In this document: positions 1 through 40,944 of the stretch, in pieces
Numbering within the stretch: the first letter of the stretch is position 1
Layout: the number at the start of each line of letters is the position of its first letter
From: Candidatus Ornithomonoglobus sp.
GTDB taxonomy: Bacteria; Bacillota; Clostridia; UBA1381
DNA length: 40,944 bases
Direction: 5' to 3'
NCBI GenBank assembly: GCA_051877395.1
Contig: JBJEIV010000326.1
Span: 1-40,944, forward strand
Notes under the pieces: generated by a model
The model's input: only the letters and a program-made list of their open reading frames with translations
The model's database searches: none
Told to the model about the DNA's origin: nothing
Program-made: the position numbers and the translations under genes

Positions 1-69
1 CTCCCCCTTGCCGCTTCGCGGCGTTCCCCCTCCCGGAGGGGGACAAGCTTACGCCCTAAACAATAATTT
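1..69 (+). repeat. GC-rich palindromic repeat unit, copy 1 (may be truncated by the window edge)
   Basis: Bases 1-69 match 38496-38565 with a single 1-nt indel. It contains the hairpins GCCGC-TTC-GCGGC and CCCCCTCC/GGAGGGGG and ends in CTAAACAATAATTT. It lies immediately 3-prime of the minus-strand gene ending at 72. Confidence 0.8.
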
Positions 70-71
70 TT

Positions 72-830
72 TTAACAATATTTTTCATACCGGCATTGTT
101 CTTTTACTTCACTGCCTAAAAGTGTGATTGCTTTTTGAGGACAATGACTAATACAGCGATAACACATAGTACATTTCTTATCTGCAACTGCCTTGCCATT
201 CTGAACAGAAATATTTTTCATAGGGCATAAAGAAACACATAACTCACAACCGATACAATTTTTGCTGATTTTCAGCTTATCCGTATATCCCGTTGTTTTT
301 CCGTAAAACCAAAGTCTTTGCCCCAAAAGTCCAATAATATGAGAAATCAACGTTATGCCGTCTTTGGGATATTTATCCTGCTTTATCTGCTGTGCGGCAA
401 ATTCTATCTTTTTATCGGCTTGAATAACAATTTCTTTGTTTTGTTCAATCGTCTTTTTCAGAAGCTTGCTGTCACAGACGGAATCCGGCATTTTTATATG
501 AAGTCCGCCCAGAATAGTTGCGCCGTACTTTTTGAGCAGCCTTGCGGTACAGCCCGCACCGTCTCCGCTGAAAGCTCCCATTGTAGCAACACATAATATT
601 TTTTTGCCATTCCACAGCATTTTATTTCTGTTTATGAAATCTCTGACCATATAAGGCGCATTTGAATACTGTGTCGGATAGCCGAGTATTATGGCGCTGT
701 TCTTTTTTATTTCTTCAATAACATTGGTAGATTCCAAAGGTATAGACTTTGCGGAATTATCCAACAAGCTTGTTAATTTTTCAATACAGTGTTTTGTGTT
801 TCCTGTCCCGGATAAATATATTCCAAGCAT
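72..830 (-). CDS. Flavodoxin-like / two-[4Fe-4S] ferredoxin fusion protein (EFR1-type)
   Basis: 252-aa ORF with an N-terminal flavodoxin-type motif (YLSGTGNTK). The C-terminus has CIGCELCVSLCP and CTMCYRCISHCP cluster motifs. A GAGAGGGA RBS lies upstream. Confidence 0.7.
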   Translation of the reverse strand: MLGIYLSGTGNTKHCIEKLTSLLDNSAKSIPLESTNVIEEIKKNSAIILGYPTQYSNAPYMVRDFINRNKMLWNGKKILCVATMGAFSGDGAGCTARLLKKYGATILGGLHIKMPDSVCDSKLLKKTIEQNKEIVIQADKKIEFAAQQIKQDKYPKDGITLISHIIGLLGQRLWFYGKTTGYTDKLKISKNCIGCELCVSLCPMKNISVQNGKAVADKKCTMCYRCISHCPQKAITLLGSEVKEQCRYEKYC

Positions 831-864
831 CTTATATCCCTCTCAAATTCCGATTTTCCTGTCC

Positions 865-1764
865 TTATCTCACCTTCACAGGGGTTATGCCCTCCAATGT
901 GGGCTTAACGGCAATAATATCGCCGTTTTTGTCAAATTCCAGTCTGTCAATGCAAAGCTCGCGGTGATTGCCCGCCTCTGTGCTGTAATCCTCGACATCA
1001 CCGTATTTTTCAATATTAAAGCGGTGATAAGCTATGTACCATTCATCGGTTCCCGGAATATTCAGAACAGTGTGGTGTCCCGTGCATTTTATACGGCTGT
1101 CCTCCGCATTTCGGCGCGACAGAATAACCGTGTTGCCCTCCGGCTTCTGCATGGGTGACGTGCCCTTGCCGTATCTCACATGATAGTCCGGCGAGCGCGT
1201 ATCGTCCATACACCATGTATAATAATAAATACCGTTTCTTTTGAATACGCAGGAGCCTTCACGGAAGTCCGGCGGAGTTATGTCTACAGGCTCGCCGTCA
1301 AAGCTTGTCATATCCTCGCTGAGCTTTGCCGCATACATATGCCCATTGCCCCAGTACAGATATGACGCTCCGTCCTCATCGGTGAACACATCCGGGTCTA
1401 TCGCTACTCCCGGATAAGCTCCGTCTGCAACCAGCGGTCTGCCTATATCAATAAATTTTCCGGTCGGACTGTCCGACACCGCCGCGCCGATATTGTTGTT
1501 TCCGCTGTAGTAAAAATAGTATTTGCCATTCCTTCTGTCTATTGCCGGCGCCCATGCGCGCTGTCCGCCTGTCCACGGGACATCCGCAAGGTCAAGGATA
1601 ACTCCCTCGTCCTTCCAGTCTGTAAGATTATCCGATGAAAATACCTTAAAGGACGTGGAATTCCAGTTCTCACCGCCGTCTGTTGTGGGATAAATATAAA
1701 ATTTCCCGTCAAAGCACGCTATATCGGGATCGGCATAAAATCCCTTTATTATTGGATTACTCAT
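865..1764 (-). CDS. Glycoside hydrolase family 43 (beta-xylosidase / alpha-L-arabinofuranosidase type)
   Basis: 299-aa ORF. The N-terminus (NPIIKGFYADPDIACFDGKFYIYPTTDG) is the typical GH43 five-bladed propeller start with the catalytic Asp. It is divergent from an AraC regulator. Confidence 0.85.
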   Translation of the reverse strand: MSNPIIKGFYADPDIACFDGKFYIYPTTDGGENWNSTSFKVFSSDNLTDWKDEGVILDLADVPWTGGQRAWAPAIDRRNGKYYFYYSGNNNIGAAVSDSPTGKFIDIGRPLVADGAYPGVAIDPDVFTDEDGASYLYWGNGHMYAAKLSEDMTSFDGEPVDITPPDFREGSCVFKRNGIYYYTWCMDDTRSPDYHVRYGKGTSPMQKPEGNTVILSRRNAEDSRIKCTGHHTVLNIPGTDEWYIAYHRFNIEKYGDVEDYSTEAGNHRELCIDRLEFDKNGDIIAVKPTLEGITPVKVR

Positions 1765-1964
1765 AAAATTATTTTCCTTTCCGTTATTTTTTTATCTGTT
1801 TTCATTATACCATTACTGTAACCTTTATGCAAGAGCGCAGACAATAAAAAACATCTGTAAAACAAATGAAATTTTACTGTTTTTACAAATAGTAATCTGT
1901 AGAATTTATTTTTTATTAGATGTATGATATAATATATATGATTTTCAGAAAAACGGAGAAAACT

Positions 1965-2780
1965 ATGAATAAGAATATTATCATATCCCATGTTAAGCAC
2001 GACCCACACTTTACTGTTAACAAGTTCCACAGCCATGCGCAGTACGAAATAACATATCTTTTTAAGGGAAACCGAAAATACACCATAGGCAGTAAAGTAT
2101 TTTCCGCCGCGGCGCACAGCTTTATTTTTACGAATAAAAATACTTCGCATAAAACCGAATTTGAAGAATGTCCGGAATATGAACGCTTTTCAATTTACTT
2201 TACAGATGAATTTCTCACTTCACATTTTAATGCTGAAGCTGTTGAAGATATTCTGAAGCTTTTCGACACTTCTGTATTGAAGCTAACAGAGCAGAATGTG
2301 GGCTTTGTTGAAGGCATTCTTCATAAAGCGGAAAGTGAGTACAGGCTTTGCGGCAAATATTCACCTGTTCTTGTCGAGCTTTACACCGCTGAGCTTTTTA
2401 TATATATTCTGAGAATGAAGCTTGATTCCATGTCTGAAAATTTCGGTATGCATCATAAGAGTGCCGACTTCATAAGTCAGGTCACACAATATATAATTGA
2501 CAATTACAGCAATCCCATAACGCTTACGGATACCGCGGCTTATATGCACCTCAGCCCAAGCTGGTTTTCTTCAAAATTCAAAACCTGCGCCGGGCTCGGC
2601 TTCCGCGAATACCTTACAAGAGTACGGGTTCAGAAGGCATGCGAAATGCTGCTTGATACCAATCTTTCAATAACACAGATCGCAATGGACACAGGCTTCA
2701 ATGACAGCAACTATTTCGGAAGCGCCTTTAAAAAGGTTACAGGCATCTCACCCAGAAATTACAGAAAAAATAATACATAA
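1965..2780 (+). CDS. AraC family transcriptional regulator
   Basis: N-terminal cupin-like sensor with a C-terminal double HTH (ITQIAMDTGFNDSNYFGSAFKKVTGISPRNYR). I prefer the ATG at 1965 (MNKNII) because a GGAGA RBS precedes it, rather than the ORF-track start at 1920. Confidence 0.85.
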   Translation: MNKNIIISHVKHDPHFTVNKFHSHAQYEITYLFKGNRKYTIGSKVFSAAAHSFIFTNKNTSHKTEFEECPEYERFSIYFTDEFLTSHFNAEAVEDILKLFDTSVLKLTEQNVGFVEGILHKAESEYRLCGKYSPVLVELYTAELFIYILRMKLDSMSENFGMHHKSADFISQVTQYIIDNYSNPITLTDTAAYMHLSPSWFSSKFKTCAGLGFREYLTRVRVQKACEMLLDTNLSITQIAMDTGFNDSNYFGSAFKKVTGISPRNYRKNNT

Positions 2781-2785
2781 TAAAA

Positions 2786-2824
2786 ACAGTATAAGACCGC
2801 TTTTCAGTTCTTATACTGTTTTTC
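2786..2824. terminator. Bidirectional intrinsic terminator between convergent genes
   Basis: Perfect 11-bp stem ACAGTATAAGA / TCTTATACTGT (2786-2796 / 2809-2819), flanked by an A-run upstream and a T-run downstream. Confidence 0.8.
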
Positions 2825-2826
2825 TG

Positions 2827-3612
2827 TTAAAGCGCTGCAAGCTCCCTGTACAATTCCTTTTTTCTGCTCATAAGAACAGGAAACTCCGCTCTCTTTTTCT
2901 CAACATCTGCCGGAATATCTGCTATAAGCATACTCTCCTTATAAGGCACCGCCTGCGCAACAACATTGCCCAAAGGATCAATTATCATACTGTCGCCGCT
3001 GTATGACAGTCCGTCCTGCTCTCCGCAGCAGTTGATGCCTATTATATAAGCCTGATTTTCAATTGCCCGCGCCTTCAGCAGCGTTATCCAGTGCTCACGC
3101 CTTGAAGCAGGCCAGTTTGCCGCTGTCGTCATTACGGTAGAGGTATCGGTCACAGCTCTGAAAATTTCGGGGAATCGCAGATCGTAGCATATAAAGGTCG
3201 AAATTTTATGCCCCGCTATTGAAACGGTTGTCGGAAGTGCGTTTCCGCTTTCAAAGTCCTCCCGCTCTCCGCCTATGGCAAAGGAATGTATTTTTACATA
3301 ATCGCTTACAATATTACCGTTTTTGTCCGCGACAGCATAATGATTTTCTCCCTTGCCCTTATTCAGCCTTACATAGCCAAAGCCTATTGCGATATTATTT
3401 TCCGCCGCGGCGCGCTTCATACATTCTATCGTAAAGCCGTCGCTTTCTCCCATGAACCCGATATTCATTGAAAACCCGGTAAAGCTCATTTCGGGAAAAA
3501 AGCATATTTCGGCGCCTTTTTCCGCTGCCGTTTTAATAAGCTCCAACGCTCTTTTCAGATTTTCCTCTTTGTTTTCAAATATAATTTCAGTCTGAAATAC
3601 CGCTGTTTTCAT
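2827..3612 (-). CDS. Carbon-nitrogen hydrolase (nitrilase superfamily) protein
   Basis: 261-aa ORF with the FPEMSFTG glutamate motif and the FICYDLRFPE catalytic Cys motif typical of C-N hydrolases. Confidence 0.85.
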   Translation of the reverse strand: MKTAVFQTEIIFENKEENLKRALELIKTAAEKGAEICFFPEMSFTGFSMNIGFMGESDGFTIECMKRAAAENNIAIGFGYVRLNKGKGENHYAVADKNGNIVSDYVKIHSFAIGGEREDFESGNALPTTVSIAGHKISTFICYDLRFPEIFRAVTDTSTVMTTAANWPASRREHWITLLKARAIENQAYIIGINCCGEQDGLSYSGDSMIIDPLGNVVAQAVPYKESMLIADIPADVEKKRAEFPVLMSRKKELYRELAAL

Positions 3613-3616
3613 ATAA

Positions 3617-4879
3617 TTATCTTATTCTCTTTGCTTCAAGATAAAATCTCTTGTCAGCCGCTTCACCCATTGAGAAGGTCTTTCTCGGAAGCGAGCCGTC
3701 CTTTATTACGGTTGTGAAAAGGTCGTTTTTCTCCATACCGTCCACAATAAAGCCTATTGTATCAGGCTTTTCGGTGAGATTTCTTACAACGTCCGCGCCG
3801 TGGATATAATCTATTTCGCCGCCGCTTGTCACAAGATACTCATCCAGGAATTTCTGCAAGGTTCCTATGGCAAGATTTGAGGGCGCGTCCGTTATGTAGA
3901 CGGCCTTTTCCTTACCCTGACATGTTATTACTATTTTCTGTCCGCCGTTATCCGTTTCGGATATCTGCGGATAATATGAATACAGTGCAAGCTCCACCTT
4001 CTCTGGGTCAACGTCAAATACAACTCTGTGTATAGGCTCAAACTCAAGCGCCTCGTCATGAAGATTCATAAGCTCAACCAGAGCGAACCGCGCGGGATGA
4101 TTTCTCTGCTCCTCCGCCGATAAGGTTTTCTTTATTTCCTCCCAGCAGGTCTTTGCCGTCGCAAGCGAATGATTTCCGTCGCCTACCGCAATCACAAGAA
4201 CATCCCTGCCCTTTACACCATACTTTTCATCAAAAGCATCTCTGTCCTCAAGCGCGTGAAGTCCGTTTATTACTGCCTCCTTTGATGTCTCGTCAAGCAG
4301 CCTTCCCTTTATGTGTCCGCCTCCCTGCATAAGGTCAAAATCATAAACAACCTGTAGCTCAGAAGCCTTTGCCGTTACAGGCTCCACTATGGTCTTTTCC
4401 CTGTCATCGACAAGCATGAGTATATGGGGAAGCTCCAGCGGAGCGTTCTTTCTTATCTTCTGTCTCGGCGGTATTCTTGAAATTATTGTGCCCTCAGTCG
4501 CTCTTACCGCCGACTGTGAGCCCTTTGAAAAATCATAATATTCAAGGTCAATTTTGCCGACTATACCGTGGCGCACCTTTCCGTTCGGCTGTGTACGCTC
4601 AACGTATATAAGGCTGTCGTGATATTCCTCAAAGATACCGTCTTTGAGGTATTTTTCCATTGTCTCGTTTATCTTCTTTATCCTCTCATCATCATTTCCG
4701 TCATTGAGATATGCCTCCGGGAAAATGATATTGAGAGTTGACGGCGCATCGCCCACAAGCTCCGCGGCGCGCTTCCAGTATTCCGGCTCCGAGGAATACT
4801 GATCGCAGGCAACCACGCTCCACTTTGTAAAATCCTGATTCTTTGGCAGCAATATATCTGCCGGCATAAAAATATCCAT
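3617..4879 (-). CDS. DUF1015 family protein
   Basis: 420-aa ORF. The WSVVACDQYSSEPEYW and VGDGNHSLATAK motifs resemble the DUF1015 (DGHHR-type) family. There is a 4-nt gap to the downstream C-N hydrolase gene. Confidence 0.65.
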   Translation of the reverse strand: MDIFMPADILLPKNQDFTKWSVVACDQYSSEPEYWKRAAELVGDAPSTLNIIFPEAYLNDGNDDERIKKINETMEKYLKDGIFEEYHDSLIYVERTQPNGKVRHGIVGKIDLEYYDFSKGSQSAVRATEGTIISRIPPRQKIRKNAPLELPHILMLVDDREKTIVEPVTAKASELQVVYDFDLMQGGGHIKGRLLDETSKEAVINGLHALEDRDAFDEKYGVKGRDVLVIAVGDGNHSLATAKTCWEEIKKTLSAEEQRNHPARFALVELMNLHDEALEFEPIHRVVFDVDPEKVELALYSYYPQISETDNGGQKIVITCQGKEKAVYITDAPSNLAIGTLQKFLDEYLVTSGGEIDYIHGADVVRNLTEKPDTIGFIVDGMEKNDLFTTVIKDGSLPRKTFSMGEAADKRFYLEAKRIR

Positions 4880-4893
4880 ATTGTTTTCTCTCC

Positions 4894-5382
4894 TTATTTA
4901 GTAATATCTGCAAATATGCAGCTTGTCGCTTTCTTTAAGTCCTGCGGCGTCATTATCAGCGTAACTCCGCAGGTTCCGCCGCTGACGGCAACCTTTTCAA
5001 GCTTCTCTGCCGACGCGTTTACAAAGGTCGGATACTGTTTTTTCATCCCTATCGGCGAAACTCCGCCGCGGATATATCCCGTAAGCCCCAAAAGCTCTTT
5101 GACGTGTATCATCTCAACCTTCTTGTCCCCTGCCGCCTTTGCGAGCTTTTTCATATCCACCTCGCAGCTTACCGGAACGCACGCGACCATAATTCCTTTT
5201 TTGTCGCCGCGCGCCACAAGCGTTTTAAAGGACATCTCCGGCGCAAGTCCTGTGAGGGCGGCAATTTTTTCACCGAAATCCTCACCGACCTCTTCAGCCT
5301 CATATTCGATTTCCTCAAATTCTATCTTTTTTGTCCGCAAAAGACGCATTGCGTTTGTTATTACAGGCTTTTTCTTTGCCAT
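4894..5382 (-). CDS. ybaK: Cys-tRNA(Pro)/Cys-tRNA(Cys) deacylase YbaK
   Basis: YbaK/EbsC-type sequence (ITNAMRLLRTKKIEFEEIEY ... GYIRGGVSPIG). The ATG at 5382 (MAKKK) follows an AAAGGTGG RBS, so I prefer it to the GTG at 5391. Confidence 0.8.
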   Translation of the reverse strand: MAKKKPVITNAMRLLRTKKIEFEEIEYEAEEVGEDFGEKIAALTGLAPEMSFKTLVARGDKKGIMVACVPVSCEVDMKKLAKAAGDKKVEMIHVKELLGLTGYIRGGVSPIGMKKQYPTFVNASAEKLEKVAVSGGTCGVTLIMTPQDLKKATSCIFADITK

Positions 5383-5394
5383 AGCTTCCACCTT

Positions 5395-7785
5395 TTACTT
5401 TAATTCTGCCACAGTTACTCCGTCGTCACCCTCGCCGAACGCGCCCGGTCTCCATGACTTGACATATCTGTGCTTTCTGAGCATTTCTCTCACATGCTTT
5501 TTAAGCACGCCCGTTCCCTTTCCGTGCACAATTCTCACCGGTGAAATTCCGGCAAGATAGCAGTCGTCAAGGAATTTTTCGACATTCATCCACGCCTCCT
5601 CGGGGTACTGACCGCGCACGTCAACCTCTGTTGATACCGTTTTTGTCTTTGACTCAAAGGAGCGCGTAGGAACGAATTTCTCCGTCATTTCCTTCTGTTT
5701 CTGCTTATCGTTATCTATGCGGCGGAGATTTGACACATGGACATCCATTTTGATAATTCCCGCCTGAACTCTCGCCTTTCCGCTCTTGTCCGGCGGCTTT
5801 ATAATCGTTGCCTCCTGGTCAAGGTCAAGTATCTTTACAAGCTCGCCCGGTCTGAGGTTTTTAGGCGGCTCGACATAGGTCTGCTTAGGCTTTGAAACCC
5901 GCTTCATCTTATCGTCTATGCTGTCCTCGCGCTTTTTGAGCTTTTCCCTTGCCTCGCTCGTCTTATCGTCAAGATTTCCGCCCGCTTTAATGCCCTTCTG
6001 CCGCATTCTCTCAAGGTCGCGGATGATTTCGTTTGCCTCGCTCTTGGCGTCCATAACAATGATTTTAGCCTCTCTGTGCGCCTCCTCAAGGATCCTTGCC
6101 TTGTTCTCCTTGAGCTTTATCCTGTCCGCCTCGACCTGCTTTCTAAGCTCCTTAAGCTCTCTCTTCATTCTCGCGTTTTCATCGGCGTCACGGCGCGCCT
6201 CCGCCCTTGCCTGTTCAAGGTCGGTTACAACGTCCTCAAAGCGGATATCCTCATCAGAAAGAATATCGCCTGCGCGGTCTATGACCCTCTGATCAAGTCC
6301 CAGCCGTCTTGAAATTGCAAACGCGTTTGATTTTCCCGGCACCCCGATCAACAGCCTGTAGGTCGGCTGTAAGGTCTTTACGTCAAACTCGCAGGAGGCA
6401 TTTTCAACACCGTCTGTTGTCAGGGCAAAAAGCTTTAATTCACTGTAATGTGTTGTCGCCAGCGTCTTTACCCCCATAAGCCGCAGATGCTCTATGATTG
6501 CTATCGCAAGCGCCGCGCCCTCTGTCGGGTCGGTTCCCGCGCCAAGCTCGTCAAACAATGCGAGCGTGTTGTTGTCCACGTTTTTCAGTATCTTTACGAT
6601 ATTTACCATGTGCGATGAGAAGGTTGAAAGGCTCTGCTCAATCGACTGCTCATCGCCTATATCCGCATATATCTTCGAGAACACCGCCGCGTCGCTGTTT
6701 TCCCTAGCCGTTATATGCAGTCCCGCCGCCGCCATGACAGAAAGCAGTCCCACGGTTTTAAGCGTTACCGTTTTGCCGCCGGTGTTAGGTCCTGTTACGA
6801 TAAGCGAATCTATTTCCTTGCCAAAGGTTATGTCATTTGCGACAACCTTGTCCTTGTCGATCAGCGGATGGCGCGCGCGCTTGAAATTAATTATTCCTTT
6901 TCCGTTAAGACGCGGCTCCGTTGCGTCCATGTCAAGGGAAAGCTTTCCCTTTACAAATATAAAATCAAGCTCCGCTATTGTGCGGTAATCGACAAATATC
7001 TCATGCGAGTTCTCCGCGGCAGCCGCGGAAAGCTCCGCCAAAATACGCTCTATCTCCTGCTGCTCCTTATTGCGCAGATCACGGATTTCATTATTTGAGT
7101 TCACAACGCTCATAGGCTCTATGAACATGGTCTGTCCGGTCGCCGAGGTGTCATGAACAATACCCGGCACCTCGCTTTTGTATTCGGCGCGCACGGGGAT
7201 CACATATCTGTCCGACCGCATTGTTACGATCGGGTCCTGCAAATATTTTTTATAGTGCGCGCTGTGGATCATTCCGTTTAGCGTGTCCTTGATCTTGCCG
7301 TTGAGATTTTTCATCTTGCGCCGTATCGTTGACAGCTCCGGCGACGCATCATCGGCAAGCTCCTCCTCGGAAATTACCGCTCCGTTTATCTTATCCTCAA
7401 GAGCCTTCGCGGTAAGAAGCTGCTGCCCCATATCATGGAGCACACTGCATTCCTCCGCCGCCTCCTCAAGATATGACTTGAGCCTTCTTGCAGCATAAAG
7501 CACCCTTGAAATTTCAATAAGCTCGCGGATTGCAAGAACTCCGCCCTGCTCCGCGCGCTTTATCGAACCGCGTACATCCGCAACGGACATATTGACCGGC
7601 GGCGCTCCGAGCTTTAAAAGTGTTGACATTGCCTCGGTCGTTTCCTTCTGCGCCGCCATTGCCTCTTTTACCGTTGTGTAAGGTTCAAGCCTGTATATTC
7701 TCTTTTTAACCGGCTCGGATTGGGTATAACCCTGCATCCGATCCAGAATCTTATCAAATTCTAATATTTTTAATACCTTTTTCAA
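5395..7785 (-). CDS. mutS2: Endonuclease MutS2
   Basis: 796 aa. It has a MutS-type Walker A (VTGPNTGGKT), a long coiled-coil region and a C-terminal Smr domain (VDVRGQYPEEA ... IVHGKGTGVLK). Confidence 0.95.
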   Translation of the reverse strand: MKKVLKILEFDKILDRMQGYTQSEPVKKRIYRLEPYTTVKEAMAAQKETTEAMSTLLKLGAPPVNMSVADVRGSIKRAEQGGVLAIRELIEISRVLYAARRLKSYLEEAAEECSVLHDMGQQLLTAKALEDKINGAVISEEELADDASPELSTIRRKMKNLNGKIKDTLNGMIHSAHYKKYLQDPIVTMRSDRYVIPVRAEYKSEVPGIVHDTSATGQTMFIEPMSVVNSNNEIRDLRNKEQQEIERILAELSAAAAENSHEIFVDYRTIAELDFIFVKGKLSLDMDATEPRLNGKGIINFKRARHPLIDKDKVVANDITFGKEIDSLIVTGPNTGGKTVTLKTVGLLSVMAAAGLHITARENSDAAVFSKIYADIGDEQSIEQSLSTFSSHMVNIVKILKNVDNNTLALFDELGAGTDPTEGAALAIAIIEHLRLMGVKTLATTHYSELKLFALTTDGVENASCEFDVKTLQPTYRLLIGVPGKSNAFAISRRLGLDQRVIDRAGDILSDEDIRFEDVVTDLEQARAEARRDADENARMKRELKELRKQVEADRIKLKENKARILEEAHREAKIIVMDAKSEANEIIRDLERMRQKGIKAGGNLDDKTSEAREKLKKREDSIDDKMKRVSKPKQTYVEPPKNLRPGELVKILDLDQEATIIKPPDKSGKARVQAGIIKMDVHVSNLRRIDNDKQKQKEMTEKFVPTRSFESKTKTVSTEVDVRGQYPEEAWMNVEKFLDDCYLAGISPVRIVHGKGTGVLKKHVREMLRKHRYVKSWRPGAFGEGDDGVTVAELK

Positions 7786-7801
7786 ATTTACTGTTCCTCG
7801 T

Positions 7802-8467
7802 CTATGATAATTTATATACCTTCAGATCGGAATACTCACCGATAAGCGGCGCCATCTGACGGAAGCCTATCTTGCCGCCGCCGAGAACCGCGCCGTATTC
7901 CTTTCCGTCATCCTGCCATGAAAATACTGTGAGACCGTCAACCGAAAAATCTATTTTTCCGTTGTACTTTGTGAGCTTCAGCTCATAATATTCCTTTGCG
8001 TCCTCACAATCCGGGATCGGGTCCGCGCCCTGACATACGAGATGAAAGCCGCAGCTCTTTCTCAGATTGCAGGTGTGAAAGCCTCTTTCCTCCTCCCACT
8101 TTCTTCTGAAATATGAAACGTGATACGCGTTTATATCGCCGCTGTGATACAGCGCATACTGTCCGTCACGCGGTGTAAGCGACGGGTCAAAAATATCCTC
8201 GCCGTTTTTTCCCTTTGCCGAGAAGAATAATATGCACAGTCCCGGCTCCTCAATCGGGCGGAATTTCCACTCTATTTCAACCTCCGACGGGAAATCCTCG
8301 GGACACCAGAACACAAAATTTGACTTCTGCCCCAACTCCGCCGACAGATTATTCTTCATTCTCATCTTACCGTTTTCAAAGTAAACGCTCGCGCTGCCCT
8401 CCATAACAAAGTCCTTAACATCCTCCTCGCGCGCCAAAGCGTTTTCATATATTAACTCTCTTTCCAT
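7802..8467 (-). CDS. DUF1961 family protein (YesU-like)
   Basis: Strong resemblance to the B. subtilis YesU pattern (FVFWCPEDFP, PGLCILFFSA, YHSGDINAYHVSYFRRK, CNLRKS.GFHL, GKIGFRQMAP). The start at 8467 (MEREL) follows a GGAGGAA RBS. Confidence 0.7.
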   Translation of the reverse strand: MERELIYENALAREEDVKDFVMEGSASVYFENGKMRMKNNLSAELGQKSNFVFWCPEDFPSEVEIEWKFRPIEEPGLCILFFSAKGKNGEDIFDPSLTPRDGQYALYHSGDINAYHVSYFRRKWEEERGFHTCNLRKSCGFHLVCQGADPIPDCEDAKEYYELKLTKYNGKIDFSVDGLTVFSWQDDGKEYGAVLGGGKIGFRQMAPLIGEYSDLKVYKLS

Positions 8468-8590
8468 AAGCTCAATTCCTCCCTGCAAGAAAATTTCAAT
8501 AATATTATAACAGAAAAAACTGAATAAAACAATATCATATTGAAATTTCCCACAAGAAATGCCCCGCATTATGCAAAGGCATTTATAAGC

Positions 8591-9067
8591 TTACTTTTCA
8601 TTTACAAGCTTGCCGGTTAAATGCTCTATGGTCAGTGCAATCATCTGTACTCTGTGCGCATCCTTTTTCATTTCTTCATTTACCCCGTCCTCTGTGGGAT
8701 AATATTTTAATGCCAGCAGTCGTACCTTCTCATTAGTTAAAGCTCTGTCGCTCACAAGCTCCGCGCGTCCCATTGCGACTACGCTTGTTACATTCCATGC
8801 CCAATCTCCGTCCTTTTGAAATCCTGTGTTCCATGTGGTGAAGCATACTTTATCGCAATTCCTTATCGCATCAATTTTATGCCCCTCCTTGGCGCAGTGA
8901 AAATATATTCTTCTGTCTTTCTCATCATAATAAAAATCCATTGGGATACCGTACGGATATCCGTTGTCGCCAAGTACGGATAAAACACCTCTTTTTTCGG
9001 TTTTAAGTATTTGTATACACTCGTCCTCTGAAACTGCCTGCTTAAACCTTCTCATTTCTCTGAACAT
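8591..9067 (-). CDS. Pyridoxamine 5-prime-phosphate oxidase family (NimA-like) flavoprotein
   Basis: MFREMRRFKQAVSEDECIQILK..RGVLSVLGDNGYPYGIPMDFYY is typical of the clostridial PNPOx/Nim family. The ATG at 9067 lies 6 nt after GGAGGT. Confidence 0.75.
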   Translation of the reverse strand: MFREMRRFKQAVSEDECIQILKTEKRGVLSVLGDNGYPYGIPMDFYYDEKDRRIYFHCAKEGHKIDAIRNCDKVCFTTWNTGFQKDGDWAWNVTSVVAMGRAELVSDRALTNEKVRLLALKYYPTEDGVNEEMKKDAHRVQMIALTIEHLTGKLVNEK

Positions 9068-9102
9068 TTCCATACCTCCAAAATCCATAATCTCGCTTAT
9101 CT

Positions 9103-9222
9103 ATATAGCTTGCATTAAGTACCCTGTATTTTAATAGTACTTAATGCAAGCGGTTAAGACCTCTTTTGACTAAGTTTTCTTCATTGCATTGACTATAGAA
9201 AACTTAGTCAAAAGCATATATA
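9103..9222 (+). repeat. Double-hairpin intergenic repeat, copy A
   Basis: About 120 bp and about 90 percent identical to 26187-26306. Hairpin 1 has a perfect 15-bp stem (9108-9122 / 9137-9151). Hairpin 2 has a perfect 17-bp stem (9163-9179 / 9198-9214). Differences between the copies inside stems are compensatory. Confidence 0.85.
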
Positions 9223-9768
9223 TGCTTTTCTTGTCCTCGCAAATAAAGTCTTTCTTCCGGCATCGTATGTATCGGAGCAAACATGAATCAACAGCTCCTC
9301 CGCCGCGGAAAGCGCGGCAATAATACCTATTATAAAACAGGCTGCTTGGGCAAACGGAAGAAATATTATATACGGAACCGTGAAAACAAAAAATCCCGTC
9401 AGCTTATTCAAATAAGTATGCAGCGATGCGAAGCAGCGGTATTTCACCGCAGCAACGGCAAATGAAACCAGCCTCATTATCACGATAATTCCGACTATAT
9501 ACCAAATTCCGTGCGGTAGTGTATGATACATCACGGGGAATATTTTAAGTATCATAACTGAGAAAAAAATTATATCCGCCGCGCTGTCCAGTCTTGCTCC
9601 CGTTTCGCTTTCGGAATTTGTTCTTCTCGCCAAAGCTCCGTCAAGCACATCGGAAATACCGCAGTAGGTATAAACCGTAAGAAATGCCCAGGAAAAAGTC
9701 TGCATCGGTATTAAAGCAAGTGATGCCGCAATTCTGCTTAATGTAATTAAATCGGGTAAACGCTTCAT
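9208..9768 (-). CDS. CDP-alcohol phosphatidyltransferase family protein
   Basis: Motif DVLDGALARR...GARLDSAADI (D-G-x2-A-R...G-x3-D-x3-D) in a multi-pass hydrophobic protein. The start at 9768 (MKRLPD) follows AAGGAGAG. Confidence 0.75.
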   Translation of the reverse strand: MKRLPDLITLSRIAASLALIPMQTFSWAFLTVYTYCGISDVLDGALARRTNSESETGARLDSAADIIFFSVMILKIFPVMYHTLPHGIWYIVGIIVIMRLVSFAVAAVKYRCFASLHTYLNKLTGFFVFTVPYIIFLPFAQAACFIIGIIAALSAAEELLIHVCSDTYDAGRKTLFARTRKAYICF

Positions 9769-9865
9769 TTTACTCTCCTTCTGAATATGCAAGCCGTAAT
9801 TTTACAATATCATACCATATATTTACACAATAAGCAAGCCGTATGTTTGAAAATTATAATAAAAA

Positions 9866-9904
9866 ACGGATAAAATCAGCAGAAAAAGCGATTTTATCCG
9901 TTTT
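9866..9904 (-). terminator. Intrinsic terminator after the SLH protein gene (bidirectional shape)
   Basis: 12-bp stem ACGGATAAAATC / GATTTTATCCGT (9866-9877 / 9890-9901). A T-run follows on both strands. Confidence 0.8.
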
Positions 9905-9927
9905 ATATAACCTCATTCTTTTAAGAA

Positions 9928-10965
9928 TTATTCAGCAACCTCTTCCACAGGCTCCTCTGTTGCTTCTTCCTCTTCAGGCTCTTCTGTTGCCTCAGCTGCC
10001 GGTTTCTCAGTTGCCTCCGGCTCTTCTGTTGCTTCAGCTGCCGGTTCCTCTGTAGTCTCCGGCTCCTCTGTTACAGCAGGCTCCTCTGCTGTGTCAGCGA
10101 ATGTAAGCTTTGTGAGGTATCTCTGAAGAATAGCTGATGTCTCAGCTCTTGTCACGTTGTCGGCAGGGTTGATTTCCATATCGTCATTACCCTCAACGAT
10201 TCCCGATGCTACAGCCCACTTTACAGCCTCTACAGCATAATCTGTGATTGACTCGCTGTCTGCAAACGCGCTAAGCTCCTGAGCTGATGTGTCAGCGGCT
10301 TCATTGCTGAGCTTATATGCCTTATACATCGTTGAAATGATCTGCTCTCTTGTAAGGTTCTCCGAACCGCCGAAATCCTCAGCAAGGAACTCGTCCATGA
10401 TACCTGTTTCAGATACCCATGCCTCGGCGCCTGCCGCCCAGTTCTCGCCCTCTGTTACAACTTCCTCTGTTGAGTTAAGTCTGTAAAGAATAACAGCGAG
10501 CTGATCTCTTGTTACATTGTCCTGCGGACCAAAGGTTACTTCGTCATAGCCCTTTATAAGACCGTTGTTATATACATATGTAACAGCGTCTGTGAACCAT
10601 ACATCCTGACAATCCTCAAACGGATTTACAGCCGGAGCCTCTGTAGGAGCAGCTGTTGCTTCCTCTGTCGCAGTCTCCGTTGCCTCAGGAGCTGCTGTTG
10701 CTTCTTCCGTTGCTGCCTCTGTTGCATCGGGAGCTGCTGTTGCTTCTTCCGTTGCTGCCTCTGTTGCCTCAGGAGCTGCTGTTGCTTCTTCCGTTGCAGT
10801 CTCTGTTGCCTCAGGAGCCGCTGTTGCTTCTTCTGTTGCGGCAGCTGTCTCCGCAGCGGCTGTCTCTGCCGGCTCTGCTGTTGCTTCATCTGCAGCAAAT
10901 GCGAGTGATGCGCCTGCGCTTATTGTCATTGCGGCAGCGCATAATAATGCGATAAATTTTGACAT
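9928..10965 (-). CDS. Secreted S-layer-homology (SLH) domain cell-wall protein with acidic Thr/Glu/Ala-rich repeats
   Basis: Signal peptide MSKFIALLCAAAMTISAGASLAFA, followed by 14-aa tandem repeats (ATEEATAAPEATEx). Three SLH-like segments follow (e.g. FTDAVTYVYNNGLIKGYDEVTFGPQDNVTRDQLAVILYRL), then an acidic EEP-rich tail. A GGAGGA RBS is present. Confidence 0.85.
   Translation of the reverse strand: MSKFIALLCAAAMTISAGASLAFAADEATAEPAETAAAETAAATEEATAAPEATETATEEATAAPEATEAATEEATAAPDATEAATEEATAAPEATETATEEATAAPTEAPAVNPFEDCQDVWFTDAVTYVYNNGLIKGYDEVTFGPQDNVTRDQLAVILYRLNSTEEVVTEGENWAAGAEAWVSETGIMDEFLAEDFGGSENLTREQIISTMYKAYKLSNEAADTSAQELSAFADSESITDYAVEAVKWAVASGIVEGNDDMEINPADNVTRAETSAILQRYLTKLTFADTAEEPAVTEEPETTEEPAAEATEEPEATEKPAAEATEEPEEEEATEEPVEEVAE
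10652..10845. repeat. 42-bp in-frame tandem repeat (4 full units plus a degenerate fifth) inside the SLH gene
   Basis: Units at 10652-10693, 10694-10735, 10736-10777 and 10778-10819 are near-identical (GCTGTTGCTTCTTCCGTTGCTGCCTCTGTTGCCTCAGGAGCT). Each encodes 14 aa. Confidence 0.9.
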
Positions 10966-11170
10966 GATATTTTTCCTCCATATTCCTTTGTTCCTTATCT
11001 CCCATGCTTATATATTGTAGCACTCTTAAAATATTTTTTCAACAAATTTCAATAAGTTTTGTAGAATTGTTTAAAAAAAATCTTTATATATGTTTTTTGA
11101 TAGGCAAATTTTACAATATTAAGAGCGGTCATCACCCTTGACAACCGCCCATATATTCAGTTTTCCGTAT

Positions 11171-12103
11171 TTAATCCTGGAACATCGGTGTTGAAAGATA
11201 TCTTTCGCCTGTATCTGGGAGAAGCGCAACTATAACCTTCCCTTTGTTCTCCGGTCTCTTTGCAAGCTCTGTAGCTGCCCATACTGCGGCGCCTGATGAA
11301 ATACCCACAAGAACACCCTCGTTACGAGCGATTGCTCTGCCGGTCGCGAATGCGTCCTCATTCTCGACCTTTATGATCTCATCATAGATTTCAGTATTGA
11401 GTGTATCGGGAATAAAGCCCGCGCCTATACCCTGGATCTTATGCGGTCCCGGCTTGCCCTCCGAAAGTACCGGTGAACCCGCCGGCTCTACCGCTACAAC
11501 CTTGACATCAGGATTCTGTGACTTGAGATATTCACCTACACCTGAAATTGTACCGCCAGTACCTACGCCTGCTACAAATATGTCCACCTTACCGTCCGTA
11601 TCTGCCCAGATTTCCGGTCCTGTTGTTTCTCTGTGGTATGCCGGGTTTGCCGGGTTTGTGAACTGGCTGGGGATAAAGCTGTTGGGAATCTCCTGCGCCA
11701 ATGCGTCCGCCTTTGCGATCGCTCCCTTCATCCCCTTTGCGCCGTCTGTGAGAACAAGCTCCGCGCCGTATGCCTTGAGAAGATTTCTTCTCTCAATACT
11801 CATTGTCTCAGGCATTGTTATGATTATTCTGTAACCTCTTGCAGCCGCAACCGATGCCAGACCGATACCGGTATTGCCCGATGTCGGCTCAATGATTACC
11901 GAGCCCGGCTTCAGAAGTCCCTGCGCCTCTGCCTCGTCAACCATTGCCTTCGCGATTCTGTCCTTGACCGAGCCTGCCGGATTGAAATATTCCAGCTTGC
12001 CGAGCAGCGTCGCTTCAAGTCCGTTTGCCTTTTCATAGTTTACAAGCTCAAGAAGCGGGGTTTTTCCTATGAGATCTGTTATTCTTGAATAAATCCTTGC
12101 CAT
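11171..12103 (-). CDS. cysK: Cysteine synthase A (O-acetylserine sulfhydrylase)
   Basis: 310 aa. It has the PLP-lysine region NPAGSVKDR, plus [10 protein letters not shown] and [10 protein letters not shown] motifs. Confidence 0.92.
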
Positions 12104-12134
12104 TTAAAAAGCCTTCTTTCTATACAAACAAATT

Positions 12135-13433
12135 TTAATCTTTTTCCACTGCCGCGAATGCGTCGTCAAGCGCGGCGATAAGGTCATTCACATTTTCAAT
12201 GCCTATTGAAAGTCTTATTGTGTTGGGCTTTATACCCTGCTCAAGAAGCTCCTGCTCACTGCACTGTGAATGTGTTGTTGTTGCCGGGTGAATTACAAGC
12301 GACTTAACATCCGCAACATTTGCAAGAAGTGAGAAGATTTCAAGATTATCAATAAACTTCTGCGCCTTTGCCTGATCTCCCTTAATCTCAAAAGTGAAGA
12401 TTGAGCCTGCTCCGTTCGGGAAATACTTCTTGTAAAGCTCATGACTCGGATCATTCTCAAGCGACGGATGGTGAACCGCCTCTACCTGCGGATGCTTACT
12501 GAGATACTCAACAATCCTGAGTGAATTTTCAACATGACGCTCAACTCTGAGTGAGAGCGTTTCAAGTCCCTGAAGGAAGATGAACGCATGGAACGGTGAA
12601 AGAGTTGCGCCTGTGTCACGGAGAAGAATTGCTCTTATGTATGTAACGAACGCCGCAGGTCCTGCCGCCTCCGCAAAGGATACACCGTGATATGACGGGT
12701 TCGGCTCTGAAATCCACGGATATCTGCCCGACGCCTTCCAGTCAAACGTGCCGCCGTCAACGATTACGCCGCCAATTGCCGTTCCGTGACCGCCGATGAA
12801 CTTTGTCGCTGAATGTACAACGATATCCGCGCCGTGCTCGATCGGTCTTAAAAGATACGGTGTGGCAAAGGTTGAGTCAATTACAAGCGGGATGCCGTGC
12901 TTATGCGCGATTTCCGCAACCGCCTCAATATCAATTATATTTGAGTTGGGGTTGCCGAGTGACTCGATAAAGATTGCCTTCGTCTTATCGTCTATTGCCT
13001 TCTCAAATACGTCTATGCCATCCTCCGGGTCAACGAACTTTGTTGTTACGCCGAAGCCCGGGAATGTGTGCTCAAGATAGTTATATGTACCGCCGTAGAT
13101 CGTCTTTGCAGCTACGATGTTCTCACCCTGCTGAGCAAGCGCCTGGAAGGTATATGCAAGCGCCGCAGCGCCCGATGCTACCGCAAGCGCCGCAACACCG
13201 CCTTCAAGAGCTGCCATTCTCTGCTCAAATACATCCTCTGTGGGGTTTGTAAGTCTTCCGTAGATATTACCCGCGTCACGAAGTCCGAAGCGGTCTGCCG
13301 CATGCTGTGAATCATGGAATACATATGATGTTGTCGCGTAAATCGGAACTGCTCTTGCGTCCGTAACCGGATCCGCCTTTTCCTGTCCTACGTGCAGCTG
13401 CTTTGTTTCAAATCTCCATTCTCTATTTGCCAT
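12135..13433 (-). CDS. metY: O-acetylhomoserine sulfhydrylase (aminocarboxypropyltransferase)
   Basis: Cys/Met-metabolism PLP enzyme (WRFETKQLHVGQE, NPT, SATKFIGGHG with the PLP lysine). The ATG at 13433 (MANREW) follows AGAAAGAGG. There is a 31-nt gap to cysK. Confidence 0.88.
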   Translation of the reverse strand: MANREWRFETKQLHVGQEKADPVTDARAVPIYATTSYVFHDSQHAADRFGLRDAGNIYGRLTNPTEDVFEQRMAALEGGVAALAVASGAAALAYTFQALAQQGENIVAAKTIYGGTYNYLEHTFPGFGVTTKFVDPEDGIDVFEKAIDDKTKAIFIESLGNPNSNIIDIEAVAEIAHKHGIPLVIDSTFATPYLLRPIEHGADIVVHSATKFIGGHGTAIGGVIVDGGTFDWKASGRYPWISEPNPSYHGVSFAEAAGPAAFVTYIRAILLRDTGATLSPFHAFIFLQGLETLSLRVERHVENSLRIVEYLSKHPQVEAVHHPSLENDPSHELYKKYFPNGAGSIFTFEIKGDQAKAQKFIDNLEIFSLLANVADVKSLVIHPATTTHSQCSEQELLEQGIKPNTIRLSIGIENVNDLIAALDDAFAAVEKD

Positions 13434-13497
13434 TTGAATTACCTCTTTCTGTGTCATTTATTCATTTCCTATCGGATTAGTATGTTTTGATATCCTT

Positions 13498-13525
13498 AGT
13501 ATATCACATTTTCCTGTTTTGTCAA
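13498..13525 (-). promoter_or_regulatory. Putative sigma-A promoter of metY-cysK
   Basis: On the minus strand: TTGACA (13520-13525), a 16-nt spacer, then TG-n-TATACT (13498-13503). It lies about 65 nt upstream of the metY ATG. Confidence 0.5.
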
Positions 13526-13640
13526 TACCTTTTTGCAATTTTTTTTATTTTTTTATATATTATTTACTCTGCGTTTTATAACTATATGATGATATCGGCT
13601 TGTTATGCCAGATATTCTCAGCTTAAACTGAGATAACTGC

Positions 13641-13678
13641 AAAACAAAAACCGCCCCAAGCCTGTGCTTTAAGCGGTT
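13641..13678 (-). terminator. Intrinsic terminator of an orphan short transcription unit
   Basis: On the minus strand: AACCGC..AAGC-loop-GCTT..GCGGTT interrupted stem followed by TTTTTGTTTT. Confidence 0.5.
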
Positions 13679-13789
13679 CTTGCAATCCTTTCATATGCCC
13701 TTTGACAAAAGTTCTTATTAGGTCTATATTAATGTTATATCCTCTTATGAAAATTACATATATACGTTTTACGAGTAGTATTATACCAT

Positions 13790-13818
13790 ATACTTCTCAT
13801 AAAGTCAAGAAAAACGAA
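13790..13818 (-). promoter_or_regulatory. Near-consensus orphan sigma-A promoter
   Basis: On the minus strand: TTGACT (13813-13818), a 17-nt spacer, then TATAAT (13790-13795). No annotated ORF follows, and a terminator lies about 110-140 nt downstream. Confidence 0.5.
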
Positions 13819-13859
13819 TATAATTATTCTTAAAATGAGTATTTTATGAGGTTTAAGTT

Positions 13860-14192
13860 ATGAAAAGAATATCTGAATTAAGGAAAGAGAAGCATTTAAA
13901 TCAAACCGGCTTAGGAATGCTTTTAAACGTATCGCAAAAAATGATAAGCGCATACGAGAGCGGAATACATCAGCCAAGCATTGAAACCCTGAAACAGATG
14001 TCAAAAATATTTAATGTTTCTGTAGATTATATAATTGAAAACACTGATATAAAGACACCTGTTGATCAGTTTGCAAGAAATGAGCTGAAATTTGAAGAAA
14101 TAGAGCTTTTGTCCATTTTCAAAGATTTAAGTAAAAATGAACAGCAAAGAGCAATAGGAATAATATTTGCGCTGAAGCATTACAACGACTGA
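13860..14192 (+). CDS. XRE-family helix-turn-helix transcriptional regulator
   Basis: 110 aa. HTH_3 signature LRKEKHLNQTGLGMLLNVSQKMISAYESGIHQPSIETLKQMSKIFNVSVDYI. Confidence 0.8.
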   Translation: MKRISELRKEKHLNQTGLGMLLNVSQKMISAYESGIHQPSIETLKQMSKIFNVSVDYIIENTDIKTPVDQFARNELKFEEIELLSIFKDLSKNEQQRAIGIIFALKHYND

Positions 14193-14201
14193 GTGCCGCA
14201 T

Positions 14202-14228
14202 AAAGGGGCAGTCAAACCGCCCCTTTTA
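14202..14228. terminator. Bidirectional intrinsic terminator between convergent genes
   Basis: Stem AAAGGGGC / GCCCCTTT (14202-14209 / 14219-14226) with flanking A and T runs. Confidence 0.7.
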
Positions 14229-14232
14229 AACA

Positions 14233-17200
14233 CTATTCAAGAATACTCATAATATCGTCAGCCGACATCTTCATAATATCACCCTCACCGTTGAGCGCTA
14301 TATCGGATAACGCCTCCTTGCGCTGCTGCATCTCGATAATTCTCTCCTCAATAGTTTTCTCCGCAATCAGCTTATATATCTGAACGTTTCTTTTCTGTCC
14401 TATTCTGTATACACGATCCGATGCCTGGTTTTCCGCCGAGACATTCCACCACGGATCATAATGGATAACTATATCCGCCCCTGTAAGATTCAGTCCCGTT
14501 CCTCCCGCTTTAAGCGAAATAAGAAACAGCTTTGTATCATCCGAATTAAAGCTGTTAACCATTCTCAGTCTTTCCTTCGGCTTTGTTTTTCCCGTAAGAG
14601 TGTAATAGCTTATACCCCGCTCGCTCAGATTTTTTGCTATTATATCAAGCATTGATGTGAACTGCGAGAACAGCAGTATCTTATGTCCGGCATTCATGCA
14701 GCTTTCAATAAGCTCCATGCACATTTCAAGCTTCGCACTTGTACCGGTATAATTCTCATATACCAGCGAAGGATCACAGCATAGCTGACGCAGTCTTGTA
14801 AGCATTGCAAGTATCCTAAGCTTATCCTCTCCGCTGCCGCTTGAGGAGCCTAACAACTGTTTGGTTTCAATTACATGCGCCGAATATATTTTGCTCTGCT
14901 CCGGCTCCATTTTTGCCTTCATAACCGTTTCGGTCTTATCCGGAAGCTCGGTAAGAACCTCTTTTTTCAAACGTCTCAGAATAAAGGGCGAGGTCAGCTT
15001 CTGAAGCGCCCGCACCGTGTTGTTATCATGCCGTTTTACAATCGGGGTCTCATAGGTCTTTTTAAAATATGTGTACGCATGAAGATACCCCGGCATGATA
15101 AAATCAAATATACTCCAAAGCTCGGCAAGACTGTTTTCAACAGGCGTTCCCGTCAGCGCAAAGCGCACTTTTGATTTTACCCCCTTTACCGCCTTTGCCA
15201 TCTGCGTGCCGTGATTTTTTATGTACTGCGCCTCGTCAATAAAATGCAGATCAAAGCTCATGTTTTCATATTTCGATATATCACGAATCAAAGTCTGATA
15301 TGAGGTTATCACCACATCGTATTCGTCTATCATATTAATATATTCATTCCGCTCAGACACTGTGCCTGCTATAGTAACAGCGCTCAGCGACGGAGCAAAT
15401 TTGCGGATTTCGCTTTCCCAGTTCAGCGCAAGCGATGAGGGGCATACGACAAGAAACCTGCCGTGTCCTTTATTTGCCGCCTTCATATCAAGCATAAGCG
15501 AAATAGCTTGTAATGTTTTTCCCAGACCCATGTCATCCGCCAGTATTCCGCCGAAGCCGTATGCTGCAATCGTTTTCATCCATATAAAGCCGTATTTCTG
15601 ATATTCTCTCATAACCGGCTCAACCTCCGCCGGAAGCTCCCAGCTCTGAGCTTCGTCCATGAGAGAATTATACTGCTTTATAAGCCGTTTAAACTCACTG
15701 TTTCTTGCAATCCGCATTCCGTCAGCATCATTCTGTATACCGTTAAGATACAGCATTCTGTACTGCGGAAGCCTGATATTCTCCTTGAGAAGCGCCTTGT
15801 CGGTGATGTTGAGATTTTCCGCCAGCTCCGCAAGCTCCCGCAGTCCGTTATCGACCGTCATAAATGAACCGTCTTTTAACCTGTGGTACTTTTTTCCCAT
15901 ACGGTACGACTTCAGACCCTCAACAAGCTCCTCTATCGTATACCCTTGGGCGGTGACATCAAGCGCAAGCAGATTGCTTTCCGCCCTCACGCCCACAACC
16001 GGATGCGCCGGAGGTCTTACATTTATCCTCTTGAACTTCTCGCTTGCATAGATATCCATCAGCTCCGAAAGCCTGTCCAGACCTTCCGTCATAAACCGAT
16101 ATATCCTCTCATCACCCTCTATAACCAGCGGCTCTGTCAGATAATGTCTGTAGTCAAAATACTGCTGAACCGTCTGCTCGGCTGCCGTTTCTCCGCTGTA
16201 GTCGCAGAACGGGTTCTCGCTCTTTTTATAAAATGCGGCATAGCTTTTCCCGTCATACACAAATTCAAGACGCGCGGTTATCATATCCTTATCGGGCGCA
16301 TCCACATACAGTCTCGTTTCAAGCTCCGGCGGCGCGTACTGCTCAACCAGATCAAGTCCTTCTATGTCAATATACGGTATCAGCGGCTTTATCACCGCGT
16401 TGTAGAATGCGGGCATATCCGCGTTTGAAATACATATTTGTTTCTTGCTCCTGAACGCCTCGCACAATCCGCATACCATTCTTGTATACTTAACGTCGCA
16501 TATATAAAACTGTTTTTGTCTGTTACTGAAAAAATACGCATGTCTGCCGCTGCCGCAGTATACGAACTCTTTGTCAAGCTCTATATAATATCTTCCGCTG
16601 CTGTTTACCGCAATGTTAAGGTGAAGCTCCGGATTTTCAGATTTAATATAATACCGCTCACCCGAAAAGCTGATATACTCATCACAATACAATTCAAAAA
16701 AATCATCTATCCACCGTTTATTTAACTCATGAGTTCTTTTTTTGTCATAAAAGCTATACTCATACCCATAGCCGGAGGTCTTATATATATTCATCGCAAG
16801 ATTGACCACTCTGCGGCTCTTTTCATCAACCGCATCCCAGTCATGATGAAAGGTAAGCTCCTTTCCGTAGCGCTCGGTTGCGCGGTTTGCAAAATTTGAA
16901 TACAAATTGTCTATATTTTTTACAATATACGATCTTCCGTGCTCTTTTCCTATCTTAAGAATAAACGACAAATTATTATATTCGTCGTATTCCAGCTCCG
17001 GCACAATACGAACCCGTTCATCAGATACATTATTCAGGGCCTCACCGGCAGCATTGCTGCTGTAGTATTGCAATAGATACCCCACCTCACGAGAGCTGGT
17101 TCCCATCAGCTGATCCTTATTATCCCTCACCGCAAGCAGCGCCGCGGCCATATGCTTGCAGTAAGCGCCCCTGTCATAAGGACAGTTACAGTCAATTTCT

Positions 17201-17385
17201 GTAACGTTTCCGTCCGCGTCCAGACTGAGCGTAACCGTATAGGTTTTACTTCCCTTAACCTCAACGGCAAGGCTTCCTATAGCTGCCATTGCCTGTATAG
17301 AACGCACCCGCCCCTGCCTGTAATAGTTAAGTCCTCTATGATATATCGTACTGTTTATATAATTCCAGAAATTATTTATATGCAT
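14233..17385 (-). CDS. SWIM zinc-finger / SNF2-family helicase
   Basis: 1050 aa. N-terminal SWIM motif CNCPYDRGAYCKHMAAALL, then a long SNF2-associated middle region. SNF2 motifs are present: ILADDMGLGKT (I), DEAQYIKN (II), LTGTPVEN (III) and a helicase-C region (GGTGLNLTGADIVIHYDPWWN). Confidence 0.9.
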   Translation of the reverse strand: MHINNFWNYINSTIYHRGLNYYRQGRVRSIQAMAAIGSLAVEVKGSKTYTVTLSLDADGNVTEIDCNCPYDRGAYCKHMAAALLAVRDNKDQLMGTSSREVGYLLQYYSSNAAGEALNNVSDERVRIVPELEYDEYNNLSFILKIGKEHGRSYIVKNIDNLYSNFANRATERYGKELTFHHDWDAVDEKSRRVVNLAMNIYKTSGYGYEYSFYDKKRTHELNKRWIDDFFELYCDEYISFSGERYYIKSENPELHLNIAVNSSGRYYIELDKEFVYCGSGRHAYFFSNRQKQFYICDVKYTRMVCGLCEAFRSKKQICISNADMPAFYNAVIKPLIPYIDIEGLDLVEQYAPPELETRLYVDAPDKDMITARLEFVYDGKSYAAFYKKSENPFCDYSGETAAEQTVQQYFDYRHYLTEPLVIEGDERIYRFMTEGLDRLSELMDIYASEKFKRINVRPPAHPVVGVRAESNLLALDVTAQGYTIEELVEGLKSYRMGKKYHRLKDGSFMTVDNGLRELAELAENLNITDKALLKENIRLPQYRMLYLNGIQNDADGMRIARNSEFKRLIKQYNSLMDEAQSWELPAEVEPVMREYQKYGFIWMKTIAAYGFGGILADDMGLGKTLQAISLMLDMKAANKGHGRFLVVCPSSLALNWESEIRKFAPSLSAVTIAGTVSERNEYINMIDEYDVVITSYQTLIRDISKYENMSFDLHFIDEAQYIKNHGTQMAKAVKGVKSKVRFALTGTPVENSLAELWSIFDFIMPGYLHAYTYFKKTYETPIVKRHDNNTVRALQKLTSPFILRRLKKEVLTELPDKTETVMKAKMEPEQSKIYSAHVIETKQLLGSSSGSGEDKLRILAMLTRLRQLCCDPSLVYENYTGTSAKLEMCMELIESCMNAGHKILLFSQFTSMLDIIAKNLSERGISYYTLTGKTKPKERLRMVNSFNSDDTKLFLISLKAGGTGLNLTGADIVIHYDPWWNVSAENQASDRVYRIGQKRNVQIYKLIAEKTIEERIIEMQQRKEALSDIALNGEGDIMKMSADDIMSILE

Positions 17386-17511
17386 TTATAAATCCCTTAT
17401 CCCGCTATTGTACTCTCACGATGCACAGTGTAGCCTTTCATTTGATTTTGCTTTAATTTTATCATAACAATATAATTAATACAAGCATTTTTATGGCTTT
17501 TCAGAAAATAA

Positions 17512-17540
17512 TTGCACTATTTTATAAAATATGATATAAT
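17512..17540 (+). promoter_or_regulatory. Putative sigma-A promoter of the five-gene cassette
   Basis: TTGCAC (17512-17517), a 17-nt spacer, then TG-a-TATAAT (extended -10, 17535-17540). It lies about 60 nt upstream of the ASCH gene. Confidence 0.55.
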
Positions 17541-17602
17541 TATTGTACTACTTAGCATATAACGAAGCGTAAATTTTATGAATATGATACGGAGAAAGTG
17601 TA

Positions 17603-18004
17603 ATGGAAAGCGTAAAATTTCCAGATTGGGACATAAATGATGTATTTACAATACATTATATGAAGCTCAATCAAATACCATTTGATAAAATCAAGAGCGG
17701 AGAAAAAACAATAGAAATTCGTTGCAATGATGAAAAGCGGCAGATGTTAAAAGAAAATGATATTATTGTGTTTCAGCTTGTAGATAACGAAAATGAAACT
17801 ATAATAACAAAAGTTAAAGCACTATATAGATTTAAAACCTTTTACCAATTATATTCCGCGTTCAATTTTTCTGAATTTGGGTGCGAAGGCTATACCATGA
17901 GAAGAATGCTTGATGAAACAGAAATGATTTATTCCAAAGATAAAGAACAAAAATATGGCGCATTGGGAATACGGATTGAGGTTATAAATAGAGAGGTAAA
18001 CTGA
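17603..18004 (+). CDS. ASCH (PUA-like fold) domain protein
   Basis: 133 aa. FDKIKSGEKTIEIRCNDEKRQMLKENDIIVFQ is the typical ASCH N-terminal pattern. A GGAGAAAG RBS is present. Confidence 0.7.
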   Translation: MESVKFPDWDINDVFTIHYMKLNQIPFDKIKSGEKTIEIRCNDEKRQMLKENDIIVFQLVDNENETIITKVKALYRFKTFYQLYSAFNFSEFGCEGYTMRRMLDETEMIYSKDKEQKYGALGIRIEVINREVN

Positions 18005-18513
18005 TGAACATATATATATTCCGCGGCAAGTCCGCAACAGGTAAAACCACATTGACAAATATATTAAGCAAAAAACTCAATATTCCCGTTTTGCGTAAGG
18101 ATAATATATTCGATGAGTTATCAAAATACGAAAAGGATATATCTGTTTTGAACAGCGCAAGCTATGATATCCTCGCACGGCAGATACAAACTTGCATTGA
18201 TAATAATTCTGATGTGATAGTTGATATTGCCCTGCAGCATACGCCGTCATTTAAAGTATTTTTAAATAAAATTGATTTTAAGGATAGTACGATTTACCAA
18301 TTTTTCTGTGATTGCAGCAATGATGATATATGGCTTGAACGGTGGCGTGAAAGATTGAAAAATCCTCTGCCTAATCAGTATTTTAAAAATATTGATGAAA
18401 TTGTAGGGCATTATGACAAATGTGATATAGAATTGTTAAATAGTGAGATTGTTTTAGATAGTATACTAAAAATGGATGTCCTTATGAATAAAATTTTGGA
18501 GGTATTCAAATGA
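18004..18513 (+). CDS. Small P-loop NTPase / nucleoside-nucleotide kinase-like protein
   Basis: 169 aa with Walker A FRGKSATGKTTL at the extreme N-terminus. The start overlaps the ASCH stop (TGATG at 18002-18006). Confidence 0.65.
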   Translation: MNIYIFRGKSATGKTTLTNILSKKLNIPVLRKDNIFDELSKYEKDISVLNSASYDILARQIQTCIDNNSDVIVDIALQHTPSFKVFLNKIDFKDSTIYQFFCDCSNDDIWLERWRERLKNPLPNQYFKNIDEIVGHYDKCDIELLNSEIVLDSILKMDVLMNKILEVFK

Positions 18514-18545
18514 AGTTAATATAGAAAGATCGTGAATTGATACAG

Positions 18546-18890
18546 ATGGCTACTGATATTATACGAAAAAATTATGACAGCGTAAATTACTGGCATACGG
18601 TAGGTGCAGCTGTGCGTACAAAAAGCGGCAAAATATATTTGGATGCTAATTGCGACTCAGTAAGTCATGGTTCGTGCGCAGAATTTATTGCTATAGGTGC
18701 GGCTGTGACGGCAGGAGAGCGTGAATTTGATACTATTGTTGCGGTGCTTGGAGGCGAGCATAAGAAAATTCTTCCGCCCTGTGGGAACTGCCGGCAGATG
18801 ATGTATTGCTATGATAAAAATATCAATGTAATTGTAAATGATACTACAAGGGAAAACATACTGGATTTGTCGAAATATCCATGTGATTAA
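18546..18890 (+). CDS. Cytidine-deaminase-fold zinc enzyme (small homotetrameric CDA / blasticidin-S-deaminase-like)
   Basis: Zinc and catalytic motifs SCAEFIAIGAAV (C-A-E) and PCGNCRQMM (P-C-x2-C). About 114 aa counted from the ATG at 18546. Confidence 0.75.
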   Translation: MATDIIRKNYDSVNYWHTVGAAVRTKSGKIYLDANCDSVSHGSCAEFIAIGAAVTAGEREFDTIVAVLGGEHKKILPPCGNCRQMMYCYDKNINVIVNDTTRENILDLSKYPCD

Positions 18891-18906
18891 TAGATTGGAG
18901 AAAAAT

Positions 18907-19425
18907 ATGAGTAGAGAGATATGGGATGCATATGACAAGGATGATAATAAATTAGGATATGACTTGTTCCGAGACGAGCCTGTACCAACAGACGTATATC
19001 ATATTGTTGTTGAGATATATGTTTTCTCCCATGACGGCAGGGTTTTGATAACACAGCGCGCGGCTAACAAAACATATCCTTTAAAATGGGAAAACACTGG
19101 TGGTTCAATTTTAAAGGGAGAAACGCCGATACAAGGCGCTATCCGAGAATTGAAAGAGGAAACAGGAATTGCTGTAACAGAATCACAGCTAAAGCTTGCA
19201 TATACGGAAGTCAAGCATCCGCCAATATATAAATGTTTCGTTGCGATTGTTGATGGAAACGAAAAAATTACCTTGCAGGAGGGTGAAACTGTTGACTATA
19301 AATGGCTGCCGTATGAGGAGTATTTGGAACTACTTAAAACAGATGAATTTGTTGACAGAGTGGCAGATAGCTTTATGCGTCATATTGATGAAATAGAAGA
19401 AATTGTACAATTAAGGTTAAAATGA
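18907..19425 (+). CDS. NUDIX hydrolase
   Basis: NUDIX box GGSILKGETPIQGAIRELKEETGI. The ATG at 18907 follows a GGAGAA RBS. The ORF-track extension to 18838 overlaps the deaminase gene. Confidence 0.85.
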   Translation: MSREIWDAYDKDDNKLGYDLFRDEPVPTDVYHIVVEIYVFSHDGRVLITQRAANKTYPLKWENTGGSILKGETPIQGAIRELKEETGIAVTESQLKLAYTEVKHPPIYKCFVAIVDGNEKITLQEGETVDYKWLPYEEYLELLKTDEFVDRVADSFMRHIDEIEEIVQLRLK

Positions 19426-19973
19426 AAAATATTATACATATCTATGGAGCGTCCGGATCAGGCACATCAACATTAGGAAGAAAAATAAGTGATGAGTTGG
19501 GTTATAAATTTATTGACACAGACGACTATTTTTGGATGCCTACAAATCCTAAATATCAAATAAAGCGTGACAGAGTGAAGCGAATTTCTCTAATGATGAA
19601 AGACATTGAAAAATCTGATAATGTTGTTATCAGTGGTTCTCTTGTTGATTGGGGCGATGAGTTAATTCCGCTGTTCACACTTGCCGTCAGATTAATAGCT
19701 GATACTGATATAAGGATTGCGAGATTACGAAAGCGCGAGCATAATGAATTTGGTTCAAGAATAGATTTTGGCGGTGACATGTATGAGCAACATGAACAAT
19801 TTATTGAATGGGCTAAACATTATGATAATGGAGATGTTAATATGAGAAGCAAAGCAAAACACGATGAGTGGGAAAAGTTTTTGCTATGCAAACAAATTGT
19901 ATTAAACGGTGCAGATGATTTGGATAGTAATTTTCAGAAAGTAAAGGGGGAATTAGTTAATTGTGCGGTATAA
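19422..19973 (+). CDS. P-loop kinase-like protein (adenylate-kinase / topology-modulation FlaR-like AAA family)
   Basis: 183 aa with Walker A IYGASGSGTSTLG. ATGA overlap with the NUDIX stop (19422-19425). Confidence 0.7.
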   Translation: MKNIIHIYGASGSGTSTLGRKISDELGYKFIDTDDYFWMPTNPKYQIKRDRVKRISLMMKDIEKSDNVVISGSLVDWGDELIPLFTLAVRLIADTDIRIARLRKREHNEFGSRIDFGGDMYEQHEQFIEWAKHYDNGDVNMRSKAKHDEWEKFLLCKQIVLNGADDLDSNFQKVKGELVNCAV

Positions 19974-20089
19974 CAAGTAGACGGCAAGTAGCCATGCTCG
20001 TATAAATTTGATTTTGTTTTTGGGATAGTCTCAAACCCTTTTTATGCATTTGTTATAGAATTTGATGTGAAGTTTGTTATGTATGCGAA

Positions 20090-20118
20090 TTGATTACCTG
20101 TTACATTAATGATATAAT
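20090..20118 (+). promoter_or_regulatory. Putative sigma-A promoter of the ATPase/DUF4435 pair
   Basis: TTGATT (20090-20095), a 17-nt spacer, then TG-a-TATAAT (20113-20118). Confidence 0.45.
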
Positions 20119-20233
20119 ATTTTAATATAATGTTTTATCATTAATTTTTCTGTAACTATAAGAAATTGTGTTGAACATCGCAAATATTTGTATTAATAAA
20201 TTAATATTGAAATATACTATTAGGAGGATTAAT

Positions 20234-21637
20234 ATGTTTTACTATTTTTATGATGATGACGAATCGGTGGTGAATAATTTGAATTCAACAAAGCTTGAAT
20301 ATATAAAAATAAAAAAATTATTTGGGTATGCTAATGTTGAGTTGCATTTTGATAAAGAAGTTAATATATATATTGGAGAGAATGGTCTAGGAAAAACAAC
20401 AATCTTAAATTGTGTTTATTATGTATTAAAAAAGAAATATGACAAACTTGCTGAAATTGATTTCTCATCAATCCATATAAAATTCACAGAAGAGCGTAGA
20501 GAATTTGTTCTTAGCGTATTTGATATTAACGATTATAATAAACGAAAAATGCCTAGACGTAGATGGTATGATGAAGATTTGATTAAGCTTATTCTTAATG
20601 AAGCTACCATGGGATTATATACTATCAATGGTATTGATAGTGAAGAATTAGAGTTTGCTACTTTAAAGCTATCACGCGTGGATGGTATTCCTATGGATAT
20701 AGCTAGACGTCAGATAATGGAATATCTAAAAATAGGAAGATTTAATTCTGATGGAGAGATAAAGAAAGGTAATTACAAAAAAGTAATTGAATTAAATGAA
20801 GCATTAGATGAGTATATAACCCAAAAAATTTTATATTTCACAACATATAGACGCATTGAAAATGATTTCTCAAAGCTTATAAATAAGGGAGAACGAGTTC
20901 AAGAATCAGATATGCTGATTAGGTTTGGTATGGCTGACGTAGAAAAGTCGATTGGAAATATATTAAATTTGATTCGTGAAAATTCAAGAGAGAGTTTTAA
21001 TAAGATGACAGGGGTTTTATTAAAACAATATGCTTCCAGAAACAAGATTAACAGCAATGTTTTGTCTGATATCTCAATAAATAAAGATATGTTAAAAATA
21101 ACTCTTGATAGATTAGGAAATGAAATAGCAGAAGATGATAGAAATAAGATAATTTCTTTATTAGATAACGGTGATATATATAAAAGAGAATATTCATATT
21201 TGCTTGATTTAATAATAAAACTTATAGATAATTACAATAAGCAAAAAGTTTATGATGATAAAATTCAAAATTTTGTTTATACTTGCAACAAATATCTAAA
21301 CGGAAAACAATTTGTATATAATCAAAGTGACTTGAAATTAGATATTAAACTACTTAATAACAAATTAAATAACATCAAGCTTATGCAATTGTCATCAGGC
21401 GAAAAACAGATTGTTTCTTTGTTTTCAAAACTATATTTGGAAAATGATAAGGATAGTATTTTGGTAATTGATGAACCTGAACTTTCGTTATCAATGAAAT
21501 GGCAAAAAATGTTGCTTCCAGATATTATGAGATCAGGAAATTGCAAACTTCTTTTAACTGTTACTCATTCACCTTTTATTTTCGAAAATGAATTTGATAT
21601 GGATGCACAAGAAATGAGAAATTGTATAACTAATTAA
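20234..21637 (+). CDS. ABC-type (AAA_15/21/23-like) ATPase, AriA-like component of a PARIS/AbiL-type defence pair
   Basis: The ATG at 20234 (MFYYFYDDD) follows an AGGAGG RBS. Motifs: Walker A GENGLGKTT, ABC signature LSSGEKQ, Walker B ILVIDEPELSL and H-loop TVTHSP. A long helical insertion sits between the ATPase lobes. Confidence 0.75.
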   Translation: MFYYFYDDDESVVNNLNSTKLEYIKIKKLFGYANVELHFDKEVNIYIGENGLGKTTILNCVYYVLKKKYDKLAEIDFSSIHIKFTEERREFVLSVFDINDYNKRKMPRRRWYDEDLIKLILNEATMGLYTINGIDSEELEFATLKLSRVDGIPMDIARRQIMEYLKIGRFNSDGEIKKGNYKKVIELNEALDEYITQKILYFTTYRRIENDFSKLINKGERVQESDMLIRFGMADVEKSIGNILNLIRENSRESFNKMTGVLLKQYASRNKINSNVLSDISINKDMLKITLDRLGNEIAEDDRNKIISLLDNGDIYKREYSYLLDLIIKLIDNYNKQKVYDDKIQNFVYTCNKYLNGKQFVYNQSDLKLDIKLLNNKLNNIKLMQLSSGEKQIVSLFSKLYLENDKDSILVIDEPELSLSMKWQKMLLPDIMRSGNCKLLLTVTHSPFIFENEFDMDAQEMRNCITN

Positions 21638-21653
21638 TTAGGGGGAATTAAAA

Positions 21654-22583
21654 GTGAATACTGAAGATAAAAGTTCTACTTCGCTTTTGGATGAAATGCG
21701 AACAGCTAGAGTATCATCAAATGTGGCTTTTATTAATTTTATTGATAATCATAATAAATTTAATAGTCATGTGTTTTGTTTTTACGAGGGAGAAGATGGA
21801 AAATATTATAACCAAAGAATAAAATCAATTATTGGGGACAATATAATACCCATAAAAACAGGTAACAAAAGAGAAACAATAAAAATTTGGAGAAAAATAA
21901 AATCGGAACCAATTTATAATAATGCGAAAAAGATGTTTTTTATTGATAAAGATATGGATGATATTCCAGAAGATAAAGATGAAGACTTATATATAACCCC
22001 ATGTTACTCAATTGAAAATTTTTATGTGAACTCTCAAACATTTGGTAGTATATTGGAATCTGAATTTTCTTTGAGTAGGCTAGATAACGATTATGCAAAA
22101 TGTTTGAATACTTTTGAAAAACTTTATGAACAGTTTAACAATGAAATGATTGAATTTAATGCCTTGATATTACTTAGGAAACAGAAAGAACCTGGAAATG
22201 GGAAAGTGAATTTGAAAAATATAAAAACACGTCAAATGATTTCAGTTAAACTTGATAGAGTAAAAAAAGGCTCTAAATATAACGAATTTATAAATCAATT
22301 AAAAACCAAGTTGAGTGTAAATGATGAAGAGTTAGCTGACGCTATAGACACAATTAAAACTTTAGGAGATTATCCAAATTTATTTCGAGGAAAAAATCAA
22401 CTTGATTTTATGGTAATCTTATTAAATATTTTGAAACAACTCAATGCAGAAGGAAAATTTTTTGATAAGAAGCAAACAAGCGTAACGATTAATTTGACTG
22501 GAAATCGCCTAAGTGAATTAAGTCAATATGCTGCATTTCCATCATGCTTAAAAGAATTTATTCAAAATCATAAGATTGCATGA
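21654..22583 (+). CDS. DUF4435 (TOPRIM/OLD-type nuclease) protein, AriB-like
   Basis: GTG start after a GGGGGA RBS, 16 nt after the ATPase stop. TOPRIM-like Glu motif FCFYEGEDGKYY and DxD motif FFIDKDMDD. Confidence 0.7.
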   Translation: MNTEDKSSTSLLDEMRTARVSSNVAFINFIDNHNKFNSHVFCFYEGEDGKYYNQRIKSIIGDNIIPIKTGNKRETIKIWRKIKSEPIYNNAKKMFFIDKDMDDIPEDKDEDLYITPCYSIENFYVNSQTFGSILESEFSLSRLDNDYAKCLNTFEKLYEQFNNEMIEFNALILLRKQKEPGNGKVNLKNIKTRQMISVKLDRVKKGSKYNEFINQLKTKLSVNDEELADAIDTIKTLGDYPNLFRGKNQLDFMVILLNILKQLNAEGKFFDKKQTSVTINLTGNRLSELSQYAAFPSCLKEFIQNHKIA

Positions 22584-22681
22584 AACTGTAGATTAATTGC
22601 TTATATGATAATATCCTTTACATAATTGTATTGAAACCATGTACCCGGGTCTGTGAAAAAAGTTGTGTAAGCAATATCTGA

Positions 22682-22941
22682 CAACACTCGACAAGGCGAA
22701 AATTACAGGTTTATTGGATATGTAAATTCAAGCTGATTGACAGAAAAAGCGATATACAAAAGCAACAGTTGATTGATACCTTTGTAAATTCAATATATGT
22801 TTATGATGACAAAATGCTAATTACATATAACTACAAGGACGGCGAAAAATGTATTGACTATGAGGAAATACAGAAATATATGAACAAAAAGAAAAACTCT
22901 GATAATCCTGAGGACTATCAGAGTTCGCCTTTTAATACTTT
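22682..22941 (+). pseudogene. C-terminal remnant of a (serine-type) site-specific recombinase
   Basis: The frame is open only from 22682. The segment LIDTFVNSIYVYDDKMLITYNYKDGEKCI resembles the conserved C-terminal tail of clostridial large recombinases. No catalytic N-terminal part is present. The ORF-track ORF then reads through the antisense of the tRNA. Confidence 0.45.
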
Positions 22942-23017
22942 TGGTACGCGATCAGGGGTTCGAACCCTGGACACCCTGATTAAGAGTCAGGTGCTCTACC
23001 AACTGAGCTAATCACGC
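22942..23017 (-). tRNA. tRNA-Lys (anticodon CUU), copy 1
   Basis: Minus-strand cloverleaf: GCGTGAT-TA-GCTC-AGTTGGTA-GAGC-A-CCTGA-CTCTTAA-TCAGG-GTGTC-CAGGG-TTCGAAC-CCCTG-ATCGCGT-A-CCA. The anticodon loop CUCUUAA gives CUU. CCA is encoded. The acceptor stem has G1-U72 and U4-G69 wobble pairs. Confidence 0.9.
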
Positions 23018-23079
23018 ATATATTTTGTTTTAAAAGAGCTTCAACCCGGAACACCTCATGCGAGGTATTCCGGATTTGC

Positions 23080-23155
23080 TGGTACGCGATCAGGGGTTCG
23101 AACCCTGGACACCCTGATTAAGAGTCAGGTGCTCTACCAACTGAGCTAATCACGC
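23080..23155 (-). tRNA. tRNA-Lys (anticodon CUU), copy 2
   Basis: 100 percent identical to 22942-23017. It is separated from copy 1 by a 62-bp spacer containing the hairpin CCGGAACACCTC / GAGGTATTCCGG. Confidence 0.9.
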
Positions 23156-23187
23156 ATATCTCTTATGTTCTCCCGAACACAAGAAAT

Positions 23188-23216
23188 ATAATACCACGAT
23201 TATTCCTGTTTGTCAA
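23188..23216 (-). promoter_or_regulatory. Putative sigma-A promoter of the tRNA-Lys tandem
   Basis: On the minus strand: TTGACA (23211-23216), a 17-nt spacer, then TATTAT (23188-23193). It lies about 30 nt upstream of the tRNA 5-prime end. Confidence 0.6.
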
Positions 23217-23254
23217 GCTTTTTTTTCATTTTTTTCGAAAAAATTTACGAAAAT

Positions 23255-23767
23255 TTAGCGCACTCCGTTAAGGTCAAACATATTGTTCATTTTATTTGAA
23301 TGTGCGTGGCATATCGCGAGCGCGAGACCGTCCGCAGCATCATCCGGCTTCGGAATTACATTGAGGTTCAGAAGCAGCTTTACCATGTTCTGAATCTGCT
23401 TCTTGTCCGCTCTGCCGTAGCCGGTTACACTCTGCTTTACCTGTAACGGTGTATACTCATATATGGGAACGTTTTTATTCCTTACCGCCACAAGTATTAC
23501 TCCCCTTGCCTGAGCGACGTTTATCGCGGTTTTCTGGTTTGAATTGAAAAACAGCTCCTCAATCGCAACAGCATCGGGATTGTACTTATTAATAAGCAGC
23601 GTCATTTCGTCATAAATCTTTTTCAGCCTGTCCACCGTAGACATACCCGCAGGTGTCGTTATCGCGCCGTATTCCAACGGTCTGAACTTGTTTCCCTTGT
23701 ACTCCAGTACCCCGATACCGACTATCGCATAGCCCGGGTCTACTCCTATTATTATCACTTTATTCAC
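23255..23767 (-). CDS. ruvC: Crossover junction endodeoxyribonuclease RuvC
   Basis: 170 aa. [17 protein letters not shown] carries the catalytic Asp, with further matches at [10 protein letters not shown] and [13 protein letters not shown]. Confidence 0.92.
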
Positions 23768-23773
23768 CCTTTT

Positions 23774-23811
23774 GTTGTATAATATTCATTAATTTTGTAT
23801 AAATATTCACT
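23774..23811. promoter_or_regulatory. Putative tandem ARG boxes (ArgR/AhrC operator) upstream of argG
   Basis: TGTATAAATATTCA (23796-23809) matches the core TGAATWWWWATTCA at 13 of 14 positions. A second, related copy TGTATAATATTCA lies at 23776-23788, one helical-turn-scale spacing away. Confidence 0.4.
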
Positions 23812-23833
23812 CATATTTATACCAATTTTACTA

Positions 23834-23862
23834 TTGCATATTTCGGAAAAATAATGTATAAT
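23834..23862 (+). promoter_or_regulatory. Putative sigma-A promoter of argG
   Basis: TTGCAT (23834-23839), a 17-nt spacer, then TATAAT (23857-23862). Confidence 0.5.
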
Positions 23863-23929
23863 ACCATTATACATTAAATCACAACGGATTGCAAGTTTAA
23901 ATCCGTTTTATTGAAAGGAATGAATTATC

Positions 23930-25150
23930 TTGGCTAAGGATAAGGTTGTATTAGCATATTCAGGCGGACTTGATACTTCGATTATCATCCACTGGTTAAA
24001 GGAAAATTATAATTATGATGTTGTCTGCGTATGCGGCGATGTTGGTCAGGGCAAGGAGACAGAAGGTCTTGAAGAAAGAGCAAAGAGAACAGGCGCTTTA
24101 AAGTGCTACATAGCTGACCTCCGCGACGATTACGTTAAGGACTATATATTCCCGACTTTGAAGTCAGGAGCTGTTTATGAGGGCAAGTACCTTCTCGGTA
24201 CATCACACGCGCGTCCGATTATAGCAAAAACTCTTGTTGACATTGCTCACAAGGAGGGAGCTGTCGCTATCTGTCACGGCGCTACAGGCAAGGGTAATGA
24301 CCAGGTTCGTTTCGAGCTTACAATCAAGGCTCTTGATCCGTCTCTTAAGATTATCGCTCCGTGGAGAATATGGGACATCAAATCGCGTGAGGACGCTGTT
24401 GACTATGCCGAAAAGAACGGCATTGAGTGTCCTGTTACAAAGAAGGATCTCTATTCAAGAGACAGAAACATCTGGCACATCAGCCATGAGGGTGTTGACC
24501 TTGAGGATCCGTGGAATGAGCCGAAGTATGACAGCCTGTTAAAGCTTGGCGTATCGCCTGAGCAGGCGCCTGATGAGGCTGAATATGTCGAAATCGGCTT
24601 TGAGGCAGGCGAGCCTGTTTCGGTTAACGGCGAAAAGCTTGCTCCGCGTCAGCTCCTTGAAAAGCTTAATGCTCTCGGCGGCAAGCACGGCGTAGGTATT
24701 GCCGATATCGTTGAGGACAGACTTGTCGGCATGAAGTCACGCGGCGTATACGAAACACCGGGCGGCACGATCCTCTATGCAGCTATTCAAGAGCTTGAGT
24801 ATCTCTGTCTTGACCGTGATACACAGGCATTCAAGCGTCAGAGCGCAATCAAGTTCTCAGAGCTTGTTTACGACGGTAAGTGGTTTACACCGCTCCGTGA
24901 AGCAATGTCGGCTATGTTTGATGAAATGGAAAAGACAGTTACGGGTACTGTAAGACTTAAGCTCTACAAGGGTCAGTGTACACCGGCAGGCGCTAAGTCA
25001 CCGTATTCACTCTACAATGAGGATATCGCATCCTTCGGAGACAGTCATGAGCTTTACAGCCACAAGGACAGCGAAGGCTTTATAAATCTCTTTGGTCTGC
25101 CGCTCAAGGTTCGCGCTATGATGAAGGCAAAGAACGGAATCAAGGATTAA
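23930..25150 (+). CDS. argG: Argininosuccinate synthase
   Basis: 406 aa. N-terminal ATP-pyrophosphatase motif [11 protein letters not shown] and the [15 protein letters not shown] motif. TTG start after AAAGGAA. Confidence 0.95.
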
Positions 25151-25167
25151 TTTTAATAATAACAGAC

Positions 25168-25200
25168 GGCGGAGCTGCTTTTATAGCTTCGCCTTTCTTT
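25168..25200 (+). terminator. Probable intrinsic terminator after argG
   Basis: Stem GGCGGAGCT / AGCTTCGCC (one G-U pair) followed by TTTCTTT. Confidence 0.5.
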
Positions 25201-25219
25201 GCAGAGAAAGGAATCTGAT

Positions 25220-26068
25220 ATGGAGCTTAATAATGGAATAATAAAAATATCAATTGCCGACCACGGCGCAGAGCTGAAATCCGTTATAAAGAACGGCAGA
25301 GAATATATGTGGTGCGGCGACGCAAAATATTGGGGCAGGACTTCCCCTGTGCTTTTCCCGTTTGTCGGCAGCATGAACGGAAAGAAATTTAAACTTAACG
25401 GCAAGGACTTTCCCATGAGTCAGCACGGTTTTGCGCGCGACTGTGATTTTGAGCCGGTTGGACACACTGAAAATTCAGTCGAATATGTTCTTATATCAAA
25501 TGATGAAACACTTGCAAAATACCCGTTTAAGTTCCGGCTTAATATTAAATATACAATAAGCGGCTCGACCGTTAAGGTTAAATGGACAGTTTCAAATACG
25601 GATAATAAGGCTATGAGCTTTTCAATAGGAGCGCACCCGGCCTTTAATCTCATGAACGGACAGAATTATTTTAAGTTTGACACAGATAATGATATTGTTT
25701 ACCGTCTTGTAAATGAAAACGGTCTGCTTGTTGCAGATAAATCCTACAGTCTAAAAACAACCGAAGGGTATGCCCCGATTGTTAAAGGAATGTTTGATCT
25801 TGACGCTCTGATCATCGAAAACAGTCAGGCAAATGCGGTTTCTCTCTGCGGTTCGGATAAGAAGCCATATGTAACAGTAAAATTTACAGCGCCTCTTTTC
25901 GGTCTTTGGTCACCTGCCGGCAAGGATGCTCCGTTTATCTGCATTGAGCCATGGTACGGCAGAGCTGATAAGGCAGATTTTAGCGGTGATTTATTTGACC
26001 GTGAATATGCGTCTAAGCTTGAACCGGGTGAGAGTTTTTCTGCGTCATATGAGATCGAATTTATATAA
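25220..26068 (+). CDS. Aldose 1-epimerase family protein (LacX/galactose-mutarotase-like)
   Basis: ADHGAELKS...YWGRTSPVLFPFVGS...MSQHGFAR and EPW motifs. The ATG at 25220 (MELNNG) follows GAAAGGAA. Confidence 0.8.
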   Translation: MELNNGIIKISIADHGAELKSVIKNGREYMWCGDAKYWGRTSPVLFPFVGSMNGKKFKLNGKDFPMSQHGFARDCDFEPVGHTENSVEYVLISNDETLAKYPFKFRLNIKYTISGSTVKVKWTVSNTDNKAMSFSIGAHPAFNLMNGQNYFKFDTDNDIVYRLVNENGLLVADKSYSLKTTEGYAPIVKGMFDLDALIIENSQANAVSLCGSDKKPYVTVKFTAPLFGLWSPAGKDAPFICIEPWYGRADKADFSGDLFDREYASKLEPGESFSASYEIEFI

Positions 26069-26186
26069 TATAATTATTTTATAACACTTTATTCTGCATT
26101 ATAGTATATATTATGCCGGAAATCAACTTTTTTCTTCAAAAAAAGATACACCGCATTTAAGCAGTATATCCTTTTAAAAATCATTC

Positions 26187-26306
26187 TATATAGCATGCAT
26201 TAAGTACTTCGTATTTTAATAGTACTTAATGCATGCGCTGAATGCCTCTTTTCACTAAGTTTTCTTCATTGCATTGACTATAGAAAACTTAGTGAAAAGC
26301 ATATAT
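26187..26306 (+). repeat. Double-hairpin intergenic repeat, copy B
   Basis: Same orientation and architecture as 9103-9222. Perfect 15-bp stem (26193-26207 / 26222-26236) and perfect 17-bp stem (26248-26264 / 26283-26299). It lies between convergent genes. Confidence 0.85.
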
Positions 26307-26319
26307 TTCCGCTTTATAT

Positions 26320-27921
26320 TTATCTTTCGTGTCTTGCGTACTTCGGCAGCAGCAGCGGTGATACATCGCCTGTATCTATGCCCGCAGCCTGAAGCTCTCC
26401 GGCATAATCCTCAATATGCTTTAACGTGAGCGCGCCAAGCTCGACTTCCTTTGACCTTGCAGCCGCAGCCTTGCCCGCGTTGCGTCCGAATACTATAATA
26501 TCAAGGAGCGAGTTGCCCATAAGACGGTTGCGTCCGTGGATTCCGCCCACCGCCTCGCCGGCTACGAGAAGATTGTCTATAGCCTTTGTGAAGCCGTCGC
26601 CGCCGATTTCAAGACCGCCGTTCTGATAGTGAAGCGTCGGATATACGAGAATAGGAACCTTTCTCATGTCTATATCATAGTTGAGATACATTCTCAGCAT
26701 TGCCGGTATTCTCTTTTCTATTGTTCCCTCGCCGCCGATTCTCTCAATCATAGGTGTGTCAAGCCATACGCCTGAGCCAAGCGGTGTTGTAACGCCCTTG
26801 CCGCGGTCTGTGCATTCTCTTATGATAGACGCGGCCGAAACATCTCTTGTTTCAAGCGGATGCATGAACGCCTCACCGTCAACATTGACAAGCATTGCGC
26901 CGAGTGAGCGTACCTTTTCCGTTACAAGCGCGCCGAATATCTGCGAGGGATATGCAACGCCTGTCGGATGATACTGTATCGTGTCCTGATAGAGCAGCGG
27001 AGCGCCCGCTCTGTAGCCAAGCACAAGTCCGTCCGCCGTCGCGCCGTAATGGTTTGAGGTCGGGAAGTTCTGATAGTGCATTCTTCCCGCGCCGCCTGTC
27101 GCAATTATTACCGTCTTTGCGCGCGCAACCATGTAGTCGCCCGTTTCCATGTTCAGAAGAACCGCGCCCGCAACGCGACCGTTTTCGTCCTTTATAAGCT
27201 CAACCGCCGATGTGAACTCAATTACAGGTATCTTTCTGTTTATTACCTCGTCACGGAGCGTTCTCATGATTTCCGCGCCCGAATAGTCCTTGCACGCGTG
27301 CATTCTCTTTCTTGAGGTTCCGCCGCCGTGAGTTGTTACCATGTCGCCATCATCATTCTTGTCAAACATTACGCCAAGCTCGTTGAGCCACTTTATAGCA
27401 TCCGGCGCCTCCATTACAAGTCTCTTTAAAAGCTCAGGTCTTGCGGCAAAGTGTCCGCCGCCGAACGCGTCAAGATAATGCTGTACCGGTGAATCATTCG
27501 GCTTGTCCGCCGCCTGAATACCTCCCTCTGCCATCATTGTGTTCGCGTCGCCTATACGGAGCTTTGTCACTATCATAACATCAGCGCCCGCCTCGTTTGC
27601 CTCGATAGCCGCCGACGCGCCCGCGCCGCCGCCGCCGATTATGAGAACGTCCGTGTCATAATCTATCTTATTAAGATCAATATCAACGCCCAACAGACGG
27701 CTGTTTGAATGGAGAAGGTTTGCAAGCTCCTGCGGAGCCTTCTCTCCCTTGTTCGGGCCTATCTTTATTTCATCAAAAGCCTCTGTTCTGTAGTCAGGAT
27801 GATATGCCTTTAAAAGCTCGTCCTTTTCCTCCGCAGTCATTCTGCGCGGCTCTGTGCCCATACGCGCGTCACGCGTAGCCTCGACCTTTTTGATGGATTC
27901 CATCATTTCCGGTGTAAACAT
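26320..27921 (-). CDS. FAD-dependent flavoprotein of the succinate dehydrogenase / fumarate reductase / AprA / NadB superfamily, with an N-terminal extension of about 85 aa
   Basis: 533 aa. The dinucleotide fold DVLIIGGGGAGASAA begins only near residue 91. It has an MAEGGIQAA motif with no His at the covalent-FAD position. The C-terminal region has GEAVGGIHGRNRLMGNSLLD. Confidence 0.8.
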   Translation of the reverse strand: MFTPEMMESIKKVEATRDARMGTEPRRMTAEEKDELLKAYHPDYRTEAFDEIKIGPNKGEKAPQELANLLHSNSRLLGVDIDLNKIDYDTDVLIIGGGGAGASAAIEANEAGADVMIVTKLRIGDANTMMAEGGIQAADKPNDSPVQHYLDAFGGGHFAARPELLKRLVMEAPDAIKWLNELGVMFDKNDDGDMVTTHGGGTSRKRMHACKDYSGAEIMRTLRDEVINRKIPVIEFTSAVELIKDENGRVAGAVLLNMETGDYMVARAKTVIIATGGAGRMHYQNFPTSNHYGATADGLVLGYRAGAPLLYQDTIQYHPTGVAYPSQIFGALVTEKVRSLGAMLVNVDGEAFMHPLETRDVSAASIIRECTDRGKGVTTPLGSGVWLDTPMIERIGGEGTIEKRIPAMLRMYLNYDIDMRKVPILVYPTLHYQNGGLEIGGDGFTKAIDNLLVAGEAVGGIHGRNRLMGNSLLDIIVFGRNAGKAAAARSKEVELGALTLKHIEDYAGELQAAGIDTGDVSPLLLPKYARHER

Positions 27922-27937
27922 TTATATCATCCCTCCT

Positions 27938-28612
27938 TTATTTCTCGATTTCTCTATTGTTATACAGTTCCTGCATTTCTGTTATCGGCTTCTGCATGAT
28001 CTGCTCTATAAGACCGTCATACTCGCCGCGGTTGATCTCAGCAACGCGCTCTGTAAGATGCTTTGATTCGGGCGCTATGTACTTTCCTGTAAGACGTCTT
28101 GCGAGAAGTCCTACCATCGGATGCGAGATCCCCGCCGGACAGCGCACCGAGCAGCAACCGCAGCCCACGCAGTCAAACGACAGCTCCGCGCACTTCTCAA
28201 AGTCGCCGCGCTGCGCGTACGCTATGTACTGCATAACACTCAGTCCCTGTGTACATGCCTTTGTACAGGCGTTGCAGCCTATACAGCTGTATATTTCGGG
28301 ATAAAGCTCCATCATAACCTGCTGATTCGGCTTTAAGTCCTCTATGTCATATGTTCTCTTGTCTGTCGGGAAGAACGGAATGCTTGCAACATACATTCCC
28401 TCCTGCACCTGTGTCTGACACGCAAGACAGGTTTTAAGCTCATTCTGTCCCTTTATTCTGTATATGGTAGCGCACGCGCCGCAGAAGCCGTGACGGCAGC
28501 CGCAGCCGCGCTTTAAGGTGTATCCGGCATACTCCATGGCAGTCATAATTGTCAGGCTGTCCGGCACACTGTAGCGCTTACCGAAAAAATATACGTTAAC
28601 CATGTTTTCCAT
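27938..28612 (-). CDS. SdhB/FrdB-like iron-sulfur subunit ([2Fe-2S] plus two cubane-type cluster motifs)
   Basis: 224 aa. Motifs: CRHGFCGAC...C (C-x4-C-x2-C-x14-C), CIGCNACTKAC and CVGCGCCSVRCP. Confidence 0.75.
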   Translation of the reverse strand: MENMVNVYFFGKRYSVPDSLTIMTAMEYAGYTLKRGCGCRHGFCGACATIYRIKGQNELKTCLACQTQVQEGMYVASIPFFPTDKRTYDIEDLKPNQQVMMELYPEIYSCIGCNACTKACTQGLSVMQYIAYAQRGDFEKCAELSFDCVGCGCCSVRCPAGISHPMVGLLARRLTGKYIAPESKHLTERVAEINRGEYDGLIEQIMQKPITEMQELYNNREIEK

Positions 28613-28627
28613 GTTGATTCCTCCTAC

Positions 28628-29482
28628 TTAATACTCGTCCGGCAGCTCGTCTATCTGGTCAAAGCGGAATACCGGTCCGTCCTTGCAGACATACTTTGAG
28701 CCGATATTGCAGCGGCCGCATTTGCCTATTCCGCACTTCATACGCAGCTCCAGCGTTGTGTATACCTGCTCGTCTGTAAAGCCTAAATCCTTCAGCCCCT
28801 GCAATACAAATTTAATCATTATCGGAGGTCCGCACACGAGAGCAACTCTGTCCGTATCAAAGCCGATTTCGCTAAGATATGCAGGAACAAAGCCCACATG
28901 ACCGTCCCAGCCCTCCTGCTCGCGATCGATCGTGAGGTACACATTAACATCCTCTGCCTTGCTCCATACCTCCCGGATTTCCTCAAGCTTTACAAGGTCG
29001 TCTGCCGAGCGTGAGCCGTAGAGTATATCCACCTTACCGTAATCGGCGCGGTTGTCAAGCACATAATTTATTACCGAACGGAGCGGCGCAAGTCCGATAC
29101 CTCCCGCGATAAACAGAAGATTTTTCCCTTTCAGTTTATCCTCAACCGGGAAGTGGTTGCCGTAGGGCCCTCTTACGGTTATCTCGTCGCCCTCCTGCAA
29201 ATCGTGGAGATAGCTTGTAAGGTCACCGCACTTCTTTATACTAAATTCCTGAAATTCCTTGTTTGTCGGTGACGAGGTTATCGAGAACATTCCCTCGCTT
29301 ATGCCCGGAACACAGAGCATCGCGCACTGTCCCGGCATATGCTCAAACAGCTTGCCGCCCTCGGGAGCGGTTACGCAGAAGGTCTTTACATCCGGTGTTT
29401 CCCGGGTGATCTTTGTTATAACGCCTACCTTCGGAATAAGGGTATCGAGCGCATAATTCTTATGGCAATTACATTCACTCAT
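28628..29482 (-). CDS. FlxA-like FAD/NAD(P)-binding oxidoreductase with C-terminal [2Fe-2S] (AsrB / sulfhydrogenase-gamma type)
   Basis: Ferredoxin-reductase-type fold (FSITSSP, LLFIAGGIGLAPL) with C-terminal CGIGKCGRCNIGSKYVCKDGPVF. The ATG at 29482 (MSECN) follows AGGAGG and sits 1 nt after the upstream stop. Confidence 0.8.
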   Translation of the reverse strand: MSECNCHKNYALDTLIPKVGVITKITRETPDVKTFCVTAPEGGKLFEHMPGQCAMLCVPGISEGMFSITSSPTNKEFQEFSIKKCGDLTSYLHDLQEGDEITVRGPYGNHFPVEDKLKGKNLLFIAGGIGLAPLRSVINYVLDNRADYGKVDILYGSRSADDLVKLEEIREVWSKAEDVNVYLTIDREQEGWDGHVGFVPAYLSEIGFDTDRVALVCGPPIMIKFVLQGLKDLGFTDEQVYTTLELRMKCGIGKCGRCNIGSKYVCKDGPVFRFDQIDELPDEY

Positions 29483-29483
29483 A

Positions 29484-30512
29484 TCATTTACCCTCCTTTT
29501 CAAACGCCTTTATAACCTTAACTATGTTAAGCGATGACGGACACTTATCAACACATCGTCCGCAGCCCGTGCAGGAGAACATTCCGTCGTTATTTGTCGG
29601 ATAATATACAAGCTTGTGCATAAATCTCTGTCTGAAGCGCTGCATCTGGCTTGTTCTGTTGTTGCCGTGCGCCATCATTGTGAAGTCGGAATACATACAT
29701 GAATCCCAGCAGCGGTAACGCTTTACTCCGTGACCCGTGTCATAGTCCTTTATATCATAGCACTGACAGGTCGGACATACAAAGGTACAGGTTCCGCACG
29801 CAAGACAAGGCTTGTATAGATCCTCCCATATGGGTGAGTTAAAGCGTTCAAGCTTATCATCTCTGCCCCAGCCCTCAAGCGAGAGGCGCATATTCGGGAT
29901 TTTTTCGACTATGCTCTTTATTTCAGCCTTTTTATCATTAACAGCTGCATCGTCCGCTTCCTCAAGAAGCTCTTTGACCTGCTCCGTAAGTCTTTCGCCC
30001 TTTTCGGTTACCGGCTTCCAGAACAGCTCATCACCGACAAGCCATGTAACGACATCGGCTCCCTCCGGCTCGGAGCAGTCCGTTCCGAACACCTTGCAGA
30101 AGCAGCTCAGCTCCGGCTCATTGCAGGCAAGCGCAACTATTGTGCCGTGCTCTCTGCGTGCCGCGTAAAAGGTATCTACAGGCTCGGCTAAGAATACCCT
30201 GTCAAGTACCTCCACACCGTGAACGTCGCAGCCCCTCATGCCGAATACCACAAAGCTCTCGTTTATAAGCTCCTCCGGCTCTATTCTGATTTTCTTTCCG
30301 TCTCTTATACAGGTATAAAGCGTTTCGCTCTGCGGGAAAAACGCGTCCTTTGCCGATTTAACGGTTTTAAGCGTTTGGATATCGACCTCCGCGCCCTCTG
30401 TCCACGGCGCAAAGTTTGTCTGCCCCGCTCTTTTTATCGGAAGATACAGCGCATTTTCCCCGGCGATCGCCTTATACAGCTGCGGGAGGCTTGCTTTTGC
30501 TGTTTTGTACAT
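29484..30512 (-). CDS. FlxB-like 4Fe-4S protein (AsrA / sulfhydrogenase-beta type)
   Basis: 342 aa with the motifs CLACGTCTFVCPTCQCYD and CTGCGRCVDKCP. Confidence 0.75.
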   Translation of the reverse strand: MYKTAKASLPQLYKAIAGENALYLPIKRAGQTNFAPWTEGAEVDIQTLKTVKSAKDAFFPQSETLYTCIRDGKKIRIEPEELINESFVVFGMRGCDVHGVEVLDRVFLAEPVDTFYAARREHGTIVALACNEPELSCFCKVFGTDCSEPEGADVVTWLVGDELFWKPVTEKGERLTEQVKELLEEADDAAVNDKKAEIKSIVEKIPNMRLSLEGWGRDDKLERFNSPIWEDLYKPCLACGTCTFVCPTCQCYDIKDYDTGHGVKRYRCWDSCMYSDFTMMAHGNNRTSQMQRFRQRFMHKLVYYPTNNDGMFSCTGCGRCVDKCPSSLNIVKVIKAFEKEGK

Positions 30513-30527
30513 AACTGCGGCACCTCC

Positions 30528-31490
30528 TCATATTGAACCCGGCTCCGCGTCCTCGAACGTGAAGCTCGTAAGCGGTGTTCTTTCCTCATCTCCGGCACCC
30601 GCCGTGTAATCGCCGTAGAGGGTATTTATATCCTTAATGAACTTGCGGTTAAACAGGTGAAGCGGAATGCCCTGCGGACATACTCTGCTGCACTCGCCGC
30701 AGTCGGTACAGCGTCCCGCAACATGAAACGCGCGTATGATGTGGAACATCTTTTCCTCGAAGGAATCAACATTTGCCTTCTGCGCGCTGTCAAACTTTGT
30801 GCTGTCAAATACGCACTTGCGGCATGAGCATGCCGGACAGACGTTCCTGCACGCGTTGCAGCGTATGCACTTTGAAAGCTCGCCTTGGAAGAAGGCGAAT
30901 TTCTCCTCCGGTGACATTGCCTCAATTCTTTCAACCTCGGCAAAGCGGTCCGCGTCAACGGTATCGGCAGAATCGCCGATAAGCTCGTCATATATAACGT
31001 GCTCCTTGCCCTTGCATACATGGCAGCGTTCAAGCATAGCGTCCTTATACGCGCAGGTTTTCTCACCCGTGAGCGTTTCCATTGTGAGAGTGTCGCAGGC
31101 ATCGCTAAGCTCCGCGCCCTTAACATCAAGGACATTCTTAATTCCGAGAGAATTAATTTTGTCTATGCTCAGCTTGCCCTTGCAGCCGACGCCTATAATA
31201 TACGCCTTGTCCCTGTCAACTCTGTGCTCCTTTATAAGCTGCTTAAAGCTGTAGCTGTCGCACGGCTTTAAGAAAACAAGCGTTTTCCCCTCAAGCTTTG
31301 AAGCCTCTATCATATATTTGCTGAGGTTAGCTCCGCAGAAGCCGTTGTATACAAGCTCCGAAAGGCTCTCCTCATCATTAAAATATGCCGGCTCGGGATT
31401 GTACGGCAGGTCGCCCCTTCTCCAGCCGAGAACGCGCGCAACCGTGCCGTCGGATAAAAGCTCCTTTGCGCGGTTTATCAGTTCCTGCAT
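30528..31490 (-). CDS. FlxC-like 4Fe-4S dicluster protein
   Basis: 320 aa with the motifs CIRCNACRNVCPACSC and CTDCGECSRVCP. It overlaps the upstream gene end by 13 nt. Confidence 0.7.
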   Translation of the reverse strand: MQELINRAKELLSDGTVARVLGWRRGDLPYNPEPAYFNDEESLSELVYNGFCGANLSKYMIEASKLEGKTLVFLKPCDSYSFKQLIKEHRVDRDKAYIIGVGCKGKLSIDKINSLGIKNVLDVKGAELSDACDTLTMETLTGEKTCAYKDAMLERCHVCKGKEHVIYDELIGDSADTVDADRFAEVERIEAMSPEEKFAFFQGELSKCIRCNACRNVCPACSCRKCVFDSTKFDSAQKANVDSFEEKMFHIIRAFHVAGRCTDCGECSRVCPQGIPLHLFNRKFIKDINTLYGDYTAGAGDEERTPLTSFTFEDAEPGSI

Positions 31491-31921
31491 CTCAGATCCC
31501 CCAATCTTACGTTTTTGCCGAGTGAGCGGATTTTCTCAACGAACTCGTTCATCGTCTGCGAGAACTTTACGCCCTCCGCAGCCGAAACCCATTCAACTCT
31601 TGTTCTTCCGTGCTCAACGCCTATAAAGTCAAGCATTGAGAACAGAAGCGTCATTCTTCTTCTCGCATAATAGTTGCCTGTGCTGTAGTGACAGTCGCCG
31701 GGATGGCAGCCGCACATTATCACGCCGTCAGCGCCCTTTTCAAAGGCTCTTAAAATAAACATCGGATTTACACGGCATGAGCATGGTACGCGGATTATCT
31801 TTACGTCAGCCGGATAGCCAAGACGGCTGCTGCCCGCCAGATCCGCTCCGGCATAGCTGCACCAGTTACAGCAGAATGCAACAATTTTAGGTCTGAATTC
31901 CTCTTTTTCATTTATCGGCAT
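31478..31921 (-). CDS. mvhD: MvhD/FlxD-type (methyl-viologen-reducing hydrogenase delta subunit) protein
   Basis: IVAFCCNWCSYAGADLAG...IIRVPCSCRVNP...GADGVIMCGCHPGDCHY is the MvhD signature. The ATG at 31921 (MPINEK) follows GGAGGTGG and overlaps the hdrA stop. Confidence 0.85.
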   Translation of the reverse strand: MPINEKEEFRPKIVAFCCNWCSYAGADLAGSSRLGYPADVKIIRVPCSCRVNPMFILRAFEKGADGVIMCGCHPGDCHYSTGNYYARRRMTLLFSMLDFIGVEHGRTRVEWVSAAEGVKFSQTMNEFVEKIRSLGKNVRLGDLRCRN

Positions 31922-33900
31922 ATCGCGTCCACCTCCGCTGTAAGCTGTCTGTTTGAGAAGCCCTGAAGATCCATCGCGCCCGACGGACATGTAACGGTAC
32001 AAGCGCCGCAGCCCTGGCAGAGCGCGTTGTTTACGACCGCAACACGGCGTGTTTCGCGTATTCCGTGGTCATTTACCTGCTTCTCCTCATATGAAATCGC
32101 GCCGTAAGGACAAACGTTTGCGCACTGTGAACAGCCGTTGCACAGCAGCTCGTCAGACTTTGCCGTACATGGGTTAGTCATAAGCTTATCCTTTGCAAGC
32201 AGTCCTATCGCCTTGACCGCCGCAGCGCCTGCCTGTGATACCGTTTCCGGAATATCCTTAGGTCCCTGACATACGCCCGAAAGAAATACTCCGGCTGTAG
32301 GCGATTCTACAGGGCGAAGCTTCGGATGCGCTTCTGTCAGGAAGTTGTTTGTATCAATGCTTGCAGTAAGCATTGTCGCTATTTTTCTTACCGATGATGA
32401 AGGCTCAATGGCTGCCGCAAGGACTACCATATCCGCGCTTATCATCAGCTGCTTGTTATCTATTAAGTCAGAGCCGTATACCGTAAGGCTTCCGTCCGGC
32501 TCCGGGCAGACCTTGCCGACCTGTCCCTTTATATAATTTACTCCGTATTCCTCAACGGCGCGTCTGTAGAACTCGTCAAAGTTCTTGCCCGGAGTTCTGA
32601 CGTCTATATAGAATACCGTTACGTTTACATCCGGGTACTTATCTCTTATGAGCATCGCGTGCTTTGCGGTATACATACAGCATATCTTTGAGCAGTAGCT
32701 CTTGCCGCGGTCATCCGAGCAGCGGCTTCCGACACACTGAACAAATACGATATTCTTAGGCGCCTTGCCGTCGGAAAGTCTTTCAAGATGTCCCTTTGTA
32801 GGACCTGCGGCGTTCATGATACGCTCCAGCTCAAGCGAGGTTATTACGTCCTCGCTCTGCGAATACGCGTATTCGTCATATTTGTCAAGCTTTATAACGT
32901 CAAAGCCTGTCGCAACCACGATCGCGCCGTACTTCTCCGTGATTATCTCGTCCTTCTGAGTGTAATCTATCGCGCCCGCCGCGCATACCGTTGAGCAAAG
33001 TCCGCACTTTCCTGTCTTAAACTTTATACACGCCTCGCGGTCGATTACCGGAACATTCGGGATAGCCTGCGCGAACGGCGTATAAATCGCGGTTCTGTTG
33101 TTAAGTCCGCGGTTGAACTCGCTCGGTGTTTTCTTTGACGGACACTTTTCCTGACAGGCGCCGCAGCCTGTGCACTTATCCATGTCAACGCTTCTTGCCT
33201 TCTTGCGTATATCAACCGTGAAATCACCCACAAAGCCGGTTACCTTTTCAACCTCGCTGTAGGTGTATATATTGATATTTTCATGCGCCGCTGCCTCAAC
33301 CATTTTCGGCGTAAGAATACAAGCCGAGCAGTCAAGCGTCGGGAAGGTCTTGTCAAGCTGCGACATCCTGCCGCCTATTGACGGTGTTTTCTCGACAATA
33401 TCAACCGGATAACCCGCGTCCGCTATGTCAAGCGCGGTCTGTATTCCGGCAATACCGCCGCCTATTACAAGCGCTCTCTTTGTAACTCTGCTCTCGCCCG
33501 GCTTTAACGGCGCGTTAAGGTTAACCTTTGCAACCGCCGCCCTCATAAGTATTACTGCCTTCTTTGTCGCTTCCTCAATATCCTTATGTATCCATGAGCA
33601 GTGCTCGCGTATGTTTGCGATCTCGACCATGTACGGATTTATACCGGCGCGCTCTGCGCAGGTTCTAAAAGTCGCCTCGTGCATTCTCGGTGAGCATGAG
33701 CAGACTACTATTCCCGTAAGTCCCTTTTCTTCGATTGCCTGAGCGATCTTCGCCTGTCCCGCCTCGGAGCACATATACTGATAGTCCTCGGCATGAACAA
33801 CTCCCGGCTCCATAAGAGCCATTTCAGCTACCTTTTTAACGTCTACAGTCGCCGCGATATTACTTCCGCAGTGGCAGACAAAAACTCCTATTCTCTGCAC
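31912..33900 (-). CDS. hdrA: HdrA-like heterodisulfide reductase subunit A (FAD, multiple Fe-S clusters)
   Basis: 662 aa. N-terminal IGVFVCHCGSNI, FAD fold ALVIGGGIAGIQTALD, ferredoxin inserts CTGCGACQEKCP, and C-terminal CNGCSQCANVCP plus CQGCGACTVTCP. GTG start 8 nt after AGGAGG. Confidence 0.9.
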   Translation of the reverse strand: MQRIGVFVCHCGSNIAATVDVKKVAEMALMEPGVVHAEDYQYMCSEAGQAKIAQAIEEKGLTGIVVCSCSPRMHEATFRTCAERAGINPYMVEIANIREHCSWIHKDIEEATKKAVILMRAAVAKVNLNAPLKPGESRVTKRALVIGGGIAGIQTALDIADAGYPVDIVEKTPSIGGRMSQLDKTFPTLDCSACILTPKMVEAAAHENINIYTYSEVEKVTGFVGDFTVDIRKKARSVDMDKCTGCGACQEKCPSKKTPSEFNRGLNNRTAIYTPFAQAIPNVPVIDREACIKFKTGKCGLCSTVCAAGAIDYTQKDEIITEKYGAIVVATGFDVIKLDKYDEYAYSQSEDVITSLELERIMNAAGPTKGHLERLSDGKAPKNIVFVQCVGSRCSDDRGKSYCSKICCMYTAKHAMLIRDKYPDVNVTVFYIDVRTPGKNFDEFYRRAVEEYGVNYIKGQVGKVCPEPDGSLTVYGSDLIDNKQLMISADMVVLAAAIEPSSSVRKIATMLTASIDTNNFLTEAHPKLRPVESPTAGVFLSGVCQGPKDIPETVSQAGAAAVKAIGLLAKDKLMTNPCTAKSDELLCNGCSQCANVCPYGAISYEEKQVNDHGIRETRRVAVVNNALCQGCGACTVTCPSGAMDLQGFSNRQLTAEVDAICR

Positions 33901-33977
33901 TTAATTCACCTCCTACGCTATTTGTTCGCAAGCGAACATAGCTATTAAATGTTTTTCAAACATTTAATTCACCTCCT
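33898..33977. repeat. Palindromic mini-insertion flanked by 14-bp direct repeats in the hdrC-hdrA junction
   Basis: TTAATTCACCTCCT occurs at 33901-33914 and 33964-33977. Between the copies are two hairpins: GCTATTTGTTCGC/GCGAACATAGC (33917-33942) and ATTAAATGTTT/AAACATTTAAT (33944-33968). Confidence 0.7.
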
Positions 33978-34358
33978 GTAGCGTCTGAACGCGCTTACCA
34001 GAAGCTGCTGCGGAATATCCTCGTCCAGAAGCTCTGGTATCTCATCGGGCGTTAAATAATCTCCGCCCTGCTGTCTTATTACTATCTGTCTTGCCGCGTC
34101 TATAAGCTTGCCTGGCTTTACGTCGCGCGGACAGCGCTGTACACACGCAAAGCAGGAAAGACAATGCCACAGCGATTTTGAATTTACAAGCGCGTCAATA
34201 TCGTTATTCAGCACATACGACACAAACTGATGCGGCTTTATATCCATCGCGTCAAAGCTGGGGCATGTTGCCGAGCACTTGCCGCACTTCATGCACTTGT
34301 ACGGATTTACTCCGCTTATTTCGCGGATCTGCTCCGCCGTTAAATCCTTTTTATTCAT
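33969..34358 (-). CDS. hdrC: HdrC-like 4Fe-4S subunit
   Basis: 129 aa with CMKCGKCSATCP and CLSCFACVQRCP. It overlaps the hdrB end by 8 nt. Confidence 0.8.
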   Translation of the reverse strand: MNKKDLTAEQIREISGVNPYKCMKCGKCSATCPSFDAMDIKPHQFVSYVLNNDIDALVNSKSLWHCLSCFACVQRCPRDVKPGKLIDAARQIVIRQQGGDYLTPDEIPELLDEDIPQQLLVSAFRRYRR

Positions 34359-35148
34359 TATCCGCAGCCTCCTTTACTCCAAGCGCCTCAGCAAGAAGCT
34401 CCGTAAAATAGTATACGGGAAGCTTTGCCCCTGTGCTCTTGTTAAGGTTATACATACAGAGCGGGCAGGCGGTTATGAGCAGCTCCGCGCCGAAGCCCTT
34501 CGCGCTGTCGGTAATCTGGGCGCAAAGCTCCTTTGCGCGTTCCCTTTCCTTTAACGATATGTAACCGCCGCAGCACTCGTTGCGGTACGGATAGACAACA
34601 GGCTCCGCGCCTATAGCTCTTATAAAATCCTCTATTATTGTCGGATTTTCCGGATCGTCAAATGCCATGAGCTTTCCCGGTCTTAACAGCAGACAGCCGT
34701 AATACGCGCCTATCTTTCTGCCTTTAAGAGGATTTACCACCCTTTTCTTCAGCTCGTCAAAGCCTACGCGGTCACGAAGCACCTCCAGGAAATGAAGCAC
34801 ATTCGTTTCACCCTCATAAGGCTTATCAAGCTGCATATAATTGTTGGCGCGCGTCCTTATGTCCTCGACATTCTTCATGTCGTCATTTACACGCTTTAAA
34901 ACGTGATGACACGCCGAGCACAGCGTCACAAGCTCCTGTCCCCTATCCCTCGCGGCGGCAAGATTGCGCACGGACGCGAGCTTTGTCGCTATTTCGTCAT
35001 TTCCGAGAGGATATACTCCCCCGCAGCACTGCCATTCCTCTATTTCCTCTAATCCGAAGCCCAGCGCCCGAGCGGAAGCGCGGGCATACTTATCCAAAGC
35101 CTGCGCCTTATTCTTTAAGGTACATCCGGGATAATAACTGTATGTCAT
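34351..35148 (-). CDS. hdrB: HdrB-like subunit (two CCG cysteine-rich domains)
   Basis: 265 aa. YYPGCTL start, CCGG at residues about 41-44 and CCGGY near residue 194, plus TLCSACH and TACPLC motifs typical of CCG domains. Confidence 0.85.
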   Translation of the reverse strand: MTYSYYPGCTLKNKAQALDKYARASARALGFGLEEIEEWQCCGGVYPLGNDEIATKLASVRNLAAARDRGQELVTLCSACHHVLKRVNDDMKNVEDIRTRANNYMQLDKPYEGETNVLHFLEVLRDRVGFDELKKRVVNPLKGRKIGAYYGCLLLRPGKLMAFDDPENPTIIEDFIRAIGAEPVVYPYRNECCGGYISLKERERAKELCAQITDSAKGFGAELLITACPLCMYNLNKSTGAKLPVYYFTELLAEALGVKEAADNE

Positions 35149-35174
35149 GTTATTACTGCTGCTCCTTTCTGAAA

Positions 35175-36122
35175 TTATAATTCTATCTTTTCAATTACTC
35201 CGCGAAGCACATCCGCGCTGTGACGAAGCTTTCCAATCTCCTCATCGGTCAGTCTTACGGGAACCTTGCACCGTACCCCCTGAGGTCCTATAAGCGTCGG
35301 AACGCTGATACATACATCACTTATTCCATACTCACCGTGAAGCATTGATGTCACAGTAGAAATCGAATCGTAAGCCGAAAGCAGAAGCGAGCACAGACGG
35401 CATACCGAAACAGATACCGCATAGAAGGTCGCGCCCTTATTCTCGATAATTCTTGCTCCCGACTCATGTATATAGGCTGTCATCTTGTCCTCGTCAAGCG
35501 GCTCAAATTTCTTTCCGTGCTGCTCCATCATCTCCGCATACTCGCTTATTGAGCAGCCCGAAATCTTTGCCACCGACCACGGCACAAAGGAGGAATCGCC
35601 ATGCTCGCCGAAAACATACGCGTGAATGTTTCTCTGAGCTATCTGATAGTGCTCCGAAAGACCGTATCTCAGTCTTGCGGTATCAAGCAGCGTTCCCGAG
35701 CCCATGATCTGATTTTCCGGCAGACCCGATATTTTCGTAAAAACATAGGTCATAATGTCTACCGGATTGCTTACTATAATGTATAACGCGTTCGGTGCAG
35801 CCTTTACAATGTCCGGTGTTATACTCTTCAAAATATCAACATTTGTCTGTGTAAGCTCTATTCTTGTCTGTCCCGGCTTACGCGCAACTCCCGATGTTAT
35901 AATAACAATATCGGAATCCTTCGCATCCTCATAATCACCCGCGATAACCGATATAGGATCGCGGAAGGAAGCTCCCTGCACAATATCCATTGCCTCACCG
36001 ACAACCTTCTGCTTATTGATGTCAATCATTACGATTTCCGATGCAATATCCTCGTTTGAAAGAGTGTAGGCGATTGTTGAACCCACGCTTCCCGCGCCAA
36101 TGATGGTAATTTTACTACTCAT
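35175..36122 (-). CDS. ldh: L-lactate dehydrogenase (NAD-dependent)
   Basis: 315 aa with the motifs IIGAGSVGSTIAYTL, ITSGVARKPGQTR and FGEHGDSSFVPWS. Only 26 nt, including an AAAGGAG RBS, separate it from hdrB. Confidence 0.93.
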   Translation of the reverse strand: MSSKITIIGAGSVGSTIAYTLSNEDIASEIVMIDINKQKVVGEAMDIVQGASFRDPISVIAGDYEDAKDSDIVIITSGVARKPGQTRIELTQTNVDILKSITPDIVKAAPNALYIIVSNPVDIMTYVFTKISGLPENQIMGSGTLLDTARLRYGLSEHYQIAQRNIHAYVFGEHGDSSFVPWSVAKISGCSISEYAEMMEQHGKKFEPLDEDKMTAYIHESGARIIENKGATFYAVSVSVCRLCSLLLSAYDSISTVTSMLHGEYGISDVCISVPTLIGPQGVRCKVPVRLTDEEIGKLRHSADVLRGVIEKIEL

Positions 36123-36192
36123 ATAACATACTTCTCCTGTATTTTTTCTGTTAATATCACAGTAATATTATTAATGTAATATCACAGCTACA

Positions 36193-36221
36193 ATAATACC
36201 ACATTGACAACAATTTCACAA
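36193..36221 (-). promoter_or_regulatory. Putative ldh-operon promoter overlapping a Rex-like operator
   Basis: On the minus strand: TTGTGA (36216-36221), a 17-nt spacer, then TATTAT (36193-36198). The 18-bp TTGACAACAATTTCACAA (36204-36221) matches the Rex consensus TTGTGAAnnnnTTCACAA at 12 of 14 specified positions. Confidence 0.45.
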
Positions 36222-36362
36222 GCTTTTTTCACATAATCGAAATAATTTTTCGCAATGGAACAGTTTTTACAATTTTCCGGTCAAAAAATTGTGTATTTTG
36301 CGTCAACATATAGGTAACTAAAGTTAGTCTTGAATGATTAAATTTGTTCTGCATACAGACAA

Positions 36363-36392
36363 CAGCAGCCGCTGCTCCGGCAGCGGCTGCTG
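36363..36392 (-). terminator. GC-rich hairpin terminator after the XRE regulator gene
   Basis: Perfect 13-bp stem CAGCAGCCGCTGC-TCCG-GCAGCGGCTGCTG, 17 nt downstream of the stop at 36409. The U-tract is weak (TTGTCTGT). Confidence 0.6.
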
Positions 36393-36408
36393 TATTCTCG
36401 GTCATTCG

Positions 36409-36759
36409 TCAAATCGGCGATCCTCTTGAAACGCGTCTGAAAATTCTCATCATTCGTAAAAGCTCCTTTTGATTTTCTTCGCTCATTGAAGCCGCATTAT
36501 TCATAATTCTGGAAAACAGGGTAGGATTTCCTTTCTTGTCCGGGTCGAAGCTAAAAGAGAATAATTCAGACAGCGAAACACCGAGCGCGTCTGCAATTCC
36601 GGCTACGGTATCAACCGTAGGATTTTTTGCGGCGCGTTCAATCTGCCCCAGATGAGCCGCGCTTATTCCCGCCTTGAAGGCAAGCTCCTCCTGGCTCATT
36701 CCGAGAGAGTTTCGTATTTTTCTAATTTCTTTCCCCAATTTTACACCAACAGTTTCCAT
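36409..36759 (-). CDS. XRE-family helix-turn-helix transcriptional regulator
   Basis: HTH_3 signature IRKIRNSLGMSQEELAFKAGISAAHLGQIERAAKNPTVDTVAGIADALGVSLSELF. The start is probably METVGV at 36759. Confidence 0.8.
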   Translation of the reverse strand: METVGVKLGKEIRKIRNSLGMSQEELAFKAGISAAHLGQIERAAKNPTVDTVAGIADALGVSLSELFSFSFDPDKKGNPTLFSRIMNNAASMSEENQKELLRMMRIFRRVSRGSPI

Positions 36760-36868
36760 GCTGACCATTAAATCCTTTCATAAAAGCACTTTGAATATTC
36801 TTTTTCTTATTTTTATTATCTCATTTGACAGCAACAATATCAAATTACTTTAGGCATTAATATTTTTT

Positions 36869-36911
36869 AATATCTAAAGATATTGACATTTACCGAAAAC
36901 TATGATATACT
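36869..36911 (+). promoter_or_regulatory. Promoter of the PH-domain gene with an overlapping palindromic operator
   Basis: Perfect inverted repeat AATATCT-AA-AGATATT (36869-36884) overlaps TTGACA (36883-36888). A 17-nt spacer follows, then TG-a-TATACT (36906-36911). Confidence 0.5.
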
Positions 36912-36944
36912 TCTACTAAAATAATACTAAGGAGGACATGGCTG

Positions 36945-37388
36945 ATGAGCTATATTCAGAAAAACTTAAAGCGGGATGAGGAAATCGTTATGGAGGGAAA
37001 GCTGCACGGCGCGATGCTTATACCTCATGTTCTTTTGATGTTTCTGGGAGTCGGTTTTTTTACCATTATTCCCGCCGTAATTAAAATGAAAACCACTGAA
37101 ATCACAATTACAAACAAAAGAGTGGTCGGAAAAATCGGACTGATAAAAACGACCGAGCTTGACACTCCGCTTAATAAAGTTAATAATGTAACCGTCAACA
37201 GCGGTTTCTGGGGGAAGATATTCGGCTACGGAACTATTAAAATAACCTCTTCCTCAGATGATTATGAATTTTCCGGAATAAAAAATGCCGCCGGCTTCCG
37301 TTCTGCGCTTATGAACCAGATAGATCAGTTTGACGAGGACAGAATTAAAAAACAGGCTCAGGAAATGGCAAAAGCCATGAAATCATAA
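36945..37388 (+). CDS. Bacterial PH-domain (bPH_2 / membrane-flanked) protein
   Basis: 147 aa. One hydrophobic hairpin (MLIPHVLLMFLGVGFFTIIPAVI) is followed by ITITNKRVVGKIGLI...GTIKITS, typical of bPH_2. An AAGGAGGA RBS is present. Confidence 0.7.
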   Translation: MSYIQKNLKRDEEIVMEGKLHGAMLIPHVLLMFLGVGFFTIIPAVIKMKTTEITITNKRVVGKIGLIKTTELDTPLNKVNNVTVNSGFWGKIFGYGTIKITSSSDDYEFSGIKNAAGFRSALMNQIDQFDEDRIKKQAQEMAKAMKS

Positions 37389-37418
37389 TTATTCCCCTGT
37401 TAAAAGTAATATTTAAAA

Positions 37419-37452
37419 GGCTCTGAGGCTCATTGAGCTTCGGAGCCTTTTT
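37419..37452 (+). terminator. Intrinsic terminator after the PH-domain gene
   Basis: 13-bp stem GGCTCTGAGGCTC-ATT-GAGCTTCGGAGCC (two G-U pairs) followed by TTTTT. Confidence 0.8.
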
Positions 37453-37483
37453 CAGCGCTTCCTACGCTGTGATATAAAAACGT

Positions 37484-37596
37484 AAAAACATGAAATTGGT
37501 GAATTGACAAAGTAAATTCTCGTTTGCCAGACTAAATTCTCCATGGAAACATTTTACACGAGAATTTACTTTGGCAATTAAGAAAAACATGAAATT
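37484..37596. repeat. MITE-like element of about 85 bp: 20-24-bp terminal inverted repeats flanked by 14-bp direct repeats
   Basis: AAAAACATGAAATT occurs at 37484-37497 and 37583-37596. The inverted repeats are TTGACAAAGTAAATTCTCGT (37504-37523) and ACGAGAATTTACTTTGGCAA (37558-37577), with one mismatch. Confidence 0.6.
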
Positions 37597-37620
37597 TCCC
37601 CGAAAGTTTTCCTGACGGTA

Positions 37621-37649
37621 TTGCAAAATCTTCCGCTCCGTGCTATAAT
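37621..37649 (+). promoter_or_regulatory. Putative sigma-A promoter of the PHP gene
   Basis: TTGCAA (37621-37626), a 17-nt spacer, then TATAAT (37644-37649). Confidence 0.5.
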
Positions 37650-37695
37650 ATAATAGTAGTAGTATGAGAAAACATATGAAAGGAGGCGCGCGGGC

Positions 37696-38343
37696 ATGAT
37701 AATGGATCTTCATAATCATACAATCTTCAGCTATGACGGAAAGAATACCCCCGAGGAGATTATCGAAAATGCCATTGAGCATGGAGTTGACGCCGTCGGT
37801 ATTACCGACCATCAGTTCTCAATCGGCGCACATATACGGGAATATGTTAATAAGCTGCTTGAATGCAAGGCTAAGTATGCCGGGTATATCAAGGTGCTTG
37901 CCGGACTTGAAATAGGCACCCGTCCGCGCCCAGACGATCTTTTTACCTATGACATAGCGGAGCTGGACTTTGTCCTTTTTGAGAGCCTTGACGATTACCG
38001 CGCGATGGACTTCTTTGAGTTTGTTCAGTGGCGGCATCGCTTTGAGTGTCCTGTCGGGCTTGCCCATTGCGACATTTTCGCCATGAGCGAGCGTTACGGC
38101 TTAGACATGACAGAGGTTCTCAAAGCCGAAAAAATCTTCTGGGAGCTTAACACCTCCGGAAATTATAACTGCTACTATGATTTTCTTACAAACGCGTCCA
38201 AGCGTGAGGCGATACGCCGCGCGGGAATAGGTGTGAGCGTAGGCTCGGACACGCACGCGCTTTGCGAATACCGCTTTAAGCAGCTAAAGCGCGCCAATGA
38301 GCTTGCTGCGGCTTGTGGGCTGAGACCGCCGTTTGTATTTTAA
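37696..38343 (+). CDS. PHP-domain metal-dependent phosphoesterase (possible histidinol-phosphatase, given the his context)
   Basis: 215 aa with DLHNHTIFSYDG and GITDHQ motifs of the PHP fold. An AGGAGG RBS is present. It lies upstream of hisZ-hisG-hisA. Confidence 0.7.
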   Translation: MIMDLHNHTIFSYDGKNTPEEIIENAIEHGVDAVGITDHQFSIGAHIREYVNKLLECKAKYAGYIKVLAGLEIGTRPRPDDLFTYDIAELDFVLFESLDDYRAMDFFEFVQWRHRFECPVGLAHCDIFAMSERYGLDMTEVLKAEKIFWELNTSGNYNCYYDFLTNASKREAIRRAGIGVSVGSDTHALCEYRFKQLKRANELAAACGLRPPFVF

Positions 38344-38372
38344 ACACGAAACTCAGTGGCTGTATCAAAACT

Positions 38373-38565
38373 AAATTATTGTTTAGCTGCCTCTGTTCTT
38401 GCCTCCCTCCGGGAGGGAGGTGGGCGCCGACAGGCGCTCGGAGGGAGTAATGGGGACGTAAATTTGGGATAAAACCACACTTTCGCGCCCGCATTCTCCC
38501 CCTTGCCGCTTCGCGGCGTTCCCCCTCCCGGAGGGGGACAAGCTTACGCCGCTAAACAATAATTT
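38373..38565. repeat. Composite GC-rich palindromic element: two inverted repeat units bounded by perfect 15-bp terminal inverted repeats
   Basis: AAATTATTGTTTAGC (38373-38387) pairs with GCTAAACAATAATTT (38551-38565). The right unit (38496-38565) matches window bases 1-69. The left unit (38373-38447) is a diverged inverted copy that keeps the same hairpins through compensatory changes. Confidence 0.8.
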
Positions 38566-38687
38566 ATTGCTCTAATTTCTAACACATGAATTTCAACTTA
38601 AACAAAGTTGAAAAAAATCTGATAATAGAGCCGGCTCTGTTTTGATACAGCCCCTTGTATTGATATAAACAGAAAGGAATTTTAGCA

Positions 38688-39992
38688 ATGCCTGATTGGA
38701 AACTGCATACGCCTAACGGCGTAAACGACGTACTACCGAATGAATGCGCGGTAAAAAAGGATATTGAAAATACTATCTGGATGGTATTCAACACCTTCGG
38801 TTATAAGGAAATTGAGTCGCCGTCCTTTGAATACTATGACTGCTACAGCGGCGAAACAGGTCAGATTTCGCAGGAAAAGCTGTACAAATTTTTTGACGAG
38901 CAGGGCAGGATCCTCGCCCTCCGTCCGGACTTTACAACCTCAATCGCAAGAATGGCAGCCACAAAGGCGCAGAACGCGACACTCCCGATAAGATATATGT
39001 ATACGGGCAGCGTTTTCAGAGCCGAGCACACCGAGGGCGTAAGACGCCGCGAAATCACACAGAGCGGCATTGAGCTTATAGGCTCCTACAGCGCGAAGGC
39101 AGACGCGGAGGTTATCGCCGCCGCGATAGAGGCTATGCTGGCTCTGGGTATCGAGGAAATATCAATGGAAATAGGGCAGGTGGCATTTTTCAACGGTCTT
39201 GTTGAGCAGCTCGGTCTTGACGCCGAAACAACCGAAAAGCTCCGCGCGAGAATTGATTCAAAGGATTCGCAGGGCATCAGAAAGCTTGTAGATAAGCTCA
39301 ACATTGAAGAGAACATCAAGCAAGTTATGATCGACCTCCCCTATCTCTTCGGTGATGCTTCAATAATTGATCGCGCGAATGTTCCGGGACTTAACGAAAC
39401 CTCAAAGGTTGCCCTTGACAACCTCAGACAGATATATGATCTTCTCTGTGCATATGACTTTGAGCAGTATATTTCGCTTGACCTCGGAATGCTCCAGAGC
39501 ATCGACTACTACACCGGCTCGATCTTCAAGTGCTACACCCACGGCGTCGGCTTCCCGATTGCCGCCGGCGGACGCTATGACAACCTCATGGGAATGTTCG
39601 GCGCGCCTAAGGGGGCTGTCGGCTGCGCGATAGGCGTGAACAGAATTATGCAGGTTTACACAGATAAGCCCGACGAGGTTCCCTCAACGCTGATATACGC
39701 CGAGAAGAACGCGGACAGAGCCGCCTATGACCTTGCCCATAATCTCAGAATAAACGGCTGTCTTACGGAAATGTATATAGGCAGCGGAAGCTTTAAGGAT
39801 GCTGAGAGGTACGCCGAAGCGACAAACAACACCTGCATTCTCCGCGTATATCCCGACGGCAGACTTACAATTTACGATTATGAAAAGGACGATACCCTCG
39901 AAACCACGGTAAACGAATTTCTCGGCTACGGCGTAAGCGACGAGCCTCAGCCCATGCCCTCACCGCAGGAGCTGGGCTTTAGAATGTTTTAA
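38688..39992 (+). CDS. hisZ: ATP phosphoribosyltransferase regulatory subunit HisZ
   Basis: 434-aa HisRS-paralogue pattern ([50 protein letters not shown]). It directly precedes a short-form hisG. Confidence 0.88.
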
Positions 39993-40009
39993 TGAAAGGA
40001 ACCGGTATA

Positions 40010-40657
40010 ATGAGATATTTGACAGTGGCTCTTGCAAAGGGCAGACTTGCGGAGCTTGCAATGGATATATTTACTTCTATAGGAATGGACTGCTCGGAAA
40101 TGAAGGAGAAGTCCAGAAAGCTCATCTTTACTGATGAAAAGAACAAAATGAAGTTCATCCTCGTCAAGGCGTCCGATGTTCCGACCTATGTTGAATACGG
40201 CGCGGCTGACATCGGCATTGTCGGAAAGGACACGCTTTTAGAGGAAAGCAGAAACATCTACGAAATGGTAGACCTTGGATTTGGCAAATGCAATATGTGC
40301 GTATGCGGCAGACCGGAGCTTAAGGGCAGGCTTGACGAAATAACAAACCTCAAGGTTGCCTCAAAATACCCAAATATAGCGAGAAAGTATTTTCAGGATG
40401 AAAAGGGCCAGACCATTGACATTATAAAGCTCAACGGCTCCGTGGAGCTTGGTCCGCTTGTAGGTCTTTCGGACGTTATCGTGGATATTGTTGAAACAGG
40501 CGCGACGCTGCGCGAAAACGGGCTTGACGTGCTTGAGGTAGTATGTCCTCTCAGCGCCCGCTTTGTTGTCAATAAGGTGAGCATGAAGATGGAAAAGGAC
40601 CGCATTATGGAGATGGTCAAAGCATTCATGGAAAAAACGGAGGGCAGCGAGGAATGA
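40010..40657 (+). CDS. hisG: ATP phosphoribosyltransferase (short form)
   Basis: [13 protein letters not shown] ... DIGIVGKD ... [11 protein letters not shown] motifs. The ATG at 40010 is more typical than the one at 39992. Confidence 0.9.
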
Positions 40658-40944
40658 GAATTTATCCGGCAATAGATATAAAGGACGGACAGTGCGTCCG
40701 CCTGTTAAAAGGACGCTTTGATCAGATTACCGTATATGGCAATGATCCCGCCGAAATGGCTAAGAAATGGGAATCTCTCGGCGGTGAATACATTCATGTT
40801 GTCGATCTCGACGGCGCGCTAAAAGGTCACGGCGTAAATGCCGACGCAATCAGAAAAATCTGTGAAAGCGTAAGCGTTCCCGTCCAGACCGGCGGCGGCA
40901 TAAGAACAATGGAGGATATTGAAGCAAAGCTTGCCTGCGGTATC
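40654..40944 (+). CDS. hisA: HisA, 1-(5-phosphoribosyl)-5-[(5-phosphoribosylamino)methylideneamino]imidazole-4-carboxamide isomerase (partial, runs off the window)
   Basis: My own translation from the ATG at 40654 (ATGA overlap with the hisG stop): [32 protein letters not shown]...HVVDLDGA...VQTGGGIR. It is open to the window end and absent from the ORF track because there is no stop. Confidence 0.9.

What the first reader, a model, noticed from the sequence alone, without database searches (positions are those of the whole stretch)
17603..19973. Translationally coupled five-gene nucleoside/nucleotide-enzyme cassette (ASCH, P-loop kinase, cytidine-deaminase fold, NUDIX, P-loop kinase) in an AT-rich island
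Seen in sequence:
- Five small co-directional genes lie behind one near-consensus extended -10 promoter (17512-17540).
- Their junctions are packed: TGATG overlap at 18002-18006, gaps of 32 and 16 nt, and an ATGA overlap at 19422-19425.
- Every product has a fold that acts on nucleobases, nucleosides or nucleotides. These are ASCH/PUA-like, two Walker-A kinases, a CAE...PCxxC zinc deaminase and a canonical NUDIX box.
- The cassette sits directly upstream of a PARIS/AbiL-like defence pair, inside a compositionally foreign segment next to a tRNA and a recombinase remnant.

Established knowledge:
- As I recall, the anti-phage dCTP deaminases of Tal et al. 2022 are kinase-deaminase fusions that deplete dCTP.
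- NUDIX and PUA-like/ASCH modules recur in defence islands.
- Small CDA-fold enzymes also detoxify cytosine-nucleoside antibiotics such as blasticidin S.

Inference: this could be a split, multi-enzyme nucleotide-depletion or modified-nucleotide-sanitising defence module. Alternatively it could be a nucleoside-antibiotic detoxification operon. I do not recognise this five-gene composition as a named system.
Basis: partly seen in the sequence, partly recalled or inferred. Interest (0 to 1): 0.8.

Follow-up and report, generated by a model that had tools for sequence, protein, structure and literature searches.

The report
Mosaic small-enzyme cargo operon
Five small enzyme genes do sit packed behind one promoter, but each turns up in other bacteria with quite different partners, so this is a patchwork of mobile-element cargo genes rather than a new five-part defence system.

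Summary
The five genes and their domain calls are real: ASCH, a P-loop kinase, a small zinc cytidine-deaminase fold, NUDIX and a second P-loop protein. Two corrections apply. The deaminase carries a TTG->TAG nonsense codon at codon 5; its original ATG overlapped the kinase stop. The second "kinase" lacks the Walker-A lysine, which is a trait of its whole family.

The set is not a conserved unit. None of 79 genomes with an ASCH homologue has the kinase or deaminase families within 3 kb. Homologues of the first kinase and the deaminase (71-88% identical) lie in about eleven different arrays, next to GNAT, CAT, APH, nucleotidyltransferase, TPMT and HAD genes. NUDIX homologues have none of the other four nearby. 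A sister MAG (91% nt identity) has ASCH-kinase followed by a HAD hydrolase at the same ATGA junction.

The segment ends in the last 110 codons of a large serine recombinase that reads into tRNA-Lys. Intact relatives of this element carry such arrays as cargo.

Best reading: a mosaic cargo operon of independent small-molecule-modifying or housecleaning enzymes in a decayed integrative element, beside a separately promoted PARIS system. A coherent pyrimidine pathway or a defence role is not excluded but has no support from conservation. Interest is low.

The parts
14233..17385 (-). SNF2/SWIM helicase gene with host-like GC (0.448). It is the left boundary of the AT-rich segment.
   Evidence: ORF. 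Generic SNF2 hits in PADLOC. An 89%-identical gene flanks the array in the sister MAG L002. GC.
17512..17540 (+). Promoter-like site for the array: TTGCAC, 17 nt, TGaTATAAT.
   Evidence: Sequence. The extended -10 motif occurs 10 times in the window against 2.4 expected. The -35 is only 3 of 6, so the consensus scan did not list it.
17603..18004 (+). ASCH-domain protein, 133 aa, with the octapeptide G33-x-K35-x-x-E38-x-R40 (GKER type).
   Evidence: Pfam ASCH 4e-12. K35 and R40 are invariant and E38 is at least 90% conserved among 21 homologues. PDB relatives are PH0355, PF0469 and PF0455, all uncharacterised. The role of the GKER Lys/Glu in ac4C deacetylation is described in bioRxiv 10.64898/2026.02.27.708502.
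18004..18513 (+). kinA: P-loop small-molecule-kinase fold (AAA_33), 169 aa, with a canonical Walker A. Its 3' end carries the RBS and the ATGA overlap for the next gene.
   Evidence: Pfam. AlphaFold model pLDDT 95.2. The best PDB match is 2rhm, a 'putative kinase', followed by NMP, gluconate and APS kinases. Junction alignment.
18510..18524 (+). Ancestral start of the deaminase gene (ATG 18510, GGAGG upstream), closed by an in-frame TAG at codon 5 (18522-18524).
   Evidence: Homologues begin MELTLKDKELIQ. The DNA alignment shows TTG in L092 against TAG in the window. An independent assembly of the same sample is identical here (L001).
18537..18890 (+). Remaining ORF of the zinc deaminase (cytidine-deaminase / blasticidin-S-deaminase fold), with C47-A48-E49 and P81-C82-G-N-C85.
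   Evidence: Pfam dCMP_cyt_deam_1. NCBIfam cytidine-deaminase models all score below cut-off. The PDB matches 2d30 CDA (1.8e-12) and 1wn5 blasticidin-S deaminase (7.2e-12) are about equal.
18907..19425 (+). NUDIX hydrolase, 172 aa, with a canonical Nudix box.
   Evidence: Pfam NUDIX 5e-19. No NCBIfam equivalog is reached: MutT 44.2 against 97.9, NudB 52.1 against 103. Box read from the sequence.
19422..19973 (+). kinB: PRK06217-like P-loop protein (AAA_18), 183 aa, with a lysine-less Walker A (GASGSGTST).
   Evidence: NCBIfam NF004861 scores 199.9 bits against a cut-off of 203. P-loop statistics. Unrelated to kinA beyond the P-loop. A 78%-identical copy directly follows a kinA homologue in L082-84.
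20090..20118 (+). Separate promoter-like site in front of PARIS: TTGATT, 17 nt, TGaTATAAT.
20168..22583 (+). PARIS defence pair: AriA (20168 or 20234 to 21637) and AriB (21654-22583). GC is 0.27. It is a neighbour of the array, not part of it.
   Evidence: PADLOC AriA 3.4e-33 and AriB 1.7e-33. Pfam AAA_15/AAA_21 and DUF4435. GC.
22682..23011 (+). Stump of a large serine recombinase: the last 110 of 522 codons. Its reading frame runs into tRNA-Lys.
   Evidence: tblastn with the recombinases of L133 and L085 gives 73-76% identity at 1e-42 to 1e-50. The same geometry is seen with an intact recombinase and tRNA-Lys in L133, L085 and L087.
22942..23155 (-). Two identical tandem tRNA-Lys(CTT) genes (22942-23017 and 23080-23155). 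This is the integration site region.
   Evidence: ARAGORN, Rfam, repeat D1.

Best explanation
The five genes are a mosaic cargo operon. It is the accessory-gene array of a decayed integrative element that inserted at tRNA-Lys by a large serine recombinase.

Each gene is an independent, horizontally shuffled member of a pool of small enzymes. Gut Clostridia carry this pool in variable, tightly packed, co-directional arrays together with GNAT and CAT acetyltransferases, APH and nucleotidyltransferases, TPMT/TehB methyltransferases and HAD hydrolases.

The genes are co-transcribed from one extended -10 promoter and chained by start/stop overlaps. They do not form a co-evolved multi-component system.

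Inferred function: each enzyme acts on its own small-molecule substrate, either modifying xenobiotics or antibiotics or housecleaning nucleosides and nucleotides.
- ASCH: N4-acyl-cytosine or cytidine amidohydrolase-type chemistry.
- The deaminase: cytosine-nucleoside deamination, now crippled by a nonsense codon.
- NUDIX: pyrophosphohydrolysis of an unknown nucleoside-diphosphate-X compound.
- kinA: ATP-dependent phosphorylation of an unknown small molecule.
- kinB: a P-loop protein of unknown activity.

Shown: anatomy, mosaicism, lack of conservation and the mobile-element context. Inferred: all substrates, and independent action.
For: 1. No conserved set.
- Of 79 genomes with ASCH homologues (35-60% identity), none has the kinA or deaminase family within 3 kb. 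Two have a NUDIX on the opposite strand and three have weak kinB-like hits.
- The 128 immediate neighbours of those ASCH genes fall into 167 Pfam families. The most frequent are NUDIX (7), GNAT (6), alpha/beta hydrolase (5) and APH (4).

2. kinA homologues (71-78% identity) lie in four other architectures:
- kinA-kinB-CAT-?-GNAT (L082-84);
- HTH-nucleotidyltransferase-kinA-HAD-methyltransferase-HTH-serine recombinase (L085-90);
- peptidase S51-kinA-a different NUDIX-nadB (L091);
- HTH-GNAT-kinA-?-TehB/TPMT...serine recombinase (L133).

3. Deaminase homologues (74-88% identity) lie in these contexts:
- HTH-deaminase-GNAT-TPMT;
- metallo-beta-lactamase fold-deaminase;
- APH-HD/GNAT-TPMT-deaminase-?-GNAT-HIT;
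- deaminase-GNAT-methyltransferase-GNAT;
- nucleoside hydrolase-deaminase-dCTP deaminase.

4. All 23 NUDIX-anchored loci returned (30-73% identity, about a dozen full-length) lack the other four families. The neighbours examined are GNAT, HAD, HTH and EEP genes.

5. The kinB family is found fused to GNAT (4 of 10 examined), HD, GrpB, histidine phosphatase, DUF1284 and NUDIX.

6. The sister MAG L002 is 91.5% identical in nucleotides across SNF2-ASCH-kinA. It then continues with a HAD hydrolase that is 57% identical to the HAD following kinA in L085.

7. Three different genes (deaminase, HAD, kinB) are joined to kinA at the same ATGA junction.

8. GC steps coincide with these breakpoints: ASCH 0.31 and kinA 0.32, then deaminase 0.39 and NUDIX 0.38, then kinB 0.35, then PARIS 0.27.

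9. Positions 22682-23011 are the C-terminal 110 codons of the recombinase of the L133 and L085 elements, in the same register with tRNA-Lys.

10. The deaminase is decaying in this lineage. It has a nonsense codon here, and only an internal fragment at 95% nucleotide identity survives in a related MAG.
Against: - One promoter and tight coupling are what a pathway operon would also show.
- ASCH amidohydrolase followed by cytidine deaminase is chemically coherent.
- NUDIX recurs modestly near ASCH (7 of 128 neighbours), near kinA (L091) and fused to the kinB family. kinA-kinB adjacency recurs once. Some pairwise functional links are therefore possible.
- The sampling is of metagenome contigs, many of them short, and the sister contig ends 320 nt after kinA. 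Deaminase-NUDIX-kinB could lie further downstream there.
- The 'xenobiotic-modifying' label rests on guilt by association with Pfam family names. No substrate is known for any of the five proteins.
Confidence: 0.7

Rival explanations
1. The array is a coherent pathway for salvage or detoxification of N4-modified cytosine nucleosides. Substrates could be N4-acetylcytidine from RNA turnover, or N4-acylated or cytosine-nucleoside antibiotics. ASCH would remove the N4 acyl group and the deaminase would convert the cytidine product to uridine. A kinase would phosphorylate the nucleoside, and NUDIX would hydrolyse unwanted nucleotide products.
For: - The ASCH protein has the GKER octapeptide, whose Lys and Glu are essential for ac4C deacetylation in tested ASCH proteins (YqfB: PMC6972931, listed).
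- Tetrameric cytidine deaminases convert N4-substituted cytidines (PMC9897663, abstract).
- In one context the deaminase homologue sits between a nucleoside hydrolase and a dCTP deaminase/dUTPase-family gene.
- A kinB-NUDIX fusion exists.
- The genes share one promoter and overlapping junctions.
Against: - ASCH and the deaminase family never co-occur in the 79 ASCH loci or in the six deaminase contexts outside this window.
- The deaminase has a nonsense codon at codon 5.
- The sister MAG has a HAD gene in its place.
- The kinases have no detectable nucleoside-kinase signature; fold matches are generic.
- kinB lacks the Walker-A lysine.
Confidence: 0.15
2. The array is an anti-phage module that depletes or sanitises nucleotides. 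It would be a split analogue of the kinase-deaminase dCTP-depletion systems, working beside PARIS in a defence island.
For: - It lies directly upstream of PARIS on a mobile element.
- The elements that carry homologous arrays also carry defence-type genes: AbiEii; a Z1/HATPase/DNA methylase set; and an AAA_15 plus UvrD-helicase pair.
- NUDIX hits the PADLOC candidate PDC-S07 at 1e-14.
- An ASCH family occurs in phages (phrog_19935, 4e-24).
Against: - ASCH and the deaminase have no PADLOC hit. The kinases have only P-loop-level hits, E 3e-4 to 6e-3.
- The PDC-S07 hit (52 bits) is weaker than the generic Pfam NUDIX hit (69 bits).
- The deaminase is a small CDA/BSD-type protein, not a dCTP/dCMP-deaminase fusion.
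- PARIS has its own promoter and a different GC.
- Partners of the homologues elsewhere are acetyl-, phospho-, nucleotidyl- and methyl-transferases rather than defence genes.
- There is no conservation of the set, and the deaminase is nonsense-mutated.
Confidence: 0.06
3. The genes are ordinary chromosomal housekeeping paralogues of nucleotide salvage enzymes (cdd, cmk/udk/adk, mutT) that merely happen to be adjacent.
For: Family-level similarity to cytidine deaminase, NMP kinases and MutT.
Against: - Every NCBIfam equivalog cut-off is missed, for example cdd 83.6 against 131 and MutT 44.2 against 97.9.
- GC is 0.31-0.39 against a host GC of about 0.46.
- Homologues at 71-88% identity sit on integrative elements in other taxa.
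- The gene content differs between sister MAGs.
Confidence: 0.04

Closest known systems
Accessory (cargo) regions of integrative mobilizable or conjugative elements of Bacillota that use a large serine recombinase
   Same: - The layout seen intact in L133 and L085-L090 is: Cys_rich_VLP gene (minus strand), HTH regulator, a run of small co-directional enzyme genes, then a serine recombinase abutting a tRNA-Lys gene.
- The window has the enzyme run and the recombinase C-terminus in the same register with tRNA-Lys.
- Gene content varies between copies.
   Different: - The element here is a remnant. The recombinase catalytic domain, the HTH regulator and the Cys_rich_VLP gene are missing.
- No left-end repeat was found.
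- A PARIS pair occupies the space before the recombinase stump.
- I found no paper describing this element family.
Anti-phage dCTP deaminase systems (kinase-deaminase fusions that deplete dCTP).
   Same: A P-loop protein and a zinc-dependent cytosine deaminase fold are encoded close together on a mobile element next to a defence system.
   Different: - The deaminase is a 117-126-aa stand-alone protein of the tetrameric cytidine-deaminase / blasticidin-S-deaminase type.
- It is not fused to a kinase, has no PADLOC hit and is not conserved next to either kinase.
ASCH amidohydrolases (E. coli YqfB; GKER-type ASCH proteins) and cytidine deaminases acting on N4-substituted cytidines
   Same: The ASCH fold and the GxKxxExR octapeptide with Lys and Glu are present. 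A CDA-fold enzyme with an intact zinc site is encoded in the same transcription unit.
   Different: - YqfB-type proteins have Thr in place of Glu.
- This family (RCNDEKR motif, about 115-133 aa) is untested.
- There is no genomic association between this ASCH family and the deaminase family.
Blasticidin-S deaminase (BSD/bsr) and tetrameric cytidine deaminase (Cdd)
   Same: CAE and PCxxC zinc ligands are present. The protein aligns to A. terreus BSD (1wn5) with a single one-residue gap at 7e-12, and to B. anthracis CDA (2d30) at 2e-12. Like resistance deaminases, its homologues sit among acetyl- and phospho-transferase genes.
   Different: It scores below every NCBIfam cytidine-deaminase cut-off. 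Its substrate is unknown. The copy here is interrupted by a stop codon.
PARIS (AriA/AriB)
   Same: The neighbouring pair at 20168-22583 matches the AriA and AriB profiles.
   Different: PARIS is a two-gene system. The five upstream genes are not part of its definition. They have a different promoter and GC, and they occur elsewhere without PARIS.

Membership tests
Conserved multi-gene system (operational definition) | The same gene families recur together, in the same order, in unrelated genomes. | tested here: not met
   With ASCH as anchor, 0 of 79 loci have kinA or the deaminase. With kinA, the deaminase or NUDIX as anchor, the partners differ each time. Only kinA-kinB recurs, once.
Conserved multi-gene system (operational definition) | The set is conserved at least among the closest relatives. 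| tested here: not met
   Sister MAG L002 (91.5% nt identity) has a HAD gene after kinA where the window has the deaminase. The contig ends soon after, so genes further downstream are unknown.
Anti-phage dCTP deaminase | Match to the defence deaminase profiles, with a large fused kinase-deaminase architecture. | tested here: not met
   The deaminase has no PADLOC family at E<=0.01. It is a stand-alone 117-aa ORF, 126 aa in its ancestral form.
Tetrameric cytidine deaminase (cdd equivalog) | Score above the curated NCBIfam cut-off. | tested here: not met
   NF005314 83.6 against 131; NF004064 60.9 against 74; TIGR01354 57.6 against 113.65.
Cytidine/deoxycytidylate deaminase zinc-binding superfamily | C/H-A-E and P-C-x-x-C zinc-binding motifs, and a Pfam score above the gathering threshold. 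| tested here: met
   PF00383 scores 29 against 25. C47-A48-E49 and P81-C82-G-N-C85 are read from the translation.
Blasticidin-S deaminase | Specific relationship to BSD rather than to CDA; activity on blasticidin S. | tested here: inconclusive
   1wn5 at 7.2e-12 against CDA 2d30 at 1.8e-12. The spacing before CAE matches BSD: the 2d30 alignment needs a two-residue gap there and the 1wn5 alignment needs none. The N-x-D at the ribose-binding position resembles the CDA N-x-E as I recall it from memory. Activity cannot be tested here.
ASCH domain, GKER subgroup | Pfam ASCH above the cut-off, and the octapeptide GxKxxExR. | tested here: met
   47.1 bits against 21.2. The motif is G33, K35, E38, R40. 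K35 and R40 are invariant and E38 is at least 90% conserved.
ASCH domain, GKER subgroup | N4-acetylcytidine amidohydrolase or deacetylase activity. | not testable with these tools
   Known only by analogy with the 19 proteins tested in bioRxiv 10.64898/2026.02.27.708502.
NUDIX hydrolase | Nudix box GX5EX7REUXEEXGU, and Pfam above the cut-off. | tested here: met
   69 bits against 21.1. The box G66...E72...R80-E81-L82-K-E84-E85-T-G87-I88 is read from the sequence.
MutT / NudB / other named NUDIX equivalogs | Score above the curated cut-off. | tested here: not met
   The best is NudB at 52.1 against 103; MutT scores 44.2 against 97.9.
P-loop NMP/small-molecule kinase (kinA) | Walker A GxxxxGK[ST] and a kinase fold. 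| tested here: met
   G8-KSAT-G13-K14-T15. Model pLDDT 95. Foldseek probability 1.00 to 2rhm and to adenylate, UMP/CMP, gluconate and APS kinases. The substrate is not assignable.
PRK06217 family (kinB) | Score above the NCBIfam cut-off. | tested here: inconclusive
   199.9 bits against a cut-off of 203. The family has 868 representatives at E<=1e-10.
P-loop kinase (kinB) | Walker-A lysine. | tested here: not met
   The P-loop is GASGSG-T-ST. Across the family the position is T in 101, V in 15 and K in 6 of 150 representatives.
PARIS (neighbouring genes) | An AriA ATPase adjacent to an AriB DUF4435/TOPRIM protein. | tested here: met
   PADLOC AriA 3.4e-33 and AriB 1.7e-33; Pfam AAA_15/AAA_21 and DUF4435.
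Functional large-serine-recombinase integrative element | An intact recombinase with the N-terminal catalytic (Resolvase) domain, and two element ends. | tested here: not met
   Only residues 413-522 of 522 are present. No third tRNA-Lys fragment or end repeat lies in 13400-23400. The element is a remnant.

The most novel reading that the evidence does not exclude
Gut Clostridia may carry a family of serine-recombinase elements that target tRNA-Lys. Their cargo would be assembled gene by gene at conserved RBS-ATGA junctions, giving an integron-like but attC-less shuffling of small enzyme genes. Within such arrays, the ASCH, CDA-like, NUDIX and P-loop genes seen here would form a working route for detoxifying or salvaging N4-modified cytosine nucleosides, including cytosine-nucleoside antibiotics.
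Probability: 0.1. Interest if true: 0.55.

Novelty: new member of a known kind. Interest (0 to 1): 0.2.

Why it matters
This finding mainly serves as a caution. Tight packing, a shared promoter, a common 'nucleotide' theme in fold names and a defence neighbour together looked like a new multi-enzyme defence system. Comparative context shows a patchwork instead.

What remains of value is modest:
- A pool of uncharacterised small enzymes travels on integrative elements of gut Clostridia next to resistance-type transferases. It includes a lysine-less P-loop family with hundreds of representative clusters and a CDA/BSD-like deaminase family. These proteins could be screened for antibiotic- or nucleoside-modifying activity.
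- A family of serine-recombinase elements appears to use tRNA-Lys as its target.

Tried and rejected
- DNA search of the cassette against phage and plasmid collections gave one 131-nt ASCH match on a Clostridium plasmid and nothing in phages.
- IMG/VR scans with the kinA profile and with kinB found no relatives. A prophage-moron origin is therefore not supported.
- An Rfam scan of 17300-23300 for a riboswitch or leader that might name the ligand found only the two tRNAs.
- A search for a left-end att repeat or third tRNA-Lys fragment found none, so the island limits could not be defined by repeats.
- Exact-sequence look-ups of kinA and kinB returned only short contigs from the same sample.
- The single-sequence structure prediction of kinB had pLDDT 44.7 and was unusable. 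A PDB sequence search for the kinB family gave only P-loop-level hits.
- The fold search for kinA gave generic kinase matches and no substrate clue.
- Literature searches for PRK06217 and the P-loop motif, for Cys_rich_VLP, and for serine recombinases targeting tRNA-Lys found nothing relevant.
- I considered an integron-like cassette array and rejected it as such. The junctions are overlaps or 16 nt, leaving no room for attC sites, and no repeats lie between the genes.
- I considered that the in-frame TAG might be an assembly error. A second assembly of the same sample agrees, but it derives from the same reads, so an error is not fully excluded.

Full report
**What is there**

The window is a 40.9-kb contig of a Clostridia MAG close to Candidatus Ornithomonoglobus. 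The closest genome hit, L002, is 95% identical in the ASCH protein and 89% in the SNF2 protein.

Five co-directional ORFs lie between a divergent SNF2/SWIM helicase gene (14233-17385, minus strand) and a PARIS pair. Their Pfam assignments are as follows:

| Gene | Coordinates | Pfam | Score / cut-off |
|---|---|---|---|
| ASCH | 17603-18004 | ASCH | 47.1 / 21.2 |
| kinA | 18004-18513 | AAA_33 | 32.6 / 27 |
| deaminase | 18537-18890 | dCMP_cyt_deam_1 | 29 / 25 |
| NUDIX | 18907-19425 | NUDIX | 69 / 21.1 |
| kinB | 19422-19973 | AAA_18 | 36.9 / 29.4 |

No gene reaches an NCBIfam equivalog cut-off. The nearest case is kinB against PRK06217, at 199.9 bits against 203. They are therefore not ordinary cdd, cmk, udk, adk or mutT orthologues.

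- the TGATG and ATGA overlaps;
- CAE...PCGNC in the deaminase;
- a canonical Nudix box;
- a Walker A in kinA;
- a perfect extended -10 (TGaTATAAT, 17532-17540) with a weak -35.

TGNTATAAT occurs 10 times in the window against 2.4 expected by chance. A second copy at 20110 sits in front of PARIS.

**Two corrections to the observation**

First, the deaminase is nonsense-interrupted.
- Its homologues are 126 aa and begin MELTLKDKELIQ.
- The window keeps that start: ATG at 18510, preceded by GGAGG and overlapping the kinA stop as ATGA.
- Codon 5 is TAG, where L092 has TTG and L095 ATA.
- The '32-nt gap' is therefore a nonsense-interrupted 5' end. The 117-codon ORF could only be expressed by re-initiation at TTG 18537 or ATG 18546, neither of which has a good Shine-Dalgarno sequence.
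- A related MAG retains only an internal fragment of this gene, at 95% nt identity. It lies next to a tyrosine-integrase N-terminal fragment and a 45-48-nt piece of tRNA-Lys.
- The deaminase is thus decaying in this lineage.

Second, kinB has G9-ASGSG-T15-ST, with no Walker-A lysine.
- This is a family trait. Among the 150 best representatives the position is T in 101, V in 15 and K in only 6.
- kinB is unrelated to kinA beyond the P-loop.

**Is the five-gene set a unit?**

I tested this from four anchors.

ASCH anchor:
- The genome-collection scan returned 79 loci from other species, at 35-60% identity.
- None has a kinA-family or deaminase-family ORF within 3 kb.
- Two have a NUDIX on the opposite strand and three have weak kinB-like hits.
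- The 128 immediate neighbours fall into 167 Pfam families. NUDIX (7), GNAT (6), alpha/beta hydrolases (5) and APH (4) are the most frequent.

kinA anchor. Homologues at 71-78% identity lie in these architectures:
- kinA-kinB(78%)-CAT-?-GNAT;
- HTH-nucleotidyltransferase-kinA-HAD-methyltransferase-HTH-serine recombinase;
- peptidase S51-kinA-a different NUDIX-nadB;
- HTH-GNAT-kinA-?-TehB/TPMT...serine recombinase.

Deaminase anchor. Homologues at 74-88% identity lie in these architectures:
- HTH-deaminase-GNAT-TPMT;
- metallo-beta-lactamase-fold gene-deaminase;
- APH-HD/GNAT-TPMT-deaminase-?-GNAT-HIT;
- deaminase-GNAT-methyltransferase-GNAT;
- nucleoside hydrolase-deaminase-dCTP deaminase/dUTPase-family gene.

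NUDIX anchor:
- 23 metagenome loci were found, at up to 73% identity.
- None has any of the other four families.
- The neighbours examined are GNAT, HAD, HTH, EEP and AraC/GyrI-like genes.

The kinB family is found fused to GNAT (4 of 10 long representatives), HD, GrpB, histidine phosphatase, DUF1284 and NUDIX. The only recurrence of any pair is kinA-kinB, in one element type.

**Mosaicism is visible even within the genus**

- Sister MAG L002 aligns at 91.5% nt identity from SNF2 through ASCH and kinA. The match breaks at about window position 18526.
- The gene that follows kinA there is a HAD hydrolase (MKNIEWIFFDIGSTLVDE...). It is 57% identical to the HAD that follows kinA in the L085-type elements.
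- The 3' end of kinA carries the RBS and an ATGA overlap for whichever gene follows: the deaminase here, HAD in L002, kinB in L083.
- Gene-level GC changes in steps at the same boundaries: ASCH 0.31 and kinA 0.32; deaminase 0.39 and NUDIX 0.38; kinB 0.35; PARIS 0.27; flanks 0.45-0.48.

**Context**

- Positions 22682-23011 encode the last 110 of 522 residues of the large serine recombinase found intact in L133 and L085. Identity is 73-76%, with E from 1e-42 to 1e-50.
- In those loci the recombinase ORF also runs about 70 nt into a tRNA-Lys gene on the opposite strand. This is the same register as in the window (tRNA-Lys at 22942-23017).
- The intact elements have this layout: Cys_rich_VLP gene (minus strand), HTH regulator, a small-enzyme array, recombinase, tRNA-Lys. 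Defence-type genes lie on the far side: AbiEii; a Z1/HATPase/methylase set; and, in L082/L083, which have a tyrosine integrase rather than a serine recombinase in the fetched stretch, an AAA_15 plus UvrD-helicase pair.
- The AT-rich segment 17386-22941 is therefore best read as the stump of such an element: a cargo array, a PARIS pair and a recombinase C-terminus.
- The catalytic domain, the regulator and the left end are missing. No end repeat was found.
- PARIS is confirmed (PADLOC AriA 3.4e-33, AriB 1.7e-33). It has its own promoter-like site and a lower GC, so it is a neighbour and not part of the array.

**Function**

What each protein could do is inference from its family.
- ASCH has the GxKxxExR octapeptide (G33, K35, E38, R40), conserved in its family. 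In GKER-type ASCH proteins the Lys and Glu are needed for N4-acetylcytidine deacetylation (bioRxiv 10.64898/2026.02.27.708502). E. coli YqfB is an N4-acylcytosine amidohydrolase (PMC6972931, abstract).
- The deaminase is equally close to tetrameric cytidine deaminase (2d30, 1.8e-12) and to blasticidin-S deaminase (1wn5, 7.2e-12, aligned with a single one-residue gap).
- kinA gives a confident model (pLDDT 95). Its best structural matches are an uncharacterised 'putative kinase' (2rhm), followed by adenylate, UMP/CMP, gluconate and APS kinases. No substrate can be named.
- NUDIX has a canonical box but no equivalog.
- kinB has no solved relative.

The company these genes keep elsewhere is CAT, APH, nucleotidyltransferase, GNAT, TPMT/TehB, metallo-beta-lactamase fold, HAD and HIT. 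That is the vocabulary of small-molecule modification and housecleaning.

I therefore commit to independent small-molecule-modifying or housecleaning enzymes, co-expressed as mobile-element cargo (confidence about 0.7 for the architecture claim). Every substrate is unproven.

**Rivals**

N4-modified-cytidine salvage or detoxification pathway (about 0.15):
- It is chemically attractive: ASCH, then deaminase, then kinase, with NUDIX sanitising.
- It has hints in its favour: the nucleoside-hydrolase/dCTP-deaminase neighbours of one deaminase homologue and a kinB-NUDIX fusion.
- Against it stand the complete lack of ASCH-deaminase association, the nonsense codon and the HAD replacement in the sister MAG.

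Anti-phage nucleotide-depletion module (about 0.06):
- It has only adjacency to PARIS and a NUDIX hit to a PADLOC candidate, which is weaker than the generic Pfam hit.
- The deaminase is not of the dCTP-deaminase defence type.
- No relatives were found in phage collections.

Housekeeping paralogues (about 0.04):
- This is contradicted by composition, by the mobility of the homologues and by the missed equivalog cut-offs.

**Verdict**

The locus is an ordinary, if uncharacterised, mosaic cargo operon in a decayed integrative element.

Side observations may be worth separate attention: gene swapping at a fixed RBS-ATGA junction, a widespread P-loop family without the Walker lysine, and a serine-recombinase element family that targets tRNA-Lys. 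They do not raise the score of the finding as posed.

Noticed in passing
window 18510-18524: The deaminase gene keeps its ancestral ATG (overlapping the kinA stop, with GGAGG upstream), but codon 5 is TAG where relatives have TTG. This is a single-base nonsense change, and the first four codons are left as a mini-ORF.
   Followed up: yes
window 19446-19472 (kinB residues 9-17): The P-loop reads GASGSGTST, without the Walker-A lysine. Only 6 of the 150 best family representatives have K at this position; T, V, S, A or C replace it. The family is large (868 representatives at E<=1e-10), has no solved structure, and is often fused to GNAT domains.
   Followed up: partly
window 18495-18515; L002 2505-2530; L083 8490-8510: The 3' end of kinA supplies TGGAG and an ATGA stop/start overlap to three different downstream genes: the deaminase, a HAD hydrolase and kinB. 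The HAD gene in L002 begins with the same four codons (ATGAAAAATATT, MKNI) as kinB. This hints at recombination at gene starts.
   Followed up: partly
window 22682-23011; L133 8216-9790; L085 7126-8700: A family of large serine recombinases has reading frames that end about 70 nt inside a tRNA-Lys gene (CTT or TTT anticodon) on the opposite strand. This implies tRNA-Lys as the integration target. The window retains only the last 110 codons. I found no paper on this element family.
   Followed up: partly
L124 5995-6729 (and L125): A related MAG has an internal fragment of the same deaminase gene (95% nt identity to window 18559-18843). It lies beside a tyrosine-integrase N-terminal fragment and a 45-48-nt piece of tRNA-Lys, which suggests repeated insertion and decay at tRNA-Lys sites.
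   Followed up: partly
window 22942-23017 and 23080-23155: Two identical tandem tRNA-Lys(CTT) genes lie 138 nt apart, with identity extending 4 nt beyond the 5' end. One may be the copy carried in by the element.
   Followed up: no
window 20090-20145: The PARIS pair has its own strong promoter-like site (TTGATT, 17 nt, TGaTATAAT). It overlaps a 20-nt near-palindrome (20105-20124 / 20126-20145) that could be an operator.
   Followed up: no
L082/L083 1-2237: Upstream of the kinA-kinB-CAT array lies an AAA_15 ATPase (525 aa, faint DUF2813) followed by a UvrD-type helicase. By Pfam labels this looks Gabija-like. Other copies of the element carry AbiEii or a Z1/HATPase/DNA-methylase set. Defence genes and small-enzyme arrays therefore share these elements.
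   Followed up: no
window 17603-17659: The ASCH ORF has a 19-residue N-terminal extension with a good RBS (GGAGAAAG). It is shared with the nearest relatives (L002 over the whole ORF; L003 and L004 from residue 7) but absent from most homologues, which start at M20.
   Followed up: no
window 13860-17385: A 1050-aa SNF2 helicase with an N-terminal SWIM-type zinc finger (minus strand) lies next to a small HTH_3 gene (13860-14192, plus strand). It gives strong but generic SNF2 hits to DpdE and ZorD profiles. Its GC is host-like and it is conserved in the sister MAG.
   Followed up: no

Follow-up and report, generated by a model that had tools for sequence, protein, structure and literature searches.

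The PARIS system of E. coli, in which an AriA6:AriB3 complex sequesters AriB and the AriA residues D401 and E404 contact R28 and R31 of AriB (PMC11464382, PMC12409363), is the closest described relative of the locus reported here. Phage proteins such as Ocr activate E. coli PARIS, and its AriB cuts tRNA Lys, Thr and Asn. Burman et al. (2024) reported poor conservation of the trigger-binding pores from one PARIS clade to another (PMC11464382). For Lactococcus, too, PARIS has experimental confirmation (Grafakou 2024; Mosterd 2025; both cited in the review PMC13064643). Burman et al. placed AbiL/RloAB together with PARIS in a single AAA15/21 ATPase tree (PMC11464382), and a 2026 review reports no significant sequence similarity between AbiLii and AriB (PMC13064643).

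Here, we analysed a 40,944-nucleotide stretch of DNA (the window) from Candidatus Ornithomonoglobus. The sequence models and predicted folds indicate that two adjacent genes in it are very probably a two-gene PARIS anti-phage system, carried as a horizontally acquired, self-contained cassette in a strain-variable region by tandem tRNA-Lys genes. The original prediction had called the DNA clostridial, which is borne out by the flanking SNF2 protein, since it clusters with proteins of Candidatus Ornithomonoglobus metagenome-assembled genomes (MAGs), class Clostridia.

Structure of the two-gene locus

The two genes are both intact and co-oriented on the + strand, with a gap of 16 nt. The features of the locus are as follows.

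20090..20118, + strand: candidate promoter for the pair, sigma-70-type (TTGATT, 17-nt spacer, TATAAT, TG of an extended -10; consensus scan, 10/12 positions)
20234..21637, + strand: ariA (gene 1), predicted ABC/SMC-type ATPase of 467 aa (Pfam, PADLOC, PDB profile, Foldseek, motifs)
21654..22583, + strand: ariB (gene 2), predicted DUF4435 TOPRIM nuclease of 309 aa (Pfam, PADLOC, fold, residues)

Gene 1 starts with the ATG at 20234, 5′ of which lies the ribosome-binding site AGGAGG (20222-20227), and its TAA ends at 21637; the ORF list gives an upstream GTG (20168) as the start, but the homologues begin at the ATG. Gene 2 starts with the GTG at 21654 and has AGGGGG 5′ of the start; its homologues are 309-316 aa long and span 96-100% of it. 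Since the HMM E-values are 1e-33 to 1e-34 and hundreds of full-length homologues were found for gene 1 and gene 2, we regard both as real genes. The coordinates and the 16-nt gap given in the original prediction were confirmed, and every motif it quoted for the two genes was read in the translations.

The GC content of the pair is about 26% (0.267 at 20001-21000 and 0.256 at 21001-22000), compared with 0.45-0.53 over most of the window and 45-50% in the genome, which agrees with its earlier description as very AT-rich. A promoter of its own had also been predicted for the pair. The candidate lies in the 260-nt gap 5′ of gene 1 and is one good consensus match; however, in this AT-rich region 29 promoter-like sites were observed compared to 26 expected by chance from shuffled sequences, so there is no enrichment and the promoter at 20090-20118 is plausible, but no firmer than that. 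A palindrome with 20-nt arms (20105-20145) overlaps the candidate promoter.

Gene 1 is closest to AriA

The translation of gene 1 contains a Walker A motif (GENGLGKTT, with G48-T56), an ABC signature (LSSGEKQ, with S387-Q392), a Walker B motif (VIDEPELSL, with D413-E414), WQ at 423-424 and an H-loop (THSP, with H445). Residues G48-T56, S387-Q392, D413-E416 and H445 were invariant among 30 homologues, and both D413/E414 of Walker B and W423/Q424 were present in 90 of 90 AriA-AriB pairs. The AlphaFold model bears out the helical insertion that had been proposed between the ATPase lobes, with helices across residues ~95-352 parting the two.

In Pfam, gene 1 matched AAA_15 (6.3e-15) and AAA_21 (1.5e-14), both above the curated cut-offs. 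Among its 82 PADLOC matches, the best was AriA (PDLC04164, 2.6e-33), compared with 8.5e-16 for the best PtuA model; for calibration, E. coli-type AriA scored 4.2e-31 on the PADLOC AriA model. The NCBIfam PtuA model gave 50.6 bits, compared with a cut-off of 500. A profile search of the PDB ranked AriA first (8ux9_B, 4.5e-18) and gave 5.6e-8 for retron PtuA. The top 14 Foldseek matches of the predicted structure were all AriA chains (8v45/8v46/8ux9) at ~1e-13 over ~475 aligned columns, and the next-best folds were retron PtuA structures at ~1e-9. Gene 1 is thus closest to AriA by HMM, PDB profile and predicted fold, and it passes the check that the original prediction had set for it.

Gene 2 belongs to the AriB family by sequence models and predicted fold

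The translation of gene 2 contains the motifs YEGEDG and IDKDMDD. Its placement in DUF4435/TOPRIM by HMM had been set beforehand as a check, and gene 2 matched Pfam DUF4435 at 1.2e-34, above the curated cut-off, while its sole PADLOC match was AriB (PDLC02983, 1.7e-33). The AlphaFold model of gene 2 (pLDDT 88.8) had only two significant Foldseek matches, the AriB chains 8ux9_A (2.1e-5) and 8v46_D (6.3e-5), both full length with a probability of 1.00; the OLD TOPRIM domain came next and was non-significant. Against the solved AriB chains, the TM-score was 0.48-0.52, the rmsd 7-8 Å and the identity 15-16%.

The predicted metal-binding residues of AriB are E45, D48, D98, D100 and E121, and a conserved R245-G246-K247 is also present. 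In a collinear, motif-anchored joint alignment, E. coli AriB E26, D30, D88, E90, E122 and R236 correspond to E45, D48, D98, D100, E121 and R245, with a one-residue register shift in the alignment of D48 with D30. Among 44 sequences from many phyla, D48, D98, D100 and E121 were invariant and E45 was at least 90% conserved; among the 90 pairs, E45 was present in 89 and D48 in all 90. By sequence, gene 2 did not reach solved AriB with phmmer, nor did a 30-sequence profile or a 44-sequence cross-phylum profile at E ≤ 10, and an hhalign comparison of the gene 2 clade with E. coli-type AriB failed (probability 0.2). Since sequence profiles do not connect the two, the link of gene 2 to solved AriB rests on family models, fold and motif collinearity.

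As a calibration query, we used E. coli-type AriB, which matched the solved chain at 6e-70. This protein scored only 2e-10 on PADLOC AriB and gave no Pfam DUF4435 match at E ≤ 0.01, compared with ~1e-34 for gene 2 on both models. Because gene 2 outscores E. coli-type AriB on the family models, it lies close to the family's centre and is remote only from the characterised prototype; E. coli B185 AriB is a sequence outlier within its own family. The earlier description of the pair as a very divergent member is therefore misleading. The gene 2 clade is widespread, with members in Bacillota, Cyanobacteria, Bacteroidota and Pseudomonadota, and we could identify no characterised member in it.

The pairing is obligate across phyla

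Each of the 80 genome loci that have a relative of gene 2 carries an AriA-like gene immediately 5′ of the AriB-like gene. The ariA-ariB pairing is obligate across phyla. A comparison of the differing contexts showed that the loci of relatives have just ariA and ariB in common; the neighbours include Cap4-nuclease and AbiH genes, a restriction-like methyltransferase and helicase pair, and a TIR gene, and the pair also occurs within a conjugative element. Relatives also occur on five IMG/VR viral contigs. In two of the loci (L012 and L013), an unrelated NUDIX gene lies just 5′ of the pair. A search of annotated phages and Lactococcus plasmids revealed no close relative of the pair, and gene 2 had no match on the Lactococcus plasmids at E ≤ 1e-5.

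Taken together, ariA and ariB are intact and, by sequence models and predicted fold, are members of the AriA and AriB families. The proposed reading of the pair as PARIS is upheld by the PADLOC matches to both AriA and AriB, by the best fold matches being AriA and AriB, by the near-invariant ATPase motifs and TOPRIM acidic residues, and by the 80/80 pairing.

Genomic neighbourhood and origin of the cassette

The features on both sides of the pair are as follows.

17543..19973, + strand: five small enzyme genes (ASCH, AAA_33 kinase-like, cytidine deaminase-like, NUDIX and AAA_18 kinase-like; Pfam), 35-37% GC, left part of the strain-variable region
22682..22903, + strand: C-terminal remnant of a large serine recombinase gene, an open frame without its own start codon (frame +3 translation)
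22887-22933, - strand: predicted hairpin terminator-like site by tRNA-Lys(CUU) copy 1
22942..23017, - strand: tRNA-Lys(CUU) copy 1 (ARAGORN; Rfam tRNA, 68.3 bits), 3′ end towards the island
23080..23155, - strand: tRNA-Lys(CUU) copy 2, identical to copy 1 (ARAGORN, Rfam)

Residues 11-74 of the recombinase remnant match gut phage contigs (4e-15), and the matched full-length protein of 528 aa has Resolvase, Recombinase and Zn_ribbon_recom domains and the same terminal motif as the remnant. Judged from these matches, the stretch 22682-22903 is a mobile-element scar, and the tandem tRNA-Lys(CUU) genes together with this remnant look like an insertion site. A foreign origin of the cassette is supported by its GC content relative to that of the genome and by the recombinase remnant next to the tRNA genes. 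The five small enzyme genes were considered as a part of the system and rejected, as they are absent from all other loci of the pair; only the NUDIX gene matched a PADLOC model, the candidate PDC-S07 (1.1e-14).

In a sister strain (94% nucleotide identity; SNF2 96% identical), homology ends at window position 17542, and its neighbouring genes beyond this break are absent from the window. A clean insertion was therefore rejected, and the difference between the strains is a rearrangement or a larger replacement. An exact-sequence look-up of RuvC for an empty-site comparison returned nothing.

We also considered a functional link between PARIS and tRNA-Lys as a family feature. Within 6 kb of the related loci, a tRNA was found in 3 of 80, none of them tRNA-Lys, and six further loci had none. 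In addition, the neighbouring tRNA-Lys(CUU) carries U36AAUCA41 and U16 and is of the sensitive type, without the T5-like resistant changes (PMC12409363). The link was rejected on these grounds, and an insertion hotspot is the best reading of the adjacency of the pair and tRNA-Lys. It is a remote possibility that the location of the pair next to the two identical tRNA-Lys genes is itself functional, for example through an extra dosage of target tRNA that buffers leaky AriB, and is no accident of insertion.

Proposed mechanism and the AriA-AriB interface

By analogy with E. coli B185, we infer that the pair functions in phage defence. AriA would form an oligomeric ABC-ATPase scaffold that holds AriB inactive, and ATP-dependent sensing of a phage protein would free AriB (PMC11464382, PMC12409363). 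Freed AriB would dimerise into a two-metal-ion endoribonuclease that acts at the anticodon arms of certain host tRNAs. Cleavage of these tRNAs would halt translation and abort the infection (PMC11464382, PMC12409363).

The AriB-contacting residues D401 and E404 of E. coli AriA correspond to K422 and K425 here, and their partners R28 and R31 of E. coli AriB correspond to E47 and K50. A charge-swapped interface is unsupported, as the 90 pairs showed no co-variation: ~70% have a basic residue at AriA position 425 both where AriB position 47 is acidic and where it is basic. Since D401/E404 are replaced by lysines without compensating co-variation in the 90 pairs, the AriA-AriB interface may differ from that in E. 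coli. At such a distance, stoichiometry, trigger and target do not transfer with confidence from E. coli PARIS, and the trigger and exact tRNA targets of the clade of gene 2 may be other than the E. coli ones. Gene 2 belongs to a large cross-phylum AriB clade with the motifs FCF(Y/F)EGED and TPCYSIEN, and a broader proposal is that this clade uses another RNA target, or another AriA-AriB interface and trigger logic, than E. coli PARIS; we consider this an outside chance.

Alternative explanations

The pair could be chiefly a toxin-antitoxin addiction module that stabilises its carrier elements, with phage defence secondary or absent. The PDB depositors call AriA an "antitoxin", PARIS is described in a review as resembling type II TA systems (PMC13064643), and one context of the relatives is a conjugative element, while the pair here lies in a decayed mobile-element scar. 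However, experiments with both E. coli and Lactococcus have shown that PARIS protects against phage (PMC11464382, PMC13064643), many relatives adjoin other defence genes in chromosomes, and the cassette here is still intact while its carrier element has decayed, which makes an addiction role improbable.

It is less probable again, and in our view very unlikely, that the pair belongs to another OLD-superfamily family of ATPase and TOPRIM defence systems (AbiL/RloAB, Gabija, class 1 OLD, MADS3-4 or Septu/retron PtuAB) instead of PARIS. The same ABC ATPase is common to all of these (PMC11464382), and gene 1 also matches many PtuA, mad3 and GajA models in PADLOC (1e-10 to 1e-16; GajA 1.5e-10), with retron PtuA as its next-best fold. 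In contrast, gene 2 matches AriB alone, with none of the RloB, TOPRIM-Old, HNH and mad4 models hit in Pfam and PADLOC, and AriA beats PtuA by at least 10 orders of magnitude in HMM and profile E-values and by ~4 orders in Foldseek. The neighbourhood of the pair lacks a UvrD helicase as in Gabija, an HNH nuclease as in Septu and a reverse transcriptase, and the ATPase and nuclease are two genes here, which argues against class 1 OLD. The earlier label AbiL-like holds for the shared architecture and does not hold for the nuclease: at E ≤ 1, gene 2 has no match to Pfam RloB or PADLOC AbiL.

A slightly smaller chance is left to a cassette that has fallen silent or is decaying and has lost its expression or function. 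The carrier element has decayed to a recombinase remnant and the promoter evidence is weak, but both open reading frames are full length relative to their homologues, the ribosome-binding sites are intact, and all of the catalytic and near-invariant family residues that were checked are kept. A housekeeping repair module with a RecF/RecN/Rad50-like ATPase and a TOPRIM nuclease is for practical purposes refuted, since the matches that point to it are all under curated thresholds and cover generic ABC lobes only (SMC_N at 8.6e-7, under the Pfam cut-off; RecF at 2.5e-6, far under it; Rad50 structures at ~4e-4), and the pair is missing from the corresponding region of the sister strain, is foreign in base composition and occurs in unrelated contexts across genomes.

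Significance and comparison with known systems

The pair is a further copy of the already-known PARIS, and it is an ordinary find in that routine defence annotation tools would pick it up unaided. It extends the list of PARIS loci by one, from an uncultured chicken-gut Clostridia lineage. The added value is modest and comparative: the prototype, E. coli B185 AriB, is a sequence outlier of the family, while the clade of gene 2 is widespread and bears on the generality in PARIS of tRNA-Lys/Thr/Asn cleavage and of the 6:3 sequestration architecture.

Gabija differs in gene organisation, with a fused ATPase-TOPRIM protein (GajA) and a UvrD-like helicase (GajB), whereas here the ATPase and TOPRIM genes are separate and no helicase adjoins them. 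In Septu and the PtuAB of retrons Ec78/Ec83, the ABC ATPase PtuA is homologous to gene 1 and ranks next after AriA among its matches by sequence and fold; in contrast, these systems have the HNH nuclease PtuB and sometimes a retron, neither of which is found here. In AbiL (AbiLi/AbiLii) and RloAB, an ABC ATPase gene is likewise followed by a separate TOPRIM nuclease gene, but the nuclease is RloB-type there and DUF4435 here. Lactococcus PARIS shares a Bacillota host and the two-component ATPase and TOPRIM design, and phage defence has been demonstrated for it.

E. coli B185 PARIS (PDB 8UX9, 8V45-8V49) differs from the pair in that the identity in fold alignments is 14-18% for AriA and 15-16% for AriB, that AriB here has ~19 extra N-terminal residues and is without the E. 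coli insertion bearing K60/K64, and that the pair here sits in a Clostridia MAG on a carrier other than a P4 satellite. The two systems share the order ariA to ariB, similar protein sizes (464 and 308-316 aa in the PDB chains compared with 467 and 309 aa here), the ATPase motifs including WQ after Walker B, the TOPRIM acidic residues and the RG(H/K) motif, and E. coli B185 PARIS is the best PDB match by sequence for AriA and by fold for both AriA and AriB.

Gene pair and its upstream region

The original prediction had read a PARIS / AbiL-like system in two adjacent genes. Both are intact and lie at the positions it gave with 16 nt between them, and every motif that it quoted was found in their translations. 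Its remark on AT-richness also holds, with the pair at about 26% GC compared to 45-53% across most of the window.

Features of the locus
17543-19973: strain-variable block of five small genes (from 17603), namely ASCH, AAA_33, cytidine deaminase-like, NUDIX and AAA_18; 35-37% GC
20090-20118: candidate promoter, consensus TTGATT, 17 nt, TATAAT, extended -10
20234-21637, plus strand: gene 1 (candidate ariA), ATG start, 467 aa, AGGAGG ribosome-binding site ahead of the start
21654-22583, plus strand: gene 2 (candidate ariB), GTG start, 309 aa, AGGGGG ahead of the start
22682-22903, plus strand: serine recombinase remnant, an open frame downstream of ariB and before the tRNA genes that corresponds to the C-terminal part of a large serine recombinase gene
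22942-23017 and 23080-23155, minus strand: tRNA-Lys(CUU) copies 1 and 2, identical and complete, with their own terminator hairpin

The pair had also been credited with its own promoter. The candidate at 20090-20118 has a good consensus, but promoter-like sites in this region are no more frequent than in shuffled sequence, which makes an own promoter plausible. At 20105-20145, a near-perfect palindrome with 20-nt arms (85% complementary) and a 1-nt spacer shares sequence with the -10 of the candidate ariA promoter and may act as an operator, or may result from the AT-rich composition alone.

Assignment to AriA and AriB

Gene 1 passed the Pfam AAA_15 and AAA_21 thresholds, and the best of its 82 PADLOC matches was an AriA model (2.6e-33; top PtuA model, 8.5e-16). 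When PDB sequences were compared with a 30-sequence profile of its family, the best match was AriA of the solved PARIS complexes (4.5e-18), followed by retron PtuA (5.6e-8). The AlphaFold model (pLDDT 76.9) gave the same order in Foldseek, in which the top 14 matches were all AriA chains (~1e-13) and retron PtuA came next (~1e-9). These results place gene 1 with AriA.

Gene 2 matched Pfam DUF4435 at 1.2e-34, and AriB was its sole PADLOC match (1.7e-33). Its AlphaFold model was confident (pLDDT 88.8, pTM 0.83), and the only significant PDB folds were the AriB chains 8ux9_A (2.1e-5) and 8v46_D (6.3e-5), covered over the full length at 15-16% identity in the fold search; an OLD TOPRIM domain ranked next, at a non-significant score. 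These results support the predicted DUF4435/AriB membership.

Sequence profiles of the gene 2 clade did not reach solved AriB, even when built from 44 sequences of many phyla and searched at E<=10. As a calibration, we used a PARIS pair of the E. coli type that is carried by a Pseudoalteromonas plasmid (NZ_CP045419.1). The AriB of this pair (3465-4397) matched the solved AriB chain at 6e-70, scored only 2e-10 with the PADLOC AriB model and had no Pfam DUF4435 match at E<=0.01. Gene 2 is therefore a mainstream DUF4435/AriB protein, with the prototype of known structure as the outlier, and the models on which PARIS detection relies represent prototype AriB poorly. The description of the pair as very divergent therefore applies relative to the characterised prototype but not within the family.

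In a joint alignment, E. coli AriB and gene 2 were collinear along their full length, and the numbering matches the E. coli AriB residues reported (PMC11464382, PMC12409363). The six mapped positions are invariant or nearly so, both across phyla and across 90 pairs.

AriB residues in the joint alignment (E. coli AriB, gene 2)
E26, E45
D30, D48 (one-residue register shift)
D88, D98
E90, D100
E122, E121
R236, R245

The pair in other genomes and alternative readings

In 80/80 genome loci with a gene 2 relative, the gene immediately upstream is a relative of gene 1; the hosts include Clostridia, Bacilli, Cyanobacteria, Bacteroidota, Pseudomonadota, Planctomycetota and others. Relatives also occur on five IMG/VR viral contigs. 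The neighbours vary by locus and include Cap4-nuclease and AbiH genes, a conjugative element with a T4SS coupling protein, a methyltransferase and helicase pair, a tyrosine integrase and a TIR gene; gene 1 and gene 2 are all that the compared loci have in common. With its obligate pairing and changing surroundings, the pair thus behaves as a self-contained mobile defence cassette.

A TA or addiction role is compatible with PARIS biology without displacing the defence reading, for which there is support from experiments in E. coli and Lactococcus (PMC11464382, PMC13064643). Of the other OLD-family systems, AbiL, Gabija, Septu and class 1 OLD each fail a defining feature here. A repair ATPase, named as an alternative in the original prediction, is contradicted by matches that stay below threshold and by the foreign composition and variable genomic context of the pair. 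With these corrections, the AriA and AriB models, the predicted folds, the catalytic residues and the obligate pairing support the call of a PARIS system.

Probable insertion beside tRNA-Lys genes

The window comes from a Candidatus Ornithomonoglobus MAG of the class Clostridia, as the label "clostridial" had implied. Homology with a sister strain (L100; 94% DNA identity) spans the SNF2 helicase gene and ends at window position 17542 (L100 5390). None of the sister's neighbouring genes (cysteine desulfurase-like, ATP_bind_3, ThiF and Ni_insertion) occurs anywhere in the 41-kb window, which implies a rearrangement or large replacement and not a simple insertion. The five small enzyme genes (17603-19973) are not part of the PARIS cassette, since other loci have only the pair in common. 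Their NUDIX protein matches the PADLOC candidate system PDC-S07 (1.1e-14), and in two other loci (L012 and L013) the gene directly upstream of the PARIS pair is another, unrelated NUDIX gene. Beyond the tRNA genes lie ruvC and argG, with host-like GC; a mechanical ORF overlapping a tRNA (22769-23011) is spurious. On the most economical interpretation, the cassette came to lie next to the tRNA genes on a mobile element, which then decayed.

The SWIM and SNF2 helicase (14233-17385, minus strand, 1050 aa) gave strong PADLOC DpdE and ZorD matches, in the helicase core only; being syntenic in sister species, it is probably a core gene and not part of a defence system. An intergenic double-hairpin repeat of ~125 nt is present in two copies (9097-9222 and 26185-26306; 91% identical), and compensatory changes preserve both stems (TTGCA/TGCAA vs ATGCA/TGCAT; TTGAC/GTCAA vs TTCAC/GTGAA). 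It matched nothing in Rfam at the gathering threshold. Since a 99% identical copy occurs at a different position in the sister strain (L100 9399-9524), it may represent a small element that is mobile or variable.

The starts of the two tRNA-Lys(CUU) copies are 138 nt apart, and the repeat includes 5' leader sequence (90 nt, 96%). E. coli AriB cuts tRNA-Lys(UUU). Adjacency to tRNA-Lys as a family trait was ruled out, because only 3 of the 80 related loci carry a tRNA gene within 6 kb, in no case tRNA-Lys; six additional loci had no tRNA. We take the adjacency to mark an insertion hotspot. At positions 36-41 the local tRNA has UAAUCA, the sequence of the cleavage site of E. coli AriB, and it also has U16/U17. 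By E. coli rules, U36AAUCA41 with U16 is the cleavable type, unlike the resistant T5 type (PMC12409363), so the local tRNA is not a resistant decoy.

Comparison with E. coli PARIS

By analogy with the prototype, AriA oligomers would sequester AriB, a phage protein would trigger its ATP-dependent release, and AriB dimers would then nick specific tRNAs in the anticodon arm, halting translation. The AriB-contacting AriA residues, D401 and E404 in E. coli, are lysines in gene 1, and a co-variation test on 90 pairs was negative for a compensating AriA-AriB swap; interface details may thus differ from those of E. coli PARIS. Routine defence annotation would detect the pair, and its wider value lies in a widespread clade of gene 2 without a characterised representative, set beside a prototype that is atypical in sequence.

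Follow-up and report, generated by a model that had tools for sequence, protein, structure and literature searches.

Which pathway is served by an operon that places a dehydrogenase of the lactate/malate family, a complete Flx-Hdr electron-transfer module and an Fe-S protein/flavoprotein pair side by side, and to which acceptor do its electrons pass? The locus lies in contig JBJEIV010000326.1 of the gut bacterium Candidatus Ornithomonoglobus sp. (Clostridia), the whole 40,944 nucleotides of which are referred to here as “the window”. ORF calls and domain searches placed ten tightly packed minus-strand genes at positions 26320-36122. Their junctions range from −13 to +26 nt, given the ATG starts used in a close relative, L081, whose flavoprotein is 96% identical to that of the window. 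This layout agrees in coordinates and domain content with an earlier reading made from the sequence alone (the sequence-only reading). Our answer, to which we give a probability of about 0.6, is that the operon represents the oxaloacetate-to-succinate (reductive C4) branch of a fermentative Clostridium, in which a malate dehydrogenase (MDH) is combined with a soluble fumarate reductase working on an NADH-oxidising, bifurcating Flx-Hdr module. This assignment is based on the MDH signature of the first gene, the active site of the flavoprotein, and the fumarate hydratase and permease context of the locus in its relatives.

The first gene (35175..36122; all features described here are on the minus strand) encodes an LDH-family NAD-dependent dehydrogenase with Ldh_1_N/C domains, which the sequence-only reading had taken for a classical NAD-type lactate dehydrogenase (LDH). 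Its product indeed scores above the L-LDH equivalog cut-off of NCBIfam (343.9 versus 303.55), falls narrowly under that of the MDH subfamily (280.7 versus 283) and has an LDH as its top PDB match. Despite these scores, the Gln102 specificity position is occupied by an MDH-type residue, Arg81, within the motif GVARKPGQTR, and Arg is invariant at this position in all 36 operon-linked copies of the gene. The gene is thus better labelled as a predicted Arg102-type MDH, converting oxaloacetate and NADH to malate. In C. cellulolyticum the main MDH, Ccel_0137, also carries Arg81, and specificities of LDH and MDH paralogues can overlap (PMC3268733). A 64-76%-identical Ldh-family gene is missing from 14 of 47 related loci, whereas the nine-gene core is missing from none. 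The same slot holds an Ldh_1 paralogue (37% identical, likewise with Arg at the specificity position) in locus L052 and an Ldh_2 malate/lactate dehydrogenase in L039, and a canonical PRKPGMSR mdh lies upstream of frdBA in a gammaproteobacterial locus, L084.

The last two genes encode a FrdB-like Fe-S subunit (27938..28612) and a FrdA-like flavoprotein (26320..27921), the latter with a FAD_binding_2 core and an N-terminal extension of about 90 residues. The flavoprotein had been described as Sdh/Frd/Apr-like, and only the first two of these affinities held. Its best NCBIfam match is TfrA of thiol:fumarate reductase (333 bits), followed by Frd/Sdh, and its best PDB matches are SdhA/FrdA (222 bits to SdhA); the sole match among AprA-type proteins is the PAPS reductase alpha subunit, at 44 bits. 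Such a score all but rules out APS or another sulfur oxyanion as the acceptor. FrdA keeps every dicarboxylate-binding residue of Frd/Sdh: H318, T334, E335, R359, H431 and R466 are invariant among 81 sequences, and five of them stay invariant even in relatives with as little as 41% identity, where T334 is Thr or Ser. Asn127 replaces the His for covalent FAD attachment in 81/81 close homologues as well as in distant ones with the N-terminal extension. In E. coli Frd/Sdh, FAD that is not covalently bound still allows fumarate to be reduced but does not sustain efficient oxidation of succinate. FrdB has 2Fe-2S ligands (C39, C44, C47 and C62/65) plus two full CxxCxxCxxxC motifs, and would carry one 2Fe-2S and two 4Fe-4S clusters. 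These motifs are of the SdhB/TfrB type, and the protein resembles the N-terminal part of TfrB, with no CCG domains of its own; a natural FrdB-FrdA fusion (P0124) was also found. Most likely, the two genes encode a soluble, quinone-independent fumarate reductase with non-covalent FAD in FrdA.

Gene neighborhoods point to the same acceptor. The nine-gene hdrBCA-flxDCBA-frdBA block is immediately followed by class I fumarate hydratase genes (alpha and beta) in 65-66 of 74 loci, and a gene for an AspT/YidE-family permease, of the same family as the Corynebacterium succinate exporter SucE, follows it in 42/74. In the window and in L081 neither adjoins the operon, leaving the pathway incomplete at this locus, and fumarate hydratase is encoded elsewhere in the genome. 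Together with the active-site residues and the TfrA/Frd similarity, these neighbors in relatives indicate fumarate as the high-potential acceptor, which the sequence-only reading had left unknown. The block itself is colinear in 53/53 related loci, bearing out the suggestion of a fixed link between the Frd-like pair and a full Flx-Hdr module.

That module begins with an HdrB-like protein (34351..35148) whose two CCG domains have complete motifs (C9, C41, C42, C77, C80 and C152, C192, C193, C228, C231); its NCBIfam matches are SdhE (MFR anchor), HdrB and the C-terminal half of TfrB. It is followed by an HdrC-like ferredoxin (33969..34358) with two CxxCxxCxxxC motifs for 2x[4Fe-4S], and by HdrA (31912..33900), a candidate bifurcating flavoprotein with FAD and multiple [4Fe-4S] clusters, which scores 792 bits to the HdrA2 model over residues 3-660 with all cluster motifs present. 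The FlpD-domain protein FlxD/MvhD (31478..31921) likely starts at the ATG at 31921, overlapping the hdrA end by 10 nt (the L081 gene call is 147 aa). Next are a FlxC-like Fe-S protein (30528..31490) with 2x[4Fe-4S] motifs and extra Cys residues, a FlxB-like Fe-S protein (29484..30512; Fer4_22, AsrA/ShyB-like), and FlxA (28628..29482), an NAD(P)H entry module with FAD_binding_6, NAD_binding_1 and a DHODB-type 2Fe-2S domain. The mechanical ORF of flxA runs to a TTG at 29503, and the L081 gene call is 284 aa. FrdB, HdrC and HdrB match successive stretches of the TfrB model (positions 19-165, 123-219 and 265-486, respectively), providing a precedent for docking of a CCG module to a Frd module.

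From the gene content, cofactor motifs, active-site conservation and synteny, we infer that these proteins form a physical complex in which fumarate reductase probably draws NADH electrons via Flx-Hdr. MDH would reduce oxaloacetate to malate with NADH, and fumarate hydratase, encoded away from the operon here, would make fumarate. FlxA would oxidise NADH and pass electrons through FlxB, FlxC and FlxD (MvhD) on to the HdrA-bound FAD, the putative bifurcation point. On the downhill branch, HdrC, HdrB and FrdB would relay electrons to the flavin of FrdA, where fumarate (E0' about +30 mV) would accept them; the uphill branch would lead from HdrA to ferredoxin. The net reaction would be 2 NADH + fumarate + 2 Fd(ox) -> 2 NAD+ + succinate + 2 Fd(red), and reduced ferredoxin could power Rnf or hydrogenase. 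Bifurcation to ferredoxin by Flx-Hdr-Frd is plausible, as ΔG of NADH:fumarate, about −58 kJ/mol (PMC13147460), is enough to drive ferredoxin reduction.

Rex probably represses the operon, making its expression responsive to the NADH/NAD+ ratio. A Rex-like palindrome, TTGTGAAATTGTTGTCAA (36221-36204), which matches 12 of 14 consensus positions, lies 99 nt ahead of the mdh start codon; a promoter-like site, TTGTGA-17-TATTAT with TG, overlaps it (36193..36221 including the palindrome). Boxes matching at least 12/14 positions occur upstream of the operon in 27/52 regions (51 related loci and the window itself), compared with 1.8% of shuffles. No convincing internal minus-strand terminator was detected (14 terminator-like sites versus 9.7 ± 3.3 in shuffles), while 3' of the last gene (26138..26236) there are two strong hairpins, a 16-bp perfect one (26236-26193) and one with a U7 tail (26170-26138), in a region folding at an MFE of −45.2 kcal/mol (z = −8.35). 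The ten genes look like one transcript under Rex control. The 68-nt hdrC-hdrA spacer (33901..33968) had been suspected of being a secondary insertion; it does hold a window-specific, single-copy 63-nt insert, missing from L081 and L001, which contains a hairpin and is flanked by a direct repeat of AGGAGGTGAATTAA, thereby doubling the hdrA ribosome-binding site. The promoter box and the lack of internal terminators had likewise been read correctly.

It is possible, although unlikely, that Flx-Hdr acts as a mere electron wire, so that an NADH:fumarate oxidoreductase dissipates the free energy with no ferredoxin reduction, resembling the soluble NADH-dependent fumarate reductase of Hydrogenobacter (EC 1.3.1.6). 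In Gammaproteobacteria, the orthologous FrdBA pair (47% identity) has one NuoF-like NADH module as its partner and no Hdr, suggesting that NADH:fumarate reduction has no intrinsic need of Hdr. Soluble NADH-dependent fumarate reductases are on record (PMC13147460), and a Blautia luti study models a plain enzyme of this kind (PMC12773636). However, full HdrA and MvhD persist in the colinear block, where a mean identity of 87-89% across families reflects strong purifying selection; such upkeep would be costly for a simple wire. To our knowledge, all biochemically characterised HdrA-containing complexes bifurcate or confurcate. MetFV-Hdr is one example.

Intact CCG motifs such as those of HdrB normally form a disulfide-reducing site, leaving room for a thiol/disulfide intermediate. 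In such a scheme, the disulfide of a DsrC-like protein or of a low-molecular-weight thiol pair might be reduced by Flx-Hdr at HdrB, and FrdAB together with a CCG module would then use fumarate to re-oxidise the thiols, much like the thiol:fumarate reductase of methanogens. TfrA is the closest curated family of FrdA, TfrB contains CCG domains, and a DsrC-like carrier is among the options named by Mitchell et al. (PMC11636981). We consider this improbable: no DsrC, TusE or similar carrier gene is conserved in the 13-gene neighborhood, and with FrdB devoid of CCG domains both half-reactions would fall on the same HdrB site, making a diffusible intermediate superfluous.

Hdr-type complexes are often reversible, as are MDH and fumarase, and the operon might thus support growth on succinate by confurcating succinate oxidation (succinate + reduced ferredoxin -> NADH), with the first gene oxidising malate. 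The Asn127 substitution, the permease gene co-located in relatives and succinate excretion by hosts such as Blautia luti make this very improbable. Hardly tenable is the sequence-only reading, in which a classical NAD-LDH passes lactate electrons through Flx-Hdr to an Apr/Sdh-like reductase with a sulfur oxyanion or disulfide acceptor: apart from the LDH scores of the first gene, the invariant Arg, the dispensability of the Ldh-family gene, the FrdA similarities and binding residues, and the neighboring genes all oppose it.

The reductive C4 reading fits the physiology of Blautia luti, which produces and excretes succinate, shows methyl viologen:fumarate reductase activities of about 500-990 mU/mg and, when glucose-grown, NADH-MDH activity of ~1070 mU/mg (PMC12773636); the primers for its highly transcribed ‘frdAB’ map onto the frdB and frdA family of this operon. 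The literature searched contained no biochemical evidence that the proteins form a complex, depend on NADH or reduce ferredoxin. The supercomplex, considered undescribed in the sequence-only reading, has precedents. A Flx-Hdr/fumarate reductase linkage was proposed in 2019/2020 for Pseudoclostridium thermosuccinogenes, whose homologous ‘succinate operon’ is co-regulated (PMC7282089), and a preprint cited there carries the proposal as well. For tubeworm symbionts and for Thioflavicoccus, too, the same linkage has been put forward (PMC6315080, PMC11636981, PMC13147460); the tubeworm-symbiont proposals date from 2019 and 2024. The operon is a further case of an arrangement already proposed by others as a means of forming succinate and reduced ferredoxin jointly, and is of moderate interest mainly for its wide spread among gut Clostridia.

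Ten minus-strand open reading frames are present exactly where the sequence-only reading had placed them, and scans with Pfam and NCBIfam confirmed their domain content. In the order of transcription, they encode an Ldh_1 family dehydrogenase (35175-36122), an HdrB-like protein with two CCG domains (34351-35148), an HdrC-like di-cluster ferredoxin (33969-34358), HdrA (31912-33900), an MvhD/FlpD protein (31478-31921), Fe-S proteins of the FlxC type (30528-31490) and the FlxB type (29484-30512), an FlxA-type FAD/NAD/2Fe-2S protein (28628-29482), a 224-aa protein with one 2Fe-2S and two [4Fe-4S] clusters (27938-28612), and a 533-aa FAD_binding_2 flavoprotein (26320-27921). The junctions, computed with start codons as in the close relative L081, are +26, -8, +68, -10, -13, +15, +1, +15 and +16 nt. 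No convincing internal terminator was found on the coding strand, where terminator-like sites are at background level. A promoter-like sequence, TTGTGA-17-TATTAT, lies upstream of the operon, and two strong terminator hairpins, the second followed by U7 (z = -8.35), lie 3' of the last gene. These features are consistent with the earlier view that the ten genes form a single transcription unit.

The 68-nt spacer between hdrC and hdrA (33901-33968) had been regarded as a secondary event, and alignment with L081 and another related locus, L001, indeed revealed a 63-nt insertion. It is absent from L081, whose flavoprotein shares 96% identity with that of the window, and from L001, where the figure is 90%. 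The repeat AGGAGGTGAATTAA is duplicated on both flanks of the insertion, thereby preserving the hdrA ribosome-binding site (Shine-Dalgarno), and a small hairpin is found inside. Because no second copy is present within the window, the element cannot be called a mobile repeat; slipped duplication and a tiny element are both candidates for its origin.

The promoter-like sequence overlaps a Rex-like box, TTGTGAAATTGTTGTCAA, which agrees with the Rex consensus at 12 of 14 positions. Of 52 regions upstream of the operon (the window and 51 related loci), 27 contain comparable boxes, as compared to 1.8% of shuffled controls, a contrast that is somewhat inflated because the shuffles keep mononucleotide composition only. 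The idea of Rex control therefore has comparative support, and the operon is probably controlled by this regulator. The interval from the operon promoter to the PHP/hisS genes contains a gene for an XRE-family HTH regulator (36409-36768, minus strand) and one for a bPH_2-domain protein (36945-37388, plus strand). L081 has neither of them at this place, a small indel between the two genomes. Since the XRE regulator does not accompany the operon in L081, it was dropped as a part of the system.

The operon has a GC content of 48-53% versus 37-45% in the immediate flanks, and the proteins that it encodes share 85-90% identity between different families of Clostridia (loci L001-L080; the mean for HdrA is 87.5%). 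The GC contrast and the high cross-family identity suggest either horizontal spread or unusually strong constraint. Elsewhere in the window, the plus-strand genes at 20168-22583 encode an AriA-like AAA ATPase (PADLOC AriA, 3e-33) followed by an AriB/DUF4435 protein (2e-33), a predicted PARIS-type anti-phage defence pair. They reside inside an AT-rich island (approximately 17.6-23 kb), with 26-37% GC versus roughly 45-50% in the neighbourhood. The ORF at 18838-19425 matches the candidate defence family PDC-S07. The large SNF2/SWIM helicase at 14233-17385 (minus strand), which includes an SNF2_assoc domain, has strong matches to the DpdE and ZorD defence models, which probably reflect generic SNF2 similarity.

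A scan of species-representative genomes gave at least 595 loci, with Lachnospiraceae, Oscillospiraceae and Acutalibacteraceae among the matches. The best 80 of these at least 595 loci (78-90% identity) come from these three families, Blautia, Dorea, Mediterraneibacter and others. The nearest match of the window itself is Candidatus Ornithomonoglobus (99%). The order hdrB-hdrC-hdrA-flxD-flxC-flxB-flxA-frdB-frdA is colinear in all 53 loci with enough upstream sequence. This is the outcome of a linkage survey that the sequence-only reading had itself proposed, and its view that an Frd-like reductase is hard-wired to Flx-Hdr is upheld by the conserved linkage. Among the 74 loci with downstream sequence, 65-66 carry class I fumarate hydratase alpha and beta genes next on the same strand, the alpha subunit scoring above the NCBIfam cut-off for fumarate hydratase and the beta subunit above that for Fe-S-containing hydro-lyase. 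A permease gene of the Asp-Al_Ex (AspT/YidE) type is also present in 42 of the 74. The typical cluster, mdh-hdrBCA-flxDCBA-frdBA-fumAB-permease, therefore contains a complete oxaloacetate-to-succinate branch together with an export candidate.

Neither a fumarate hydratase gene nor a gene for an AspT/YidE-family permease was found anywhere in the 41-kb window, and L081 likewise lacks both at the operon locus. In both, the operon ends at a terminator (in the window within 26069-26319) and is faced by an unrelated gene, encoding an aldose epimerase in the window and a nitroreductase in L081. In the lineage of the window and L081, the fumarase and permease genes were either lost or moved; those of the window presumably lie at another place in its genome.

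The last two genes are predicted to encode a soluble fumarate reductase. In a PDB search, the best solved relatives of the flavoprotein are SdhA and FrdA, and its FAD_binding_2 core retains the catalytic His (in HPTG), the Thr-Glu hinge, the proton-donor Arg, the second His and the second Arg. Specifically, H318, T334, E335, R359, H431 and R466 correspond to H242, T254, E255, R286, H354 and R399 of E. coli SdhA. These six residues are invariant in 81 close homologues, and so is Asn127, which takes the place of His45 (E. coli SdhA numbering), the residue of covalent 8-alpha-histidyl FAD. In the N-extended clade, Asn127 and all but one of the six catalytic residues are unchanged at identities as low as 41%, the exception being position 334, which is Thr or Ser. 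Non-covalent FAD is a hallmark of fumarate-reducing rather than succinate-oxidising enzymes. The flavoprotein has no match to the C-terminal helical domain (Succ_DH_flav_C, PF02910); it ends approximately 60 residues past the FAD domain and carries a conserved N-terminal extension of approximately 90 aa instead. An AlphaFold2 model built on a shallow 34-sequence alignment (mean pLDDT 58.9) was too poor for a fold search or for reading the N-extension. The Fe-S partner contains a 2Fe-2S motif like that of SdhB/TfrB as well as two complete CxxCxxCxxxC motifs. No genes for a membrane anchor or quinone site are present with the pair. In the homologous protein P0124 (727 aa), an FrdB-like part that is 38% identical to the FrdB of the window is naturally fused to the N-terminus of an FrdA-like flavoprotein.

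In the NCBIfam ranking of the flavoprotein, TfrA comes first (333 bits, cut-off 718), followed by Frd/Sdh flavoproteins and then NadB. The NadB idea was rejected because of the score (TIGR00551, 251 bits versus a cut-off of 452.75) and because of the adjacent Fe-S subunit, which is fused to the flavoprotein in P0124. AprAB was rejected as well: the sole related PDB match is the alpha subunit of PAPS reductase (44 bits, residues 89-310), and no Apr families are among the NCBIfam matches listed for the flavoprotein pair. A sulfur-oxyanion acceptor was also rejected on sequence grounds. The earlier view of the acceptor as unknown was wrong, as the retained dicarboxylate-binding residues and the similarity to TfrA and Frd point to fumarate.

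The first gene had been called an NAD-type ldh. Its product has the LDH fold, passes the NCBIfam cut-offs for L-LDH and finds LDHs as its best PDB matches; its score with the MDH subfamily model PRK06223 is borderline (280.7 versus a cut-off of 283). The substrate loop reads GVARKPGQTR as opposed to AQKPGETR or RQKPGQSR in true LDHs, and Arg81 lies at the position of Gln102, the LDH/MDH specificity site. Arg is found at this position in all 36 operon-linked homologues, an MDH signature that overturns the ldh assignment. Besides Arg102, the protein has the catalytic Arg109, Asp168/Arg171 and His195 of an Arg102-MDH, in the motifs RKPGQTR, LDTAR and GEHGD. The Gln102Arg exchange is the classic switch from a lactate to a malate dehydrogenase. 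By predicted enzymatic preference, the first gene encodes an MDH-type enzyme, not a classical LDH, and it is likely mislabelled as L-lactate dehydrogenase by score-based annotation pipelines. C. cellulolyticum has two paralogues that initially carried an LDH annotation: Ccel_0137 (Arg81), which gene disruption identified as the primary MDH, and a Gln86 protein, which was the LDH (PMC3268733). The clostridial Arg-type MDHs Ccel_0137 and Cthe_0345 are, like the window protein, LDH-family members with Arg81 at the Gln102 position, although the link is to malic enzyme (the malate shunt) for Ccel_0137 and to fumarate reductase for the window protein. In the slot upstream of hdrB, 33 of the 47 related loci have the Arg102 protein. 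At two loci, the MDH function looks to have been replaced by a non-orthologous or paralogous gene: the slot is occupied by a divergent Ldh_1 paralogue (37% identity, Arg at 102) in L052 (1406-2395) and by an Ldh_2-family (malate/L-lactate/sulfolactate) dehydrogenase in L039 (1433-2545).

The seven genes in between encode FlxA, with FAD_binding_6, NAD_binding_1 and DHODB_Fe-S_bind; FlxB, a Fer4_22/AsrA-like protein; FlxC, with two [4Fe-4S] clusters; FlxD, with an FlpD domain (183 bits); HdrA (792 bits with the HdrA2 model); HdrC, with two CxxCxxCxxxC motifs; and HdrB, with the CCG motifs CX31CCX34CXXC and CX39CCX34CXXC. FlxABCD-HdrABC of D. vulgaris was reportedly proposed by Ramos and co-workers in 2015 as an NADH-dependent, flavin-based bifurcating module, and the high-potential acceptor proposed for Desulfovibrio is the DsrC disulfide, linked to ethanol metabolism. 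All seven subunit types, with the expected cofactor motifs, are present in the window, but the gene order is inverted (hdrBCA-flxDCBA), and, unlike in Desulfovibrio, a dedicated FrdAB is appended and DsrC is missing.

The best NCBIfam match of HdrB is SdhE, and CCG proteins also partner SdhAB of type-E enzymes. Moreover, the NCBIfam model of TfrB is tiled by FrdB, HdrC and HdrB; an Frd module attached to CCG-cluster proteins therefore already exists in methanogens. The thiol:fumarate reductase TfrAB of Methanothermobacter, reportedly described by Heim and co-workers in 1998, is the closest curated family for the flavoprotein. However, TfrB unites an SdhB-like Fe-S part and CCG domains in one protein, whereas these are split over FrdB, HdrC and HdrB in the window; the flavoprotein has gained the 90-aa N-terminal extension and is missing the C-terminal region of TfrA; and the electron donor, CoM-SH plus CoB-SH for TfrAB, would be NADH via HdrA. 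With the TfrA score below its cut-off and the parts of TfrB in three proteins, membership in TfrAB was rejected, the architecture being Tfr-like. Another relative is the methylene-THF reductase of Moorella thermoacetica, MetFV-HdrABC-MvhD, which is said to have been described by Mock and co-workers in 2014. There, as in the window, HdrABC-MvhD is attached to a non-thiol terminal reductase, although this is MetFV instead of FrdAB and there are no FlxABC subunits. The Moorella enzyme shows that a non-thiol reductase, too, can be fed by an Hdr module; its donor is NADH, and co-reduction of ferredoxin has been proposed (reaction 21, PMC5861303).

The best-supported reading is a route through MDH, fumarase and FrdAB that is fed by NADH through Flx-Hdr and has a ferredoxin branch. 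MDH would form malate, and fumarase would convert it to fumarate. Electrons would enter as NADH at FlxA and pass through FlxBCD to the HdrA flavin, from which one branch would lead via HdrC and HdrB to FrdB and then FrdA, reducing fumarate, and the other to ferredoxin. The reaction of NADH with fumarate releases about 58 kJ/mol (PMC13147460), enough for ferredoxin co-reduction. We infer the formation of a complex, its NADH specificity, the path via HdrB and bifurcation itself. We give roughly even odds to the full reading, namely that: the complex is a genuine flavin-based bifurcating NADH:fumarate/ferredoxin oxidoreductase; the CCG clusters of HdrB serve as a relay to the Frd module and reduce no disulfide; and hundreds of quinone-free species of gut Clostridia (Blautia, Dorea, Mediterraneibacter, Oscillospiraceae and others) have this, and not a quinol:fumarate reductase, as their main means of forming succinate and conserving energy.

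Alternatively, the complex might be a wire that conducts electrons from NADH to FrdAB without bifurcating them. Sulfur-oxidising Gammaproteobacteria, among them tubeworm symbionts, have a distant clade of the flavoprotein (47% identity), and in the three gammaproteobacterial loci that were fetched (L084, 9354-12877; L085, 9366-12891; L086, 9350-12890), frdB-frdA is followed by a NuoF-like gene (Complex1_51K, NADH_4Fe-4S) instead of flx-hdr. No Flx-Hdr genes lie beside frdBA in L084-L086, and no Hdr or Flx domain matches were found in L085 or L086. The frdBA and NuoF-like products might form a three-subunit NADH:fumarate reductase, and FrdBA thus looks like a portable terminal module on different NADH-oxidising front ends. 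A canonical mdh precedes frdB-frdA in one of the three loci; the flanks of L084 contain two canonical mdh genes as well as genes for citrate synthase and oxoacid:ferredoxin oxidoreductase. A plain NADH-dependent fumarate reductase is also what the published model of Blautia luti assumes (PMC12773636). A thiol-mediated relay is less probable, as the conserved neighbourhood of the operon contains no gene for a DsrC-like protein, and operation of the complex in reverse is disfavoured by the invariant Asn127 in place of the covalent-FAD His. The idea of an LDH coupled to an unspecified acceptor is hardly compatible with Arg102 in 36 of 36 copies and an AprA-type match of 44 bits.

The frdBA-Flx-Hdr linkage, on which the bifurcating reading is built, is not new. 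It had been described as an undescribed system, but it has already been proposed (PMC7282089, PMC6315080, PMC11636981, PMC13147460), so that the kind is known and still hypothetical. In Pseudoclostridium (Hungateiclostridium) thermosuccinogenes, a "succinate operon" consists of genes for fumarate hydratase, Flx-Hdr (seven), fumarate reductase (two) and a putative transporter; transcript data show its co-regulation, and NADH oxidation was proposed to be coupled to the reduction of fumarate and ferredoxin (PMC7282089). The proposal originated in the 2019 preprint of Koendjbiharie and van Kranenburg, as cited in PMC7282089. By published gene content, a single operon contains the seven Flx-Hdr genes and, after them, the two for fumarate reductase, as here, and the relatives in gut Clostridia have this content plus mdh. 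However, the P. thermosuccinogenes operon starts with fumarate hydratase, whereas that of the window starts with the Arg102 MDH, and neither a fumarase nor a transporter gene lies next to it. The coupling in P. thermosuccinogenes is likewise a proposal.

In the Ca. Endoriftia tubeworm symbionts and Thioflavicoccus mobilis, an rTCA cluster contains tfrAB with flxABCD-hdrABC (PMC6315080, PMC11636981). A bifurcating tfrAB-Flx-Hdr complex was proposed by Rubin-Blum 2019 (PMC6315080) and Mitchell 2024 (PMC11636981), and the proposal is repeated in a 2026 survey (PMC13147460). The flavoproteins of these bacteria belong to the same subfamily as that of the window (47% identity, the N-terminal extension and Asn at the covalent-His site), but the setting there is autotrophic (rTCA, with OGOR and ACL) and that of the window fermentative. 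A full-text literature search for "bifurcating fumarate reductase" returned no paper, and no purification or bifurcation assay of a Flx-Hdr-linked fumarate reductase was found in the literature searched.

Blautia luti excretes succinate, has high methyl viologen:fumarate reductase and NADH-MDH activities, and strongly transcribes "frdAB" (PMC12773636). An exact search of the fetched loci with the B. luti frdAB primers gave no match; in a mismatch-tolerant scan, the published primers fell in frdB and frdA orthologues of this family. Glucose-grown cells show approximately 1 U/mg of NADH-dependent oxaloacetate reduction, and the gene list offers only "lactate dehydrogenase" and decarboxylating malic enzyme genes, with no non-decarboxylating MDH gene (PMC12773636, Table S2). 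One of the two annotated B. luti LDHs may be an Arg102 MDH like that of the window. Both the Arg102 "LDH" paralogues and the Flx-Hdr linkage are directly testable corrections to the B. luti model.

The system is of moderate interest, being very widely distributed in gut Clostridia and having a directly testable mechanism. If the bifurcating reading is true, fermentative gut Clostridia would conserve energy by fumarate reduction without quinones, and reduced ferredoxin would capture part of the about 58 kJ/mol that is otherwise wasted, for use by Rnf or in H2 production. Considering its wide spread, unusual conservation and probable Rex control, the operon could be one of the main factors that set succinate output and redox balance in the gut microbiome.
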